50,366 nt of DNA from a virus (IMGVR_UViG_3300045988_165035:1-50366); one strand, 5' to 3'; numbered from the stretch's first letter, positions 1-50,366 are shown. The notes: generated from the letters alone by a model not told the origin. A program made the numbers and translations.

Positions 1-75
1 ACATTGAAGCCTCGCTAGGAATTCCCCCCGGTACACTGGACGCCGAATGCCCAAATATTCAGATCGAAAAAAAAT
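1..75. repeat. Terminal direct overlap: bases 1-75 are identical to 50292-50366 (circular-assembly closure or terminal redundancy)
   Basis: Read directly. Both ends spell acattgaagcctcgctagg...cagatcgaaaaaaaat. The repressor ORF is continuous and in frame across the junction. Confidence 0.95.
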
Positions 76-512
76 GGGATTCTTCTAAAGCGGAGGCAAC
101 CCGGATTACGGCGCTTGAGGTTCGAAAGGAATATGCCCTCATCAGCCCACCAAAAACTAGCAAAATTAGGCTAATGGAGCTAGACGGCGAGTGGTTATAC
201 GAACAACCCATTGATACTTCAACGCCGGACGAGCTGAAGCTTCTTTCGATGCCCGGCGACAATATGGAGCCAGAGATACTTAAGGGAGCCAGTGTTGTCG
301 TTGATCTCAGGCAACGAGAATTCAATATGAACGGTATATTTGCCGTTGCCTACAGTGGCTCAATATTTGTTCATCGAGTTCAAGTGCAACCCGGCGGCAA
401 ATTTGTTTTGTGGTCTGATAACAAAAAATATGAACCCATCCGCCTTGACAACTTGGATGGGATTTTCATTATCGGTCGGTGCATCTTAGTAAACAATCCG
501 CACGGAATATAA
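3..512 (+). CDS. CI/LexA-like repressor, C-terminal part (S24 peptidase-like fold); continuation of 50132..50366 across the circular junction
   Basis: The frame is open from base 3 and in phase with 50132 (the offset across the junction is a multiple of 3). PGDNMEPEI occupies the GDSMxP position. FVHRV lies 37 aa later, at the (V/L)-K-R position. Confidence 0.8.
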   Translation: MEASLGIPPGTLDAECPNIQIEKKWDSSKAEATRITALEVRKEYALISPPKTSKIRLMELDGEWLYEQPIDTSTPDELKLLSMPGDNMEPEILKGASVVVDLRQREFNMNGIFAVAYSGSIFVHRVQVQPGGKFVLWSDNKKYEPIRLDNLDGIFIIGRCILVNNPHGI

Positions 513-534
513 AAAAATCCCCCTCCCCTTATTT

Positions 535-558
535 AGCTCGCTGTTGCGGGCTTTTTTG
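535..558 (+). terminator. Rho-independent terminator after the repressor gene
   Basis: Hairpin agctcgc-tgtt-gcgggct (one G.U pair) followed by TTTTTT, about 20 nt after the stop codon. Confidence 0.6.
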
Positions 559-621
559 TTGCTTTTTTGATTGAGATCAATGGGATATTAGTTCCGCTCG
601 CCCAAAGAGTTTCCCATAAAG

Positions 622-650
622 TTGACTTCTGGTGAGATATTTGGTTAAAT
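622..650 (+). promoter_or_regulatory. Candidate early promoter with two operator-like direct repeats
   Basis: TTGACT(622-627), 17 nt, TTAAAT(645-650). CTGGTGAG(629) and TTGGTTAA(641) lie 12 bp apart. The same two 8-mers, with the same 12-bp spacing, occur at 50001-50020. Confidence 0.4.
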
Positions 651-717
651 GTCGGTTGTTCAAACGGGCAACGTAATTCACCCGTATTGATAACATTCCA
701 TATCGGAGCCAACCATC

Positions 718-1005
718 ATGTCAACCCTCACCACCTCCACCATCAGCGTTGCGGCCTTCCTCGAAATCGCAAAGAGGCAAGCCCGCGACCTCGCCCACGA
801 TGCCACCATCGAAATCAACCTCGCAGGTCTCCGGGAAATCTACAAAGCGTTCGACACCCTCCACTACACGGTGTGCCCGATTGTCTTCAAGGCAGAAGGA
901 GAAGACCGCGCAGAACTCATCGCCCAGTGGAAAGCTGAAGAAAAGGCTTTTGTAGACGCCTACTACGCCGCCCAGCACAAGCTCCTCAACGAATGGTACC
1001 TCTAA
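718..1005 (+). CDS. Hypothetical early protein (95 aa)
   Basis: ATG ORF with a GGAG box about 10 nt upstream. No recognisable motif. Confidence 0.6.
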   Translation: MSTLTTSTISVAAFLEIAKRQARDLAHDATIEINLAGLREIYKAFDTLHYTVCPIVFKAEGEDRAELIAQWKAEEKAFVDAYYAAQHKLLNEWYL

Positions 1006-1015
1006 GGAGACCGAC

Positions 1016-1258
1016 ATGATCATCAGCAACCACGCCGTAAAAGATTCCTACACCCTCGCCGTCAACAGCCTTATTAGCGAATGCAAGTACACCACCGCCC
1101 TCGAAACGCTCACCAACGAAATCGAGCCGCAGTTCCGCGCCATCCGGGCGCTTATTACGGACATCATCGCCAGGTGCCCTCAACGTCGACATGGATTACG
1201 ACGACTGGAACGAATTCCTCGGCGGTTTAGAGCGCGATTTCTACACCGCCCGAGATGA
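1016..1258 (+). CDS. Hypothetical early protein; the 3' part is doubtful (possible frameshift or overlapping 36-aa ORF 1191..1301)
   Basis: The first ~55 aa look protein-like. The tail is Arg-rich junk-like (RRHGLRRLERIPRRFRARFLHRPR). The alternative frame from ATG 1191 reads MDYDDWNEFLGGLERDFYTARDEAFRRLITITKKGE. Confidence 0.4.
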   Translation: MIISNHAVKDSYTLAVNSLISECKYTTALETLTNEIEPQFRAIRALITDIIARCPQRRHGLRRLERIPRRFRARFLHRPR

Positions 1259-1303
1259 AGCCTTCCGCCGCCTTATCACCATCACGAAAAAAGGGGAATA
1301 GCC

Positions 1304-1519
1304 ATGAAAACGCTCAAGGAAATGGTTGAACTCGCAGATAAACAGCCGGACACCATCGTCCGCAACGTCGTCAACCTTGCTTACTTCGGAATGGTCAACG
1401 ATGACGAATCGGACGCCGACAACTTCACCGCAGACGATCTCGCCAACACGATTCGGAAATTCGGCCTCACTCCGGAGGCTGCGGCTACCGCGTTGAACTG
1501 GATCGAGATCAACAAGTAG
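1304..1519 (+). CDS. Hypothetical early protein (71 aa, acidic)
   Basis: ATG preceded by AAAGGGGAA. No motif. Confidence 0.6.
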   Translation: MKTLKEMVELADKQPDTIVRNVVNLAYFGMVNDDESDADNFTADDLANTIRKFGLTPEAAATALNWIEINK

Positions 1520-1528
1520 GAGCTAACG

Positions 1529-1780
1529 ATGAAGAAGGAACTCGAACTCAACCTGCGCGGCACCTTCAATGACGCCACGGAAAGCCTGCGCTCGGCGCCC
1601 AACCGGGATGCCGCCATTAAATGGCGCGGCGTCTGCCTGGGCTTTCTCAATGCGCTTACCTGCATGGAAGAGGAACTGGCGGCTGACAAGGCGAAGGAAT
1701 ACCGAGCTCTCCGCGAATCCATTACGCCCCGCCTTGCAGCGGCAACGAAAGAAGCCATCAAGAAATTCGGGATCCTCTAA
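1529..1780 (+). CDS. Hypothetical early protein (83 aa)
   Basis: ATG preceded by TAGGAG. No motif. Confidence 0.6.
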   Translation: MKKELELNLRGTFNDATESLRSAPNRDAAIKWRGVCLGFLNALTCMEEELAADKAKEYRALRESITPRLAAATKEAIKKFGIL

Positions 1781-1790
1781 GGACAAAACC

Positions 1791-1967
1791 ATGACACTCG
1801 CAGACCTCTTCATTGAACCGACTCCCCGAGCCTACCGCGAATGCTTCCCCCACCGCCGGGGGTGGAACTGGCGGCCTTGGGTTCGGGCCGCCGCCGAAGC
1901 CGCAGCTTGGATTGCCTTCCTTTCAGTACTGATCGGGCTAATGGGAACCCCTATGCCGACCCCGTAG
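1791..1967 (+). CDS. Small membrane protein (58 aa)
   Basis: Internal ATG of ORF 1569..1967, preceded by AAGGA. One hydrophobic helix AAAWIAFLSVLIGLMG. Confidence 0.5.
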   Translation: MTLADLFIEPTPRAYRECFPHRRGWNWRPWVRAAAEAAAWIAFLSVLIGLMGTPMPTP

Positions 1968-2631
1968 GCAACCAAAAGGCCGCGAGCCTTTTGGCGAGCC
2001 GCCCGCCCGAAGTGAGACGAAGGTAATGATTCTTTCACTGGGCGGCTCACCAAAAAGCCCGAGGGTACGCGTTACCCAAGGCCAACAATAGGCGGACGAC
2101 TGAACGATCCGTCAGAAGGCGTGAAAGACGCCGCGCTCAGATGCTTGCATGGCACACAAGTTGTGGGCGAGAGGCCTCAGCCAAGAGGACGCCGAAGCGA
2201 ACGCCACAGGGCGGCACGCGGTGCTTAACAACACCCCTGCTTCGGTAAAGCGCTGTTATTTGCGCCGCGGACGTTTTTTCTCCATGACTTTCAACCGAAC
2301 GCGACGCAAATAAGAACGCTTGAATGGGTCTTTTTAGGAACGTACGAAAAAATCGTACGTTTGGCAAAGAAGTTAAGCGGCTTTTTCGTGCCTTTTGATC
2401 TGCGGCCAAAGCGAGACGTTCTTTCTACACATCTCATCCGTTTCGCTGTGGTGAGAACACAGGCCGCAGATCAAAGGGCGCCGAACGGAGTGTGTGTAGT
2501 TTCGAGGTGGAAGGCGCGGGGTACCTACCGACATGGCCCTGCGTTCTAAACGGGCAGGTGATCACCAGTTAACCAGCCCGTGCGCGTCGTTCCAAGCGCC
2601 CGTCCCCTTTCTTCCTTCAACGGAGTTTTCC
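1968..2631 (+). other. ORF-free, hairpin-dense intergenic region inside the early operon (candidate structured RNA or regulatory region)
   Basis: No convincing ORF on either strand over 664 bp. Perfect stems include ccaaaaggc/gccttttgg (1972-1994), gagccgccc/gggcggctc (1996-2048), aacgtacga/tcgtacgtt (2339-2361) and gatctgcggcc/ggccgcagatc (2397-2471). Confidence 0.5.
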
Positions 2632-2883
2632 ATGTCACCTATTCCGGTAACGGAAATCACGGAGGCCGCCCGTCTGGCAATCCTGACGGGGCTTGCTTCT
2701 CAATTCAAGGTCGCCACAAACGGCGAATTTCTCAACCTTCAGCCGCTTTTGCAGATAGCGGAGCGTCTTGGATTTCGGCAGGAGCCGATAGCACCACCTC
2801 CCCGGCCGAGGCCGCCGGCGCCGAAACCACCGGCTAGTCGGACTATCGAAGATGAATACAACCAGTGGCGCTACCGCGAGTAG
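2632..2883 (+). CDS. Hypothetical protein with Pro-rich C-terminus (83 aa)
   Basis: Internal ATG of ORF 2533..2883, preceded by GGAG. Contains PPPRPRPPAPKPP. Confidence 0.55.
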   Translation: MSPIPVTEITEAARLAILTGLASQFKVATNGEFLNLQPLLQIAERLGFRQEPIAPPPRPRPPAPKPPASRTIEDEYNQWRYRE

Positions 2884-2893
2884 CGCCTTTTTT
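2867..2893 (+). terminator. Rho-independent terminator overlapping the end of the 2632..2883 gene
   Basis: 8-bp perfect stem ggcgctac/gtagcgcc, loop cgcga, then TTTTTT. Confidence 0.75.
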
Positions 2894-2900
2894 GGAGATT

Positions 2901-2921
2901 TACGCGGGTAATACGCGGGTA
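2901..2921 (+). repeat. Tandem direct repeat TACGCGGGTA x2 (11-bp period) just upstream of the Sak4-like gene
   Basis: TACGCGGGTA at 2901-2910 and 2912-2921, between the terminator and ATG 2939. Confidence 0.8.
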
Positions 2922-2938
2922 TTTTTGGAGAACAACTG

Positions 2939-3706
2939 ATGAGCTACGGAACGTTAATTCTTGGAGAAAGCGGATCTGGGAAAACCGCAAGCCTCCGCAA
3001 CCTCGACCCGGCAAAGACGCTGCTGATTCAGCCAGTAAGAAAGCCGCTTCCCTTCCGCGCGAAGGGCTGGAAAGAGTACCGAGACCGCAACGGCGGAAAC
3101 ATCATGGTCACTGACCAGGCCGCTGAAATCGTCAAGATCATGCAAATGACGAAACGCGACATCATCGTCATCGACGACTGGCAGTACATCCTCGGCTTTC
3201 AGTATATGCACAGCGCCACCACAAAATTCAAGCAGGGAGAGGTGTTCGAGTTTTACAAAAAGATCGGCTTCGACGGCTTCTCTATTGCGGAACAAGCGAC
3301 GCTCCTGGCTCCTAACAAACGGGTCTACATATTGGCTCACACAGCGACAGACGACTTCGGACGTGTCGGCATCAAAACGCTCGGGAAGATGCTCGACGAC
3401 AAGATCGTTATCGAGGGGATGTTTACTACAGTGCTCCGGACGAAGGTCGAGGGCGGGCGGTACCTTTTCTCAACACAGACGAACGGAAATGACACAGTAA
3501 AAAGTCCAATGGGCCTTTTTGAAGACGCCACGATTCCAAACGATTTAGCCGCGGTCGATAAGGCCATCTGCGACTACTACGACATAGAAACGGCACCAGC
3601 TGAAACACCGGCCTCGGCGCCCGTCTCGAAGCATCAACCCTTACCACCTACTGAGATACCTGAAGACATTACGGAAACGATAGAACCCGAAAACATCAAC
3701 GCTTGA
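2939..3706 (+). CDS. Sak4-like RecA-family ATPase (AAA_24-type recombination protein)
   Basis: Walker A GESGSGKT at the N-terminus and Walker B IIVIDD. The size and position next to an SSB-like gene fit phage Sak4 modules. Confidence 0.7.
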   Translation: MSYGTLILGESGSGKTASLRNLDPAKTLLIQPVRKPLPFRAKGWKEYRDRNGGNIMVTDQAAEIVKIMQMTKRDIIVIDDWQYILGFQYMHSATTKFKQGEVFEFYKKIGFDGFSIAEQATLLAPNKRVYILAHTATDDFGRVGIKTLGKMLDDKIVIEGMFTTVLRTKVEGGRYLFSTQTNGNDTVKSPMGLFEDATIPNDLAAVDKAICDYYDIETAPAETPASAPVSKHQPLPPTEIPEDITETIEPENINA

Positions 3707-3781
3707 CGTATTCCCGGTCGAAAGGCCGGGAATTTGCGAATTCATACCCATACATTTTTATTCACATTTGAGGATTTTTAG

Positions 3782-4459
3782 ATGATTACCTCGTTCAACA
3801 CTTCTCGCGAAAATGCTTCTTCGACGGACGCCACCCCTACTATTCGCGAGCCTGGAAAGTACATCTGCACGATCGTAATGGCCGACACTTTCGAACGCCA
3901 CACGCAGAACGGAGACTACCAGTTCGTTCGCTTCCTTTTGCAGAACGATCAGAAACAACGCGCAACCATCGAACTTTGCGTCGCCGGCGGTAAAAGCGAA
4001 TGGCAGAAAAAGCAGTTCGACGCCCTTTGCGTTTGCGCTAACGTCACGAACCCCAATTTCGTTAAGGCCAATATTAAAAACCACCGCCGCGGCGTTGCAG
4101 ACGAACAGGTGGTTGAAGGCTACCGTTGCCGAGAACTTGAAAACAAGCGCATCGGCGTACTTCTTCAGCGTGTCTGGCGCGACTGGGTCGATAACCGCTC
4201 GGGCGAACTTCGCGAATCCTTCGACCTGACTTTAGTTAAGCCGTTCGATCCTGAAACGGAACGAACGGCATCGGAAATTATTCAGAACGTAGAAAAGCCC
4301 ACAAAGTTGGCTGCAGCCATTGAAGGCGCGATGAAAGATCGAGATCTGCGCAAAGGCGCCGGAAATAACCAACGCCCGGCATCTTCTAGCGGCACCTCCA
4401 CCTCTGCGCCTGCCGCTCATGCCTCCACCCCCGTCTACGACGAGGATTGCCCGTTCTAA
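3782..4459 (+). CDS. Phage single-stranded DNA-binding protein-like
   Basis: Gly/Ser/Ala-rich tail ending in DEDCPF, resembling the bacterial SSB acidic tip DDDIPF. Adjacent to the Sak4-like ATPase. Confidence 0.6.
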   Translation: MITSFNTSRENASSTDATPTIREPGKYICTIVMADTFERHTQNGDYQFVRFLLQNDQKQRATIELCVAGGKSEWQKKQFDALCVCANVTNPNFVKANIKNHRRGVADEQVVEGYRCRELENKRIGVLLQRVWRDWVDNRSGELRESFDLTLVKPFDPETERTASEIIQNVEKPTKLAAAIEGAMKDRDLRKGAGNNQRPASSSGTSTSAPAAHASTPVYDEDCPF

Positions 4460-4497
4460 CCACTGCCGCCCCCGGAAACGGGGGCAAAGGATGAAAA

Positions 4498-4758
4498 ATG
4501 ATTGAAGTGAAAATCCCCGAAGATTCGTCGCTGGTGTTTGATTTCGACAAGAACAACGAAGAGAAGCCCGTCTCCATCGGCGTTTCGTACATCGAGCCAG
4601 GTCAATTTAACAAAACGATGGTGGTTTTGGCACAGCTCAACGGCGCCCAACTCAAAGACGTAGTCAGCCAAATTCTTGAAGCGAAAAACCAACTGCTCAA
4701 AGCCTGCACCGTGCTGGAAAAGCGCAAGGAATTAAGCGAAAGCGGCCTGTCTGTCTGA
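4498..4758 (+). CDS. Hypothetical protein (86 aa)
   Basis: ATG preceded by AAAGGA. A GAAA-tetraloop hairpin (4468-4485) lies upstream. Confidence 0.6.
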   Translation: MIEVKIPEDSSLVFDFDKNNEEKPVSIGVSYIEPGQFNKTMVVLAQLNGAQLKDVVSQILEAKNQLLKACTVLEKRKELSESGLSV

Positions 4759-4775
4759 TCTACTCAAGGAGAAAC

Positions 4776-5093
4776 ATGAAGTTCGTGATTCCGCGCCGAA
4801 TAGATTTGGATCGATGGACTCTCGTCAACGTCACTATCGAGGCCATTGAGGTGGTACACGACCTCGAGGCCTCGAAAAAATCCCAACTTGAGACAAAGCT
4901 TACCGCCAACGAACTCAAATTTTTGGCTCAACAGATTAACAAGCGGGCGTCTATATCTTCGAACCACGAATCGGAGATTTCCACCCCTTCAGATGGAGAA
5001 AAACATGATTGCAACCAACGGCGAGAAATTAGAGCACCTGAGGGTTACGCAAAACAGTGCCAGCTCCGGCTGCGTGCAAATCGACTTAAGTAA
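4776..5093 (+). CDS. Hypothetical protein (105 aa); the 3' end overlaps the next gene by 89 nt
   Basis: ATG preceded by AAGGAGAA. The C-terminal third may be non-genuine. Confidence 0.45.
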   Translation: MKFVIPRRIDLDRWTLVNVTIEAIEVVHDLEASKKSQLETKLTANELKFLAQQINKRASISSNHESEISTPSDGEKHDCNQRREIRAPEGYAKQCQLRLRANRLK

Positions 5094-5337
5094 CCGGTGG
5101 ACATGGACGCCGTACCGCATAAAAGACACCATCAACGCCCCAAAAGCCAACGGCCTTTACTTAGTGTCTATGAAGTACGCGGAGAATCCCAAACCAATCA
5201 CATACATTCTTTATTACGACACTGACGGCAAATATTGGGTGAACTCTATGGGAGAAGATTTCGAAGAAGACGGCTCTGAAGTGTTCGCTTGGCGGGCACT
5301 CCCCGCCCCTTACAACGCATCGGAGGAAAGAAAATGA
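5005..5337 (+). CDS. DUF551-like protein (110 aa)
   Basis: Internal ATG preceded by GGAG. The C-terminus VFAWRALPAPY matches the DUF551 signature W-x-x-L/P-P-x-P-Y. Confidence 0.6.
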   Translation: MIATNGEKLEHLRVTQNSASSGCVQIDLSNRWTWTPYRIKDTINAPKANGLYLVSMKYAENPKPITYILYYDTDGKYWVNSMGEDFEEDGSEVFAWRALPAPYNASEERK

Positions 5338-5759
5338 TTCGCTATAAGTTAAAAGACAGAGAACTCCAGGCGGCCTATGAAAAGTGTCTCAAGGATTTTG
5401 ATCATCATCTGCAAATTGCCTGCGAAGGCTTTGATGACGAAGAAGAGACCGTTGTTCTGCACCATCTTTGCAAGATGACCGACAAGCCGCTGATTGCCTG
5501 GGAATTAACCATCAGCAAGAAGGAAATCGAGCCCGTAGAAGAGTACGACCCTCACGCGTGGAACAACTACCCGAAAGTGACGCCGCCCGAAGGTGTTCTG
5601 ATGCGAATCGAAGGCCAATATGCCAAGCGTCCAGAACTCGAATATTACGGCGCCTTAATGTATCTCGAAGGCGCGTGGCATTTCGCCGACACAGTTGAAA
5701 TCGCCGACAACGTAATAGTAGAACGCTTCCGCCCGTGGGATGATGAGTCCGCGAAATGA
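5334..5759 (+). CDS. Hypothetical protein with DUF551-like C-terminal half (141 aa)
   Basis: ATGA stop/start overlap with the previous gene, with GGAGG upstream. Contains WNNYPKVTPPEGVLMRIEG...RFRPWDD. Confidence 0.65.
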   Translation: MIRYKLKDRELQAAYEKCLKDFDHHLQIACEGFDDEEETVVLHHLCKMTDKPLIAWELTISKKEIEPVEEYDPHAWNNYPKVTPPEGVLMRIEGQYAKRPELEYYGALMYLEGAWHFADTVEIADNVIVERFRPWDDESAK

Positions 5760-5828
5760 TCGAAACCAAGCGCGAAATCATCGCCTGGGCGGAACTGCAG
5801 AAGGGCAGCAAACGAGAGGATCCGCAAA

Positions 5829-6029
5829 ATGCTTGAGTGGACAAAAGTCGAATGGCACAGCTCAGGAAAACCGTCAGAGCCGGGCGATTACCTTGTCACC
5901 ATCGATGACGGCACCGGCAAACGCCTTGTCGCCGTCTGCGAATACGTTCCGATATACGGCTGGGGCGACTATTCCGCCGACATCATCAAGGCGTGGGCAC
6001 CCTTCCCTTCACCGAGTGAGATGAATTAA
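5829..6029 (+). CDS. DUF551-like small protein (66 aa)
   Basis: Contains WTKVEW...GDYLVTIDDG...IKAWAPFPSP. Confidence 0.6.
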   Translation: MLEWTKVEWHSSGKPSEPGDYLVTIDDGTGKRLVAVCEYVPIYGWGDYSADIIKAWAPFPSPSEMN

Positions 6030-6031
6030 CT

Positions 6032-6595
6032 ATGTTTACCACAAAACCTATCAATATCGATTACGAAGCCATTGCCGCCATCTGCGGCCTGCCTGTCAAC
6101 AAAGACTACCTCGACAAAGCACCGGAAAAGGACGAAGACCGTCCCGACTACGATCAGGGCATCATCCTTGTCCGCCGTGCCGACGAAGAATTGCTCGTAC
6201 GTGTCGCTTCTAGCGACGGCGACGATGCAGTGCTTGAAGACTATGAAGCAAAAGACCTCGCCGACGCAATTCTGAAGGCTTCCGCCGATTGTAAAAAGAT
6301 GCAGAAGGCTCGCATCAAATGGTGTATTGCGAAATTTAAAAACATGAAGGATCCCGAGGTGGTTCCCCAGGGGAAAGAAGTCGGACGCACTTACGAGTTC
6401 GGCGATTACTTTATCTCGCTGACGATTCAGAACACAGATAAGGGACGCGCTCGTTTGTGTTGCATTATGAAAGATTGTGACATCGACACTTTAGTGATGA
6501 AGCATTCCACCGACCTCACGCTTTCCGAAGAGGTTGCAGCCGCTGAGTTGAAGGCGTACCTGATCGATCAAGAAAACCGGAAGGACGAAAAATGA
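6032..6595 (+). CDS. Hypothetical acidic protein (187 aa)
   Basis: Long ORF, tightly packed against its neighbours. No motif. Confidence 0.7.
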   Translation: MFTTKPINIDYEAIAAICGLPVNKDYLDKAPEKDEDRPDYDQGIILVRRADEELLVRVASSDGDDAVLEDYEAKDLADAILKASADCKKMQKARIKWCIAKFKNMKDPEVVPQGKEVGRTYEFGDYFISLTIQNTDKGRARLCCIMKDCDIDTLVMKHSTDLTLSEEVAAAELKAYLIDQENRKDEK

Positions 6596-6810
6596 AAGAC
6601 CGCATTAAGTGGACGGCCTACCCCGCCCACAAACCCCGGGCGCCAGGGAGGTATTTCGTCACGCATCAAGAAGGATCCGAACGCTACGTCGTTCTCGACC
6701 GATTCCTTGAAAACGGCACCTTTGCCTCAGAGGTTGTGGGAATGAAGATTCTCGCGTGGGCGCCGATCAAAACCCCAAAACCATACGGGGGAAAAAATGG
6801 GACGGAATAA
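6592..6810 (+). CDS. DUF551-like small protein (72 aa)
   Basis: ATGA overlap with the previous gene. Contains IKWTAYP...GRYFVTHQEG...ILAWAPIKTPKPY. Confidence 0.6.
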   Translation: MKDRIKWTAYPAHKPRAPGRYFVTHQEGSERYVVLDRFLENGTFASEVVGMKILAWAPIKTPKPYGGKNGTE

Positions 6811-7408
6811 GAAGCCTCGGCGCCCGTACCACGAAAAACCCATCGGCTCCTTTGTCATGTTCTTAGACCAATGGGAAATCGATATGCTCAAGGGGCTTTT
6901 CACCGACACCGCTTTCGCAGTTGAAAGCAAGCTCCACCGTGGGACGATGACGCTCGACGATGTGCAAATGTTGCGTGATTACATCAACCTCTGCACCGCC
7001 CTCAGCATCACCGGCCATTTGATCGACCACGAGTTTTTCGAGGACAACACTCGCCGACAGTGGCAACGCCTGCAACAAGGATTTCACACGTTCTACCAGC
7101 GTTGCATCCACGAGAAGTGCTTTACCTGCACCGCCGAGGAACTGGACGCCATTCGCGAGGGCATCGTCATTGCCGACCGAATCTTTCAGCTTGAAATGTT
7201 TGGGGACGACGAAGTAAAAGGCGAGCCCATTTGGGTTTACAGCAACCTGCTTTATGTGAAGTACGTCACCGACGTTCCGAACAAGAAAACCGTCTCGGTA
7301 GATCTAACGCGACTGGAGCAGGAAATCCTGCGGGTTCGCCAAGGCCCTTACCGCCGAAAACTCAAGGCCATCTATCAAGCCCGATTAGGGAGAAGAAAAA
7401 ATGTTTGA
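6797..7408 (+). CDS. Hypothetical protein (203 aa)
   Basis: Long ORF with basic termini. No motif recognised. Confidence 0.7.
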   Translation: MGRNKKPRRPYHEKPIGSFVMFLDQWEIDMLKGLFTDTAFAVESKLHRGTMTLDDVQMLRDYINLCTALSITGHLIDHEFFEDNTRRQWQRLQQGFHTFYQRCIHEKCFTCTAEELDAIREGIVIADRIFQLEMFGDDEVKGEPIWVYSNLLYVKYVTDVPNKKTVSVDLTRLEQEILRVRQGPYRRKLKAIYQARLGRRKNV

Positions 7409-7625
7409 AGAGGCATTCATTCAATGGAAAGCACTGCTCGAAGACCTTTCGAAGGCGTTCGGGCGTAACGTATCGAAACGGCGCGTTCGGAGCTGGCAGA
7501 ACCGCGCCGCTAACGATAATCCGTTCCCGCTCGAAACCCGCCGACTCGGGAAACAGGGCGTTTTCTTTCGCGCCGACATCGAGAAGTGGATCAAGGCTGA
7601 ATTCCGCCTCCCGCGCGTTGCCTGA
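7401..7625 (+). CDS. AlpA/excisionase-like HTH protein (candidate Xis)
   Basis: NVSKRRVRSWQN...NPFPLETRRLGKQGVFFRADIEKWIK resembles MerR-type excisionase/AlpA domains. Confidence 0.5.
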   Translation: MFEEAFIQWKALLEDLSKAFGRNVSKRRVRSWQNRAANDNPFPLETRRLGKQGVFFRADIEKWIKAEFRLPRVA

Positions 7626-7664
7626 AATCACCTGGGAGCGCATTGCCCCCGGGAGGATCCCGTC

Positions 7665-7946
7665 ATGAACAGAGAAGAATTTATCGAAGAATTTAAGCGG
7701 CGGATGGAAACAAACTCACCGCTAAAAGATGTTTTTGTGGAAGTGTTTGTCGACTCCATCGACGACATTGTCGAACACCCGTCAAAGTGGAATAAAACTT
7801 TGATCGAAGAAGCCACCATTCTCGCCAATGTTGCGTTGCACTGGCCCGGAAAAATTGACGAATATTGGGTCGCCCTTGTCGCTATGTCCGCTAAAGCTTT
7901 TGTACGCGCGGAACCAAAGACCGCTCTACTGCGCAAACCCCGATGA
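7665..7946 (+). CDS. Hypothetical protein (93 aa)
   Basis: ATG preceded by GGGAGGA. Last gene of the rightward operon. Confidence 0.6.
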   Translation: MNREEFIEEFKRRMETNSPLKDVFVEVFVDSIDDIVEHPSKWNKTLIEEATILANVALHWPGKIDEYWVALVAMSAKAFVRAEPKTALLRKPR

Positions 7947-7974
7947 TCATCTTCGCGACGTCACGAAAATGATT

Positions 7975-7997
7975 CCCGTCGGCATTAAGTCGACGGG
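7975..7997. terminator. Hairpin between convergent genes (bidirectional terminator candidate)
   Basis: Stem cccgtcg/cgacggg (7 bp). T-rich sequence follows on both strands. Confidence 0.5.
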
Positions 7998-7998
7998 G

Positions 7999-8322
7999 TT
8001 ATTTCGAATTTTTCTTAACGGCTTCAACAGCTGTCAAAAGATGTTTGGCTAGCGCCTCTGCCGTTTTTACCGAGAGGTAGCACGTGGGATCGGCCCCTGC
8101 ATAAATACCGTCCCAACTAGGGCATTTGTCATGAATTGATAAAGTTATGGGACAATCAGGGCGTTGAATGACGCCGTATTCTTCGATTTTTTCCGGTGTT
8201 TGCGCAGCCACAAAAATCGTGCCATCCTCAGCATCTCCCTGTTTGTATTGCGTAATCATCACGAAATACAAATAATCTTTGTCATCAGCTGTTACGTCGC
8301 ACTTCGTTCGCATTGTGCCCAT
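7999..8322 (-). CDS. Hypothetical accessory protein (about 104-107 aa)
   Basis: ORF 7999..8400. The first 26 codons form a 17-bp hairpin, so ATG 8322 or ATG 8313 (AGGGGG upstream) is preferred. AT-richer than its flanks. Confidence 0.5.
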   Translation of the reverse strand: MGTMRTKCDVTADDKDYLYFVMITQYKQGDAEDGTIFVAAQTPEKIEEYGVIQRPDCPITLSIHDKCPSWDGIYAGADPTCYLSVKTAEALAKHLLTAVEAVKKNSK

Positions 8323-8351
8323 CCCCCTAAAATTGAAATGGCATATTTCAA

Positions 8352-8397
8352 CCCCGGCAACTGCTACAACCGTGTAGTACGTTGCCGGGGCTTTTTT
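8352..8397 (+). terminator. Strong plus-strand intrinsic terminator
   Basis: Stem ccccggcaac/gttgccgggg (10 bp) plus inner ctaca/tgtag, followed by C-TTTTTT. Confidence 0.65.
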
Positions 8398-8411
8398 CAT
8401 AGAAATTACGC

Positions 8412-8439
8412 GAGAAAACCCGCGACTTCAGTCGCGGGT
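8412..8439 (-). terminator. Minus-strand intrinsic terminator
   Basis: Stem acccgcgac/gtcgcgggt (9 bp), loop ttca. TTTTCTC follows on the minus strand. Confidence 0.6.
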
Positions 8440-8464
8440 GGAATCGCGTCCTCCTTTAAAAGTT

Positions 8465-8497
8465 AAAAAATCTTGGCAGGAACTCTCAAGTCCTGCC
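8465..8497 (-). terminator. Minus-strand intrinsic terminator
   Basis: Stem ggcagga/tcctgcc (7 bp). AAGATTTTTT follows on the minus strand. Confidence 0.55.
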
Positions 8498-8714
8498 CAC
8501 GACCTTTCGGTCGGTTGTAATCCTTCGCCCATGTTGAAAGGGGTTTCAGATACCCGCAACACCGCACCTACCTCTCAGCGCTTTTAATCACGGGCCGCAG
8601 AGCGCGGAACTAGGATTGACATCCCGCGGTGCCTATACATTCCCAACCAACGTAGTTCGGATTTCTCCTCACTGGGGCTAGTCAATCAAGGCTTGTTTTC
8701 ACAAGCCTCTGCCT

Positions 8715-8924
8715 TCAGGCAGGGGCGGTTGACTTCTGGGCAAGCAGTTTTTTTAACCATTTAGACCCGCCTAAAGTTTTGAATTTGTCGCGCTCTTCTT
8801 CGGTCAGGCTGACCAAAACGCGAACGGTTGGAGCTTTTAGGCGCGGCCTTCCGGCCCCGTCTCTCCGCCCGCCGTGGCCGCATGAAGGCCGCGGGGCGAA
8901 GTCGTTAGATTTCGACTTTGACAT
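8715..8924 (-). CDS. Small basic DNA-binding-like protein (69 aa)
   Basis: Internal ATG of ORF 8715..9110, overlapping the upstream stop by 20 nt. The motif GGRRDGAGRPRLK...VRVLVSLTEEERDKFKTLGG is common in small phage RHH-like proteins. Confidence 0.5.
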   Translation of the reverse strand: MSKSKSNDFAPRPSCGHGGRRDGAGRPRLKAPTVRVLVSLTEEERDKFKTLGGSKWLKKLLAQKSTAPA

Positions 8925-9204
8925 CGTCTTCGTCATCATTTTCCGCAAGACGCCAGAGACACGAGATGTAACACGGACCGCCTTCCAAGCACGCGTCAGG
9001 CAGTTCAGCTTCCAAAATAGCCGTCGCGGCATCGTCGGCTTTCTTCTGCAGTTCTTCCGCCGCCGCAACAGCATCCGAGTCGGACGCGAATTCGCCCAAC
9101 TCAACGTCATCAGCGTAACAAGACATCATCTTGCTTTCCAAGACTTCATCGTTGTACACGAATATGTCGGCATTTCGGATGGCGTTGCGGATTTCGTATC
9201 TCAT
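8905..9204 (-). CDS. Strongly acidic small protein (99 aa)
   Basis: AGGAG lies 7 nt upstream and a consensus promoter is just upstream. About a quarter of the residues are Asp/Glu (tail ENDDEDDVKVEI). Confidence 0.65.
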   Translation of the reverse strand: MRYEIRNAIRNADIFVYNDEVLESKMMSCYADDVELGEFASDSDAVAAAEELQKKADDAATAILEAELPDACLEGGPCYISCLWRLAENDDEDDVKVEI

Positions 9205-9247
9205 GATTTTCTCCTACTGACGGGCAGCCGCCCTTTACATAACTTGA

Positions 9248-9276
9248 ATTATATGCGCGTTTTTTCAAGTTGACAA
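9248..9276 (-). promoter_or_regulatory. Near-consensus sigma70-type promoter for the 8905..9204 / 8715..8924 operon
   Basis: The minus strand reads TTGTCA, 17 nt, TATAAT, about 40 nt upstream of ATG 9204. Confidence 0.7.
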
Positions 9277-9491
9277 GTGATTTGCTTGCAGTCTAACGTT
9301 TATTATTCGATCGAATTCGACCGAATTAAACACTAATCCATTGATTTAAGACAAGCGGGACCGTGGTCCCTTATAACTTCAATTTGCTTGCGCTCATTTG
9401 CAAGATTGATGGATTGTCACGGTTTCGCGCCCAGTGCCTTTACCCGTTCATTCATATAAAATTCACAATGATTTGTTCTCCGAGGGCTACC

Positions 9492-10043
9492 ATGTTTGAA
9501 CCTTCAACAAATGTCATCCTTGATTGCGCAAAATGGACGGGCACCGTCTATTGTGACGGAATCGCCTACAGTTGTCAGGTAACTGTTCCTCCGTCTCGCG
9601 GTGCGGAAACTTGGGAAGGATCGCTTTCTGTCATCAAGTGCGAAAAACCCGGTGGAGAAATCCTCATCGAGGAAAAAATCATCTGCAATCGACGTTTTTT
9701 GGATGAATACATCATTCGGCTTTTGATTGAAGGCAGAACGGGAAAGCTCGTCCCCGGAAAGGTCTTGACTTCGAGAATGAATTTTCTCACCTGGACAGGC
9801 ACCGGCGCAGATTATTTTCCCGGACAGGATGGACGTATCGAAAAGGGCGAAGATCATCCGTTTAAGATTTCGGTCAACATTGAGGTGTCGCTTTCCATGC
9901 CTTCGATGGTTATCTACTCGTCCAAAGGCGATGAGATTTGCAGAATTCCCGTTCCATTGGAAATAGAAGAGGCGACTTATTCAGCACGTGTTCGCGAAGT
10001 CGCCCTGATCGCGTTTGAGAAATTCCGCAATATGAAAAAATAG
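9492..10043 (+). CDS. Hypothetical accessory protein (183 aa) next to the integrase
   Basis: Internal ATG of ORF 9363..10043 with GAGGG 6 nt upstream. AT-rich surroundings. Ends at a shared terminator. Confidence 0.6.
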   Translation: MFEPSTNVILDCAKWTGTVYCDGIAYSCQVTVPPSRGAETWEGSLSVIKCEKPGGEILIEEKIICNRRFLDEYIIRLLIEGRTGKLVPGKVLTSRMNFLTWTGTGADYFPGQDGRIEKGEDHPFKISVNIEVSLSMPSMVIYSSKGDEICRIPVPLEIEEATYSARVREVALIAFEKFRNMKK

Positions 10044-10051
10044 CCTCCAAG

Positions 10052-10080
10052 AAAATGCCTCAACGTTCGGAGGCATTTTT
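10052..10080. terminator. Bidirectional intrinsic terminator between convergent genes
   Basis: Stem aaaatgcctc/gaggcatttt (10 bp perfect), loop aacgttcg, flanked by A and T runs. Confidence 0.75.
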
Positions 10081-10082
10081 CA

Positions 10083-11393
10083 TTAGAAGCACTTGAACTT
10101 GTCGCCGTAGATTTTTTCCAATTCCGGCACATTCCGAACCTGCTGTTTCGGCGTAGCCCCGAGTGTCTTCTTCAGAACATCCATCGGCAAAAGCGCATCT
10201 GCCCACCGCTGCATCAGCTCCCGCCGTTGCTCCAACAAGTCGCTGCGCTGATACGCTCGAACAACCGCCGACGGATTTTCGTGCATCATCTGATATTCCG
10301 CCGCCGTGGTGTTCTGTCCGGTCTCTTCCGCCCAAACGCGGAAGGTACTACGGAAACCGTGGATGGTGGCTTTCATGGGCGCCGCACGTTTTACAGCAGT
10401 TAACACTGAGTCTCGGTGTATGGCGCGGTCGTCATACAACACCGAAGGAAAGACAAAAGTCCTATCAGGATATGCAGTCTTCATAGCGTACAAGATAAGC
10501 ATCGCTTGATTGCTTAATGGAACACGGTGAGGATAATCCCGGAATGTCTTTCGCCTTTCCGGCGGAACTAAAAATATTTTTTTCTCGAAGTCGATTTCTG
10601 ACCACTTCGCTTGCAAAAACTCGTTAGCTCTCAGTGCTACTAATGCACCAAACGCTGCAGCAATCCCACTGACGTTTCCGCTCTCGAGTAATTTTTGGAC
10701 AGTGATGCGGCAATTCTCAAAATCAAGCGCTGCATAATGCTCAACACTATGGATCCTTGCACTCGGCGCCAAAATAAAATCGAGATTTCCGCGGAACGTA
10801 GCCGGGTTTGCTCCATGATAATCACCCGTGAAAATCGCATGAGCAAAGATGCGCTCCAACATTTGCCGAAGGGATACAGCAGTAGGCGTCTTTGTATGCC
10901 ATATCGGTTTAAGTACTTCTGCGACTTCATCCCTTCCGATTAGGTTGATCGGCAAATTTGCAAATGCCGGCATAGCGTAGGTATTAACGACACGCCACCA
11001 ACCTTTCTCGCTTTTGGCATTTTTCCATTTTCTAACCTCTTTTGCAGCAGGGATTGCCTCAGCGCACACATCCGAAAAGGTTTTCTCCTGTTTCACTTGC
11101 GCCTGGCGCTTATTCTTTTCAACCTTGCCGATCAGTTCTTTTCCTTCGGCCAATTCAGCTCGGCATCGATTAGCTTCCGCTTTCGCTTGCTGAATAGTCA
11201 GATCGAAAGCACTCCCCAACCCGATTTCTTTACGCTTTCCGTTTTTTTGGAATCGGAAAACGAAAGAGCGCTTATTTCCCTGCACGCGGAGATATAAACA
11301 GGGCGCGACGGTATGAATTCCGTCGCCCAGAGTCGTGACTTCTCTCTGCGTTACCGGTTTCTTTGACCCTCGTTTGGCTTTTTCGGTATCCAT
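10083..11393 (-). CDS. int: Tyrosine integrase, P4-type (DUF4102 N-terminal arm-binding domain)
   Basis: The N-terminus LYLRVQGNKRSFVFRFQKNGKRKEIGLG is typical of DUF4102. The catalytic region has ALRANEF, HGFRSTF and VVRAYQRSD (R..HxxR..Y). Confidence 0.9.
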   Translation of the reverse strand: MDTEKAKRGSKKPVTQREVTTLGDGIHTVAPCLYLRVQGNKRSFVFRFQKNGKRKEIGLGSAFDLTIQQAKAEANRCRAELAEGKELIGKVEKNKRQAQVKQEKTFSDVCAEAIPAAKEVRKWKNAKSEKGWWRVVNTYAMPAFANLPINLIGRDEVAEVLKPIWHTKTPTAVSLRQMLERIFAHAIFTGDYHGANPATFRGNLDFILAPSARIHSVEHYAALDFENCRITVQKLLESGNVSGIAAAFGALVALRANEFLQAKWSEIDFEKKIFLVPPERRKTFRDYPHRVPLSNQAMLILYAMKTAYPDRTFVFPSVLYDDRAIHRDSVLTAVKRAAPMKATIHGFRSTFRVWAEETGQNTTAAEYQMMHENPSAVVRAYQRSDLLEQRRELMQRWADALLPMDVLKKTLGATPKQQVRNVPELEKIYGDKFKCF

Positions 11394-11413
11394 GAGCGTC
11401 CCTCTTTTTCATA

Positions 11414-11658
11414 CACGTTTTCACACATCGCGTGTGTGTACTGCGGTACGTTTTCTACCGCTTACTGCACACTTTCGACAAGAAGTATAAAAGAGGGGCG
11501 GAACACGGCGCCCATAATTGCACGTTTTCTACCGCGTTCGGTTCACTACTGAAAGAAATCAGTAAGGCTACCTGTCCGAATGTGCCCATCTCACGTATTT
11601 GTTAAATTTCAAACGACTTTATGTAGATTCAGTTTTGTTCACACATCTTTTCACACAT
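11414..11658. repeat. attP-like region with arm-type direct repeats
   Basis: ACGTTTTCTACCGC occurs twice (11448, 11522). (T)TTCACACAT occurs three times (11418, 11638, 11648). ACGTTTTC is also at 11415. Inverted repeat cacaca/tgtgtg at 11422-11438. The region is ORF-free and upstream of int. Confidence 0.55.
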
Positions 11659-11713
11659 GATGCTTATACTGTGGACGTTTCGGGATTCTCCGTCACCGAA
11701 ACAAAAAAGGATC

Positions 11714-11753
11714 GGGCGGCAGGGTTCCTCTCCAAACCCTACCGCCCTTTTCT
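11714..11753. terminator. Hairpin terminator at the end of the late/lysis operon
   Basis: Stem gggcggCagggtt/aaccctAccgccc (6+6 bp). TTTTCTT follows on the plus strand and a T run lies 5 nt after it on the minus strand. Confidence 0.55.
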
Positions 11754-12190
11754 TATCTCAGTTTTCTTAACGCTTCTCGGTCTGCGTTAAATCTTCCGAC
11801 CAATCCGCCGCTTTCTTCAAGTAAGCCTGCACCCTCATCAAGTAATCGGAGACAATCGCTGACTTGTCGCTGACAAGACTTGCAGGTACCGGTGCCGGTT
11901 CCGGACATTCCACTACTCCCGGCGGCGACGCGCAAGCGCTCAACATCACCGCGCATAGCACCAAGAGAAAGCTCAAGCCGATCAATTTCAGCCTGTTTTG
12001 CGTCTGACGCTTCCGCCAATCGTTCCGCATACTGTCGCTCCTTCGACCTCAAGTCGGCCTGGTACTTTTCAGCCGCTGAGGTATATTCGGCTTTCACGTC
12101 CGCCAGTTCCGCACGGTAGTAAAGCCCTGAAACAAAAGCGCCCGCGAAGAAACACCCCGCGAGCGCAACAATCTGAAAATCTATCCTCAT
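11753..12190 (-). CDS. Rz-like inner-membrane spanin (i-spanin)
   Basis: ATGA overlap with the endolysin stop. N-terminal TM segment IVALAGCFFAGAFVSGLYY followed by charged coiled-coil sequence. Confidence 0.75.
   Translation of the reverse strand: MRIDFQIVALAGCFFAGAFVSGLYYRAELADVKAEYTSAAEKYQADLRSKERQYAERLAEASDAKQAEIDRLELSLGAMRGDVERLRVAAGSSGMSGTGTGTCKSCQRQVSDCLRLLDEGAGLLEESGGLVGRFNADREALRKLR
11767..12030 (-). CDS. Rz1-like outer-membrane lipoprotein spanin (o-spanin), fully embedded in the i-spanin gene in another frame
   Basis: Signal peptide with lipobox LSAC (LIGLSFLLVLCAVMLSAC) followed by the Pro-rich segment SPPGVVECPEPAPVP. Confidence 0.7.
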   Translation of the reverse strand: MRNDWRKRQTQNRLKLIGLSFLLVLCAVMLSACASPPGVVECPEPAPVPASLVSDKSAIVSDYLMRVQAYLKKAADWSEDLTQTEKR

Positions 12191-12723
12191 GACAAAAAGG
12201 CCTCCGATTCTGCCTTGCGGCGATTCGTCAAGCCTTTGCATTCAACCAGCCGCTTTACCTTTTCGCCGTTCACCGTTTCATACTTGGAGACTTTGTTCCA
12301 CAGAAGGAACGCCCTGGCGGCGGCCTCAGGCTTTCCGGCGTTTAAGAATTTAACAACGGAGGATCCTGCGGCATTGTGGGCGCCGACGTTAAAAGCGAAG
12401 GACAGAAGCCCGATAAACTCGCCGTGACTGACAGGCACCTTTACCGCCGGCCCTAATTCGCGTGCCGTCCGTTCGAGATCAAGCGTCAAATATCGGTCAG
12501 CCTGATCTGCGTCAATTCGCGTCCCCTGCTGCACCCCGCGCGTATGACCATATCCGATAGTCGGTATCCCTGCGGGACACAGATACGCCTCCAAGCGCAT
12601 CCCCTCGAATTTCTTCACCAATGCCGCGGCAATCAGCGGCTCCCATTTATCAAAGTTGCGTTTTTCAGCCATAAAAAAAAGGAGCGCCCCTCGGCGCCCC
12701 CTCCGTTTCGTAACGTTGGTCAC
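12187..12723 (-). CDS. GH24 (T4/lambda-type) lysozyme endolysin
   Basis: FEGMRLEAYLCPAGIPTIGYGHT fits the E-x8-(D/C)-x5-T catalytic pattern. The start is ambiguous: GTG 12723, or ATG 12672 just after a hairpin plus T8. Confidence 0.85.
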   Translation of the reverse strand: MTNVTKRRGRRGALLFFMAEKRNFDKWEPLIAAALVKKFEGMRLEAYLCPAGIPTIGYGHTRGVQQGTRIDADQADRYLTLDLERTARELGPAVKVPVSHGEFIGLLSFAFNVGAHNAAGSSVVKFLNAGKPEAAARAFLLWNKVSKYETVNGEKVKRLVECKGLTNRRKAESEAFLS

Positions 12724-12923
12724 TACTTCGCGGCTTCATGTGCGACTTTCCACGCTTCATGCGCGGCGTTAATAGCGCACCACGCATCCTTCAGCGTATG
12801 CACGTCCGTCGAGCTAAAGTAGCCGCCGTTACCCTCAGCATCATCGAGAATTTCGTCGACTTTCTTCGAAAGGTGGTCAATCGTACGCTCAGCCTGAAGC
12901 TTCACGTATTCCTTTGTGTCCAT
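12723..12923 (-). CDS. Hypothetical protein (66 aa)
   Basis: ORF in the lysis cassette. No motif. Confidence 0.55.
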   Translation of the reverse strand: MDTKEYVKLQAERTIDHLSKKVDEILDDAEGNGGYFSSTDVHTLKDAWCAINAAHEAWKVAHEAAK

Positions 12924-12925
12924 AT

Positions 12926-13261
12926 CTAGCTCCCGTATCGTTTCATGATTTCCTGCAACTTATCAAAGTCTTCCCGATCAGGTTTGTACCCCATAACGCT
13001 CAGGGGCGCTTTTTCAAGCGCTTCGACCGCAATATCGTGCAAGAGATCTATATCAATCATGTTTTCCGCGTCAATAATCCCCGCGGCTTTCGCCAAAGGT
13101 GCGTAGGCTTCGATAATCTTCGGAGCGTTTCGCGACACCAGCCCGCCGACAAACGCCGCAAAAAACGGCGTATTGCTTCCCGCCTTTTGAGCGGCGGGAA
13201 GCACGACAGACTGGAAAAACTCAGCGACAACCTGCGGAGCATTCCCAATCGGCATCCTCAT
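12926..13261 (-). CDS. Hypothetical protein (111 aa)
   Basis: ORF in the lysis cassette. No motif. Confidence 0.55.
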   Translation of the reverse strand: MRMPIGNAPQVVAEFFQSVVLPAAQKAGSNTPFFAAFVGGLVSRNAPKIIEAYAPLAKAAGIIDAENMIDIDLLHDIAVEALEKAPLSVMGYKPDREDFDKLQEIMKRYGS

Positions 13262-13264
13262 AGA

Positions 13265-13906
13265 CTACCCCTGAACGCGAATGGTTCCGGAAACAGGCTG
13301 GGTTGCTGGAGCAACATCAGTCGTCGCCGGCGCCTGCCACGCGTTGTAACGCGGCATAACCGGAGGACAGATGACAGACTGCGGGATGATCGTCTGCGTA
13401 ATGCCGTTGACAGTGTTCTGCAGCGACGCAACCGCGTTGTTGAGCTGAGCGATACCGCACCCGCATGTCTGCGCAACGTTGTCAATCTTTGCGCCGAGTT
13501 CGGAACGCACCAACTTTTCGCGGAGATCAGCGATTTCTACGTTGCTCTTCATCTGGGATTCGAGCACGGCGACGCGTTCGCGGTTGCTCGCGGATTCCTG
13601 AGAGAGTGGCTTAATGTAGTCCATCAGACGGTTTTCGAGCTTCTCGTTTTCAGAACGCGTCGCCTGATAAAGCGTCGTGTCCTGATTGTCCGAGTACTTC
13701 TGCGCCGTCAGTTCGGCAATCTTGGCGTCCTTTTCAGCAATGACGCCCAAGGCTGCCATCTGCGGTGCGCAGTTATTACCGCCGAGGATATTTCCCAAAA
13801 TTCCACCACCGTTGGTAGAACCCTGAAGCAGAGCGGCGGACAAACCGCCTATCGCGAGACCAAGGGCGCTACCAGCCATGCCCTTAGAAGCAAATTCACC
13901 TGACAT
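13265..13906 (-). CDS. Gly-rich / coiled-coil protein of unknown function (213 aa)
   Basis: The second ATG has AGGAG 7 nt upstream. N-terminal Gly-zipper-like segment GMAGSALGLAIGGLSAALLQG...GGGILGNILGGNN, then heptad-like sequence. Confidence 0.65.
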   Translation of the reverse strand: MSGEFASKGMAGSALGLAIGGLSAALLQGSTNGGGILGNILGGNNCAPQMAALGVIAEKDAKIAELTAQKYSDNQDTTLYQATRSENEKLENRLMDYIKPLSQESASNRERVAVLESQMKSNVEIADLREKLVRSELGAKIDNVAQTCGCGIAQLNNAVASLQNTVNGITQTIIPQSVICPPVMPRYNAWQAPATTDVAPATQPVSGTIRVQG

Positions 13907-13971
13907 AGCATTCTCCTGTGCTATGAAGCTCAAAGGCTTAGGTGTTGCGCTCAGTTGGCGCTAGTGTGGAC

Positions 13972-14202
13972 TCAAAGGTCTGAAAGAGGTGCGCCGCTCG
14001 GCGCTTTGACTGGATTCGATGCAGGAGCAGAACTGTCCTGCGATGCACTGATTTTACCATAAAATGAAAGGTTTATGAAGGTAAAACTTTTGCACCGCGG
14101 GCATTGAACCCGCAACCGCCCTCCCGGCGCAGATTCCACGTCAACGTCAAAAAACCGGCGCCCGCAACGCGGGCAAACGGCGCGTTCAAACTTCTCTTCC
14201 AT
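13972..14202 (-). CDS. Mu Com-like zinc-ribbon protein
   Basis: CPRCGRRFFDV...RLRVQCPRCKSF parallels Mu Com C-x2-C...C-P-R-C-K. GGAG lies upstream. Confidence 0.6.
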   Translation of the reverse strand: MEEKFERAVCPRCGRRFFDVDVESAPGGRLRVQCPRCKSFTFINLSFYGKISASQDSSAPASNPVKAPSGAPLSDL

Positions 14203-14216
14203 ATTTTTTCTCCGTC

Positions 14217-14241
14217 AATAAAAAAGGCGGCCAAAGCCGCC
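14217..14241 (-). terminator. Intrinsic terminator between the holin and the com-like gene
   Basis: The minus strand reads GGCGGC-TTTG-GCCGCC followed by TTTTTTATT. Confidence 0.7.
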
Positions 14242-14258
14242 CTGTCATTCGATTTTTG

Positions 14259-14723
14259 TCATGATTCCTTTCCCGATAATTTCTCTGCCTCCGTATCCAA
14301 CCGCGTGTTCAACGCTTTGATCGTCCGTCGGATTACCGGCGGAACAACATCAGACAACCCCATGCGTTCAAAGTTTTCGATAATGGAGCCAAACTCCCCG
14401 GCGCAGTAAGCGCAGATGGTTATCGTCTGCAATATCTCCACATGAATGATGGGAAAAAACACCTGATCAAGCCCGTGCGCCAATGCGACGATCGAGAAAT
14501 ACAGCATCTTCTTCACCACCCCCAGCCCACAGGCCTTGCTCTCCCAAGTACCTGTTTTGAGGGCGCCGAGCGTCCCTGTAATAAAGTCGATTACCACAAA
14601 GGCGGTGAGCCATAAAAACAGAACTCCGATGTCTCCAAATGCGAAACTAAACGCTCCACCGATGACGCCACCGAACGCCATCAGGATTCTCTCCGTCCCT
14701 TGAGGTAAAAGCGTTGTAAACAT
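14259..14723 (-). CDS. Holin (phage_holin_4 / toxin-secretion holin family)
   Basis: Multiple TM segments and the family-like motifs IDFITG...VKKMLYF...AGEFGSIIENFERMG. Confidence 0.7.
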   Translation of the reverse strand: MFTTLLPQGTERILMAFGGVIGGAFSFAFGDIGVLFLWLTAFVVIDFITGTLGALKTGTWESKACGLGVVKKMLYFSIVALAHGLDQVFFPIIHVEILQTITICAYCAGEFGSIIENFERMGLSDVVPPVIRRTIKALNTRLDTEAEKLSGKES

Positions 14724-14873
14724 AGGCTCCTTTCAGAAAAGTTAATAACGAAAAACCATCTTTAATCCGACGGCCAAGTTTGTCCATGACGCCGACGCTA
14801 TGGAGTACCGCGAAACCCTCAGGATCGAAGCCGCTCAGTAATAAAAACCCCGTCGGAAGGCGTGGTTTATCTT

Positions 14874-15488
14874 TTACTTGACGATCTGAAACTTTTTGAA
14901 CAGGTTGAAGTAGAGCTGGTGCATCGCTACCTTGCCGTCAGCCTCGTGCCAATTTCCGAAAAGTTTCCAACCAAGGCCGATGCGTACGCACGCCCGGATG
15001 CGCCCTAACGCGTAATGCTGGATGAAATACCATTGGAAGCAGATCAGCCTGTCGTCTCGATACACGCGCCGGAAACAAACACCTGAAATTCCGTTTGTGT
15101 CTGAGGCGTCCGGATTCCCCTTTACGACGTATTCGTCCGACGGATAGACCGGAACCCCTATCACACGGAGGCAGAAACCATAACCTGTATTTCTAAAGAA
15201 CCAAGCAGTTCTTCGTTTATAGACAGACCACCAATCGAATCCCGGGTGGCGTTCCCAGTGTCCTCTGTCACCGTCACAATCATGGTCGTCTGTCTCAAAC
15301 CACGAAAGCCACTTAGGCAAGTGCGCCTGCATTGCCGAGCCGTCCGTGCGCCACTCGATTTCGCCGTAAGCGTTCTTTTCTGTGCGGACAAACAGCGGGA
15401 GTACTGGCGACAAAGCCTTACCAATTACCTGCATCATCAGATCAGGGATGCAGAACAAAAGCCACTTCAGATAGATCATTTTTTTCAC
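14874..15488 (-). CDS. Membrane-anchored protein of unknown function (204 aa), moron-like
   Basis: N-terminal hydrophobic segment and Trp-rich body (LPKWLSWFETDDHDCDGDRGHWERHPGFDWW). Preceded by a terminator. Confidence 0.65.
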   Translation of the reverse strand: MKKMIYLKWLLFCIPDLMMQVIGKALSPVLPLFVRTEKNAYGEIEWRTDGSAMQAHLPKWLSWFETDDHDCDGDRGHWERHPGFDWWSVYKRRTAWFFRNTGYGFCLRVIGVPVYPSDEYVVKGNPDASDTNGISGVCFRRVYRDDRLICFQWYFIQHYALGRIRACVRIGLGWKLFGNWHEADGKVAMHQLYFNLFKKFQIVK

Positions 15489-15490
15489 CC

Positions 15491-15517
15491 ATAAAAACCC
15501 GGTCGAGCCGGGGTTTT
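15491..15517 (-). terminator. Intrinsic terminator after the 15524..15910 gene
   Basis: The minus strand reads AAAACCCCGG-CTCGA-CCGGGTTTT followed by T. Confidence 0.6.
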
Positions 15518-15523
15518 GATTGG

Positions 15524-15910
15524 CTAAACTAGCGAGCCTTCATTTTTAATGAAGCGAACATTCCATTGCAGTATTGTGGCATTCGCATCGAAATAGCTGA
15601 CTACACACTTTTGCCCTTTCCCCAGCATTTGCCACGTACTTCCGTCAATCGTTCTAGCCGTGTGCCGAACAACATTGTTAGTTCGAATGTCAATGGCTGG
15701 CATAAGACCATTACTTGCTGAGCACTGAAGAAAAATACAAAGTTCACCATCACACGGTGCAACATACTCAAACGAGGCATTGCCGCCTTCTGTAGTAAAG
15801 TTCGTTTGGTAGACAATTTCTATAACCTCAGTGGACAGTGTTCCGCCCCGGCTCCCCAGCCGCAGCATCGCTTTCTCAAGCAAACTTTTCAATAAACTCT
15901 TAATACTCAT
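15524..15910 (-). CDS. Hypothetical protein (128 aa), fibre-locus associated
   Basis: ORF overlapping the upstream gene by 11 nt. No motif. Confidence 0.6.
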   Translation of the reverse strand: MSIKSLLKSLLEKAMLRLGSRGGTLSTEVIEIVYQTNFTTEGGNASFEYVAPCDGELCIFLQCSASNGLMPAIDIRTNNVVRHTARTIDGSTWQMLGKGQKCVVSYFDANATILQWNVRFIKNEGSLV

Positions 15911-16505
15911 TCCGATTCACCTCCCGCTGTTCGATCTTGGTTTGGCACTCGTACGCGATGCACTCGGGAATCGCCGGGAAGTCCACAAACGGGAATCCCT
16001 CGACCTGAGGCCAATCGCGCAACGCCTGACGGTAGGCCGTCACCTGCGCCTTTTCTTCGTCCGTCAGCTGCTCACGCTTCGCCCGCGCGGCTTTCTGTAC
16101 GGTAATGTCCGACAGACGTTCATAGTCGTCCGTGTCGCTGATGCGCTGATTTCGTTCGGACTTCTGTGTTTCCACGTAGCGTTCCGTCACAAAGGCGTCG
16201 TCGTTCTCCGGCAAGGCGTCGAGCGTGTAGTACTTCCCGTCGGCGGACTGATACATATCCACCGCCCGGGGTTTCGCGCTGATGAACGTCAGCACCGCGC
16301 CGTCGTCCCGCTTGAATTTTTCCGAAACTTCGTAGCCGTTGGCTAACGCCCATTCCAAGTCCGCCTCGTTCGTGTAGCAGTGCTGAAACTTCTGCGCCGC
16401 GTGTCCGCAGACGTTGCTGTTACGGTCGAAAACCACCCACTCGCCCAAGGGCTTCGCCTCGGCCTTCGTGAGCATTTCGGCCTTTACTTCTGATAAGTTT
16501 TTCAT
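15900..16505 (-). CDS. Tail fibre assembly/chaperone-like protein
   Basis: The C-terminal LTDEEKAQVTAYRQALRDWPQVEGFPFVDFPAIP resembles the Tfa motif (..W..YR..L...P..xxFP..xxWP..P). Confidence 0.5.
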   Translation of the reverse strand: MKNLSEVKAEMLTKAEAKPLGEWVVFDRNSNVCGHAAQKFQHCYTNEADLEWALANGYEVSEKFKRDDGAVLTFISAKPRAVDMYQSADGKYYTLDALPENDDAFVTERYVETQKSERNQRISDTDDYERLSDITVQKAARAKREQLTDEEKAQVTAYRQALRDWPQVEGFPFVDFPAIPECIAYECQTKIEQREVNRNEY

Positions 16506-16508
16506 TGT

Positions 16509-16682
16509 TTACTCCTGCGATTTTTCCAACCGCTTGACTTTTTCTTTCAACGTTTCCACCTGAGAATGAAGGTTGCAGCAATAGATTCCCAGTTTCATCA
16601 AAAGAAACCAAGTAACGAGAAAGCCAACAGCCCCAACCCCATAAAGCATTAGAACCGTGGAACCCAGGCCGTTACACACCAT
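16509..16682 (-). CDS. Small membrane protein (57 aa, below the ORF-track cutoff)
   Basis: Hand-translated: MVCNGLGSTVLMLYGVGAVGFLVTWFLLMKLGIYCCNLHSQVETLKEKVKRLEKSQE. GAGGAG lies 8 nt upstream. It fills the gap between neighbouring genes exactly. Confidence 0.55.
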   Translation of the reverse strand: MVCNGLGSTVLMLYGVGAVGFLVTWFLLMKLGIYCCNLHSQVETLKEKVKRLEKSQE

Positions 16683-16694
16683 CTTTCACACTCC

Positions 16695-16937
16695 TCAATC
16701 CGTTGGCACAGTGCCGCCATATTCAACGATCAGTTCCGAAAGAGCGGTCGTGATTTCAGTTTCCAATGCTGCCACCGCCGCCGAAACAAATTTCGTATTT
16801 GCGGCCTTAGTGGAACTGTCCCCCGCTGCCACATTGGGAACTTGAGGCGTCCCAGTGAAAACGGGGCTTTTAATCGGCGCTTTGTCTTCTCTGATGCTTT
16901 TTCCTATTGCCTTCATATCCGGCAAGGTTTCCGCCAT
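16695..16937 (-). CDS. Short tail-fibre-like protein (80 aa)
   Basis: SPVFTGTPQVPNVAAGDSSTKAANTKFV is a typical fibre repeat. The C-terminal ALSELIVEYGGTVPTD is shared with 18537..18980. Confidence 0.6.
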   Translation of the reverse strand: MAETLPDMKAIGKSIREDKAPIKSPVFTGTPQVPNVAAGDSSTKAANTKFVSAAVAALETEITTALSELIVEYGGTVPTD

Positions 16938-16938
16938 T

Positions 16939-17196
16939 TCATTCCCCTAAATACCCAATCCCGAGGTTTTGCCACGCCTGCGTTACCGCCGCTTCGGTGC
17001 TTGGAAGGTAGTTCCGATAATCCAAAGACGTACCGTTGTAACCATTGACGAAAGCAATCAATTGCTCCACCGCTACGGCTACTTCCCCGGTCGCTTCCGC
17101 TTTCGTAGCAAAATCCTCGTGGTTTTTTATGTCTTGTTCGACCTGATCGAGGGCAATACGACGAGCGAGCGCCGTTACGTTGGCCTCCATCGTCAT
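16939..17196 (-). CDS. Hypothetical protein (85 aa), fibre locus
   Basis: ORF, tightly packed. No motif. Confidence 0.55.
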   Translation of the reverse strand: MTMEANVTALARRIALDQVEQDIKNHEDFATKAEATGEVAVAVEQLIAFVNGYNGTSLDYRNYLPSTEAAVTQAWQNLGIGYLGE

Positions 17197-17211
17197 AAAA
17201 ACCTCCGTCGG

Positions 17212-17976
17212 TTAAGAAGTGGTGCCGTTACGAGCTGCTTCGTAAACGGCGACAAAGTCCGTCGTCGTATCTCCGACGGCGGCAGCTAAATCGTCTACTG
17301 CTTTTTGTGCTGCATCTGCCGCGTTTTTTGCTGCAACTGCTTTGCTGTCCGCCGTAGCTGCTGCCGTTTTCGCGCCGTCTGCGATTCCTTTCAACTCATT
17401 GATAGCGGCGACAAGATTCGTTTTTGCCGTTGTTTTGAGGTCTGCGAGCGTACCGATTGACGTTTTGGCGGCGTTTGCCGTTGTCTGCGCATCGGTGCCA
17501 GCCTTCTTAGCCGCCGCAACTTCTGCCGTCGAGGCGGCATCAATGTTGGAGCGTGCTTGCGTCTTTTGTTCCGTCGTCAAAGTCTGCGCGGCGTCATATT
17601 TGACGTGCCCTGCGGCGATTGTCTGCAATGCTTCGATGGCGTCTTTATTCGATGCGATAACGTCGGCCAATTCTTTCAGCGTATCCATCGCTTCCGGAGC
17701 GCCGTTCACTAGAGCCGCGACCGCATCGCTGATTGCCTTCGAAATCTGCGTCGAACTCCACGTCAAGTTTGTGGTCGTCTTGTTATCGTCAATAATTTTC
17801 GTCAGATCAATAGAACTTAAAGACGCCTTCAACTCGTTGAGTGCCACTACCAACGACGCCTTTTCTGTCGTTGTCAATGCCGACAAATCACCAATGGCGG
17901 CCAACAACTGCGCAATATCGGTACCGATAGTTTGCGCTAAGGCCGCAACTTGTTCGCTACTAGTTTTCGTTGCCAT
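17212..17976 (-). CDS. Ala/Thr-rich coiled-coil tail fibre protein
   Basis: Repeated fibre motif L-x-T-T-x-K-x-x-L-V-x-A-(I/L)-N-E-L (GDLSALTTTEKASLVVALNEL; LADLKTTAKTNLVAAINEL). Confidence 0.65.
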   Translation of the reverse strand: MATKTSSEQVAALAQTIGTDIAQLLAAIGDLSALTTTEKASLVVALNELKASLSSIDLTKIIDDNKTTTNLTWSSTQISKAISDAVAALVNGAPEAMDTLKELADVIASNKDAIEALQTIAAGHVKYDAAQTLTTEQKTQARSNIDAASTAEVAAAKKAGTDAQTTANAAKTSIGTLADLKTTAKTNLVAAINELKGIADGAKTAAATADSKAVAAKNAADAAQKAVDDLAAAVGDTTTDFVAVYEAARNGTTS

Positions 17977-18172
17977 TTTTCAAGGCTCCTCGTGCTTTCA
18001 AATAAATCTCTACGGGGTCTATATCAAAAGGCTCATCCGAACGGGAAGGCCCCTGTATACCCGGTACTTCCACCGTTACCACCGGGAGGGTTATCGCCTC
18101 TTCCACGATGACGTTAATCACCTGGGGCGGTTCAACGATTACCGTAATTTCAACTGCACCCGCATCCGCCAT
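17960..18172 (-). CDS. Hypothetical small protein (70 aa)
   Basis: ORF overlapping both neighbours by about 20 nt. No motif. Confidence 0.45.
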   Translation of the reverse strand: MADAGAVEITVIVEPPQVINVIVEEAITLPVVTVEVPGIQGPSRSDEPFDIDPVEIYLKARGALKNGNEN

Positions 18173-18527
18173 TTCTCGTCACCTCCGCCGAAACGCTGAT
18201 ATTGCCTTGCAATATTCGCGTGATCTGTCCCGCCGGTGACGTAATTTCAACGTCGTACACCATCGACCCCGACGGCCATTTTTCGGTAATGTCATGCGGA
18301 AAATTCAGCGTTATTTTTCCGGCCTCAGCATCGACCTTGATTCGAGGTGCTTCCCCCTCCGAAGTCAGATCGTCAATCGTTTGGCACGCCCCAGCCGTTC
18401 GTCTGATCTGCATCTGGGCGGAATACCCCGAAAGGTTGAGCGGTGTCCCTGTGGAATCCTGAAGCCGCAGAGGAATTGCATAGTCGGAACCCTGATTTAG
18501 GAAAAAATTGTGAATATTTGAACTCAT
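18150..18527 (-). CDS. Hypothetical virion protein (125 aa), probably beta-sandwich
   Basis: ORF in the fibre locus with alternating beta-like pattern. No firm motif. Confidence 0.55.
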   Translation of the reverse strand: MSSNIHNFFLNQGSDYAIPLRLQDSTGTPLNLSGYSAQMQIRRTAGACQTIDDLTSEGEAPRIKVDAEAGKITLNFPHDITEKWPSGSMVYDVEITSPAGQITRILQGNISVSAEVTRNGGCGCS

Positions 18528-18536
18528 GCCGCCTCC

Positions 18537-18980
18537 CTATGTCGGAATCGTTCCGCCGTATTCTTGGATCAGCTCTTTCAAGGCGGTTTCCAACTCAACG
18601 GAATTCAACTTTTTCCCGAGTTCCGTTGCATCGGCTGCGTTGATGTTTTCTCTTGCCACCAACTTTTCGCCTTCCTTCAAACCCTGCGCTTTGTCATATC
18701 GGACACCGGCTTTAGAAACCAACGTATCGATAATTTTTACAAGCGCGTTATAGAGCTGAGAATTTCTGGCAGTTTCTACCTGTCCGTTGATGGCCAGCCC
18801 CGCGTTATGAAGCAACGCCCCCAAAAAACCGAAGATATCGTTTGCCCACTCGGCTTTGCAGTAGGAACCGTTTCGCTTACCTTCGCCCGTACCGTTGATG
18901 AACTTCCCTTGCGGATAATCGACTGATGGCGGCTCCCACCGCTTGCCTGAGGCTTCCAGTTCATTCAAATTGATAGCCAT
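18537..18980 (-). CDS. Tail fibre protein, short (147 aa)
   Basis: Its N-terminal module YPQG...ANDIFGFLGALLHNAGLAINGQVET..SQLYNAL is shared with 18989..20032. Its C-terminal ALKELIQEYGGTIPT is shared with 16695..16937. Confidence 0.6.
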   Translation of the reverse strand: MAINLNELEASGKRWEPPSVDYPQGKFINGTGEGKRNGSYCKAEWANDIFGFLGALLHNAGLAINGQVETARNSQLYNALVKIIDTLVSKAGVRYDKAQGLKEGEKLVARENINAADATELGKKLNSVELETALKELIQEYGGTIPT

Positions 18981-18988
18981 AAGTCACC

Positions 18989-20032
18989 TCAATACTTGAT
19001 ATAAACCGGGAAGGCTATATTCTTCGGGCGGACTTCATTAGCAACATCGACCACCCGAGAGGCGTCAAACTTAATTTGACGGTGATAGTCAGAATGCCCC
19101 GACTTGTTACCCTGTCCGTTAAACCCCCCGCTGACATAAAATGCACCACTTACGCCGCTTTGATCGTTGGCGTACTGGTTAAATTGACCAAGATAACCCG
19201 TGATGTTCCGAATGGCGTCCTCCTGACGAGTGGCAATATTTCGCCCTACATCAACCCCGCGGTTCTGATCCAACACCCGCAAGAAAAGCCCGCGCGTGTC
19301 CGGCAAGCGGAACGTGCTCGAATTGCCGCCCGCAAGGATGATGTCCGGGCATTGGCTCACCAACTGCGCATATTGCGCCCGGCTGTATTCGCCGCCGTTC
19401 ATAGGCAACCAACCGCTAATAGTTCCTGTCCGCCCAAAGTACGCCATCGTCCCAACGGGGATCGTCTCCGGCTGAGAAATCCCGTAGGCCGGATTGAGGA
19501 GAACCCACTTGTTGAACCGGGTATCAAACGAGAGTTGCAAGGTATGCCCTGCGCCCGCAATGTCCCCCACTAAGAGCGGCTGATTAGCTCCCTTGCAAAT
19601 CGTCCGGGCGCCGGTGCTACCTGCGTTCAAGGACGGAATCGTGGACGTATTGGCATAAGCCGCCCGCACGGTAATCTGAAAGCCGTCAATCAGAGAAACC
19701 GAACGCGGGAAAGCAGCCGCCAAAGCGTCCGCTGTTCCCGTCGCAAAAGCAAACATCGGCTCGTTAGCGGTCGAAATCATGCCGCCGACAAGGGATATAA
19801 GCGCTTTGAAAACCTGAGAATCAGCGCCCGTGTCGATCTTCCCGTTTGGCGTCACCCCTGCGGCCTCGAGAATTGCATCCTGAAACGCGCGCTCATCGTT
19901 CGCCATATCCTCTTCAAGATAGGTACCGTCGGCGCTGTTAGGAGCCGTCCGATTCTTTACCGAACCTCGCGGGCGTCCCGCCGTCGGTGCATTCGCCCGC
20001 CCCGGGTAACGTTCCGAAAGAATTAAACTCAT
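18989..20032 (-). CDS. Tail fibre protein with phage tail-collar domain
   Basis: GTMAYFGRTGTISGWLPMNGGEYSRAQYAQL...STFRLPDTRGLFLR matches the tail-collar signature (GW..cdG...Y..L....tF.lPDlRG.F.R). Confidence 0.85.
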   Translation of the reverse strand: MSLILSERYPGRANAPTAGRPRGSVKNRTAPNSADGTYLEEDMANDERAFQDAILEAAGVTPNGKIDTGADSQVFKALISLVGGMISTANEPMFAFATGTADALAAAFPRSVSLIDGFQITVRAAYANTSTIPSLNAGSTGARTICKGANQPLLVGDIAGAGHTLQLSFDTRFNKWVLLNPAYGISQPETIPVGTMAYFGRTGTISGWLPMNGGEYSRAQYAQLVSQCPDIILAGGNSSTFRLPDTRGLFLRVLDQNRGVDVGRNIATRQEDAIRNITGYLGQFNQYANDQSGVSGAFYVSGGFNGQGNKSGHSDYHRQIKFDASRVVDVANEVRPKNIAFPVYIKY

Positions 20033-20670
20033 TCAATAAACTCCAAAGATTTGTCACCGAAAGTGGCGTCATCGTCTTTCAGAAATTCGATGATGCCGAA
20101 CGAACGGATGAAGCCTCGAAACCGCACCCCGGCGGGCGTCGGTACAAAGTCTTCAATATCCAGTAACCACGCTTCAGCCGGGTTAACCGTCCCGGTGTAT
20201 TCGATGGAAAAACTCATGTCGTGGTAATTCAGTAGCCGGAACGCCTGCGCCGTCGGAAAAAGAAAATTGAACGCGTCGAGCAGGTTTTCCGCCGTGGGCT
20301 CAATCGTGTTTTTCAAAATCTTGGCGCGGCATACTGTTCGAAGAAGCTCATCGGTAAGACTCGCCTCCGTCTGCGTACTCCATTCCGCAAACGTCTTTTC
20401 AAGGTCGCCATATTCGGTGCCCGTGGGGTCGGCGTACTCACCCGCATTCATCAGCGTTTCTTGTTTGATCGTGTCGACTGCCACAATTCGGCTGATGATG
20501 CGAAGGCTTTCCCCCGTGGCCGTGTCAATGTCGAGGCAATTCCGCACGGCTTCCGCCCCGGCGGCCACGTTCTCGCCTATTTCGTGCGCGATATTGAGCC
20601 AGGCTTGAAACTTCGGCTTATCGGCGTACTGGGCATAACTGCGGCGGGGAAGTTTGAGCACCGTACTCAT
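20029..20670 (-). CDS. Baseplate/tail protein (DUF2612-like, gpI analogue)
   Basis: Position after baseplate J. The N-terminal YAQYADKPKFQAWL...IDTATGESLRIISRIV resembles DUF2612. Confidence 0.55.
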   Translation of the reverse strand: MSTVLKLPRRSYAQYADKPKFQAWLNIAHEIGENVAAGAEAVRNCLDIDTATGESLRIISRIVAVDTIKQETLMNAGEYADPTGTEYGDLEKTFAEWSTQTEASLTDELLRTVCRAKILKNTIEPTAENLLDAFNFLFPTAQAFRLLNYHDMSFSIEYTGTVNPAEAWLLDIEDFVPTPAGVRFRGFIRSFGIIEFLKDDDATFGDKSLEFIE

Positions 20671-21890
20671 ACGATTTCCACCGTAATGTTTGCCCGCAAA
20701 AACTGCGAAACCTGATTGAACGCAATCGCCACGGTCGAGGTGCCGCCGTTTACCGTCATTTCCGAAACGTAAGAACCGGCATAAAGTCCGAGCACTTTGT
20801 TTACAGGCGTGAAAAGCCGCGAATACGGGACGCTTTGTCCGATGTCAAAGCCCGTCGTCATGAAGCCGATACCGTCCGGCAGTAACTCGCCTTCGTAGTA
20901 CTGCGCGATAGCGGTTCGAATGGCTTCTTGGAGGTCCGTCGCGTTCGGGCAAGTCTTCGAAGGATCAGCGACTTTCACCTTTACAGTGATCGGGACGGCA
21001 ATCGGGCGGGAAAACGTAATCACGTCGTACGAATTCGGATATTTCTCGCTCCAAACCGTTTTTTCCACCTTCGTCCCGGCGGCATGAAGCAAAACGCCGG
21101 GGTTCACTTTCATGTAAATCGCGCGGGCGACTTCCTCATCTTTGCCGCCATCTACGATGATCGCGAGAGAATGCGGCGGAAGTCCGTACGGATTGACCAA
21201 CGCAATCACGTCGCTCGAATTCGTCTTGTTTTCGTAGACTTTGACCTTTCGCACCCCGTCCACGTCGAAAATTTCGCCATACAGCGAATCGCGTTGAGCT
21301 GATCCGGCACGGGCTACCGCGCGGGCGGACTTAATACGGAAAACCGCATCCGACTCGGCATCCGTTCCCGTCATGGCCGCCGTGCGGTTCGTGACAGTCT
21401 GCCAGCCGCCGACGACGGTAATGATTTGGTTAATCTTGCCCGCAGCGACTTCGTTCGCGCCGTTGACGGTGCAAGTGGCCGCCACGCTCCCAGTACCGTC
21501 AGTACCGAGCGTCAAGTTTTCGTCAGTCGTGAAAACAAGCCCCTCAGGCGTCTTTACCTGCGAACCTTCGGGAATGAGCGTACTTGCTACGCCCGTCATA
21601 AAAAGCGTGGCAGTTGTTGGCGTACCTTGCGAACGCGTCGCCCCAGTGAGTTTACGCAGTACGTCAAGGTCCCGCCCAGTCGCTTTGTTGGGGTCGCGGG
21701 CGTCATAGGCCTGCTTTACCAATTGATCGAGGGCGCCGAAGACTTCCGAATCATGGGCTAACTTAAGCCCATCAGGCGTAGCGGGATCAAGACTCCACTC
21801 CGCGTCTATCTTTTGATAGAGCGCCTTCTCTTCCTCGAAATACTCATTCTGAGTTTTTGTTTGAAAACCGTCTTTTGTCAACTCACCCAT
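20667..21890 (-). CDS. Baseplate J-like protein
   Basis: Size, position and N-terminal pattern (QTKTQNEYFEEEKALYQKIDAEWSLDPATPDG...DPNKATGRDLD) fit Baseplate_J. Start at ATG 21890 (GAGGTG upstream) or 21911. Confidence 0.7.
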   Translation of the reverse strand: MGELTKDGFQTKTQNEYFEEEKALYQKIDAEWSLDPATPDGLKLAHDSEVFGALDQLVKQAYDARDPNKATGRDLDVLRKLTGATRSQGTPTTATLFMTGVASTLIPEGSQVKTPEGLVFTTDENLTLGTDGTGSVAATCTVNGANEVAAGKINQIITVVGGWQTVTNRTAAMTGTDAESDAVFRIKSARAVARAGSAQRDSLYGEIFDVDGVRKVKVYENKTNSSDVIALVNPYGLPPHSLAIIVDGGKDEEVARAIYMKVNPGVLLHAAGTKVEKTVWSEKYPNSYDVITFSRPIAVPITVKVKVADPSKTCPNATDLQEAIRTAIAQYYEGELLPDGIGFMTTGFDIGQSVPYSRLFTPVNKVLGLYAGSYVSEMTVNGGTSTVAIAFNQVSQFLRANITVEIV

Positions 21891-22245
21891 AATGCACCTC
21901 GGTTTCCCCATACTTTGTAAAAATCAAAGCGCTCACGGAGTATTTACGCGTCTGCAAGTCGTAATCCGTCGAAAACTTGAGAATCTTCAAGACTCCTTCC
22001 GTTTCAAGAATCCTCAGACGCAAGATGTTCTCCACTTCGGCGCCCGCATAGCCCTTCTGCAGGATCCCCGCAGTTCCATCGATCTTTTCAAACCACGGGA
22101 CACCTTCCGATATATCGCGGAAGTACTCACCCAAATACAATTTCAGGCGGGTTTTAACCGCCTGAGCAATGCATTCCTTTCCTTTTACCCACATTTCGCC
22201 GTGGGTAACTAAATCGCCGTCTGTTCCGAGTTTGTGCCCTATCAC
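21883..22245 (-). CDS. Baseplate wedge protein (gp25/W-like)
   Basis: 120 aa. ECIAQAVKTRLKLYLGEYFRDISEGVPW resembles the gp25/DUF2634 signature. Lies between the spike and baseplate J. Confidence 0.6.
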   Translation of the reverse strand: MIGHKLGTDGDLVTHGEMWVKGKECIAQAVKTRLKLYLGEYFRDISEGVPWFEKIDGTAGILQKGYAGAEVENILRLRILETEGVLKILKFSTDYDLQTRKYSVSALIFTKYGETEVHYG

Positions 22246-22934
22246 TTCGGAGCCCCCGTATCATGATCGCCGCACGGATGAACGTGTCTCTTGCCGCTGA
22301 TGCCGCCGAATTTCACATCCGTCGAGCCGATGACGGTCTTGGCCGTCACGGTCGTGGGCGTGGTGACGTTCCCCGCCGTATCAATCGTGACGCCATTAAT
22401 CGTTACCGTGCCGTCTTTGGCAATGCGGACATATCCCGCGCCGTTCGTTGCTTCAATGTCGCCACTCTCATGCAGCCACACGAACTGCTTGCCCGTTTTG
22501 TTGCGAATCTTCAACCCGTCGTTTTTGTGCGCCGATACGGCTTTCGGCAAAGAACGAACACCGGGAAGAAAAAAGGCGTCGGCCATTGAGAACCGGCGCC
22601 CCGTCCGCGGGTTCGGCGCCACTCCGCCGGAATTCAACCACCCGTCGATGCACTTCTGCGAAAAAACAATCAGTCCTTCGCACCCAGCCTTTATCGCCAC
22701 CTCGGCAACATATTCGCCACCATAGACAAACACCGGCACATCGCCGACGGGCGTTGGAACAACGGCAGCACCTCCGTTGTCGTTGCCTTGAATGCCGATC
22801 TGCACCTGCGCGAGCTGCGTTGCTGGATCGAAACTCAGCACGTGGCCAGGAAGGGCGGTAAAAACCCCTTTCATCTGCTCCCGGAACATTGTGCGAACAA
22901 AGTCCCAAAGGGCGGCGTGTTCGTTATCTGCCAT
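22242..22934 (-). CDS. Baseplate central spike (Mu gp45 / gp138-N-like)
   Basis: ALPGHVLSFDP..QLAQVQIGIQ...VGDVPVFVYGG...AGCEGLIVFSQKCID resembles the gp138 N-domain. The C-terminal HVHPCGDHDTG is a metal-site-like tip. Confidence 0.65.
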   Translation of the reverse strand: MADNEHAALWDFVRTMFREQMKGVFTALPGHVLSFDPATQLAQVQIGIQGNDNGGAAVVPTPVGDVPVFVYGGEYVAEVAIKAGCEGLIVFSQKCIDGWLNSGGVAPNPRTGRRFSMADAFFLPGVRSLPKAVSAHKNDGLKIRNKTGKQFVWLHESGDIEATNGAGYVRIAKDGTVTINGVTIDTAGNVTTPTTVTAKTVIGSTDVKFGGISGKRHVHPCGDHDTGAPK

Positions 22935-23817
22935 TGAGCATTCCTTTGATATGGGTTTGCCACGAACTTCCCCAAGAGTCTCCCTCGTGGGTTAGCTCCA
23001 TGATGCGGTAAACGCCGCTCAGGTCTCCGCCATTCGTCGGCAGGCGGAAATACATATTTCCGGTGTTGTAAGAGGCGTATTTGCTCTCCAACTTCACTAA
23101 ACCGCCCAAACGTAGGGAGGGAGCAAGACAGGACGTCATATCCACAAAAACGCCGACATTCTCGTCGGCCATTTCCGGAACGCCGATCAGTCCGGTTCGG
23201 AAGTTAAGCAGATACGCGTCCCCCTTTCGCGGTGAATCCTTTCGGTCGATGACGATCTTGTCTTGAACGAGACACCACGAAAATTTGAATTCTTCGGCCA
23301 AAGCATCCATGACGGTCTTTACGTCACCGCAAAGCGGGCGCATTCGCGCCAATGGCTGCACGTCGCTGAATTGTTCGTCCTGCTTTGAAATCGGCTTGTT
23401 CCACGCCTCTCCAACGGCTTGAATCAGCGTAAGCACGCCCGTCCCTTTACCAAAGCTTTTATTGATGACAGGCCGCAATTCTTGCCCCTGCGCGTCAAAC
23501 TTCGGCATTTCACCCGAGCGGCAAATCAGCCGTGTGATGATGTTCGGGCCTTCGCGCTCCTTCAAGACGCTCATGATGCAGCCGGTGAAAATGCTGTCGA
23601 TCTGCTCGTCGTACCCCGCTTTGAGCGTGATTTTGCTCCCCATCTTGATCTGCGTTTGGCCTGAAATGTTGTATATCGCCAAATCCAAAAGACCGAGGCA
23701 GTAGGTGTAGGAGTTATTGCAACGGAACGTCACCCGAAAATCACGACCGCGACTTTCGCTGCCGGTACCGTGCTTAATAAACGGCTTTCCGTCGATTTCT
23801 ATCGCAAAACGTCTCAT
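22924..23817 (-). CDS. Baseplate hub / late-control-D-like protein
   Basis: LDLAIYNISGQTQIKMGSKITLKAGYDEQIDSIFTGCI is typical of XkdQ/gpD-like hub proteins. Confidence 0.55.
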   Translation of the reverse strand: MRRFAIEIDGKPFIKHGTGSESRGRDFRVTFRCNNSYTYCLGLLDLAIYNISGQTQIKMGSKITLKAGYDEQIDSIFTGCIMSVLKEREGPNIITRLICRSGEMPKFDAQGQELRPVINKSFGKGTGVLTLIQAVGEAWNKPISKQDEQFSDVQPLARMRPLCGDVKTVMDALAEEFKFSWCLVQDKIVIDRKDSPRKGDAYLLNFRTGLIGVPEMADENVGVFVDMTSCLAPSLRLGGLVKLESKYASYNTGNMYFRLPTNGGDLSGVYRIMELTHEGDSWGSSWQTHIKGMLNGR

Positions 23818-24110
23818 GGTTCTACCCAGATCAGGTGGTTCTCGGCCCCAAGGTTATCCAGCGTCGGAACGGCGCCCGTCATAATCAACTTTCCGAGCCC
23901 CAATTGGTAAGGTTCCAAAAGATCGCACCCGCCTACCAACTTCAGCCCGGCCACCAATGTCTCCCCGTTTTCGGCGAGGTCGCAGTTCCAGTACGGGTCG
24001 TCCACATAGCTCATGAAATCCAACTTAAATGTAATTTCATGGGCGCCGAGCTGCGCATAAAACGACTGGTGCGCGTTCTCCGCTCCACCGCTGAGAGGAA
24101 TTTCTTTCAC
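23814..24110 (-). CDS. Small baseplate/tail-associated protein (98 aa)
   Basis: Called on position in the tail module. No firm motif. Confidence 0.5.
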   Translation of the reverse strand: MKEIPLSGGAENAHQSFYAQLGAHEITFKLDFMSYVDDPYWNCDLAENGETLVAGLKLVGGCDLLEPYQLGLGKLIMTGAVPTLDNLGAENHLIWVEP

Positions 24111-24118
24111 AGCGCCTC

Positions 24119-24826
24119 CTATGCCATAACGGATGCCACCTCGGTTTGGGACGCGGTTGAGGCTTCCTTCAGCGATGCCCGTCCTTTGCTTACTTCTCTT
24201 GCGTTTCCTGCCTTAGACGGGTCGCCATCCCGCAAATATCGATGGTCCGGTTGGCCGTCACTCGTTAGTAGATTCAACGAAATAAATTCAGTCAGATCAA
24301 GATCGAAGACCAGCGCGTTTTCGTTTTCAGGGTTTCTCGTTCGGGTTATCTTTGTGATAACCATGTTCTTTAACGTGATATCCCCTGACACCACATCAAA
24401 CGGCTTTTCCCCTTCAAGAATTTGAATGAACTGTGCTAAGGCAGCCTGAGCGCGGTTTTCTTTCTGCCCGGCCAAAGCGCCGGCGCTGATCCCCGCTGCT
24501 GCGGCCACAATCGGGTTTTCCGTCAGGTTCGACACCAAACCGCCGGCGAAGTCGAAGACGCTCACCTTCAGCGGCGTGTTGGAAACAACGCCGCGGATCT
24601 GATATTTGATCGGTTGAATGATTCGGTGGTCGCTCACACTGGCGCCGGATTCGATCGGATAGGACGGCGTCTCCACCGACATTTCGAGCGATTCTTCCAA
24701 CACCGCGTCCAGCGTGTAATTGGCAATACCGCCCTCGTCACGAGCGAAAATCTTCACCCCTTCTCTGCCGGTGATGTTTGTCGCGCGTGAAGTAATCGTG
24801 TCCCATACCGCCATAAATTTCCTCAC
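24119..24826 (-). CDS. Tail/baseplate protein following the tape measure (235 aa)
   Basis: Called on position. Contains SVETPSYPIESGASVSDHRIIQP. Function not resolved. Confidence 0.55.
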   Translation of the reverse strand: MRKFMAVWDTITSRATNITGREGVKIFARDEGGIANYTLDAVLEESLEMSVETPSYPIESGASVSDHRIIQPIKYQIRGVVSNTPLKVSVFDFAGGLVSNLTENPIVAAAAGISAGALAGQKENRAQAALAQFIQILEGEKPFDVVSGDITLKNMVITKITRTRNPENENALVFDLDLTEFISLNLLTSDGQPDHRYLRDGDPSKAGNAREVSKGRASLKEASTASQTEVASVMA

Positions 24827-26151
24827 ATATCGGCGCCCGTCATTGCGCTGGCCGTTGCGTTATCGAGCAAATCCGCCCAGCATTTTTTCACCCGTCGGTC
24901 GATGGTCTCGCTGCCGATTTTTACCACGATGTTGTTATTGATCTGAGCAACGCCGGGCTTCCCGTTTGCCGTCTTGGGCGCCGATGGAGCAGACGGCGGC
25001 TTATCCGCACCGCTTACGCCTTCCGTGGGCACCGAGGCCGTTACTGCGGCGCCCTCATCCCGCACGGTCGGGTAGTCAGTTTCTGCGGCGCCCTCATCTG
25101 AGTTCCATAACCCCGACCACCATTTTTTGAATGCAGCAGCTGCTTCGCCGGGCTTCATGTTGAGAACTTTTCCTATCTTTTCTCCGAAAAGCTTTTCAGG
25201 GTCAACATCCCACAACGAAACAAGCACTCCTACCCAACCCGCTAAACGGCTGATCGAAGTAACTGCGCCCGCAGTTGCGGTCTTTATCAGACCGAAGCTC
25301 GAGGCAAGTTTTGCCGCACCACCGACGATGCTCGCCGCCGTCAAAGCCGAAAGCCCTGCTGCGATGGAGGTGATGTTCTTGTCGAGATTTCCCGATGCCC
25401 AATCGGCTACCGAATCCAACGCCCCCTGGTTAGCTTTGATCCAGTCGTTTGTCTTGTCGATAAGCTGATTCAGTCCGGAAAGCAGACCCGTGCTGATCTT
25501 GTCGGAATAGCGCCCGACCCGGGTTTCCAACTCGGTCAACCCTGCCTGCCAATCGATTGAAGCCTTTTGCGCCTTCTCAGTAACAGGGCGGATTTCGGCG
25601 AATTCTTTGCGCAGGGCTTCAAGGCGCTCCCTCCCTTTCGTCAAAACATCCAGCATCGCGGGCGAAAGTCCCAATGCTGCAGCGACGTTCGTCTTTTGCC
25701 GCTTATTGAGGACGCTCATTTGTTCCGATAGCCGAAGAAGCATCTCAGTGGCATCTTTGGCTCGGATTAGCGGGTCAATGGAAACACCGGCCTTTGCCAA
25801 ATCCTGAAAGACGCCGATTTTTCCGACGTCCATCCCGGCCTTTGCCTGATTGAATCCAACCAGCAAACCGTTTAATTCTCCGATGTCCGCCCCGAAGTGC
25901 TGCACCACCGTCTGCATCGATGACAGTTTCGTGGCGGAAATTCCGAGGTAATCCCCCAGCTGTCGAGCCTGGTTGACTTGTTTGGCAAAGTCAAACGTCA
26001 GGCCCTTGAAGCTGAAGGCCATTCCAAGCGCGGCGCCCGCCTGCAGCACGGTGGACTTGAAGTTCCCGATCTGCTGCGTTGCGGTCTTCATGCCGTGGTC
26101 GAAGTCCGACGTATCGAAACCAAGGCCGATAACAAAATCCGTAATTTTCAT
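24823..26151 (-). CDS. Tail tape measure protein
   Basis: Helical Ala/Gly/Leu-rich sequence immediately after the G/GT chaperone pair. Start at ATG 26151 (AGGGA upstream, 2 nt after the chaperone stop). Confidence 0.75.
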   Translation of the reverse strand: MKITDFVIGLGFDTSDFDHGMKTATQQIGNFKSTVLQAGAALGMAFSFKGLTFDFAKQVNQARQLGDYLGISATKLSSMQTVVQHFGADIGELNGLLVGFNQAKAGMDVGKIGVFQDLAKAGVSIDPLIRAKDATEMLLRLSEQMSVLNKRQKTNVAAALGLSPAMLDVLTKGRERLEALRKEFAEIRPVTEKAQKASIDWQAGLTELETRVGRYSDKISTGLLSGLNQLIDKTNDWIKANQGALDSVADWASGNLDKNITSIAAGLSALTAASIVGGAAKLASSFGLIKTATAGAVTSISRLAGWVGVLVSLWDVDPEKLFGEKIGKVLNMKPGEAAAAFKKWWSGLWNSDEGAAETDYPTVRDEGAAVTASVPTEGVSGADKPPSAPSAPKTANGKPGVAQINNNIVVKIGSETIDRRVKKCWADLLDNATASAMTGADM

Positions 26152-26153
26152 GC

Positions 26154-26746
26154 TTATCCCTGATTTCTCACCGCCTGCTCGTAACGCGTTCGCATGAGCC
26201 AAATGGTTTGATTGAACCGCTCAACATCGGCGAGCGTGTAAGTCCCGTCCATCAGTTCCGCCCAGCGGCATAACGGCGGACAAATACCTGGCTCGCCAAT
26301 GCACGGCGCCATCAGGTACCAGTTGACGGCTGTGGGCTTTCCTCCGCCTTCTCCGCCGCGGAAAGCGGCTTTAGGTCGGAGGACAACTGCTCGAAAAAAT
26401 CGGCAAGGTTCCACGTCAGAAGTTCGGCAAGCAGCGTATTCCACTGCACCATGTGCCCCTGATAGTCCCGCGCCGATACCCGCACCTCAGAGTTTTGGCC
26501 GCCAACAATCAAAAAGGCGCGTTCGGTGAGAATGTCAACGATTCGTGCCTTTTCTTCGGGCTTGAAAGTCATCAGCCGCAGAGCAATCTGCTTTGTATTG
26601 ACTTCCACGCCGCCTTGCGCGGCAATGGCAAAACTTTGAAAAATCGGCTGGGCAACGAGTGAAAGCAACTCATCCTGCCGCACCGCCGACGCCATAGCGG
26701 CGCAAACCGTATGGGCGCCGATCGTCCACGTTTTCGTCGTACCCAT
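26154..26746 (-). CDS. Tail assembly chaperone GT-like fusion via -1 programmed frameshift
   Basis: The -1 frame is open from the slippery site (26393-26399) to the stop at 26154, which lies 2 nt before the tape-measure ATG. Confidence 0.6.
26312..26746 (-). CDS. Tail assembly chaperone (G-like, 0-frame product)
   Basis: Lies between the tube and tape measure genes and contains the slippery heptamer T_TTT_TTC. Confidence 0.75.
   Translation of the reverse strand: MGTTKTWTIGAHTVCAAMASAVRQDELLSLVAQPIFQSFAIAAQGGVEVNTKQIALRLMTFKPEEKARIVDILTERAFLIVGGQNSEVRVSARDYQGHMVQWNTLLAELLTWNLADFFEQLSSDLKPLSAAEKAEESPQPSTGT
26393..26399 (-). promoter_or_regulatory. -1 ribosomal frameshift slippery heptamer
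   Basis: The minus strand reads GA[T TTT TTC] in the 0 frame (X XXY YYZ). Confidence 0.6.
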
Positions 26747-27168
26747 CAGATTTCACCCCCGCGCAAAGATTTCCAGGTATTGAATTCGATAACAAACACG
26801 TCGTCGGAAATCTGAGTATGACCGACACGGGTCAACCCCTGCTCCTGCGTCAAAATGCCCTCGGTACCAATAGCACCGTCCGTTGCGCCGATCTGCGTTC
26901 GAGTAAGTGTTACCGTTGCGCCGGATTGAAAAAGCCCGTGCAAGAATGCCGAATCCGCCGAACCAGGACGCAGATTGAGCGTCGCTCGGCGCCCAGGGTT
27001 ACTGCGTTCGAGCACCACGGCGTTTCCACCAAGACCGCGCAAGAGGTTCCGCTTATTATCAATCGGTTCATCGGAATATGCCGGGTCGGCCATGCCCCAG
27101 TCGGCAATAGATCGTCCGTTAACGGTAACCACCGTGTTTTCGATGGTAAAAGCTTTTGTTAATGCCAT
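26746..27168 (-). CDS. Tail tube protein (DUF3277-like)
   Basis: 140 aa, directly downstream of the sheath gene and beta-rich. Confidence 0.65.
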   Translation of the reverse strand: MALTKAFTIENTVVTVNGRSIADWGMADPAYSDEPIDNKRNLLRGLGGNAVVLERSNPGRRATLNLRPGSADSAFLHGLFQSGATVTLTRTQIGATDGAIGTEGILTQEQGLTRVGHTQISDDVFVIEFNTWKSLRGGEI

Positions 27169-27178
27169 TTATTCCACC

Positions 27179-28348
27179 TTAGTAAACATCCACGGTAATG
27201 TCTACCGCATGAATCGCCCCAGCGCGGAAGATGCGCACATTGACAGGCGCGCACTTACGGGCGTTTCGATCTGAATCGGAAAGTTTCAGAATATCCTCGG
27301 GCTTGCTGAGGATTTCGTAACCGTTCGTCGTCTTTTCCTGAGCATCATCGGGATCCGTGTATGTGCGTTCCCCGAGGAAGCCGTTTGCAATGTACTGTTC
27401 GCCCACGGCCTTAGCGGCGGCTAAAACCATAGCCTGCCCTCGCGGCGTCTGCGGCAACTTGGACGGCTGTTTGGCTACCATGTTGTAGCACCCCACGGCC
27501 AGCGCATTGGTGAATGCGTCCAAATTCACGACGTCGTCGATCCATTCGCCGTAGGCAGAGTGCGTCTTCGAATTCTTCCAGCGCCCGTTATCGTTGGATC
27601 CCTGAAGGTCGATGACGGTATAGAAACAGGCGTTCTTAGTGCCCTTCTCCATTGCCGTGTATTCGCTGTTCTTCAACGTTTCTGCGGCCAAACCTGGCGA
27701 TTTCTTGTAATCGCCAGTAATGGTGGAATCCGTTGCGGAGTAATTCACCTTGGCGAAGTGCTTCGCCAAATAGATACCGCTGTACGCGTCTAACTCATGC
27801 ACCGCGGTAAAGCAATGGCGGTACCCGAGCGTCGTCAACGCCGAAGCAATATCTGTGTCGATCGTCTCGTCGCGGATGTTGGTCGCCGATTCGCCGGTCT
27901 GGCAGTTGACAAACATAGAGGAATGAGACTCGCACCATGCCGCAATCTGCTTAACGTCCGTCGCGGATTCATAGGTCGGCTTAGTAGCAAACGTCCAGTA
28001 CCACCACGTCTGATTTCGCGCCTTATCAAGCGTGATGGCCCACGATGAATCCGAAGGATTTCGCACATAAACCATCAGCTGGTCGATATGCGGGGTGCCG
28101 CCCAACCATGCGGACGCCGCTTCATAGGCTTCAGGATAGTTGCCGCCTTCATCAACACGCAAGACTTCAGCAAGTTCGGTCGTGTCGCCGAACGTCCGGT
28201 AGGTATCTACCGGAAAAGTCTTCTGCGCTTCATCCGACAAATCCGACTGCGGAATAAAAAGCATGGCCGAGCTGAAATCTGCCGTGCTCAATCCCGCGCT
28301 CGAGATGCGGACATTGATATCAATAATTTTTGTCGCCGGATAGGCCAT
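27179..28348 (-). CDS. Tail sheath protein (DUF3383-like)
   Basis: 389 aa, upstream of the tube in a module with baseplate J, gp25 and spike. N-terminus IIDINVRISSAGLSTADFSSAMLF. Confidence 0.65.
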   Translation of the reverse strand: MAYPATKIIDINVRISSAGLSTADFSSAMLFIPQSDLSDEAQKTFPVDTYRTFGDTTELAEVLRVDEGGNYPEAYEAASAWLGGTPHIDQLMVYVRNPSDSSWAITLDKARNQTWWYWTFATKPTYESATDVKQIAAWCESHSSMFVNCQTGESATNIRDETIDTDIASALTTLGYRHCFTAVHELDAYSGIYLAKHFAKVNYSATDSTITGDYKKSPGLAAETLKNSEYTAMEKGTKNACFYTVIDLQGSNDNGRWKNSKTHSAYGEWIDDVVNLDAFTNALAVGCYNMVAKQPSKLPQTPRGQAMVLAAAKAVGEQYIANGFLGERTYTDPDDAQEKTTNGYEILSKPEDILKLSDSDRNARKCAPVNVRIFRAGAIHAVDITVDVY

Positions 28349-28350
28349 GT

Positions 28351-28878
28351 TTAACTCCTAGTCTCGGAAAGGATTCGTCCTTCCGTGTCTTCGACCGTAA
28401 TTCCGTTAAGCTGTTCGATGGTGTTCGCTTCATCGGTAACGCGCTGCGTCCCGACGATCCGAAAAGTGATGGCCGCCCGCTGTTCGTAGGCGCTTGATTG
28501 TTCCGCTGTCAGGTTTTGCACCGGATCGCTGTCGCACCACCCACACCCTGCGGAAAAAAGCAGGTAATGGATCGACGGGAGACGAGCGCAGTAAACAAGG
28601 CGCCCCGCAGTTGCCACCGCCCCCGGACACCGCCAAAAATTGACCGTTACCGTGTAAATCACGGGGGTAACGAGCGTCGTACGAATCCGCTGTTCGTCCT
28701 TCAGGTATTCCCGTTCGATATGCCCCGGCGCGGTTTCCTGTATGGAATTAACTACCACCGTGGCATACGGACCGCCTGGCGCTATCGCCGTTTGGTACCC
28801 AAACAAAACAGTCTTAACGCCGGTCGCTTTCGTCACCAACGGTCCCAGAACCGCCGAAAAAAGCTCCCGTTCATTCAT
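28351..28878 (-). CDS. Neck/tail terminator-like protein
   Basis: ATGA overlap start (MNERELF). Lies between the head-completion genes and the sheath. Confidence 0.5.
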   Translation of the reverse strand: MNERELFSAVLGPLVTKATGVKTVLFGYQTAIAPGGPYATVVVNSIQETAPGHIEREYLKDEQRIRTTLVTPVIYTVTVNFWRCPGAVATAGRLVYCARLPSIHYLLFSAGCGWCDSDPVQNLTAEQSSAYEQRAAITFRIVGTQRVTDEANTIEQLNGITVEDTEGRILSETRS

Positions 28879-29264
28879 TCGTTGTCTCGCTTTGCTACCG
28901 TCACGCGGCAATAGGCACTGCGGGCGCGGTAATCCACCTCAATGACACGCCACCGGGCGCCGAGAAATTCAAAACGGCCTTCCAAGTTCTGAATGGCCGC
29001 CATATTTCCCGTATTGATGTAGATCTTCCGAAAATCCCGAATACGGTCGAGGCCTACGCCAAGCGCCTGTATTTCCTTCGGGCGCAACGGCTGCACCGTC
29101 GTTTCCGAAAAGGTAATCGGCGCCCCGTCCGTCACTACGGCGAACCCTTTCTCGAATGTCGTCGTCTCCGGGATGAAGACGACGCTCAACTGAGAATCAA
29201 AGCCGCCGGAAAGCAGGCCCGTCATAGAAAGCGGGTTGTTGCTCATTTCTTCGTCCTTTGCCAC
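28875..29264 (-). CDS. Head-tail joining protein (129 aa)
   Basis: Called on position in the connector module. No firm motif. Confidence 0.5.
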   Translation of the reverse strand: MAKDEEMSNNPLSMTGLLSGGFDSQLSVVFIPETTTFEKGFAVVTDGAPITFSETTVQPLRPKEIQALGVGLDRIRDFRKIYINTGNMAAIQNLEGRFEFLGARWRVIEVDYRARSAYCRVTVAKRDNE

Positions 29265-29746
29265 GTGATTGATTGACGCATCTGGCCGGTATCAATCAGC
29301 GGATGGCTCGACCCCTTTCGGGCAATTGTTCGAGGAGAATTCGGCGGCGGAATGAAGACGTCGGCGATGTATTGCTGCACCTTCCCCGCTGCTATAGCGC
29401 CCATAGCATCAACAGCCTGAGATACCGAGCCGCCCTTTGCGAGCACCTCTTTCGCGGCACCCGCTACCACGGCTTTGTTTTTCACAATGGCAACATCGAG
29501 AAACGGTCGCGCCGGAACCTTTTCGGTTCCGAAGTGGTTCCACGCGGCCACCTCAGCGTTTGACGGCACAACATCCGACGCTTTCTTCCCGTGAACCTTG
29601 GCGTCTTCCTTGCGTTGGCGGACATCTTTCACATTGGCGTGAATCCCCACGGTGCACCAACTGCCCCGTGCGAACTTTCGCGCCTGCTTCACCATTTCCG
29701 CCATCTGAAGTTGGACGTTTGCCATCTTCATCGTCATGCCGGCCAT
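29243..29746 (-). CDS. HK97 gp10-like head-tail component
   Basis: PRTIARKGSSHPLIDTGQMRQSI resembles the gp10 family motif (PL.dTG.lr.Si). The start overlaps the upstream stop (TGATG). Confidence 0.55.
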   Translation of the reverse strand: MAGMTMKMANVQLQMAEMVKQARKFARGSWCTVGIHANVKDVRQRKEDAKVHGKKASDVVPSNAEVAAWNHFGTEKVPARPFLDVAIVKNKAVVAGAAKEVLAKGGSVSQAVDAMGAIAAGKVQQYIADVFIPPPNSPRTIARKGSSHPLIDTGQMRQSITWQRTKK

Positions 29747-30165
29747 CACGCCACCCGCGGTACCGACGAGCAACGACGGCGCAGTGTCATGAATTGCACG
29801 CCGTAGACCGTCGTTGAAATAGCGTCATCAATCGTCGACTCCATTGCCGTAATACGGTAAGAAACGGCCTCGTCACCTACCGACTTGCTGGCAATGTTCA
29901 AACGCGCGGATGCCTCGACATTCGTCGGGTCGTTGGCGCTGTTTCCGAAGAAATACGCCAACAAGTGCGCCGTGTAAAAGTACATCCCGCGCTTTTTCAG
30001 ATTGTGGTCGTCGTCAAGGCGGAACGTACCCCAGCACCGTCCGCCGGTGATACAGTCGGCTTCAATCATTTGCTGCCGAATAATCTCGGACGGCCAATTG
30101 TTACGGTCGGAAAACGGAGGGAAGAAGCGACGGAAGTCGCAGATGATGTCTTCAGAAATTTCCAT
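29746..30165 (-). CDS. DUF4054-like head-tail connector protein
   Basis: Start MEISEDIICDFRRFFPPFSD...TAHLLAYF matches the DUF4054 pattern (Fr..FPeF...AH.l). The upstream 17 codons are a terminator hairpin. Confidence 0.6.
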   Translation of the reverse strand: MEISEDIICDFRRFFPPFSDRNNWPSEIIRQQMIEADCITGGRCWGTFRLDDDHNLKKRGMYFYTAHLLAYFFGNSANDPTNVEASARLNIASKSVGDEAVSYRITAMESTIDDAISTTVYGVQFMTLRRRCSSVPRVA

Positions 30166-30178
30166 TTCTTTCGCCCAT

Positions 30179-30203
30179 AAAAAAAGGCGCCATCGGCGCC
30201 CCC
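30179..30203 (-). terminator. Intrinsic terminator/attenuator directly after the major capsid gene
   Basis: The minus strand reads GGCGCC-GAT-GGCGCC followed by TTTTTTT. Confidence 0.6.
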
Positions 30204-30236
30204 ACACAACAAACAACTTCCGTCACAACTCTTTCG

Positions 30237-31271
30237 CTACTTTTCTTCGATGTACACCATCGCGTTCGGGTAGCGAACTTCCGTACCGCTGCACTTGAAT
30301 TCCATCGGCGTGATGATCTTCAAGCCCTGAGCCTGCGGTGCGAGGAATCGCGGCGCAATCGGCATATAGGCGCTCATGTTGAGCGGGTTGCGGTCATAAA
30401 TCACCATGCGGCTCTTGCCGGTGGTGCTTACCTTGTTGGCCTTCAGTTCGGAACCGCTCAACTGAGCAAGCGGACGAACATCCACCGTGCCGCCGCCCGC
30501 CGTCAGCCCCTTAACCACGTTGTGTTCCTTGAAGTAGTCAAGCAACGTAGTTTCGTTGTACTGACTCAAGCGGGTCTTGGCGAGTTTGGTGTAGCGGGCG
30601 CTGTCAATGAGGAGCGTGTTCGGAACATAGGTCTGCATCGAATCGATCCAAACCTTTTCGAGTCCCTTGTTAAGGTCTTCAATGATGTCATCCGCCGTCG
30701 TTTCCGCCGCATTCCAATCCAGCTGAGACTTTTCGGTGCGCACGTTCGGATTGTTGAAAAGCCCGTACATTCCTCGGGACTTATCGCCGTAAAGGACGAC
30801 GTGCTGCATCATTTCGTCCGCCGCACGGGCGCAAAGCTGCGCCTGCTGCGCGTTCAAATCCTGACCCACCATAGAGCAGGCGCGGAGTTCGTTCAGCGTG
30901 TATTCCATCGCCACGCCGGCATAGCCGAGCGGAACGGAATGGAGCTGGCGAAGAATGCCCACGGACGGCAAGTCGTTACTTCCGCTGCCGATCCAGTCAG
31001 CCTTTGCCATACCGTCAAAGCTGAAGTAATTCACCGTGAGGGCGGCTTCATTGACCGTCGTGTCAATCGGCACCAACTCCTTGTAGACGATCTTGGCGTA
31101 CGGAACTTCGTAAGCCTTCGCCTCCAACGACGCCAACTGCGAAAGCATGAAGGCGATGCCCGAATCAGCGTCGCGCATACGCAAATCAAACTTGCGCACC
31201 CCCGCGACAAGACCGAAGCGTTCAGCCATCGCGTCGGTAATCGTTAAAGAATCTTTGAAATTAAACTTCAT
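30237..31271 (-). CDS. Major capsid protein (DUF2184 / HK97-fold family)
   Basis: 344 aa, following the DUF2213 and cement-protein genes. Contains LEAKAYEVPYAKIVYKELVPID...YFSFDGMAKADWIG. Confidence 0.8.
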   Translation of the reverse strand: MKFNFKDSLTITDAMAERFGLVAGVRKFDLRMRDADSGIAFMLSQLASLEAKAYEVPYAKIVYKELVPIDTTVNEAALTVNYFSFDGMAKADWIGSGSNDLPSVGILRQLHSVPLGYAGVAMEYTLNELRACSMVGQDLNAQQAQLCARAADEMMQHVVLYGDKSRGMYGLFNNPNVRTEKSQLDWNAAETTADDIIEDLNKGLEKVWIDSMQTYVPNTLLIDSARYTKLAKTRLSQYNETTLLDYFKEHNVVKGLTAGGGTVDVRPLAQLSGSELKANKVSTTGKSRMVIYDRNPLNMSAYMPIAPRFLAPQAQGLKIITPMEFKCSGTEVRYPNAMVYIEEK

Positions 31272-31274
31272 TTA

Positions 31275-31757
31275 TCAACCCCCAATCTTGAGAGAAATCA
31301 CCGACAGGCCGTCCTTAGCGGCGTCCTTGCGCCACACAGCGCCGTCAACCTTCACAGCTGCCGTTGTTTCGCTTCCCGCAGACTTAACAAACTTGCCGAG
31401 AACATCGGTACCATTACCGACATAGACAGGATCCCCAGCTTGAACTTCTTCACCCGCAACGACATAGATTTCGCCCAACGTAAGGACAGTGCCCGTGCGA
31501 GTCGGCGGCAGGCCGAATTCAGCGCCGGGCGCCGTGTCGAACGAGTAGTCACGGATGAGAATCCCGAGAATTTCGGTATCGGATGCGCCGAACGGCTTGC
31601 AGCCGCGGGCGCCGTCGCGGACAACAGGCGTGCCGTAAGGAATGACGGCGTCGGTCTTGTTCTGCGCCGTAATGCGATTGGAAATCGCCAACGGCGACGC
31701 AATCTGCCCGGCGTACCCTTCCTCGTGATAGAGGCGTACGTTCTGAGTAATAGCCAT
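31275..31757 (-). CDS. Capsid cement/decoration-like protein (DUF2190-like)
   Basis: 160 aa, between the scaffold/protease and the major capsid gene. Confidence 0.55.
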   Translation of the reverse strand: MAITQNVRLYHEEGYAGQIASPLAISNRITAQNKTDAVIPYGTPVVRDGARGCKPFGASDTEILGILIRDYSFDTAPGAEFGLPPTRTGTVLTLGEIYVVAGEEVQAGDPVYVGNGTDVLGKFVKSAGSETTAAVKVDGAVWRKDAAKDGLSVISLKIGG

Positions 31758-31771
31758 TTAAAGCTCCTTGA

Positions 31772-32938
31772 TTACTTTTTGAGATTGAGACCCGTCTTCC
31801 ACGCGTCCCCGATCTTTTTGCGGTTCTCTTCGGCGGCGTCTTCGTCCTTGTCCTTGTCTTCGTCCTTGTCGGCGTCATTGACTTTGTTCGCAACGGCGTC
31901 GGCCACCTTCGTCTTGGAAGACTTGGCTGCGCTCTTGTCTGCGTCAGCCACCATGCAGTCGAAATAGGCCTTTACGTAGTCTTCGGACTTGTCAGCAAGA
32001 TCGATCGTTGCGCCGGACGCCTTAATGGCTTCGCGCATGATTTCGTCGGAAAGAAGCGAATCACAGACGAACTTTTCGCCGCCGATCGTCTTCGCCTTTT
32101 CGCGAAGTTCCATCGCGTCTTTAAACAACTGATGGATCTGGGCGTCAGACGGAATCTTTTCCTTCGTATCTTTCAACTGCTTCTGCAAATCGGCGATCTT
32201 CGCGTCCTTTTCCGCCGAAGCCTTGTCGAGCACCGCCACCTTGCTTTCTGCGTCTTTCACCTTTGCGGTCATTGAGGCGATTTCGTTTTTGACCGCATTT
32301 GCCAATGCCTCATCGTTGAGAGCGATCGTGACCGCCCCAATGTTCACGTCCATGAGTTTTCCTCCGTTTGGATCGTTGTCAGCAATTCGAGCACCGCCTG
32401 CGCGGCCCCGTCCCACAATCGCCACGTGGTTGAGCTTGATGCTCTTCACAATGGCGTCGTATTTCGTTCCGTCCGGTGCTACGCCGGGTTTGAAATCCAA
32501 GTCGGCGTCATAGCCGGCAGAGATTTCGACCTTGCCCGCTTCCACGGCTTTGATCGTCGCGGCATCCTTGATAAGCAGGTCACACATGACGTACTCGGGC
32601 GCCGATGGATCCCGTGTTCCCTTGCTGATGACCGTTCCCTTCGAAAGGCGCGAGAAGTTCTCGGCGCCCACGTTTTCTTTTGGGTGATCGTTGGTAATGT
32701 CAGCGTTGAGGTAGTCAGCCAAAGCACTGTCGGCAAACACCACCTCCGGCGGGCGGTAAATATTGAAAAGCTTGAAAGCCTTGTCACCTTTCAGCCCCAG
32801 CTCCAGTCCGTAGTAGCGTTGGATGCCGCTACGGGCGACGCGGGCGTGACATTTGAGGTAGCCCTTGTCGTCGTAGGTGCGGGTGGAGTGAACGGCATAG
32901 GAGCCGCGGTCAAGCATTCCGCAATCAAATAAATTCAT
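31772..32938 (-). CDS. Prohead protease/scaffolding protein (DUF2213-like)
   Basis: YDDKGYLKCHARVARSGIQRYYG...NIYRPPEVVF...ITNDHP...ISAGYDADL...KLNHVAIVGRGRAG matches DUF2213. Helical acidic C-tail (DKDEDKDKDED). Confidence 0.75.
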   Translation of the reverse strand: MNLFDCGMLDRGSYAVHSTRTYDDKGYLKCHARVARSGIQRYYGLELGLKGDKAFKLFNIYRPPEVVFADSALADYLNADITNDHPKENVGAENFSRLSKGTVISKGTRDPSAPEYVMCDLLIKDAATIKAVEAGKVEISAGYDADLDFKPGVAPDGTKYDAIVKSIKLNHVAIVGRGRAGGARIADNDPNGGKLMDVNIGAVTIALNDEALANAVKNEIASMTAKVKDAESKVAVLDKASAEKDAKIADLQKQLKDTKEKIPSDAQIHQLFKDAMELREKAKTIGGEKFVCDSLLSDEIMREAIKASGATIDLADKSEDYVKAYFDCMVADADKSAAKSSKTKVADAVANKVNDADKDEDKDKDEDAAEENRKKIGDAWKTGLNLKK

Positions 32939-34758
32939 GAAAGACCCTTCTTTCTTTGATATTCCTCAACCTCAGACGAAATAACAGGTATTGCGACGCA
33001 TCGACAGTTGCTTACGGCTATATGATTAGCAACGAAAAGTCCGTTTTCTATCGTGAGGTCGTAAACAAAATGTCCTTTACTTACCCCAAAGCGCTTTACC
33101 TTCAGGCGCTTGAATTGATGCGTCAGGGGCAAACACTCACCGCCGCGAGTAAGGCGGTCGGCATCTACCCCGACAACGTGAGCAAACGTCTCCGCGGATG
33201 GGGCTATGAGATTCCCCGCGCCAAAATCAAGGCGCACAATCGACAAGACTTTCCGCTTGAAGAAATCAAAGCGTTGCTGGATCGAAAGTTCAGCGTTAAA
33301 GCCATCGCCAAACACTTCCAAACATCGCGCAACGTCATTACTCGGATACTTAACGAGGCCGGCATACAGCAACCCAACCGTAGCGAGGCCATGTTCATCC
33401 GAATGAGCAAAACAACGCGCCAAGAACGCGAGGAATTGACCCGCGCGGCGCACGATGCCGTCCGGGGCAAGAGTCAGCCCTTGGAGAACCGTGAACACAT
33501 TGCCGACAGTCGTTACATGAGACGAACGGCTTATTTCTTCGGCTACGGTGAGAAGGAGCTCCAGCGCGTCCTTGCGGAACGCGGCATCGCTACCTTGAGT
33601 CAGTTCCCAGTCGATATTTACAACATCGATCTTTTCTCCCGCCCGAATATCGCCATCGAACTCTCTTCCCACACTGCGGCACGTTTCAAAACGCCCGAAC
33701 AAGTGAAGCGAATCAAAAAGCTCGCTGAACTTCAGATCAAAACACTTGCCATCAGCCTTCAGTCCGTTGATGCCTTGCTGGGGAACATTGACGAGATAGT
33801 CGCCCTCCTTGAGCAAATACGCCGGGACAAAGCCCCTGTCCGTAAGTACTGGGTGGTTAGGTGTACACAGGAGCGTTTCGCCCGAATCCGTGATGAGTTC
33901 GGTCGTTTCGCCTGTGTACCAATAGCGCCACGCTTTGCGTGCTCCATAAAAGAAATTAACCTTGACTGACCCCGGGAAACACCGAATCGGCATCCCCGGC
34001 GCCACCTTCTCCCCGTCCACCACGGGGAGATCATCCCAGCGGTAAACCCCACGTCCGTAGGGCGTCATGGCGTTACCCGCGTGAACGTGGGACGGGCGGA
34101 CGCGTTCGTCGTTTGACGTGCTCCAGCGGAAGTACTTGAACCCCGCGGCCTCCTGTCGCGCACGGTTGACCGCGCTTTGCACTTTGGCCGTTTGATCTCG
34201 GGCAATGAGCGCCGCCCGGCTTCGCGTCACGCCGTAGGACTGAATTGCGTCGATGATCTGTTTCGACCGAACGCCCTGCATCATGTTTTGAAAAACGATG
34301 TCCGCCACCGCGTTCAAGTGTTGGGACGCTATGGACTTGATGAGCTGCACGTTTTGCTGCGTTGCCATCTGCAACACGCGCCGCAATGTCTCGTCCTGAT
34401 AGATATTGAGGGCAAAGTTTCGGTCGTTGAAAAGCGCAATCTGCCGTACAAAGGCCGAGGCATACTGCGCCGCCAACGTGTCAAATACGGGAGAGTTCCA
34501 CGCCATCCGAATTCGGGCGAGCAATTCATTGACGTCCACCTGCGCCGCATCCATGACGCCTTTGGGCGCCGGAAGATTCGGCACCACCTGCTCTATGACG
34601 TCACTGCTTATCCTTTTCAGGATCCCCAGCAGGTTTTTCAGGTACGCCACCTCCGGCGCTTTCGGCGCCCGCTTCGCCAGTCGTTTCTGTACCGTCTTCA
34701 GCGGGATTTTCGTAGAGTTGCTCCAGGGGGAGCTGCTTTTCGATGTTTTCAAGTTCAT
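32935..34758 (-). CDS. MuF / SPP1 gp7-type head morphogenesis protein interrupted by an intein
   Basis: Extein motifs RVRPSHVHAGN and PGMPIR|..|CRCVAIPV. A 325-aa Hint insertion lies between. The start is uncertain because ATG 34758 overlaps the portal gene by 158 nt. Confidence 0.8.
   Translation of the reverse strand: MNLKTSKSSSPWSNSTKIPLKTVQKRLAKRAPKAPEVAYLKNLLGILKRISSDVIEQVVPNLPAPKGVMDAAQVDVNELLARIRMAWNSPVFDTLAAQYASAFVRQIALFNDRNFALNIYQDETLRRVLQMATQQNVQLIKSIASQHLNAVADIVFQNMMQGVRSKQIIDAIQSYGVTRSRAALIARDQTAKVQSAVNRARQEAAGFKYFRWSTSNDERVRPSHVHAGNAMTPYGRGVYRWDDLPVVDGEKVAPGMPIRCFPGSVKVNFFYGARKAWRYWYTGETTELITDSGETLLCTPNHPVLTDRGFVPAYLLKEGDYLVNVPQQGINGLKADGKCFDLKFSELFDSLHLFGRFETCRSVGREFDGDIRAGEKIDVVNIDWELTQGSDAAFRKDALELLLTVAEEISRSSHVTTVGNVFTVLQGLTLAPDGIVRRAGQFLAFLARCFAHSDEHGLATVGLLYAGLVKYPSNDVARCLEVFGDGFNAELSIQQRFDFFKRKVLSIVRLDFGAGNLIAPSAETFAHVVGVDADRLTRGGECLPLTHQFKRLKVKRFGVSKGHFVYDLTIENGLFVANHIAVSNCRCVAIPVISSEVEEYQRKKGLS
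33007..33981 (-). mobile_element. Intein (aa 260-584 of the MuF-like protein)
   Basis: Block A CFPGSVKV. Block B LLCTPNHPVLT. Also GFVPAYLLKEGDYL. Blocks F/G HFVYDLTIENGLFVANHIAVSN followed by +1 Cys. Removing the insertion restores ..PIR-CRC.. Confidence 0.8.
33070..33969 (+). CDS. Homing-endonuclease-like protein (two HTH motifs plus a Vsr/DUF559-like PD-(D/E)xK nuclease), antisense and nested inside the intein
   Basis: HTH motifs TLTAASKAVGIYPDNVSKRL and SVKAIAKHFQTSRNVITRIL. Nuclease core GEKELQRVLAERGIATLSQFPVDIYNIDLFSRPNIAIELSS. GAGG lies 11 nt before ATG 33070. The stop is 10 nt from the intein boundary. Confidence 0.55.
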   Translation: MSFTYPKALYLQALELMRQGQTLTAASKAVGIYPDNVSKRLRGWGYEIPRAKIKAHNRQDFPLEEIKALLDRKFSVKAIAKHFQTSRNVITRILNEAGIQQPNRSEAMFIRMSKTTRQEREELTRAAHDAVRGKSQPLENREHIADSRYMRRTAYFFGYGEKELQRVLAERGIATLSQFPVDIYNIDLFSRPNIAIELSSHTAARFKTPEQVKRIKKLAELQIKTLAISLQSVDALLGNIDEIVALLEQIRRDKAPVRKYWVVRCTQERFARIRDEFGRFACVPIAPRFACSIKEINLD

Positions 34759-36025
34759 CTATCCGCTCCTCGTCGAACGTGTACTTTTCCGCCGCCTGCA
34801 AATTGCGCTGCACCTGCGAGACCGTGATAACACCGGCGTCGAGATACGCCATGTCGGCGTCCGCCTGCGTTTTGTTAGCCGTTGCTAAATCCATTGGACT
34901 CGGCGTAGAAAGTGGTTTCCATTCGTAGTTGAAGTCGTCGGGGAATCCCCCCGTCGCCGAACGAACAAGCACCTCGTCCAACTTGCGAAGAGCGGGATCG
35001 AGGACGTCGTTCTGCAGAGAGCGGAGGTAGTCGTTGTAGTTTCGAAGGTCGCTGTCGCCGGTTGCGTTAAGGCCGCCGGGCGACATTCCGAAGAGTTTCG
35101 TCATCGGCGTATGGCACGCGCCGGCGATCATCTGCATCTGCTTTTCGAGCAGGGTATCGATGCCCGTGTAAGTGACGTTTTTGCGCTCGAAATCTTCCGA
35201 GTCATCTAAAAGCGCCAAATGGACGACGGACTTCATCAGCCGAAACGTCTCGAACCGTTTCTGAATTGCCTGATCTTGGTCGGTGGAAAAGTCCGAGGCC
35301 AGCCCCTGCCGCTTAATAACGTCGACATTGAATTCCTGCAACGATTCGCCGACGCCGCCAATAGCCGACAAGAGGTCTTCAATCGGCTCCAGTGCCACGC
35401 GAAGGGTCGAGTCGCCCCACCCCTGGTTCATGTAACGAAGACGCGGCGGCAACGTTTCTCCGGTAAAGCGCACGATGTGCGAAGGATGCACCCGCGTGTT
35501 CTTCGCGTTGCCGATCAGGTACTCAGTCGGCATCATGAAGTCGGGCGACTCCACGTCCAAAACCTGAATACCGATGCCGCTTAACCAATAGCGGTCGAGC
35601 ACCAAGAGATTTTTCAGGCTTCCTTTGCCCAGCCGCTCAAGATTCAGCGGGCGCGACAAATCCTGATCGGTAATCATGACAATCGCGGCGCCCCCGTAAA
35701 GACGCGCCCAGCGATAGCAGTCGCGGACGGCATTTACAAGGCCGACGCGGTCTTCTTCGATTCGGATTTTGTCGGCGTCATCGCACTTGATTTCACGCCA
35801 TTCGCGGGTAATGTCCGCCGGGATAGTGTTGATGATGTTCTTCGCGAGCCACGATGACTGATACGCGGCCTCGTACTCCAGCCAATTGGTTACAAGGCCG
35901 TCGAACCGCCAATGCCCGTGACTGCGCTTACTCTGCATCGTCCCAAGGCCGGTGGCAAAGTTGACAAGGCCGTCCGCGACACGGGCGCCGAGGCGCGTGT
36001 CTCTCGTTTTTGTCTTCTTTTTCAT
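34601..36025 (-). CDS. Portal protein (DUF1073-type)
   Basis: 474 aa, directly after terL. Contains WLEYEAAYQSSWLAKNIINTIPADITREW. Confidence 0.8.
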   Translation of the reverse strand: MKKKTKTRDTRLGARVADGLVNFATGLGTMQSKRSHGHWRFDGLVTNWLEYEAAYQSSWLAKNIINTIPADITREWREIKCDDADKIRIEEDRVGLVNAVRDCYRWARLYGGAAIVMITDQDLSRPLNLERLGKGSLKNLLVLDRYWLSGIGIQVLDVESPDFMMPTEYLIGNAKNTRVHPSHIVRFTGETLPPRLRYMNQGWGDSTLRVALEPIEDLLSAIGGVGESLQEFNVDVIKRQGLASDFSTDQDQAIQKRFETFRLMKSVVHLALLDDSEDFERKNVTYTGIDTLLEKQMQMIAGACHTPMTKLFGMSPGGLNATGDSDLRNYNDYLRSLQNDVLDPALRKLDEVLVRSATGGFPDDFNYEWKPLSTPSPMDLATANKTQADADMAYLDAGVITVSQVQRNLQAAEKYTFDEERIDELENIEKQLPLEQLYENPAEDGTETTGEAGAESAGGGVPEKPAGDPEKDKQ

Positions 36026-36028
36026 TTG

Positions 36029-37468
36029 CTACAACATTTCAGAGTAAGGGATGACCTTCGGGTCAAGCATTTGACTGATGGCGTCACACATCGGGTCGAT
36101 CTGGTCGTCATGCAGGTGTGTGTCGTCTTTTGTAAACGCCTCGCATTCCGCAATGAAATCGTTCACAAACGGTGCCCCATCCGGCAGGTAGACGTAACCC
36201 GCCTGAATGAAGCCCTGCACGTCCATAACGCGTTCAAGCTTCGACCGCGATCGTTCAATCGGCTGCACCGGAATCCGTGGACGTCCGGCGCCCCCGCGCG
36301 TAATGCGCTGAATGAGTTCCGTCCCCGACGACTTGTCTTCAACAAAAAGCCGACGCAACGGGCTTCGTCGGTCGGCTTTCTGTTTTGCCCAAAAATCGGG
36401 GATCCTTCGTTCGAGTTCCCAGGCCTCGAATTTGTCGCGGAACATATCGAGGAGGTAAAGGTTGTTGTCCTCTCCAAGCCCCCAGCATTCCGCTACCTGG
36501 TAGTCGTTCGACTCTTTCTCCTTTTGCGCGGTATCAACGAACACGGCACGCCACTTCATCTTCGGCGCCACCGTGTAGCGTTTAAACCACGCACCCTTCA
36601 GAATGCCGCCGCCCAACGGCGTAGGCCGTTGCTGGTATTGCCCTGCGAAGACGTAGGAATTCTTGGAGGCCATCGCCTTCAAGCGTTCCAACGTGTGCTT
36701 TTCCGGCCACAGGGCGCGTTCGTGATCCGTCCCTTCGTCGAGAATCGCCGGAAGAATCAGCTGCTCGAAGTGGTACTCCTCGTCCTTGAGCAGCATCCCG
36801 CAGAAGTCTTCCTCGTGGATTCGCTGCATGATGACGATGCAAGGCGTTCGCGGGGAATTGAAACGGGACTTGATAACCGCGTCCCATCGGCGGTTAATGT
36901 TTTCGCGAAGTGTCTCGGAATGCGCGTCTGTAGGCTTCAGCGGATCATCAATGAGTATGCAACCGCAAAAGCCGCGCCCGTCTTCGAAATCGTCAACCTT
37001 ACCGGCGCCGTACCCCGTCACCTGTCCGCCTGCGGCACGGGCAAGAAAAACGCCGCTCTCCGTGGTTTTCCACGCGTTGGCGGCGTCTTTGCAAAGTCCG
37101 ATAGGCCACAGTTGTTGGAATTCCTGTGACTTAATGAGGTCGCGGATGGCATTCGAGTTATCCAGCGCCAACGCTTCTGAGTAGGACAAGTGGATGAATT
37201 CACACGATGGGTTTTTCATGAAGCACCACGCCGTGAACATTTTCACCACCAGCTCCGTCTTGGAGTATCGCGGCGGCATATTGATGATTAGGTGCGTCGT
37301 CTCCCCGTTGAAAACCCTCATCAGGGCTTTGGTGATTTCGTGGTGATGCCACGAAAAGCGGAATTTCGCCCCATGCTGCAGGGAGAAGAAATACCGGACA
37401 AAAAACTCAAAATCCTCCTCACAGCGCTGTTTGATTCGGCACAGCAGCTGTTTGTCGGTTATCTTCAT
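36029..37468 (-). CDS. terL: Terminase large subunit
   Basis: 479 aa. Walker A-like MPPRYSKTE, Walker B ILIDDP, and a C-terminal nuclease region with conserved acidic residues (FVDTAQKE...HDD). Confidence 0.85.
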   Translation of the reverse strand: MKITDKQLLCRIKQRCEEDFEFFVRYFFSLQHGAKFRFSWHHHEITKALMRVFNGETTHLIINMPPRYSKTELVVKMFTAWCFMKNPSCEFIHLSYSEALALDNSNAIRDLIKSQEFQQLWPIGLCKDAANAWKTTESGVFLARAAGGQVTGYGAGKVDDFEDGRGFCGCILIDDPLKPTDAHSETLRENINRRWDAVIKSRFNSPRTPCIVIMQRIHEEDFCGMLLKDEEYHFEQLILPAILDEGTDHERALWPEKHTLERLKAMASKNSYVFAGQYQQRPTPLGGGILKGAWFKRYTVAPKMKWRAVFVDTAQKEKESNDYQVAECWGLGEDNNLYLLDMFRDKFEAWELERRIPDFWAKQKADRRSPLRRLFVEDKSSGTELIQRITRGGAGRPRIPVQPIERSRSKLERVMDVQGFIQAGYVYLPDGAPFVNDFIAECEAFTKDDTHLHDDQIDPMCDAISQMLDPKVIPYSEML

Positions 37469-37484
37469 GCGTTCCGTCAGGGCA

Positions 37485-37512
37485 CAAAAAAAGGCGCCCC
37501 GAAGGACGCCTT
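37485..37512 (-). terminator. Intrinsic terminator just upstream of terL
   Basis: The minus strand reads AAGGCGTCC-TTCG-GGGCGCCTT followed by TTTTTT. The stem has G.U on the minus strand but C.A on the plus strand. Confidence 0.65.
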
Positions 37513-37530
37513 GTTGCTAATTTTGCAACT

Positions 37531-37761
37531 TTAATCGACGATCAATTCTCCATTTTCGTCGAAAAGTTTCTTTACTCGCTCAAATTCGGCCTCACTGATC
37601 TGGCCTTGCTTCATAACGCTACTTTCCGCAATATCAGAAAGCGTCACGCTCTCACCCAACATCCGAGAAATAAAGCCGAACGTATACCGCTGACCGTTGG
37701 TTAAATCAACGTACCAGCCACGATCTATATCGCTCGGAAGTTTTTTCTTGGGTTGCGCCAT
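37531..37761 (-). CDS. Hypothetical protein (76 aa) downstream of the ADP-ribosyltransferase
   Basis: TAATG overlap with the upstream gene. No motif. Confidence 0.6.
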   Translation of the reverse strand: MAQPKKKLPSDIDRGWYVDLTNGQRYTFGFISRMLGESVTLSDIAESSVMKQGQISEAEFERVKKLFDENGELIVD

Positions 37762-38849
37762 TACTGTTTCTCCATTTCGACAAAATACACGTCGTCGCGC
37801 TCATCATACCCTACTAAGCGCCCCTTTGTCCCGGGGGCGAAAAGGAATTCATTCTCCTGTGGGCTGATTGAGTGATTTTTCATCGCAATGGCGTGAGTTC
37901 CTGCTTTAACACGGAAAGCAATCGTACACCGATTGCCTCCGCCAAATGTTCGGGCTGTGAATAAATTCGTCGAAGTCGAAACAAAACCTTTTTCTAAAAA
38001 TTTCCCATCCTTTGACAGGATATTCTTTAACGCTTTTTTGCTTACACCACGATAAACGGTGCAATCCTTTTTTATTTCATTTGCCTGAATAGCCGCCTTG
38101 GCGTCTTCAATATACGACTCAAAAACGGCCTTGCCACCGATATTTTGATAATCTTTGCGGTACTCACGCGGCACCTTTCCGTCCCGAAGGATCCCGTTAA
38201 TGATTGCGCACTGACTGGACACCGAATATTCCTCCAGCGCTGCGTGCTGAGATTCCGTCGCCTTGCTTCCGCACCCCGTTTTCGCCAATCGGATCGATGC
38301 GCGTTCGTGTTCGGTCAAATCTTCATAAACGGCGTCGTAGCTCTTCTTTGCAGCCTTGAAAGCTTTCTGCGCCTCCGGCGACGTATCAATCTTAAATTCG
38401 CTATGTCCGCCGGCGGCTTTTGAAGTCGTTTTTGCCGATAATGCCGCAGATTTCTGCGCGGGCTTTTTCCACTCTGAAAACTTGGATGAAAACGGCGATT
38501 TCTTTTGCGGCGATACGTATTTCTCGGTTTTGGTCTTCGAGGTCAACGCTTTGGCGATTTTGTATGACGTTTCGGCCTTCGACTCGGCGCCCGCGCTTTT
38601 ACTCTTAGTTGCAGCCTTCGCCAATGTGGTTTTCTTCTCGCTCTTTGCTTCTTTGGCGGGCGCCGAGGCCTTCTCTTTGCCCTTCTTACCCAGTTCCGCG
38701 AGTTTCTTCCCGTTGAACTTTCCGCCCATCCCGGCTTTGATCTCGCCGGTCGCCCCGTCGATCTTGACGTGTTGGCCGGCGTTCTCATCTCCGTTCGGAT
38801 GCACCGTAATCCACCGATCCACGCCGTCGATAAGCACGCGTTTAAGCAT
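37761..38849 (-). CDS. ADP-ribosyltransferase (C3/VIP2-type R-S-E) with Lys/Ala/Ser-rich linker
   Basis: The C-terminal domain has CTVYRGV (Arg), GFVSTSTN (S-T-S) and QENEFLF (E-x-E). N-terminus RWITVHPNG...[14 protein letters not shown] 38849 overlaps the terS stop. Confidence 0.7.
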
Positions 38850-39235
38850 CAAAATTCCTCGTCGAGTACTTTGTCAACAATGGCTTTCTGGCGTTCCGTC
38901 AACTCTTCGGATGCCTCAACCTGAATCGGCGCTCCATCGGCGCCCGTCATTTCCTGGCGGCTCGTTTCCTTCCAGCCGCATCGCGACTTGAGGTAGAAAA
39001 TCGTTGCGGCAATGTTTCCGGCCTTGATATGCTCCATCAGCTTCCCGCCGACGAACACATTGGCCTTAGCCTTCCCTCTTTTTATAGCCTCGCCAAATTG
39101 GACAAATTGAGCCTTCCGGCGAACTAGCGTTCGGTAGGAAATCCCCAAGGCCTGCGCGATCTCTTCTTCGTTGTCGCAGACCTGCGCGTATTGCTCGACC
39201 TTGGCAAGATCGATATCAATTTTCTTGCCGGCCAT
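38849..39235 (-). CDS. terS: Terminase small subunit
   Basis: [22 protein letters not shown], then [18 protein letters not shown], typical of small terminases. Confidence 0.7.
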
Positions 39236-39356
39236 AGTGTTTTCTCTCAAAAATATTTGCCGAAGAGTGCGGGGCAGTTCCGCGTTTCGCCGAGTTATTG
39301 ATACGCCTCAAAGGGTTAAAAACTCCGCGGTCGCTGGGTCACCTCTTCGACAAAAT

Positions 39357-40064
39357 TCAGTGCTGCAGAGAATTGAAAGTCGCCCCTGTTTCTTCGAGGG
39401 TCGCTTCTTTCCCTGTCATTTCCTGCCAACGCTTGACGATCACATCCACGTACCGCGGATCCAATTCCATCAAACGAGCAACTCGTCCAGTCTCTTCCGA
39501 TGCGATCAGAGTCGTTCCGGAACCGCCAAAGCTATCGAAAATCACGTCTCCTTTCTTGGAGCTGTTTTCAATGAGATACCGGAAAAGCTCCACTGGTTTC
39601 ATTGTCGGATGGACACCGTTTCGCGTCGGCTTATCGAATTCGAGCACCGTCGACTGAGATCGGTCTGAATACCACTTATGCGCCGCCCCTTCTTTCCAAC
39701 CATACAGGCAAGGCTCGTGGCGCCACTGGTAGTCCTGACGCCCCATCACAAACATATTTTTCGCCCAAATGAGGCACTCGCGAATAGGCCAGCCAACGTC
39801 TCGACAAGCGCCGCGGAAATTGAATCCTTCGCTGTCTGCGTGCCAAATGTAGAAGACCGCCCCCGGCTGCATAACCGTGTCTGCCATAGAAAACGCATCA
39901 ACGAGGAACTGACGGAACTGCCCGTCTTCCATGTTGTCGTTTTGAATGGTGAGTGCATCTTTGGTGCCGCCCTCGTAGGCGACGTTATACGGCGGGTCGG
40001 TCAGGTACAGCGAGACAGTCGGAGTACCCCCCCCCCGTGCTCCCGAATAACTTTGAAATATCAT
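39357..40064 (-). CDS. N6-adenine/N4-cytosine DNA methyltransferase domain (3' fragment of a frame-broken ParB-MTase gene)
   Basis: DPPY motif (LYLTDPPYNVAY), SAM-binding FDSFGGSGTT and HPTMKPVEL. Confidence 0.8.
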   Translation of the reverse strand: MIFQSYSGARGGGTPTVSLYLTDPPYNVAYEGGTKDALTIQNDNMEDGQFRQFLVDAFSMADTVMQPGAVFYIWHADSEGFNFRGACRDVGWPIRECLIWAKNMFVMGRQDYQWRHEPCLYGWKEGAAHKWYSDRSQSTVLEFDKPTRNGVHPTMKPVELFRYLIENSSKKGDVIFDSFGGSGTTLIASEETGRVARLMELDPRYVDVIVKRWQEMTGKEATLEETGATFNSLQH

Positions 40065-40599
40065 CAGCCGAGCAAGAATCCCCGCACATCACCCGATGGG
40101 CGCCAAGGATCCACACATCGCCGCGTTTAGACACCGGGTCTTCCTGCGGCTCCGGTGCTTCATCCTCGTCACCGTCGGCGGATTCCGTCGGGGTTGCAAG
40201 CAATTCGTCAAGCTCCTCATCCGAAAATCCCGTCAGTTCGAGATCAACCCCCGCATCCTTCAAGTCACCCAATTCAAGGGCCAACATTTCGTTATCCCAC
40301 CCGGCGTCAAGCGCAAGGCGGTTATCCGCGAGAATGTAGGCTCGTTTCTGTGTTTCGGTGAGATTTTTCAGCTCAATACACGGGACTTCGGTAAGCCCGA
40401 GTTTTCGCGCCGCCAACGTCCGCCCATGCCCGGCAACGATACCGTTTTCGCCATCGATGATGATCGGGTTTGTCCAGCCGAATTCTTTGATCGAGGCGGC
40501 AATCCGTGCCACCTGTTCGTCGGAATGCGTGCGGGCGTTTCGAGCGTACGGGATAAGGTCTTCGACCTTGCGGTACGTGACTTCGAGCTGGTCAGTCAT
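39985..40599 (-). CDS. ParB-like nuclease domain (5' fragment of the frame-broken ParB-MTase gene)
   Basis: Contains LIPYARNARTHSDEQVARIAASIKEFGWTNPIIID...VAGHGRTLAA and RVMCGDS. ATG 40599 has GGAG 9 nt upstream. Confidence 0.8.
   Translation of the reverse strand: MTDQLEVTYRKVEDLIPYARNARTHSDEQVARIAASIKEFGWTNPIIIDGENGIVAGHGRTLAARKLGLTEVPCIELKNLTETQKRAYILADNRLALDAGWDNEMLALELGDLKDAGVDLELTGFSDEELDELLATPTESADGDEDEAPEPQEDPVSKRGDVWILGAHRVMCGDSCSADDISKLFGSTGGGYSDCLAVPDRPAV
40027..40036 (-). repeat. Homopolymeric G10 tract (C10 on the plus strand) at the ParB-MTase frame break
   Basis: Counted directly. G9 would fuse the frames to give ..KLFGSTGGGTPTVSLYLTDPPY.. Confidence 0.9.
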
Positions 40600-40615
40600 G
40601 GCGAAAACTCCGAAG

Positions 40616-40644
40616 AATAAAAAACCCGGCTTGCAAGGCCGGGT
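40616..40644 (-). terminator. Intrinsic terminator upstream of the ParB-MTase gene
   Basis: Stem acccggc/gccgggt (7 bp). TTTTTATT follows on the minus strand. Confidence 0.65.
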
Positions 40645-40685
40645 CAAAAACACAGCACGTAAGGTGCGGTGCTAAGGTAGACAAG

Positions 40686-40709
40686 AAAAAAGCGCCCACC
40701 GTGGAGCGC
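40686..40709 (-). terminator. Intrinsic terminator after the secreted-protein moron
   Basis: The minus strand reads GCGCTC-CACGGT-GGGCGC followed by TTTTTT (G.U pair only on the minus strand). Confidence 0.6.
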
Positions 40710-40721
40710 ACTAAGAAACCT

Positions 40722-41504
40722 TTACTCGTTAATTTTTAGGTCTTTGAACCTTTTGGAAATCTCAACAGACTCCTGCGCTGATTCCACTGCGCGTATCTTT
40801 GCATCAGTCCAAAAATCCTTATAGCAGGGTACCGACTTTGATTTCAGGCACTGCGCCTTTTCCTCTTGCGTCATAAAAGACGCCTTTTGTACGGCGCCCC
40901 TGACATACATCCGCGTCTGAAACGCCTCGAATCGGCGCCCGGCGTTCACTGATTCGACCGCATAGGTGTAAGCCTCTTGCCGAACCTTCTTCAAGTTTAG
41001 AAAACGGCAATCTTTGGTAATTGCCGACTGCTTATATCGGTACAAGCCGCGACAATTCAAAACCACGGGGATGTTTTCGGGCAACGCCTGCAGCGCTTTC
41101 AAGTTTTCACCCTTGCGGATGACACCAAAAACAAACCCGATGTTTTGCCCCTGAAAGTCACCGTCCAAATAAAACTGGTGGAACCCAGGATCGTAAAAAA
41201 CCGTCTGGTCAACTCCCTGAGACGTTCCCAGCACCAAAATCCGACTATTTCCGAGCCGTTCCTTTTGTTTGTAGAAATCGGTTTGAACCCAATAAGAAAG
41301 GCCTCCAGCCGTCGTTTGTTCCATGCCTTTCTTGTCAGCATAGAACCACTGAAACGGCTGCACGCCTTGGCCTACCGTTTCCGGCGTGAGTTCCGAACCA
41401 ACCACGACGTCACGCAGTAATCGCTCCTCCACCGCATCTAATTTTGCGGCGTGAACCCCAGCGGCTACCAACGCAAGCAATGCGGCAATAATCGTCCGTT
41501 TCAT
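40722..41504 (-). CDS. Secreted/periplasmic protein of unknown function (260 aa), moron
   Basis: Sec signal peptide MKRTIIAALLALVAAGVHA|AK. Bracketed by terminators on both sides. AT-richer than its neighbours. Confidence 0.75.
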   Translation of the reverse strand: MKRTIIAALLALVAAGVHAAKLDAVEERLLRDVVVGSELTPETVGQGVQPFQWFYADKKGMEQTTAGGLSYWVQTDFYKQKERLGNSRILVLGTSQGVDQTVFYDPGFHQFYLDGDFQGQNIGFVFGVIRKGENLKALQALPENIPVVLNCRGLYRYKQSAITKDCRFLNLKKVRQEAYTYAVESVNAGRRFEAFQTRMYVRGAVQKASFMTQEEKAQCLKSKSVPCYKDFWTDAKIRAVESAQESVEISKRFKDLKINE

Positions 41505-41571
41505 GCTTCCTCTCCAAGCGATTACGATGAGGAAAGCGTATCACCAATTTAGAATTTTTGAAACTCGAACG

Positions 41572-41604
41572 AAAAAAGCCCCAGCGAGGAGAGGTCACTG
41601 GAGC
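41572..41604 (-). terminator. Intrinsic terminator downstream of the Q-like gene
   Basis: The minus strand reads GCTCCAG...CTGGGGC followed by TTTTTT (G.U pair only on the minus strand). Confidence 0.55.
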
Positions 41605-41706
41605 TCGTTGTGTATTTCGTCCGAGCATGACGAGGGAGCCAATCGGCTCCCCTGCTAACTCGGCTGATCACACAGCTTCAAATTTGATACCCGCTTTTTA
41701 TCAGTT

Positions 41707-42138
41707 TTATTCAATTTTGTCAAGGGGTTCTGGATCATTTCTCATGCGTTCCGCAATGTTTCGAATTGAGCAAAGCGCCGCTCTCATTCGGCGCCCGACT
41801 TCACGCATAGGAATCTTTAAAAACCGCGCTAAGTAGTACGGGTCGTTAAACTTCCCGAAATACCAACACAGGAGAATGTTTTTGTTCTGCAACACAAAGC
41901 CCCGGCTTCGCCACGCCCTGTCAATCAACCAGGCGTCGCGTATCTGTGCCTGTGTAAGCGGCGGCAACGGTTCCGGGTCTTCGGGATTTTTTTCAGGAAC
42001 GTGGCCGCCAAATTGAATCATGGCACGGTAGAGCGGGGTTTCCGTCGTTCTCGGACGGTCTTTCGTCACCCGAGCCCAAATCTTGCAGCGTTCGTCAATG
42101 TCTGCCAATTCACGAGGGATGATTTCACAGTTTCTCAT
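41707..42138 (-). CDS. Late-gene antiterminator Q-like protein
   Basis: Lambdoid position after rusA. ERCKIWARV...LTQAQIRDAWLIDRAW...LLCWYF...LARFLKIPMREVGRRMRAAL resembles QuuD-type Q proteins. Confidence 0.45.
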   Translation of the reverse strand: MRNCEIIPRELADIDERCKIWARVTKDRPRTTETPLYRAMIQFGGHVPEKNPEDPEPLPPLTQAQIRDAWLIDRAWRSRGFVLQNKNILLCWYFGKFNDPYYLARFLKIPMREVGRRMRAALCSIRNIAERMRNDPEPLDKIE

Positions 42139-42581
42139 TTTGCCGTTCCCTGATCGTCTTCCGTATAAACAATGATTTTTGTTGAGTTGCCAAAGGCGTA
42201 GCTGTAGGCCTTCTCGGCGCTGATGCGGGACACCAACGCATCGTCGGCAAAGACCACGCCGTTCATACCATCGAGCACCGCCTTTTTAAGGTTGTCGATA
42301 TCCGGCTTTGTCGTCTTCGGCACCGTGATTTTTTCGACAACTTCCTGCTTGCGCCTTTTCGTCCAAGACTGCGGCGGCGTGTAATAGAAATAAGACAAAA
42401 CCGACACGGCGCCCGATTCGATCCGGCTTACCCCGGCGTCTGCCATAGCCCGCCGAGCCACAAGCGCGATCTGTTTTTCGAATGCCTGAGTTTTCGCCGG
42501 CGTGTACGTTCGTCCGGAACGTGTGAACCGTGGACGAGCTTTCGGAACAGCCACCCCGGGCGCCGTGAATTCGATCTTCAT
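42135..42581 (-). CDS. rusA: RusA Holliday-junction resolvase
   Basis: Contains VPKARPRFTRSGRTYTPAKT and the TKPDIDNLKKAVLDGMNGVVFADD motifs. Confidence 0.85.
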   Translation of the reverse strand: MKIEFTAPGVAVPKARPRFTRSGRTYTPAKTQAFEKQIALVARRAMADAGVSRIESGAVSVLSYFYYTPPQSWTKRRKQEVVEKITVPKTTKPDIDNLKKAVLDGMNGVVFADDALVSRISAEKAYSYAFGNSTKIIVYTEDDQGTAK

Positions 42582-42769
42582 CGTTTCAACTCCCGAGCCT
42601 TGCGATTCTTTTCCATGACACCGTCGTACATCCCGCGGTCGAACGCCGCTTTTTCGTCCTTCGACATACGGTTGATACTGGCGTCGAATTGAGACGAACT
42701 GAAGCCTCTGATGGCGCAGTCATAGCCCTGCCGATAGGCGATCTGTACCTTCGTTTCTTTGTCGGTCAT
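42578..42769 (-). CDS. Hypothetical protein (63 aa)
   Basis: ATGA-coupled ORF. No motif. Confidence 0.55.
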   Translation of the reverse strand: MTDKETKVQIAYRQGYDCAIRGFSSSQFDASINRMSKDEKAAFDRGMYDGVMEKNRKARELKR

Positions 42770-43128
42770 TTCGAGTCCTTCTTTGACACCTGACTCGGGC
42801 GAAGTTCATGCAACCATTCCCGCGCAAGAATCGTCAGTTCCCCCGGCAATTGCTGTACGGCGTCAGAATTGACGATTGCAGGTAGAACGTACATCGCAGC
42901 CGCCTGCTTTGTGTTGGGGATGAGCGTATTCACCAACGTTACTCCCACGATCCACGGAAGTAAGCGGTAGATCAATTTTTTCGCACCGATGATTTTGAAG
43001 TCAGACATACAGTACACAACCGCCGCTATTGCACACACGAAGATCATCACCCACATCGAAATCACCATCGCGATGCTGATCTCATCGAGCCGCGTCACCC
43101 AATAAATATCCCAGGCGGTAAGCGTCAT
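42766..43128 (-). CDS. Membrane protein (120 aa)
   Basis: ATGA-coupled internal ATG with GGAGGGG upstream. TM segments ISIAMVISMWVMIFVCAIAAVVY and LLPWIVGVTLVNTLI. Confidence 0.6.
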   Translation of the reverse strand: MTLTAWDIYWVTRLDEISIAMVISMWVMIFVCAIAAVVYCMSDFKIIGAKKLIYRLLPWIVGVTLVNTLIPNTKQAAAMYVLPAIVNSDAVQQLPGELTILAREWLHELRPSQVSKKDSK

Positions 43129-43310
43129 TTTCCCCTCCATACCATAAAGGCCGTCGTCAGTGCGGCGAACAAACAAAAGATCGTGGCCATCCGTGCCACT
43201 GGTGCCCCGAGAAAAGTTTCCGTCGTGGAATAGACCACGGTAAGCACCACCATCAGCGCCATAAATCCAATCAAAGCCAAAAGGCCGAGAGCCATACGTT
43301 TGCGACTCAT
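43125..43310 (-). CDS. Small two-TM membrane protein (61 aa)
   Basis: Hydrophobic segments ALGLLALIGFMALMVVLTVVY and MATIFCLFAALTTAFMVW. Confidence 0.55.
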   Translation of the reverse strand: MSRKRMALGLLALIGFMALMVVLTVVYSTTETFLGAPVARMATIFCLFAALTTAFMVWRGK

Positions 43311-43537
43311 TTTTCCTCCTGTGTTTCGTTTTCAGCATCCAACAACTGGCTCACATGACGGAGTTCCCGGGCAAGTTGCCGAATATCATCACGGGTTAAA
43401 GAAAACGTCGCCTTCCAAATGAGACGCTCCCCCTGTCGGTTGTAGACAGTTACGTTTCCGCTTCGAAGCGGCGCCCGAAACGCGATAGACAATTCGAAGG
43501 CGTCCTTTTCGGGTCCAACAACGGTCGTATATTTCAT
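43307..43537 (-). CDS. Hypothetical protein (76 aa)
   Basis: ATGA-coupled ORF. Confidence 0.55.
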   Translation of the reverse strand: MKYTTVVGPEKDAFELSIAFRAPLRSGNVTVYNRQGERLIWKATFSLTRDDIRQLARELRHVSQLLDAENETQEEK

Positions 43538-43737
43538 TTCTGCTCCTTTTGCTGTGCCTCGACATATTCCCCGTGCCGAATCAACGCCTTTCCTATCATG
43601 ACGGCCTCCAACGGCGTCAGGTCGGCGACTACTACGGCCTCTTCGATGATTGACACGTGGACGTACTTTTCTCCCGCATCCATGCGAAATTTCGTGCGGC
43701 CATCGGCGTTTTCCTTTTCCAACCTGAAAACCGTCAT
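43534..43737 (-). CDS. Hypothetical protein (67 aa)
   Basis: ATGA-coupled ORF. Confidence 0.55.
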   Translation of the reverse strand: MTVFRLEKENADGRTKFRMDAGEKYVHVSIIEEAVVVADLTPLEAVMIGKALIRHGEYVEAQQKEQK

Positions 43738-44009
43738 CTCCGCTCCTTTTCCTTCAGTTCCCGAATGGCATTGAGTGCCAACTCACCGCAGGCAAATTGG
43801 GACGGTTCCCAATCGGGCGGAACGTTTGCGGCTTGCCACAGGCCGTAGTCAATTCGAACCATCACGACGGGCGGCTTCAGCTGCAAAAGCCGAACTTCGA
43901 CAAGCCACCTGCGGTAAACATTGAGTTCCGGCCCAAGTTCCCGTTCTTCAACCATCTCGCGATAAATGACGGAGCCGGGTTCCACGCACAAATAGGTTTC
44001 GGTGCTCAT
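43734..44009 (-). CDS. Hypothetical protein (91 aa), paralogue of 44006..44299
   Basis: ATGA-coupled internal ATG. Shares the ..VPPDW(E/Q)..(F/A)AC....A......K.K motif with its neighbour. Confidence 0.55.
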   Translation of the reverse strand: MSTETYLCVEPGSVIYREMVEERELGPELNVYRRWLVEVRLLQLKPPVVMVRIDYGLWQAANVPPDWEPSQFACGELALNAIRELKEKERR

Positions 44010-44299
44010 GCCACCCCCTTCTTTTTCAGTTTTTCGACATACTCCACGGCAATCTTTTTGCAGGCCGCCTCCGTCATCTGCCAATCGGGCGGCACCGCTT
44101 GCTTTTCCGAAAAACTTTCGCGAAGCCCAACCATCACATAGTGCGCCCCCTCGGCATCAGACGGCGCCCAAACAACGACGTCCCACCGGTCAACAGCGGA
44201 TCCTGTGATTTCTTTTTCTCGGACAATCACACCACACGACTTTCCGAAAACTTCCGATTCGAGGCGCGTTAGGCGCCCCAAAGCAATACCGACACTCAT
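44006..44299 (-). CDS. Hypothetical protein (97 aa), paralogue of 43734..44009
   Basis: QAVPPDWQMTEAACKKIAVEYVEKLKKKG compares with ANVPPDWEPSQFACGELALNAIRELKEKE. Confidence 0.55.
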   Translation of the reverse strand: MSVGIALGRLTRLESEVFGKSCGVIVREKEITGSAVDRWDVVVWAPSDAEGAHYVMVGLRESFSEKQAVPPDWQMTEAACKKIAVEYVEKLKKKGVA

Positions 44300-44502
44300 T
44301 TGTCCTCCTTGCTTTCAAGGTACGGTCGAGGTAGCGGACGCCACGCCTTTACTTTGTCGTTCCCCTCGGGGCAGTGAAACCTTTTGCCATCCCAATACGC
44401 CACCTCAACCATTAAACCGAATTCCGCCGTATCAACCGTGATTAAGACGCGCCCTTTCGGCCCTGGGTTGAATTCCGGAAACGGATACCACTCCCGCCTC
44501 AT
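44296..44502 (-). CDS. DUF551-like small protein (68 aa)
   Basis: ATGA-coupled start. Contains MRREWYPFPE...VLITVD...VKAWRPLPRPY. Confidence 0.6.
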   Translation of the reverse strand: MRREWYPFPEFNPGPKGRVLITVDTAEFGLMVEVAYWDGKRFHCPEGNDKVKAWRPLPRPYLESKEDK

Positions 44503-45047
44503 TTGTCCTCCTCCCGGTCTTCCCAAAAGACGCCGTTTTTCCGACAAAGGCCGACCATGCTGTATCCGCTGTTCCGTGCGGCCATCTGCCAAAGCAACGG
44601 CTCCAGCGGCGTTTGTCTTTCGTGCGTTTTGGCCGGGCGGATGAAGTTCTTGCGTTTGTCATGCGGCCCCGGATTCCAAGGGAAAGAAATCACTCCCACG
44701 CCCTTCGCATCAGGATCGGATTCGAGAATCTTCACAATCTTCGCGGCGGTGTTTTCGTCGGCGCAGAAATAGAATTTGTTGCAGTGCTTCAAATACCCGC
44801 GCCACTTCTCGTCGGACGTGAAGTCCTGTAGGCAACTTTTCGTTTCCACGATAACCACCTGATGGGTGCGGTTTTGGACGGCGATAAAGTCAGCCCGTTG
44901 TTTCGTGAAGCCCTGCACCCGTTCGTCACCGTGGTAAAGCGGCAAACCCACCTCACGGCTTACGGCGAAACCTTTGAGCGCGTAGTAGTACGCAAGGTCA
45001 CGACAAAACCACAGCATCCGGGCGCGTTTTTCCTTCGGGAGTTCCAT
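44499..45047 (-). CDS. MmcB-like PD-(D/E)xK nuclease
   Basis: RADFIAVQNRTHQVVIVETKSCLQDFTSDEKWRGYLKHCNKFYFC matches the MmcB/DUF1052 core (D...E-x-K). Confidence 0.65.
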   Translation of the reverse strand: MELPKEKRARMLWFCRDLAYYYALKGFAVSREVGLPLYHGDERVQGFTKQRADFIAVQNRTHQVVIVETKSCLQDFTSDEKWRGYLKHCNKFYFCADENTAAKIVKILESDPDAKGVGVISFPWNPGPHDKRKNFIRPAKTHERQTPLEPLLWQMAARNSGYSMVGLCRKNGVFWEDREEDK

Positions 45048-45541
45048 TACGCATCCTCCCTAAACGCAGCCGGAAGTTCCGCCCACGCGAGCAAGTCGTC
45101 CTCTTTCGCCATAGCCCACGGCCAAAAGTCGTTGTGCTCGTTGAATTCGTCACGGATGACGTAATTCGGCTTACCTTTCAGCGTTACCAAATAGCCACCC
45201 GATTTTTTCGGGAAACCGTCGTTCTCTCTCCAGTCTTTCCCGGTCGGCTTCACCGGATTCCACCGCACCGGAACATCTGCCGCTTGTTTTTCAAGTTCCC
45301 GCAACACCTCAGCAATGGTGATTTCAGGATCAGCAATAAGGTCTAAACGCTGCATAGCGCGAGCGGCTTGTTCCTGCCTTGCCAACAAATACCGACGAAC
45401 CTCCTTTGTCGGCCACTTCCAGTCCCGACCATCTTTCTTTGTGTACCAAATTCCTTTATTTCCGCGGTACTCTTTGCTTGCCCTGGCTGCAGAAACACCC
45501 AAAACCAGCGCGACCTCACGGGTAGACAAAAACTCTTTCAT
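45047..45541 (-). CDS. HTH (excisionase/MerR-like) plus DUF551-like protein
   Basis: N-terminus MKEFLSTREVALVLGVS. C-terminus GGYLVTLKG...LLAWAELPAAF. Confidence 0.6.
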   Translation of the reverse strand: MKEFLSTREVALVLGVSAARASKEYRGNKGIWYTKKDGRDWKWPTKEVRRYLLARQEQAARAMQRLDLIADPEITIAEVLRELEKQAADVPVRWNPVKPTGKDWRENDGFPKKSGGYLVTLKGKPNYVIRDEFNEHNDFWPWAMAKEDDLLAWAELPAAFREDA

Positions 45542-45882
45542 GCCGCCTCCTTTTCCCACGGGAACCCCCCCACCAAACGCCACAAATGCAGACAGGTGCT
45601 ATGCGCATTGACGTATCGCGAGCGCTTCGGATGAATCTGAATCACCTCGTCTTCGTCATCCCAAAATAGTTGCTTCACGAAACACATCGTGGACCAGTCC
45701 GGGCACTTACTCGACCCACGAACCACGACGGAGACGTGCTCCCACATCACGCCGTTGTCCTCATCAACAGACGAGATAACTTCGAGCTTTCGCCCCCGGA
45801 ACGGGATGATGTGCGCCTGCATCCCCAAGACGTTTGCGCCGCTCTCAACCGCGAACTGCTTTAAAACCCGATGAAAACTCAT
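45538..45882 (-). CDS. Hypothetical protein (114 aa)
   Basis: ATGA-coupled start. Contains WEHVSVVVRGSSKCPDWSTMCFVKQLFWDDEDEVIQIHP...LHLW. Confidence 0.6.
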   Translation of the reverse strand: MSFHRVLKQFAVESGANVLGMQAHIIPFRGRKLEVISSVDEDNGVMWEHVSVVVRGSSKCPDWSTMCFVKQLFWDDEDEVIQIHPKRSRYVNAHSTCLHLWRLVGGFPWEKEAA

Positions 45883-46154
45883 GCCTCGCTCCCCATCATT
45901 TCCTTGGTCTGCCGCAAAGCTGTCCACTGGTCGGACTTCTGCCCATCGCGTTCCTTCATCACGATTTCCGCGCGTTGGTGCTTCAACGCAGCGGCGTAGC
46001 CGTTCAGGAATGCTTTGGTGTTTGACACCGCAGCGTCCAAGTCGCCGGCCTTAGACGGCGAGGCATTACGGCAATATTCCTTAGCCCGGCAGTAGATCCA
46101 GTCCACCAGTGCTTGAATATGTTCAATGTCTTTCAGCGTCAGATTGCTGTTCAT
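45879..46154 (-). CDS. Hypothetical protein (91 aa)
   Basis: ATGA-coupled start with AAGGAGG upstream. Confidence 0.55.
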   Translation of the reverse strand: MNSNLTLKDIEHIQALVDWIYCRAKEYCRNASPSKAGDLDAAVSNTKAFLNGYAAALKHQRAEIVMKERDGQKSDQWTALRQTKEMMGSEA

Positions 46155-46396
46155 GCTGCCTCCTTGTACGAATAAAGCACTACCACCTCGTCTTTGCTCA
46201 TTCCTCCGGCGACGTAAAACCCGCTGGTCGCCGCCGGGCATTCCATGTCGAGAAGACCGAAGTTCATTAAACGCCCCAGAGCCGCCGACGCATCCCCTTC
46301 CGTTACCTTGGCCTTAGCCATGAGTTCCTTAAGCGTCAGCGGGCGATCTGAGGCCCTTAGCGCGGCTATGGCGATATCAATCGGAGAACGTGCCAT
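46151..46396 (-). CDS. Winged-helix-like small protein (81 aa)
   Basis: RPLTLKELMAKAKVTEGDASAALGRLMNFGLL resembles a wHTH recognition unit. Confidence 0.5.
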   Translation of the reverse strand: MARSPIDIAIAALRASDRPLTLKELMAKAKVTEGDASAALGRLMNFGLLDMECPAATSGFYVAGGMSKDEVVVLYSYKEAA

Positions 46397-46398
46397 CG

Positions 46399-47226
46399 TT
46401 ATGCCCCCGGAGGAAGGCCAGCGTCTTCCTCAAACTCGAAGACGTTCGGCATGGAGTTGAAAACGGTTGTCTCAACTGGCGTAGCGCGTAAGCGATAGCT
46501 GGGCCAGTCGAAAATGAAACCTTTTCCGCCGTTTTCTCGCAGACGATCCATCGCACGATCTCCAATAATCTTTTCAACCCCCTCTTTGTTCAAATTTGAA
46601 ATCAGAACCGTCGGGCGCATACATTCGTAACGCTCATTAAGTACCGCGAAAAGGAGGTTCTGTTCGTTCTCGGATCCCGATTGCACGCCAACTTCATCCA
46701 ACACGAGGAGGTCAACACCCGTATAGGCATCGATTACCTGCCGCTCCGTTTTCACTGCAGCAGCGTTCCACGTTTCGCGGATACTCCGCACGGTCTTCGC
46801 TACACTCGTAAAAAGCGCCGTCTTACCGGCCCGCTTTGCAGCCATAACCAACGCGCAGGCCAAATGCGTTTTGCCCGTGCCCGGATTCCCCAAAAGGATG
46901 ATGGAACACCCGCGGCGAATGTTTTCGTCCATCGAGGCGACGTAGTCTTGAAAAAACTGCTTCACTTCCTTCTGCCCAGCGGTTTCGGCGACATACCCGT
47001 CAATCGTTTTTCCTTGGAAACGCACCGGAACCGCAATCTGGCCGTAGGCTTCAATTTCCTTCGCTTCCCGGATGCACTCGGGACACCCTGCCCGGCTCAT
47101 CCGGGCGCCGAATTGCGCGTTTCCTAACCATCGCCGATACGTCAGCGGGTAATCTCCGTGTCGTTCGCAATGACCGACAGCAATCAGCTCTTGCCAGTTG
47201 CCGTTGTTGTCTTTGTAAACTTTCAT
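46399..47226 (-). CDS. DnaC/IstB-like AAA+ helicase loader
   Basis: Walker A GNPGTGKTHLA and Walker B LLVLDEVG. N-terminal Cys cluster CERH..CPEC. ATGA-coupled start. Confidence 0.8.
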   Translation of the reverse strand: MKVYKDNNGNWQELIAVGHCERHGDYPLTYRRWLGNAQFGARMSRAGCPECIREAKEIEAYGQIAVPVRFQGKTIDGYVAETAGQKEVKQFFQDYVASMDENIRRGCSIILLGNPGTGKTHLACALVMAAKRAGKTALFTSVAKTVRSIRETWNAAAVKTERQVIDAYTGVDLLVLDEVGVQSGSENEQNLLFAVLNERYECMRPTVLISNLNKEGVEKIIGDRAMDRLRENGGKGFIFDWPSYRLRATPVETTVFNSMPNVFEFEEDAGLPPGA

Positions 47227-47900
47227 GGTCTCTCCTTTTCCATTTCTTCCAAAATTCGGCGCCCGATCCAACTGATAACGGGAACCGCCCAACTGTTTCC
47301 GATGGCTTTGTATCGAGGCGCGTCCGGGCACTCTTCGGGCGGTTTGCCTTTCCAACTGATTCGCGTCCAGTTGTCCGGCATACCTTGAAGTCGCTCACAC
47401 TCAACGGGCGTCAGTCGGCGCACCGCCAACCCTTGCGCGACGCCGTGGTGATCTGTCGCAGTCAACGTCGGTGCTATCTCTTCGCAGACGCCTAAGCCGT
47501 TTCCACCGTTATCAGGCTTTCGCCCGATAACGTTCCCCTGTATCGCGATAGCCGGCACCGGCCCCGTCGTCAGAGTTCCGCACGGTGCCCCGGGTTCGCT
47601 AAACCCTTTGCTATTTCGATCCCGATTGATGTTCCGAACATCCAAAACAACGGGCTCCGACGAAGGGGCGGCAGTAAGAGTTCCCGTCTTCCCATCGACG
47701 TAAGCGCGGGCGGCGGCACCTTGAGGATGACTCAGAACTATCGGAACCTGATTTCCGCCCGTACCCATGCGTGCTTGAAGCGTCGGACAGGTATCGCTTT
47801 CGCGAATCACATCACTCGCGTGCGTCATGTCGTACACCTTCATAGACGAAATACTTTCCTGAAAACACTTCCTGATTACCGAGAAACTTTTTTGCGCCAC
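47223..47900 (-). CDS. DNA (cytosine-5) methyltransferase, C-terminal fragment (motifs IX-X)
   Basis: Contains RRLTPVECERLQGMPDNWT and RYKAIGNSWAVPV. The frame differs from that of the N-terminal fragment. Confidence 0.75.
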   Translation of the reverse strand: MAQKSFSVIRKCFQESISSMKVYDMTHASDVIRESDTCPTLQARMGTGGNQVPIVLSHPQGAAARAYVDGKTGTLTAAPSSEPVVLDVRNINRDRNSKGFSEPGAPCGTLTTGPVPAIAIQGNVIGRKPDNGGNGLGVCEEIAPTLTATDHHGVAQGLAVRRLTPVECERLQGMPDNWTRISWKGKPPEECPDAPRYKAIGNSWAVPVISWIGRRILEEMEKERP

Positions 47901-48714
47901 AGTTGGCGAGCAAAGTCGGACAAACTTTGTCGAGCATCAGCGTTTCGCCTCCGCCCCCTGTGGTTCCTCCGGTTGCCCGGATCGTTCCGGCGACTGAAGC
48001 CTTACGCATCGCTCCAAAGCTTCCCTCAACAAAGGCGGCAGAATCTTGTTCCGCGCTTCCGCCCGTCGGAGAATTCCTTCGCACGCACGGCGACTCAAAA
48101 AGTACCTTCGTGGGATCAATACCCCCCGTTGAAGAACTTGCGACAACGTAGACGCGACGACGTCGCTGGGGGACTCCGAAATATTGAGCGTCGAGTACGC
48201 GCCACGCGACGTTTCGCGAAGGGCCGGCAACATAACCTGCGTTCGGCCATCGACCTGCGCCGGACGACAAGGGAGCGTCTGCGCCACTAAGTCCGGCCAA
48301 GAAGCACCCGAATGCGTTGTCTTTGGTGTTGAGCACGCCGGGCACGTTTTCCCAGAAAATGGTGACAGGGCGCTTCCGAAGTCGAGTTCTAACTGTGTCA
48401 ATGGCATTAGCGATCTCACAAAAAACGAGCGAAAGGTTTCCGCGATAGTCATCCAGCGAACGGCGAAGCCCGGCGAAAGAGAAAGCCTGGCAAGGCGTTC
48501 CGCCGCAGAAGAGATCGGGGGCTTCGACTTCACCGCTCAGGATTCGGGCGGGGAGCGTTGTCATATCCCCCAGGTTTGGCACCGTAGGAAAACGCTGCTC
48601 GAGCAACGCGCACGGAAAAGGATCGATTTCGGCAAGCCACGCCGCTTTCATACCGAGAGGATTGAAAGCGAGCGAAGCGGCTTCCACCCCGGAGCACACA
48701 GAACCGAATCTCAT
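47812..48714 (-). CDS. DNA (cytosine-5) methyltransferase, N-terminal fragment (motifs I-VIII)
   Basis: Contains FGSVCSGVEA, GGTPCQAFS, ENVPG and QRRRRV. Ends at a stop 89 nt inside the overlap with the C-terminal fragment. Confidence 0.8.
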   Translation of the reverse strand: MRFGSVCSGVEAASLAFNPLGMKAAWLAEIDPFPCALLEQRFPTVPNLGDMTTLPARILSGEVEAPDLFCGGTPCQAFSFAGLRRSLDDYRGNLSLVFCEIANAIDTVRTRLRKRPVTIFWENVPGVLNTKDNAFGCFLAGLSGADAPLSSGAGRWPNAGYVAGPSRNVAWRVLDAQYFGVPQRRRRVYVVASSSTGGIDPTKVLFESPCVRRNSPTGGSAEQDSAAFVEGSFGAMRKASVAGTIRATGGTTGGGGETLMLDKVCPTLLANCGAKKFLGNQEVFSGKYFVYEGVRHDARE

Positions 48715-48917
48715 GCTTTTACCCCTTTCTTCAGCTGATCTATCCGTGCCGACAAAGCACCCAACAAAAAGAAATCTCGTTCAATCTTTGTCGCAAACCT
48801 TGACATTTCCTTTTCCCCATCAGCCCCCTTAACAAAAGCCTCGTACCCTGCCTCGTAGGCACGGTCTTGTTCTGCTTTGGAAGGCGCAACCAAAAATAAG
48901 AAATCTCCTCGACTCAT
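48711..48917 (-). CDS. Hypothetical protein (68 aa)
   Basis: ATGA-coupled ORF. Confidence 0.55.
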   Translation of the reverse strand: MSRGDFLFLVAPSKAEQDRAYEAGYEAFVKGADGEKEMSRFATKIERDFFLLGALSARIDQLKKGVKA

Positions 48918-48926
48918 GCCTTTCTC

Positions 48927-49739
48927 CTAAAAACTTCCGTCGGGGTTGATCCCGCGGTGGTAGTCGATCGGTGGAATATCGACTGGGGATTTGGGCGCCG
49001 CGGAGCGGTTGTTCCGCCCATGCAGGTACTCCGCCTGAAAAGATGACCATCCGTTTTCAAGCTGAATGCAGATTGCTTCACCCGTGGTAATCCCGGCGGT
49101 GTGAGCTTCGCGAACAAGGGCGTCCGCCATCCGCTGCGTGCAATCCTTCGATTTCTTTTTCTTGAAGGCGACCCAGTCTTCCCAGTCTTTGTCCGAACAG
49201 TCCTCCGGCTTTTCGAGTTTAGAAAGGAGGGACTTTGCGGTTTCGCGTTTCGGCGTTTTTTCCTGAGAATCCCCCTCTTGCGACTCAAGCTGAAAAGCCC
49301 TATCTTCTTTATTTATTTCTTGGTTATTGGTTATTGGTTTATGGTTATTGGTTAGGATTCCAATTGCATTGCAAGTGCTTTCCATTTGCTTTGCATTTGG
49401 ATATGCACTTGCATCAAAATCGGGCTTTTTTGCCCATCTTGACGCCGCCGCGTTCTTTCGCTTAACGGACACGGACTGAGCTTTTTTGATTTCTTCGTCG
49501 CAACGAGCCTGGTGGTACCCCGCTTCATCCAAAGTGAAGAATCTTTGCAGGACGTATTGCATGGCCTCTTGCTCTACAGGTGCATATCCACGTGCAATGC
49601 GTTTGCATTCGTCTTGCATGAGCGGACGTTCTTCTTTGTAGTACCGGACGAGCAAATCCATATAAACGCCACGCTCAGTTGGCGTCAGATCAAGCGTCCC
49701 GGCGATCCAGTCGCCTAAATGAAGCTGTACGTAGTTCAT
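48927..49739 (-). CDS. Replication initiation-associated protein (DUF1376/YdaU-like N-domain)
   Basis: HLGDWIAGTLDLTPTERGVYMDLLVRYYKEERPL...VLQRFF matches DUF1376. An iteron array is embedded in the linker-coding part. Confidence 0.65.
   Translation of the reverse strand: MNYVQLHLGDWIAGTLDLTPTERGVYMDLLVRYYKEERPLMQDECKRIARGYAPVEQEAMQYVLQRFFTLDEAGYHQARCDEEIKKAQSVSVKRKNAAASRWAKKPDFDASAYPNAKQMESTCNAIGILTNNHKPITNNQEINKEDRAFQLESQEGDSQEKTPKRETAKSLLSKLEKPEDCSDKDWEDWVAFKKKKSKDCTQRMADALVREAHTAGITTGEAICIQLENGWSSFQAEYLHGRNNRSAAPKSPVDIPPIDYHRGINPDGSF
49321..49355. repeat. Five tandem heptads GGTTATT/GGTTTAT/GGTTAGG (candidate ori iterons) inside the initiator gene
   Basis: The G of GGTTA falls at 49321, 49328, 49335, 49342 and 49349. 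An AT-rich stretch lies 5' of the array and a 9-bp inverted repeat TGCAAGTGC/GCACTTGCA (49369-49412) lies 3' of it. Confidence 0.6.
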
Positions 49740-49749
49740 GGTGACGTCC

Positions 49750-49986
49750 TTATTTCTCAGGCCCGTCGATCAAATCCCAGTCCAAATCTGGACGCAGTTC
49801 ATACCGAGTAACCCGGTTTTTCGTGACTGCTTGAAGTTTTTTAACGAGATCGACCGATGGCTTTTTCTTCGTGTTCTGGCTGATTAGGTTGTAGAAGTAC
49901 TGACGCGAAATATCGCAACGTTCGTACACAGCCTTCTTTTCAACCGCTGACAACCGCCGAAAATATTGCGCAGCAGATGGAAGCAT
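49750..49986 (-). CDS. Cro/YdaS-like HTH regulator
   Basis: Divergent from the repressor gene. ...YFYNLISQ...VKKLQAVTKNRVTRYELRPDLDWDLI resembles YdaS/Cro family proteins. Confidence 0.6.
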   Translation of the reverse strand: MLPSAAQYFRRLSAVEKKAVYERCDISRQYFYNLISQNTKKKPSVDLVKKLQAVTKNRVTRYELRPDLDWDLIDGPEK

Positions 49987-50000
49987 TGGTGGTTATCCCC

Positions 50001-50052
50001 TTGGTTAAGTTGTTGGTGAGTAATAATAGCTCATAGGGGAAACTTTTATCAA
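50001..50052 (-). promoter_or_regulatory. Candidate lytic (PR-like) promoter with operator-like repeats
   Basis: The minus strand reads TTGATA (50052-50047), 18 nt, TATTAT (50028-50023). TTGGTTAA (50001) and TTGGTGAG (50013), 12 bp apart, lie between the -10 box and the cro-like ATG. Confidence 0.5.
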
Positions 50053-50131
50053 CTCTTTGGGTGATTTTCGTGGCTTGACATGTTGCCTTATCATTAACCC
50101 GTTTTCTACCCCAGAGAGGAAAGGAGGCGTA

Positions 50132-50366
50132 ATGTCGACAGATATTGCAGACCGGCGGCGGAGCAACCTTGATAAGATTGCTCAAAAAATTGGAGGGCGT
50201 GCCGTCTTAGCAAAAAAATGCGGCAAATCCATTCAACAAATATCGGGAATGCTGACCGGAGCTAAGTCTTTCGGCGAGCGTATCGCTCGAAACATTGAAG
50301 CCTCGCTAGGAATTCCCCCCGGTACACTGGACGCCGAATGCCCAAATATTCAGATCGAAAAAAAAT
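50132..50366 (+). CDS. CI/LexA-like repressor, N-terminal HTH part (continues at base 3 across the junction)
   Basis: AAGGAGG lies 4 nt upstream. XRE-type HTH LDKIAQKIGGRAVLAKKCGKSIQQISGMLTG. The ORF runs off the window end in frame with 3..512. Confidence 0.8.
   Translation, partial: MSTDIADRRRSNLDKIAQKIGGRAVLAKKCGKSIQQISGMLTGAKSFGERIARNIEASLGIPPGTLDAECPNIQIEKK

What the first reader, a model, noticed from the sequence alone, without database searches (positions are those of the whole stretch)
33070..33969. Homing-endonuclease-like gene on the opposite strand, nested wholly inside the intein: a dual-coding intein/HEG unit
The region that would normally be the intein's endonuclease domain (aa ~326-560 of the minus-strand protein) has no LAGLIDADG, HNH or other nuclease motif. 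It reads like an antisense translation.

The plus strand over the same DNA carries a 299-codon ORF (ATG 33070, GAGG 11 nt upstream, stop 33969) with clear domain-like content:
- two helix-turn-helix units (QTLTAASKAVGIYPDNVSKRLRGWG; FSVKAIAKHFQTSRNVITRILNEAGI)
- a NUMOD-like segment (VRGKSQPLENREHIADSR)
- a Vsr/DUF559-type PD-(D/E)xK core (GEKELQRVLAERGIATLSQFPVDIYNIDLFSRPNIAIELSSH...KRIKKLAELQIKTLAI)

The ORF lies entirely within the intein boundaries (33007-33981) and ends 10 nt from the intein's first codon. The two frames are codon-aligned antisense: position 2 faces position 2. Both can stay open only if each avoids TTA, CTA and TCA codons, which this genome uses elsewhere.

Interpretation: this is a mini-intein whose homing endonuclease is a free-standing-type enzyme encoded in reverse orientation. 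The sense frame would be kept open only as a linker so that splicing can still occur. I am not aware of a described intein with an antisense-encoded HEG.

Caveat: long codon-aligned shadow ORFs are common in this genome (see the rejected items). Openness of both frames alone is therefore weak evidence. The argument rests on the motif content of the plus-strand ORF and on its exact nesting.
Basis: partly seen in the sequence, partly recalled or inferred. Interest (0 to 1): 0.9.

Follow-up and report, generated by a model that had tools for sequence, protein, structure and literature searches.

The report
Antisense homing endonuclease inside MuF intein
A phage head-assembly gene is interrupted by a self-splicing intein whose homing endonuclease is a separate, real gene on the opposite DNA strand; the architecture is genuine and under selection in both frames, but it was already described in a 2025 preprint.

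Summary
The minus-strand gene 32935-34758 is a MuF-type head-morphogenesis gene. It carries a 325-codon class-1 intein (33007-33981) inserted before its conserved CRC motif. The plus-strand ORF 33070-33969 (299 aa) lies codon-aligned antisense inside the intein.

The plus ORF encodes two HTH domains plus a Vsr-like nuclease of the I-Bth0305I (EDxHD) homing-endonuclease family (family profile vs PDB 3r3p, E=3.4e-6).

- The two splicing-domain (HINT) ends evolve as minus-frame coding sequence.
- In the central ~165 codons, changes among 93-96% identical relatives are 33 synonymous / 14 non-synonymous in the plus frame, against 5/42 in the minus frame.

Across 56 distinct homologous inteins, stops in the minus frame are absent (0 observed, 231 expected). 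The plus frame is kept open only from its ATG to intein codons 2-9. That ATG is the reverse complement of a conserved block-F His codon.

A near-identical intein-less allele and a sharp divergent tract (about -60 to +79 nt) around the insertion site point to recent transfer by homing.

The kind is not new. Gosselin et al. (bioRxiv 10.1101/2025.01.02.630785) list "VSR -1 ORF" inteins in actinophage MuF genes, and these are homologues at the same site. This is a new member, from an uncultured phage or prophage of unidentified host.

The parts
32935..34758 (-). MuF-like (SPP1 gp7 / Mu F) head-morphogenesis gene, longest ORF 607 aa. The likely real start is GTG at 34650 (571 aa), overlapping the portal gene by 50 nt.
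   Evidence: Pfam Phage_Mu_F at aa 150-260, E=5.9e-14. PHROG 15127 'head protein' over the full length, E=7e-148. Gene calls in relatives give 571 aa.
33007..33981 (-). Class-1 intein, 325 codons: Cys1 (33979-33981), block B TPNH, block F GHFVYDL, C-terminal Asn325, followed by the +1 Cys of the extein CRC motif.
   Evidence: Sequence read directly. Pfam Intein_splicing scores 30.2 bits, below its gathering score of 35.8. Foldseek of the AlphaFold model hits PI-PfuI (E=1.3e-5) and the Mtu RecA mini-intein (rmsd 2.7-3.9 over about 98 columns). The insertion site is the same in 83 homologous loci.
33682..33981 (-). N-terminal splicing (HINT) half, intein aa 1 to about 100. It is dual-coded with the C-terminal third of the endonuclease.
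   Evidence: pLDDT 75-87. Minus-frame wobble signature over aa 1-60, mixed over aa 61-105. Minus-frame identity exceeds plus-frame identity in 55/55 comparisons.
33139..33681 (-). Central intein segment (aa about 101-281): a translated spacer with no amino-acid constraint, kept open only.
   Evidence: Among close relatives, 5 synonymous / 42 non-synonymous changes in the minus frame. pLDDT about 40-60. 0 TTA/CTA/TCA in the plus frame against 231 expected over the family.
33007..33138 (-). C-terminal splicing half (blocks F and G), intein aa about 282-325. It carries, in antisense, the endonuclease gene's Shine-Dalgarno sequence, ATG and first ~23 codons.
   Evidence: pLDDT 68-85. Minus-frame wobble signature over aa 301-325.
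33070..33969 (+). Homing-endonuclease gene, 299 codons plus TGA, codon-aligned antisense to the intein.
   Evidence: In the central region 33 synonymous / 14 non-synonymous changes in the plus frame. Intact, with identical upstream 18 nt, in 5 close relatives.
33055..33058 (+). Shine-Dalgarno-like GAGG, the reverse complement of the block-F Asp-Leu codons (GAC CTC). Spacing to the ATG is 11 nt here, against 8 nt in most family members.
   Evidence: An SD-like sequence is present in 41/49 homologues. The Leu codon is CTC or CTT in 41/48, against 21 expected (P=6e-9).
33070..33072 (+). Start codon ATG, the reverse complement of the conserved block-F His codon CAT.
   Evidence: ATG in 46 and GTG in 3 of 49 homologues at this aligned position. 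At the block-F motif, scorable in 48 inteins, the His codon is CAT in 45, against 22 expected (P=1.5e-12).
33100..33201 (+). HTH domain 1 (aa 11-44). Absent in the shorter (~265-283 aa) inteins of the family.
   Evidence: Pfam HTH_28, E=1.3e-4. Size classes.
33256..33357 (+). HTH domain 2 (aa 63-96).
   Evidence: Pfam HTH_23 at 24.6 bits (equal to its gathering score) and HTH_7. 8 of 11 family members hit HTH_7.
33445..33471 (+). Conserved AAHDAVRGK motif (aa 126-134).
   Evidence: Invariant or near-invariant columns A126, A127, H128, A130, R132, G133. No NUMOD Pfam hit.
33538..33825 (+). Vsr-like / EDxHD-family nuclease domain (aa 157-252), with invariant E161, D187 and E197.
   Evidence: Profile hit to 3r3p (I-Bth0305I catalytic domain), E=3.4e-6, and to 3hrl. 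Foldseek 3r3p_B, TM-score on the target 0.56. pLDDT 85-95.
33844..33960 (+). C-terminal predicted beta-hairpin of the endonuclease (aa 259-297), encoded antisense to intein blocks A-B.
   Evidence: pLDDT about 90. The plus frame is kept open here: 6 stop-equivalent codons against 54 expected over intein aa 10-60. The sequence itself follows minus-frame constraint.
33967..33969 (+). Stop codon TGA, the reverse complement of the TCA codon for Ser5 of block A (CFPGS).
   Evidence: The plus stop faces intein aa 2-9 in 48/56 inteins. TTA/CTA/TCA are 5.5-fold enriched over aa 1-9.
32928..34041 (.). The intein plus a divergent flanking tract, read as a co-conversion tract: about 60 nt of N-extein and about 79 nt of C-extein side are only 70-72% identical to an otherwise 95-100% identical intein-less relative.
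   Evidence: window vs L093/L094. Intein-less allele P0076 reads ...PGMPIR|CRCVAVP....

Best explanation
This is a composite mobile element in a phage MuF (head-morphogenesis) gene.

**How it works**
- The minus strand encodes one contiguous precursor: N-extein, then the N-terminal splicing (HINT) half, then a ~180-aa spacer, then the C-terminal HINT half, then the C-extein.
- The two HINT halves fold together. They splice out the whole 325-aa intein and join ...PIR to CRC..., giving mature MuF.
- The spacer has no function of its own except to stay free of stop codons.
- The plus strand of the same DNA encodes a separate 299-aa protein built from tandem HTH domains, a conserved AAHDAVRGK linker, a Vsr-like nuclease of the I-Bth0305I/EDxHD family, and a C-terminal hairpin.
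- This protein has its own ribosome-binding site and ATG. Both are written in the reverse complement of conserved block-F codons. Its stop codon is the reverse complement of the block-A Ser codon.
- Inferred step: the protein cuts intein-less MuF alleles near the PIR|CRC junction. Double-strand-break repair then copies the intein together with the endonuclease gene and about 60-80 bp of flanking sequence into the recipient.

**Shown**
- Both frames are open and each is under its own selection.
- The domain identities.
- A single origin and the same geometry across phages of GC 39-72%.
- Presence/absence polymorphism and a divergent flanking tract.

**Inferred**
- Plus-strand transcription.
- Nuclease activity and the cleavage site.
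- Splicing competence.
For: **Domains**
- HTH domains plus the 3r3p/DUF559/MTES_1575 nuclease.
- HINT fold at the ends, low confidence in the middle.

**Which frame is selected**
- amino-acid identity to the window is higher in the minus frame over N-HINT (55/55). It is higher in the plus frame over the centre (55/55).
- the wobble position switches strand at intein aa ~60-120 and again at ~285-300.
-, close relatives, variable sites at minus codon positions 1/2/3:
  - N-extein 4/3/40, with 43 synonymous and 4 non-synonymous changes in the minus frame.
  - Central intein 34/10/5, with 5/42 in the minus frame and 33/14 in the plus frame.

**Both frames kept open**
- in 83 of 84 loci found through the plus protein alone, the minus frame is open across the hit and always in the same register.
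- 0 against 231 expected stop-equivalent codons in the minus frame.
-, plus-frame stop-equivalents:
  - 0.11x of expectation over intein aa 10-60.
  - 0 against 41.6 expected over aa 61-100.
  - 1.7x upstream of the ATG, 1.3x in the N-extein, and 5.5x over aa 1-9.

**Translation signals**
- ATG/GTG at the aligned position in 49/49. The His codon is CAT in 45/48 and the Leu codon CTC or CTT in 41/48.

**Mobility**
- only the intein part is DNA-similar to Edwardsiella phage MSW-3 and to Klebsiella phages.
- an intein-less allele at 94% extein identity, and a sharply bounded 70%-identity tract around the site.
- the ORF and its upstream signals are intact in all five close relatives.
Against: - **No transcription signals found.** The consensus scan found no sigma-70-like promoter upstream and no terminator downstream on the plus strand. 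All neighbouring genes are on the minus strand, so plus-strand transcription is unexplained.
- **Motif incomplete.** By my reading of the alignment, the His of the EDxHD/Vsr motif (GGxWH in many relatives) is not evident in the window's clade (AIELSSHTAARF; relatives read VELTRTWQSRF). Catalytic competence is therefore not assured.
- **Weak splicing-domain scores.** The penultimate intein residue is Ser, not His. Pfam Intein_splicing scores below its gathering threshold.
- **Suboptimal spacing.** The SD-to-ATG spacing in the window is 11 nt.
- **No experimental data.** There are no expression, splicing or cleavage data.
Confidence: 0.8

Rival explanations
1. The plus-strand protein is real and under selection, but it no longer acts as a homing nuclease. 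It could be a DNA-binding regulator or an inactive relic retained for another role. In that case the intein is now inherited vertically in this lineage.
For: By my reading of the alignment, the His of the EDxHD motif is not evident in the window's clade. There are two strong HTH domains. The preprint notes that several VSR-like intein groups show vertical-looking inheritance.
Against: The acidic catalytic residues E161, D187 and E197 are invariant. An intein-less allele at 94% extein identity and a sharply bounded divergent tract around the site indicate recent transfer. The intein DNA is more conserved between unrelated phages than the exteins are.
Confidence: 0.13
2. The plus ORF is a non-coding 'shadow' of the intein frame. 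The real endonuclease is an unrecognised in-frame domain in the middle of the intein.
For: Long codon-aligned antisense ORFs are common in this genome. For the window alone, openness of the minus frame has P about 0.23.
Against: Central-region substitutions are 5 synonymous / 42 non-synonymous in the minus frame but 33/14 in the plus frame. Plus-frame identity exceeds minus-frame identity in 55/55 comparisons. The plus translation hits HTH families and 3r3p. The minus centre has no family hit and low pLDDT. A free-standing homologue exists whose antisense frame has 11 stops.
Confidence: 0.02
3. This is a 'fractured gene' or split intein: MuF is made as two polypeptides joined in trans, with the endonuclease gene lying between them.
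For: The same endonuclease family occupies fractured genes in marine phage metagenomes (Dassa 2009, PMC2677866). One gene caller split the MuF of a close relative into pieces.
Against: The minus frame has no stop in the window or in 83 of 84 loci, with strong selection against stops. No internal start or stop signals are needed. The endonuclease gene is antisense, unlike in fractured genes.
Confidence: 0.02
4. The intein does not splice. MuF works with the insertion retained, or is a pseudogene.
For: Pfam Intein_splicing is below threshold. The penultimate His is replaced by Ser.
Against: Cys1, TPNH, the terminal Asn and the +1 Cys are invariant across the family. The C-extein evolves under minus-frame purifying selection, with 5 synonymous and 1 non-synonymous change. 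The HINT fold is recovered. Many cultured, viable phages carry the same intein.
Confidence: 0.03

Closest known systems
Anti-sense VSR-like HEN inteins ('VSR -1 ORF') in MuF-like minor capsid proteins of actinobacteriophages (Gosselin, Arsenault & Gogarten, bioRxiv 10.1101/2025.01.02.630785)
   Same: - Same host gene (MuF) and the same insertion site (before CRC).
- Same contiguous intein, and the same -1 antisense frame.
- Same endonuclease family, with a 3R3P hit.
- Their listed phages Vivi2, Fosterous, Affeca, Angelicage and Malisha are direct tblastn hits of the window's plus protein, at 27-35% identity.
   Different: - The window is not an actinophage, and its host is not identified. The plus protein's closest cultured-phage matches are Edwardsiella, Klebsiella, Aggregatibacter, Vibrio, Pseudomonas and Salmonella phages.
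[quoted passage not shown] Here the ORF overlaps the HINT-coding sequence at both ends.
- The text and supplements I searched for 'start codon', 'stop codon' and 'both frames' gave no analysis of the selection in both frames or of the embedded start, SD and stop.
I-Bth0305I / EDxHD (Vsr-like) homing endonucleases (Taylor et al. 2011, PMC3239194; Dassa et al. 2009, PMC2677866)
   Same: - N-terminal DNA-binding modules followed by a C-terminal Vsr-like nuclease.
- Found in phages and associated with self-splicing elements.
- Profile hit to the solved catalytic domain 3r3p.
   Different: - I-Bth0305I sits in a group I intron of recA. Other members sit between split-intein halves in the same orientation, or are free-standing.
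- Here the gene is antisense inside an unbroken intein.
- The DNA-binding part is made of HTH domains rather than recognised NUMODs.
- The motif His is not evident in this clade.
Antisense LAGLIDADG HEGs in inteins (Synechocystis DnaX, Chloroflexus SpoVR-like; Gorbalenya 1998 and Gogarten 2002, as cited in the preprint)
   Same: A homing endonuclease is encoded on the strand opposite to a contiguous, presumably splicing intein.
   Different: The nuclease family and the host genes differ. I did not read the original papers and rely on the preprint's description.
Fractured genes with split inteins (Dassa et al. 2009)
   Same: The same endonuclease family is inserted at the endonuclease-insertion point of an intein in phage genes. 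The proposed origin is also the same: a free-standing HEG invading a mini-intein.
   Different: There the host gene is broken into two ORFs and the HEG is in the same orientation. Here the host ORF is unbroken and the HEG is antisense.
ShiLan insertion element with a hidden out-of-frame HNH endonuclease in a phage methylase (PMC11855218)
   Same: An insertion stays open in the host gene's frame while the endonuclease is read in a different frame. It shows active homing.
   Different: The nuclease (HNH) is on the same strand but out of frame. The element is not a recognised intein. I know it only from the abstract.

Membership tests
Class-1 intein (HINT splicing domain) | N-terminal Cys/Ser nucleophile, and a +1 Cys/Ser/Thr on the C-extein | tested here: met
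   Cys1 (MuF C260) and the +1 Cys (C585) are invariant in 45 aligned homologues.
Class-1 intein (HINT splicing domain) | Block B TxxH motif | tested here: met
   TPNH is present. T299, N301, H302 and P303 are invariant.
Class-1 intein (HINT splicing domain) | C-terminal Asn, usually preceded by His | tested here: inconclusive
   Asn584 is invariant. The penultimate residue is Ser in the window (VSN), while many relatives have HN.
Class-1 intein (HINT splicing domain) | HINT fold | tested here: met
   AlphaFold pLDDT is 75-87 over intein aa 1-~100 and 68-85 over aa 282-325. Foldseek hits PI-PfuI (E=1.3e-5), the TliVMA intein (E=4.3e-4) and the Mtu RecA mini-intein (rmsd 2.7-3.9). Pfam Intein_splicing scores only 30.2 bits against a cut-off of 35.8.
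Class-1 intein (HINT splicing domain) | Protein splicing activity | not testable with these tools
   Indirect support only: the C-extein is under minus-frame purifying selection, and the same intein is present in many viable cultured phages.
EDxHD / I-Bth0305I (Vsr-like) homing endonuclease | Vsr-like nuclease core detectable by sequence or structure | tested here: met
   Profile vs 3r3p gives E=3.4e-6 and vs 3hrl E=2.5e-4. Family members hit MTES_1575 and DUF559. Foldseek 3r3p_B has probability 0.97 and target TM-score 0.56.
EDxHD / I-Bth0305I (Vsr-like) homing endonuclease | Complete E-D-x-H-D catalytic signature | tested here: inconclusive
   E161, D187 and E197 are invariant, and D187 aligns with the catalytic position of 3r3p. 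By my reading of the alignment, the His (GGxWH in distant members) is missing in the window's clade, and the last acidic residue is only tentatively D233.
EDxHD / I-Bth0305I (Vsr-like) homing endonuclease | N-terminal DNA-binding region followed by a C-terminal nuclease | tested here: met
   HTH domains at aa 11-44 and 63-96, nuclease at aa 157-252.
EDxHD / I-Bth0305I (Vsr-like) homing endonuclease | Site-specific cleavage of the element-free allele | not testable with these tools
   Indirect support only: an intein-less allele exists and there is a divergent tract around the site.
Antisense VSR-like HEN intein of MuF (Gosselin et al. 2025) | Contiguous intein in a MuF-like minor capsid gene, with a VSR-like ORF in the -1 antisense frame | tested here: met
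   Geometry. The window is homologous to their listed Gordonia phage inteins at the same site. Their supplementary table lists Vivi2 gene 14 and others as 'VSR -1 ORF'.
Fractured gene / split intein (Dassa et al. 2009) | Host gene broken into two ORFs, with a same-strand free-standing HEG between the split-intein halves | tested here: not met
   There is a single uninterrupted minus ORF, and the HEG is on the opposite strand.

The most novel reading that the evidence does not exclude
The overlap is not a passive nesting in a linker. It is an ancient, hard-wired two-strand gene.
- About 118 of the endonuclease's 299 codons are read in antisense over functional HINT codons.
- That stretch includes the last third of the nuclease fold and a confidently predicted C-terminal hairpin.
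- The ATG, Shine-Dalgarno sequence and stop are fixed by codon choice at conserved intein residues: His to CAT, Leu to CTC, Ser to TCA.

[quoted passage not shown] Intein and endonuclease have then co-evolved as one inseparable unit across phages of GC 39-72%, including Proteobacteria and Actinobacteria phages. Free-standing copies, such as those in Acinetobacter Obolenskvirus phages and in contig L099, would be escapees from decayed inteins.

This would be one of the most extensive conserved antisense dual-coding arrangements known in phages.
Probability: 0.5. Interest if true: 0.65.

Novelty: new member of a known kind. Interest (0 to 1): 0.45.

Why it matters
- **A test case for antisense dual coding.** Two unrelated proteins are read from opposite strands of the same codons. 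Selection is visible on each frame, down to the choice of synonymous codons that create the other gene's start, ribosome-binding site and stop.
- **The architecture is widespread.** It was reported for a few dozen actinophages. Here it turns up in at least 357 IMG/VR stretches and 112 GenBank phage records (the 90 rows listed all lie under MuF/head genes), including Salmonella Jersey-like, Pseudomonas, Klebsiella, Vibrio and Aggregatibacter phages.
- **The endonuclease gene is missed by annotation.** It is unannotated in every embedded record whose feature table I inspected (MSW-3, Aaphi23, Vivi2, BR313c), and no listed hit row shows a separate endonuclease CDS under the match.
- **It bears on how inteins acquire endonucleases.** A free-standing HEG invaded a mini-intein.
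- **It flags a gene-calling blind spot.**
- **It offers an untested new enzyme scaffold:** HTH domains plus a Vsr-like nuclease aimed at a conserved capsid-assembly gene.

Tried and rejected
- **Promoter and terminator scan** of 32400-34400 found no plus-strand sigma-70-like promoter or terminator. A -35-like TCGACA and a -10-like TATGAT lie across the splice junction, but they are only 14 nt apart and are not conserved in relatives. I rejected them by eye.
- **Foldseek of the whole endonuclease model** gave only weak global matches: SurE artefacts on top, with 3r3p third. The sequence-profile hit carries the assignment.
- **Is the C-terminal hairpin conserved in free-standing homologues?**
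  - Pairwise BLASTP of the tails gave E=0.009 over 17 aa.
  - A profile of 56 embedded tails scored the free-standing tails no better than shuffles.
  - The claim is dropped.
- **HINT remnant opposite the free-standing Acinetobacter endonuclease:** none found.
- **NUMOD assignment:** no Pfam support.
- **Source of the window:** megablast against the phage collection and against E. coli genomes found nothing. Relatives occur only in ENA and Logan metagenome contigs.
- **Literature:** searches for 'MupF intein', intein + antisense, and intein + opposite strand found nothing relevant. The actinophage preprint then surfaced.


Full report
**1. What is in the sequence**

The minus strand carries a 607-codon ORF, 32935-34758.
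- It is a MuF / SPP1 gp7-type head-morphogenesis protein: Pfam Phage_Mu_F at aa 150-260 (E=5.9e-14) and PHROG 15127 'head protein' over its full length (E=7e-148).
- Gene calls in relatives begin at codon 37 (GTG at 34650, giving 571 aa), overlapping the portal gene by 50 nt.
- The neighbourhood is terminase, portal, MuF, a Pa193_gp24-like gene, then a cement/minor capsid gene, all on the minus strand.

The protein reads ...PGMPIR|CFPGSVKV...LLCTPNHPVLT...GHFVYDLTIENGLFVANHIAVSN|CRCVAIP... This is a 325-codon class-1 intein at 33007-33981, placed before the conserved CRC motif.

The plus strand has an ORF open from 32956 to 33969.
- The ATG at 33070 gives 299 codons.
- GAGG lies at 33055-33058.
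- The TGA at 33967-33969 ends 9-10 nt before the Cys1 codon.
- The frames are codon-aligned antisense: plus position 1 faces minus position 3.

**2. What the plus ORF encodes**

- Pfam finds two HTH domains. HTH_28 covers aa 11-44. HTH_23 and HTH_7 cover aa 63-96, with HTH_23 exactly at its gathering score.
- A database search found nine called homologues.
- A profile of the family hits the solved catalytic domain of the homing endonuclease I-Bth0305I (3r3p, E=3.4e-6, query aa 157-248). It also hits a DUF559-like endonuclease (3hrl, E=2.5e-4).
- Family members hit Pfam MTES_1575 (4 of 11) and DUF559 (2 of 11).
- E161, Q178, Y184, N185, D187 and E197 are invariant.
- AlphaFold gives a confident model (mean pLDDT 82.5):
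  - helical DNA-binding modules;
  - an alpha/beta nuclease core at aa 161-252, with pLDDT 85-95;
  - a long C-terminal beta-hairpin at aa 259-297, with pLDDT about 90.
- Foldseek recovers 3r3p only weakly in a whole-chain search (target TM-score 0.56).
- The 'NUMOD-like' label has no Pfam support. The segment is nevertheless the conserved AAHDAVRGK motif.
- By my reading of the alignment, the His of the EDxHD signature seen in distant members (GGxWH) is not evident in the window's clade.

**3. What the minus frame encodes**

- Only the ends look like protein. AlphaFold of the precursor gives these pLDDT values:

| Intein region | pLDDT |
|---|---|
| aa 1 to ~100 | 75-87 |
| aa ~102-281 | 39-67 |
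| aa 282-325 | 68-85 |

- Foldseek of that model returns inteins: PI-PfuI (E=1.3e-5), TliVMA, and the Mtu RecA mini-intein at rmsd 2.7-3.9 over about 98 columns.
- No nuclease family matches the centre.

**4. Related loci**

- tblastn with the plus protein found 112 GenBank phage records. All 90 rows listed across lie under a MuF / head-morphogenesis / minor-capsid or hypothetical CDS. In the four embedded records whose feature tables I inspected (MSW-3, Aaphi23, Vivi2, BR313c), the match is antisense to the MuF CDS.
- The carriers include Edwardsiella MSW-3 (50% identity), Klebsiella, Aggregatibacter Aaphi23, Vibrio, Pseudomonas, 59 Salmonella records and Gordonia phages.
- A scan of IMG/VR confirmed 357 stretches, of which 80 loci were kept.
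- In 83 of 84 loci the minus frame is open across the whole hit. It is always in the same register, inside a 470-1160-aa ORF.
- Every locus has the same insertion site, |CFPG...[HS]N|C[RK]C.
- There are two size classes. Inteins of ~320 aa have two HTH domains. Inteins of ~265-283 aa lack HTH1.

**5. Which frame is selected, and where**

*Identity to the window.*
- Over intein aa 1-66 the minus frame is more conserved in 55/55 comparisons.
- Over aa 67-289 the plus frame is more conserved in 55/55.

*Third-position signature across all pairs.*
- Minus-frame wobble over aa 1-60 and 301-325.
- Plus-frame wobble over aa 121-285.
- Mixed over aa 61-105.

*Close relatives at 93-96% nt identity.*

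| Region | Variable sites at minus pos. 1/2/3 | Minus frame S/N | Plus frame S/N |
|---|---|---|---|
| N-extein | 4/3/40 | 43/4 | 5/42 |
| Central intein (aa 121-285) | 34/10/5 | 5/42 | 33/14 |
| C-extein | 1/0/5 | 5/1 | 0/6 |

It shows that the plus ORF is a functioning gene in this very lineage, and that the sense centre is a spacer.

**6. Both frames are kept open**

*Minus frame.* Stops there would be plus-frame TTA, CTA or TCA codons. In the central region of 56 distinct inteins these number 0, against 231 expected from local codon usage (summed log10 P = -115). The power comes from the family.

*Plus frame.* Stop-equivalent codons in the minus frame behave as follows.

| Region | Observed | Expected |
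|---|---|---|
| Intein aa 1-9 | 49 | 9.0 |
| Intein aa 10-60 | 6 | 54.3 |
| Intein aa 61-100 | 0 | 41.6 |
| Last 19 intein codons (upstream of the plus ATG) | 34 | 19.6 |
| Last 60 N-extein codons | 60 | 44.7 |

The plus stop faces intein aa 2-9 in 48/56 inteins, most often the Ser of CFPGxS.

**7. Translation signals are written in intein codons**

- The plus start aligns in 49 homologues: ATG in 46 and GTG in 3. It is the reverse complement of the block-F His codon.
- At the block-F motif, scorable in 48 inteins, the His codon is CAT in 45, against 22 expected (P=1.5e-12).
- Upstream, TTGGAGGTT is the reverse complement of the Asn-Leu-Gln codons.
- The Leu codon is CTC or CTT in 41/48, against 21 expected (P=6e-9).
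- An SD-like sequence is present in 41/49 homologues.
- The window and L005 have one extra codon (HFVYDL), so the SD spacing is 11 nt rather than 8.
- The ORF and its upstream 18 nt are intact in five close relatives.

The endonuclease gene therefore overlaps real HINT-coding DNA by about 95 codons at its 3' end and about 23 at its 5' end.

**8. Mobility**

- Against GenBank phages, only the intein part of the gene is DNA-similar (query positions 799-1592, 66% identity).
- Searching with the spliced extein found intein-less alleles in the same neighbourhood. P0076 (246 aa, 94% identical) reads ...PGMPIR|CRCVAVP....
- The window and that relative are 95-100% identical over 1.4 kb upstream and about 300 nt downstream.
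- They are only 70-72% identical from about -60 to +79 nt around the insertion site.
- I read this as a co-conversion tract, the signature of acquisition by double-strand-break repair from a divergent donor.

**9. Free-standing relatives**

- In Acinetobacter Obolenskvirus phages the homologue is an annotated CDS. It is convergent with an intein-less MuF (...LPM|CKCRAKL...) and overlaps its stop. Its antisense frame has 11 stops and shows no HINT similarity.
- In contig L099 the homologue lies between a complete MuF 3' end and a duplicated C-extein copy. A degenerate block F/G remnant sits opposite its start. This looks like a decayed intein.
- The C-terminal tails of these free-standing proteins are not detectably homologous to the embedded tails.

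**10. Comparison with what is known**

- The endonuclease family and its association with inteins were described as 'fractured genes': split inteins with a same-strand HEG (PMC2677866). I-Bth0305I itself was characterised in PMC3239194.
- The exact architecture is reported by Gosselin, Arsenault and Gogarten (bioRxiv 10.1101/2025.01.02.630785, version of 2025-10-20).
  - It describes a contiguous intein with a VSR-like endonuclease on the antisense strand, in MuF-like minor capsid genes.
  - It reports an HHpred hit to 3R3P and an unstructured in-frame middle.
  - It credits antisense LAGLIDADG cases to Gorbalenya 1998 and Gogarten 2002.
- Their supplementary table lists Vivi2 gene 14, Angelicage 15, Affeca 15, Fosterous 12 and Malisha 5 as 'VSR -1 ORF'. 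These are direct hits of the window's protein.
- What this analysis adds:
  - the spread far beyond actinophages;
  - quantitative evidence of selection on each frame;
  - overlap with the splicing domain itself;
  - the embedded start, SD and stop;
  - the divergent flanking tract.

**11. Verdict**

The claim of novelty is not.
- I classify this as a new member of a known, recently described kind.
- Plus-strand transcription, splicing and cleavage remain untested. No promoter was found by a consensus scan.

Noticed in passing
L099:1-1439 (Logan SRR29826526 contig): An endonuclease homologue (P0009, 438-1124, plus strand) lies between an apparently complete intein-less MuF 3' end (...HFGCKCIVYPEGSTPAQIAQIAKAGD*) and a second, duplicated C-extein copy (...HCKCMVYPEGATPEQIRQ...*). 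The antisense frame is still open. It keeps a degenerate block F/G opposite the ATG but has no N-HINT motifs. This looks like an intein decayed into a free-standing antisense HEG.
   Followed up: partly
L085:2953-4616 and L004:455-2055 (Acinetobacter phages BUCT629 and IME285): A free-standing homologue of the endonuclease is convergent with an intein-less 258-aa MuF gene that still has the CKC target motif, and overlaps its stop codon by 7 nt. The antisense frame has 11 stops. About 670 nt downstream of it on the minus strand are unannotated.
   Followed up: partly
window 34601-34758: The longest MuF ORF (ATG at 34758) probably over-extends. Gene calls in relatives start at the codon equivalent to GTG at 34650, which overlaps the 3' end of the portal gene (34601-36025) by 50 nt.
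   Followed up: partly
window 33001-34000: AT skew is +0.115 in this 1-kb bin, while it is negative in the six neighbouring bins (31001-37000). This fits a plus-strand coding island inside a minus-strand late operon.
   Followed up: no
window 31440-31967, 32426-32932, 34177-34827 (plus strand): Several long plus-strand ORFs (168-216 aa) lie opposite the neighbouring minus-strand structural genes. Their translations look low-complexity and they were not examined. They illustrate why openness alone is weak evidence in this genome (TTA+CTA make up 2.8% of Leu codons, and TCA 5.5% of Ser codons).
   Followed up: no
whole window: There is no megablast match to 50,697 GenBank phage records (tested with 34700-44700) or to complete E. 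coli genomes (tested with 34000-39000). Close relatives (90-96%) occur only in ENA and Logan metagenome contigs, some longer than 100 kb. This suggests an uncultured phage or prophage lineage.
   Followed up: partly
L087:1936-3559 (ENA contig, 92% relative): The source's gene caller annotated the plus-strand endonuclease ORF and truncated MuF to a 206-aa fragment. Elsewhere callers keep MuF and drop the endonuclease. Automatic annotation cannot represent both genes.
   Followed up: no
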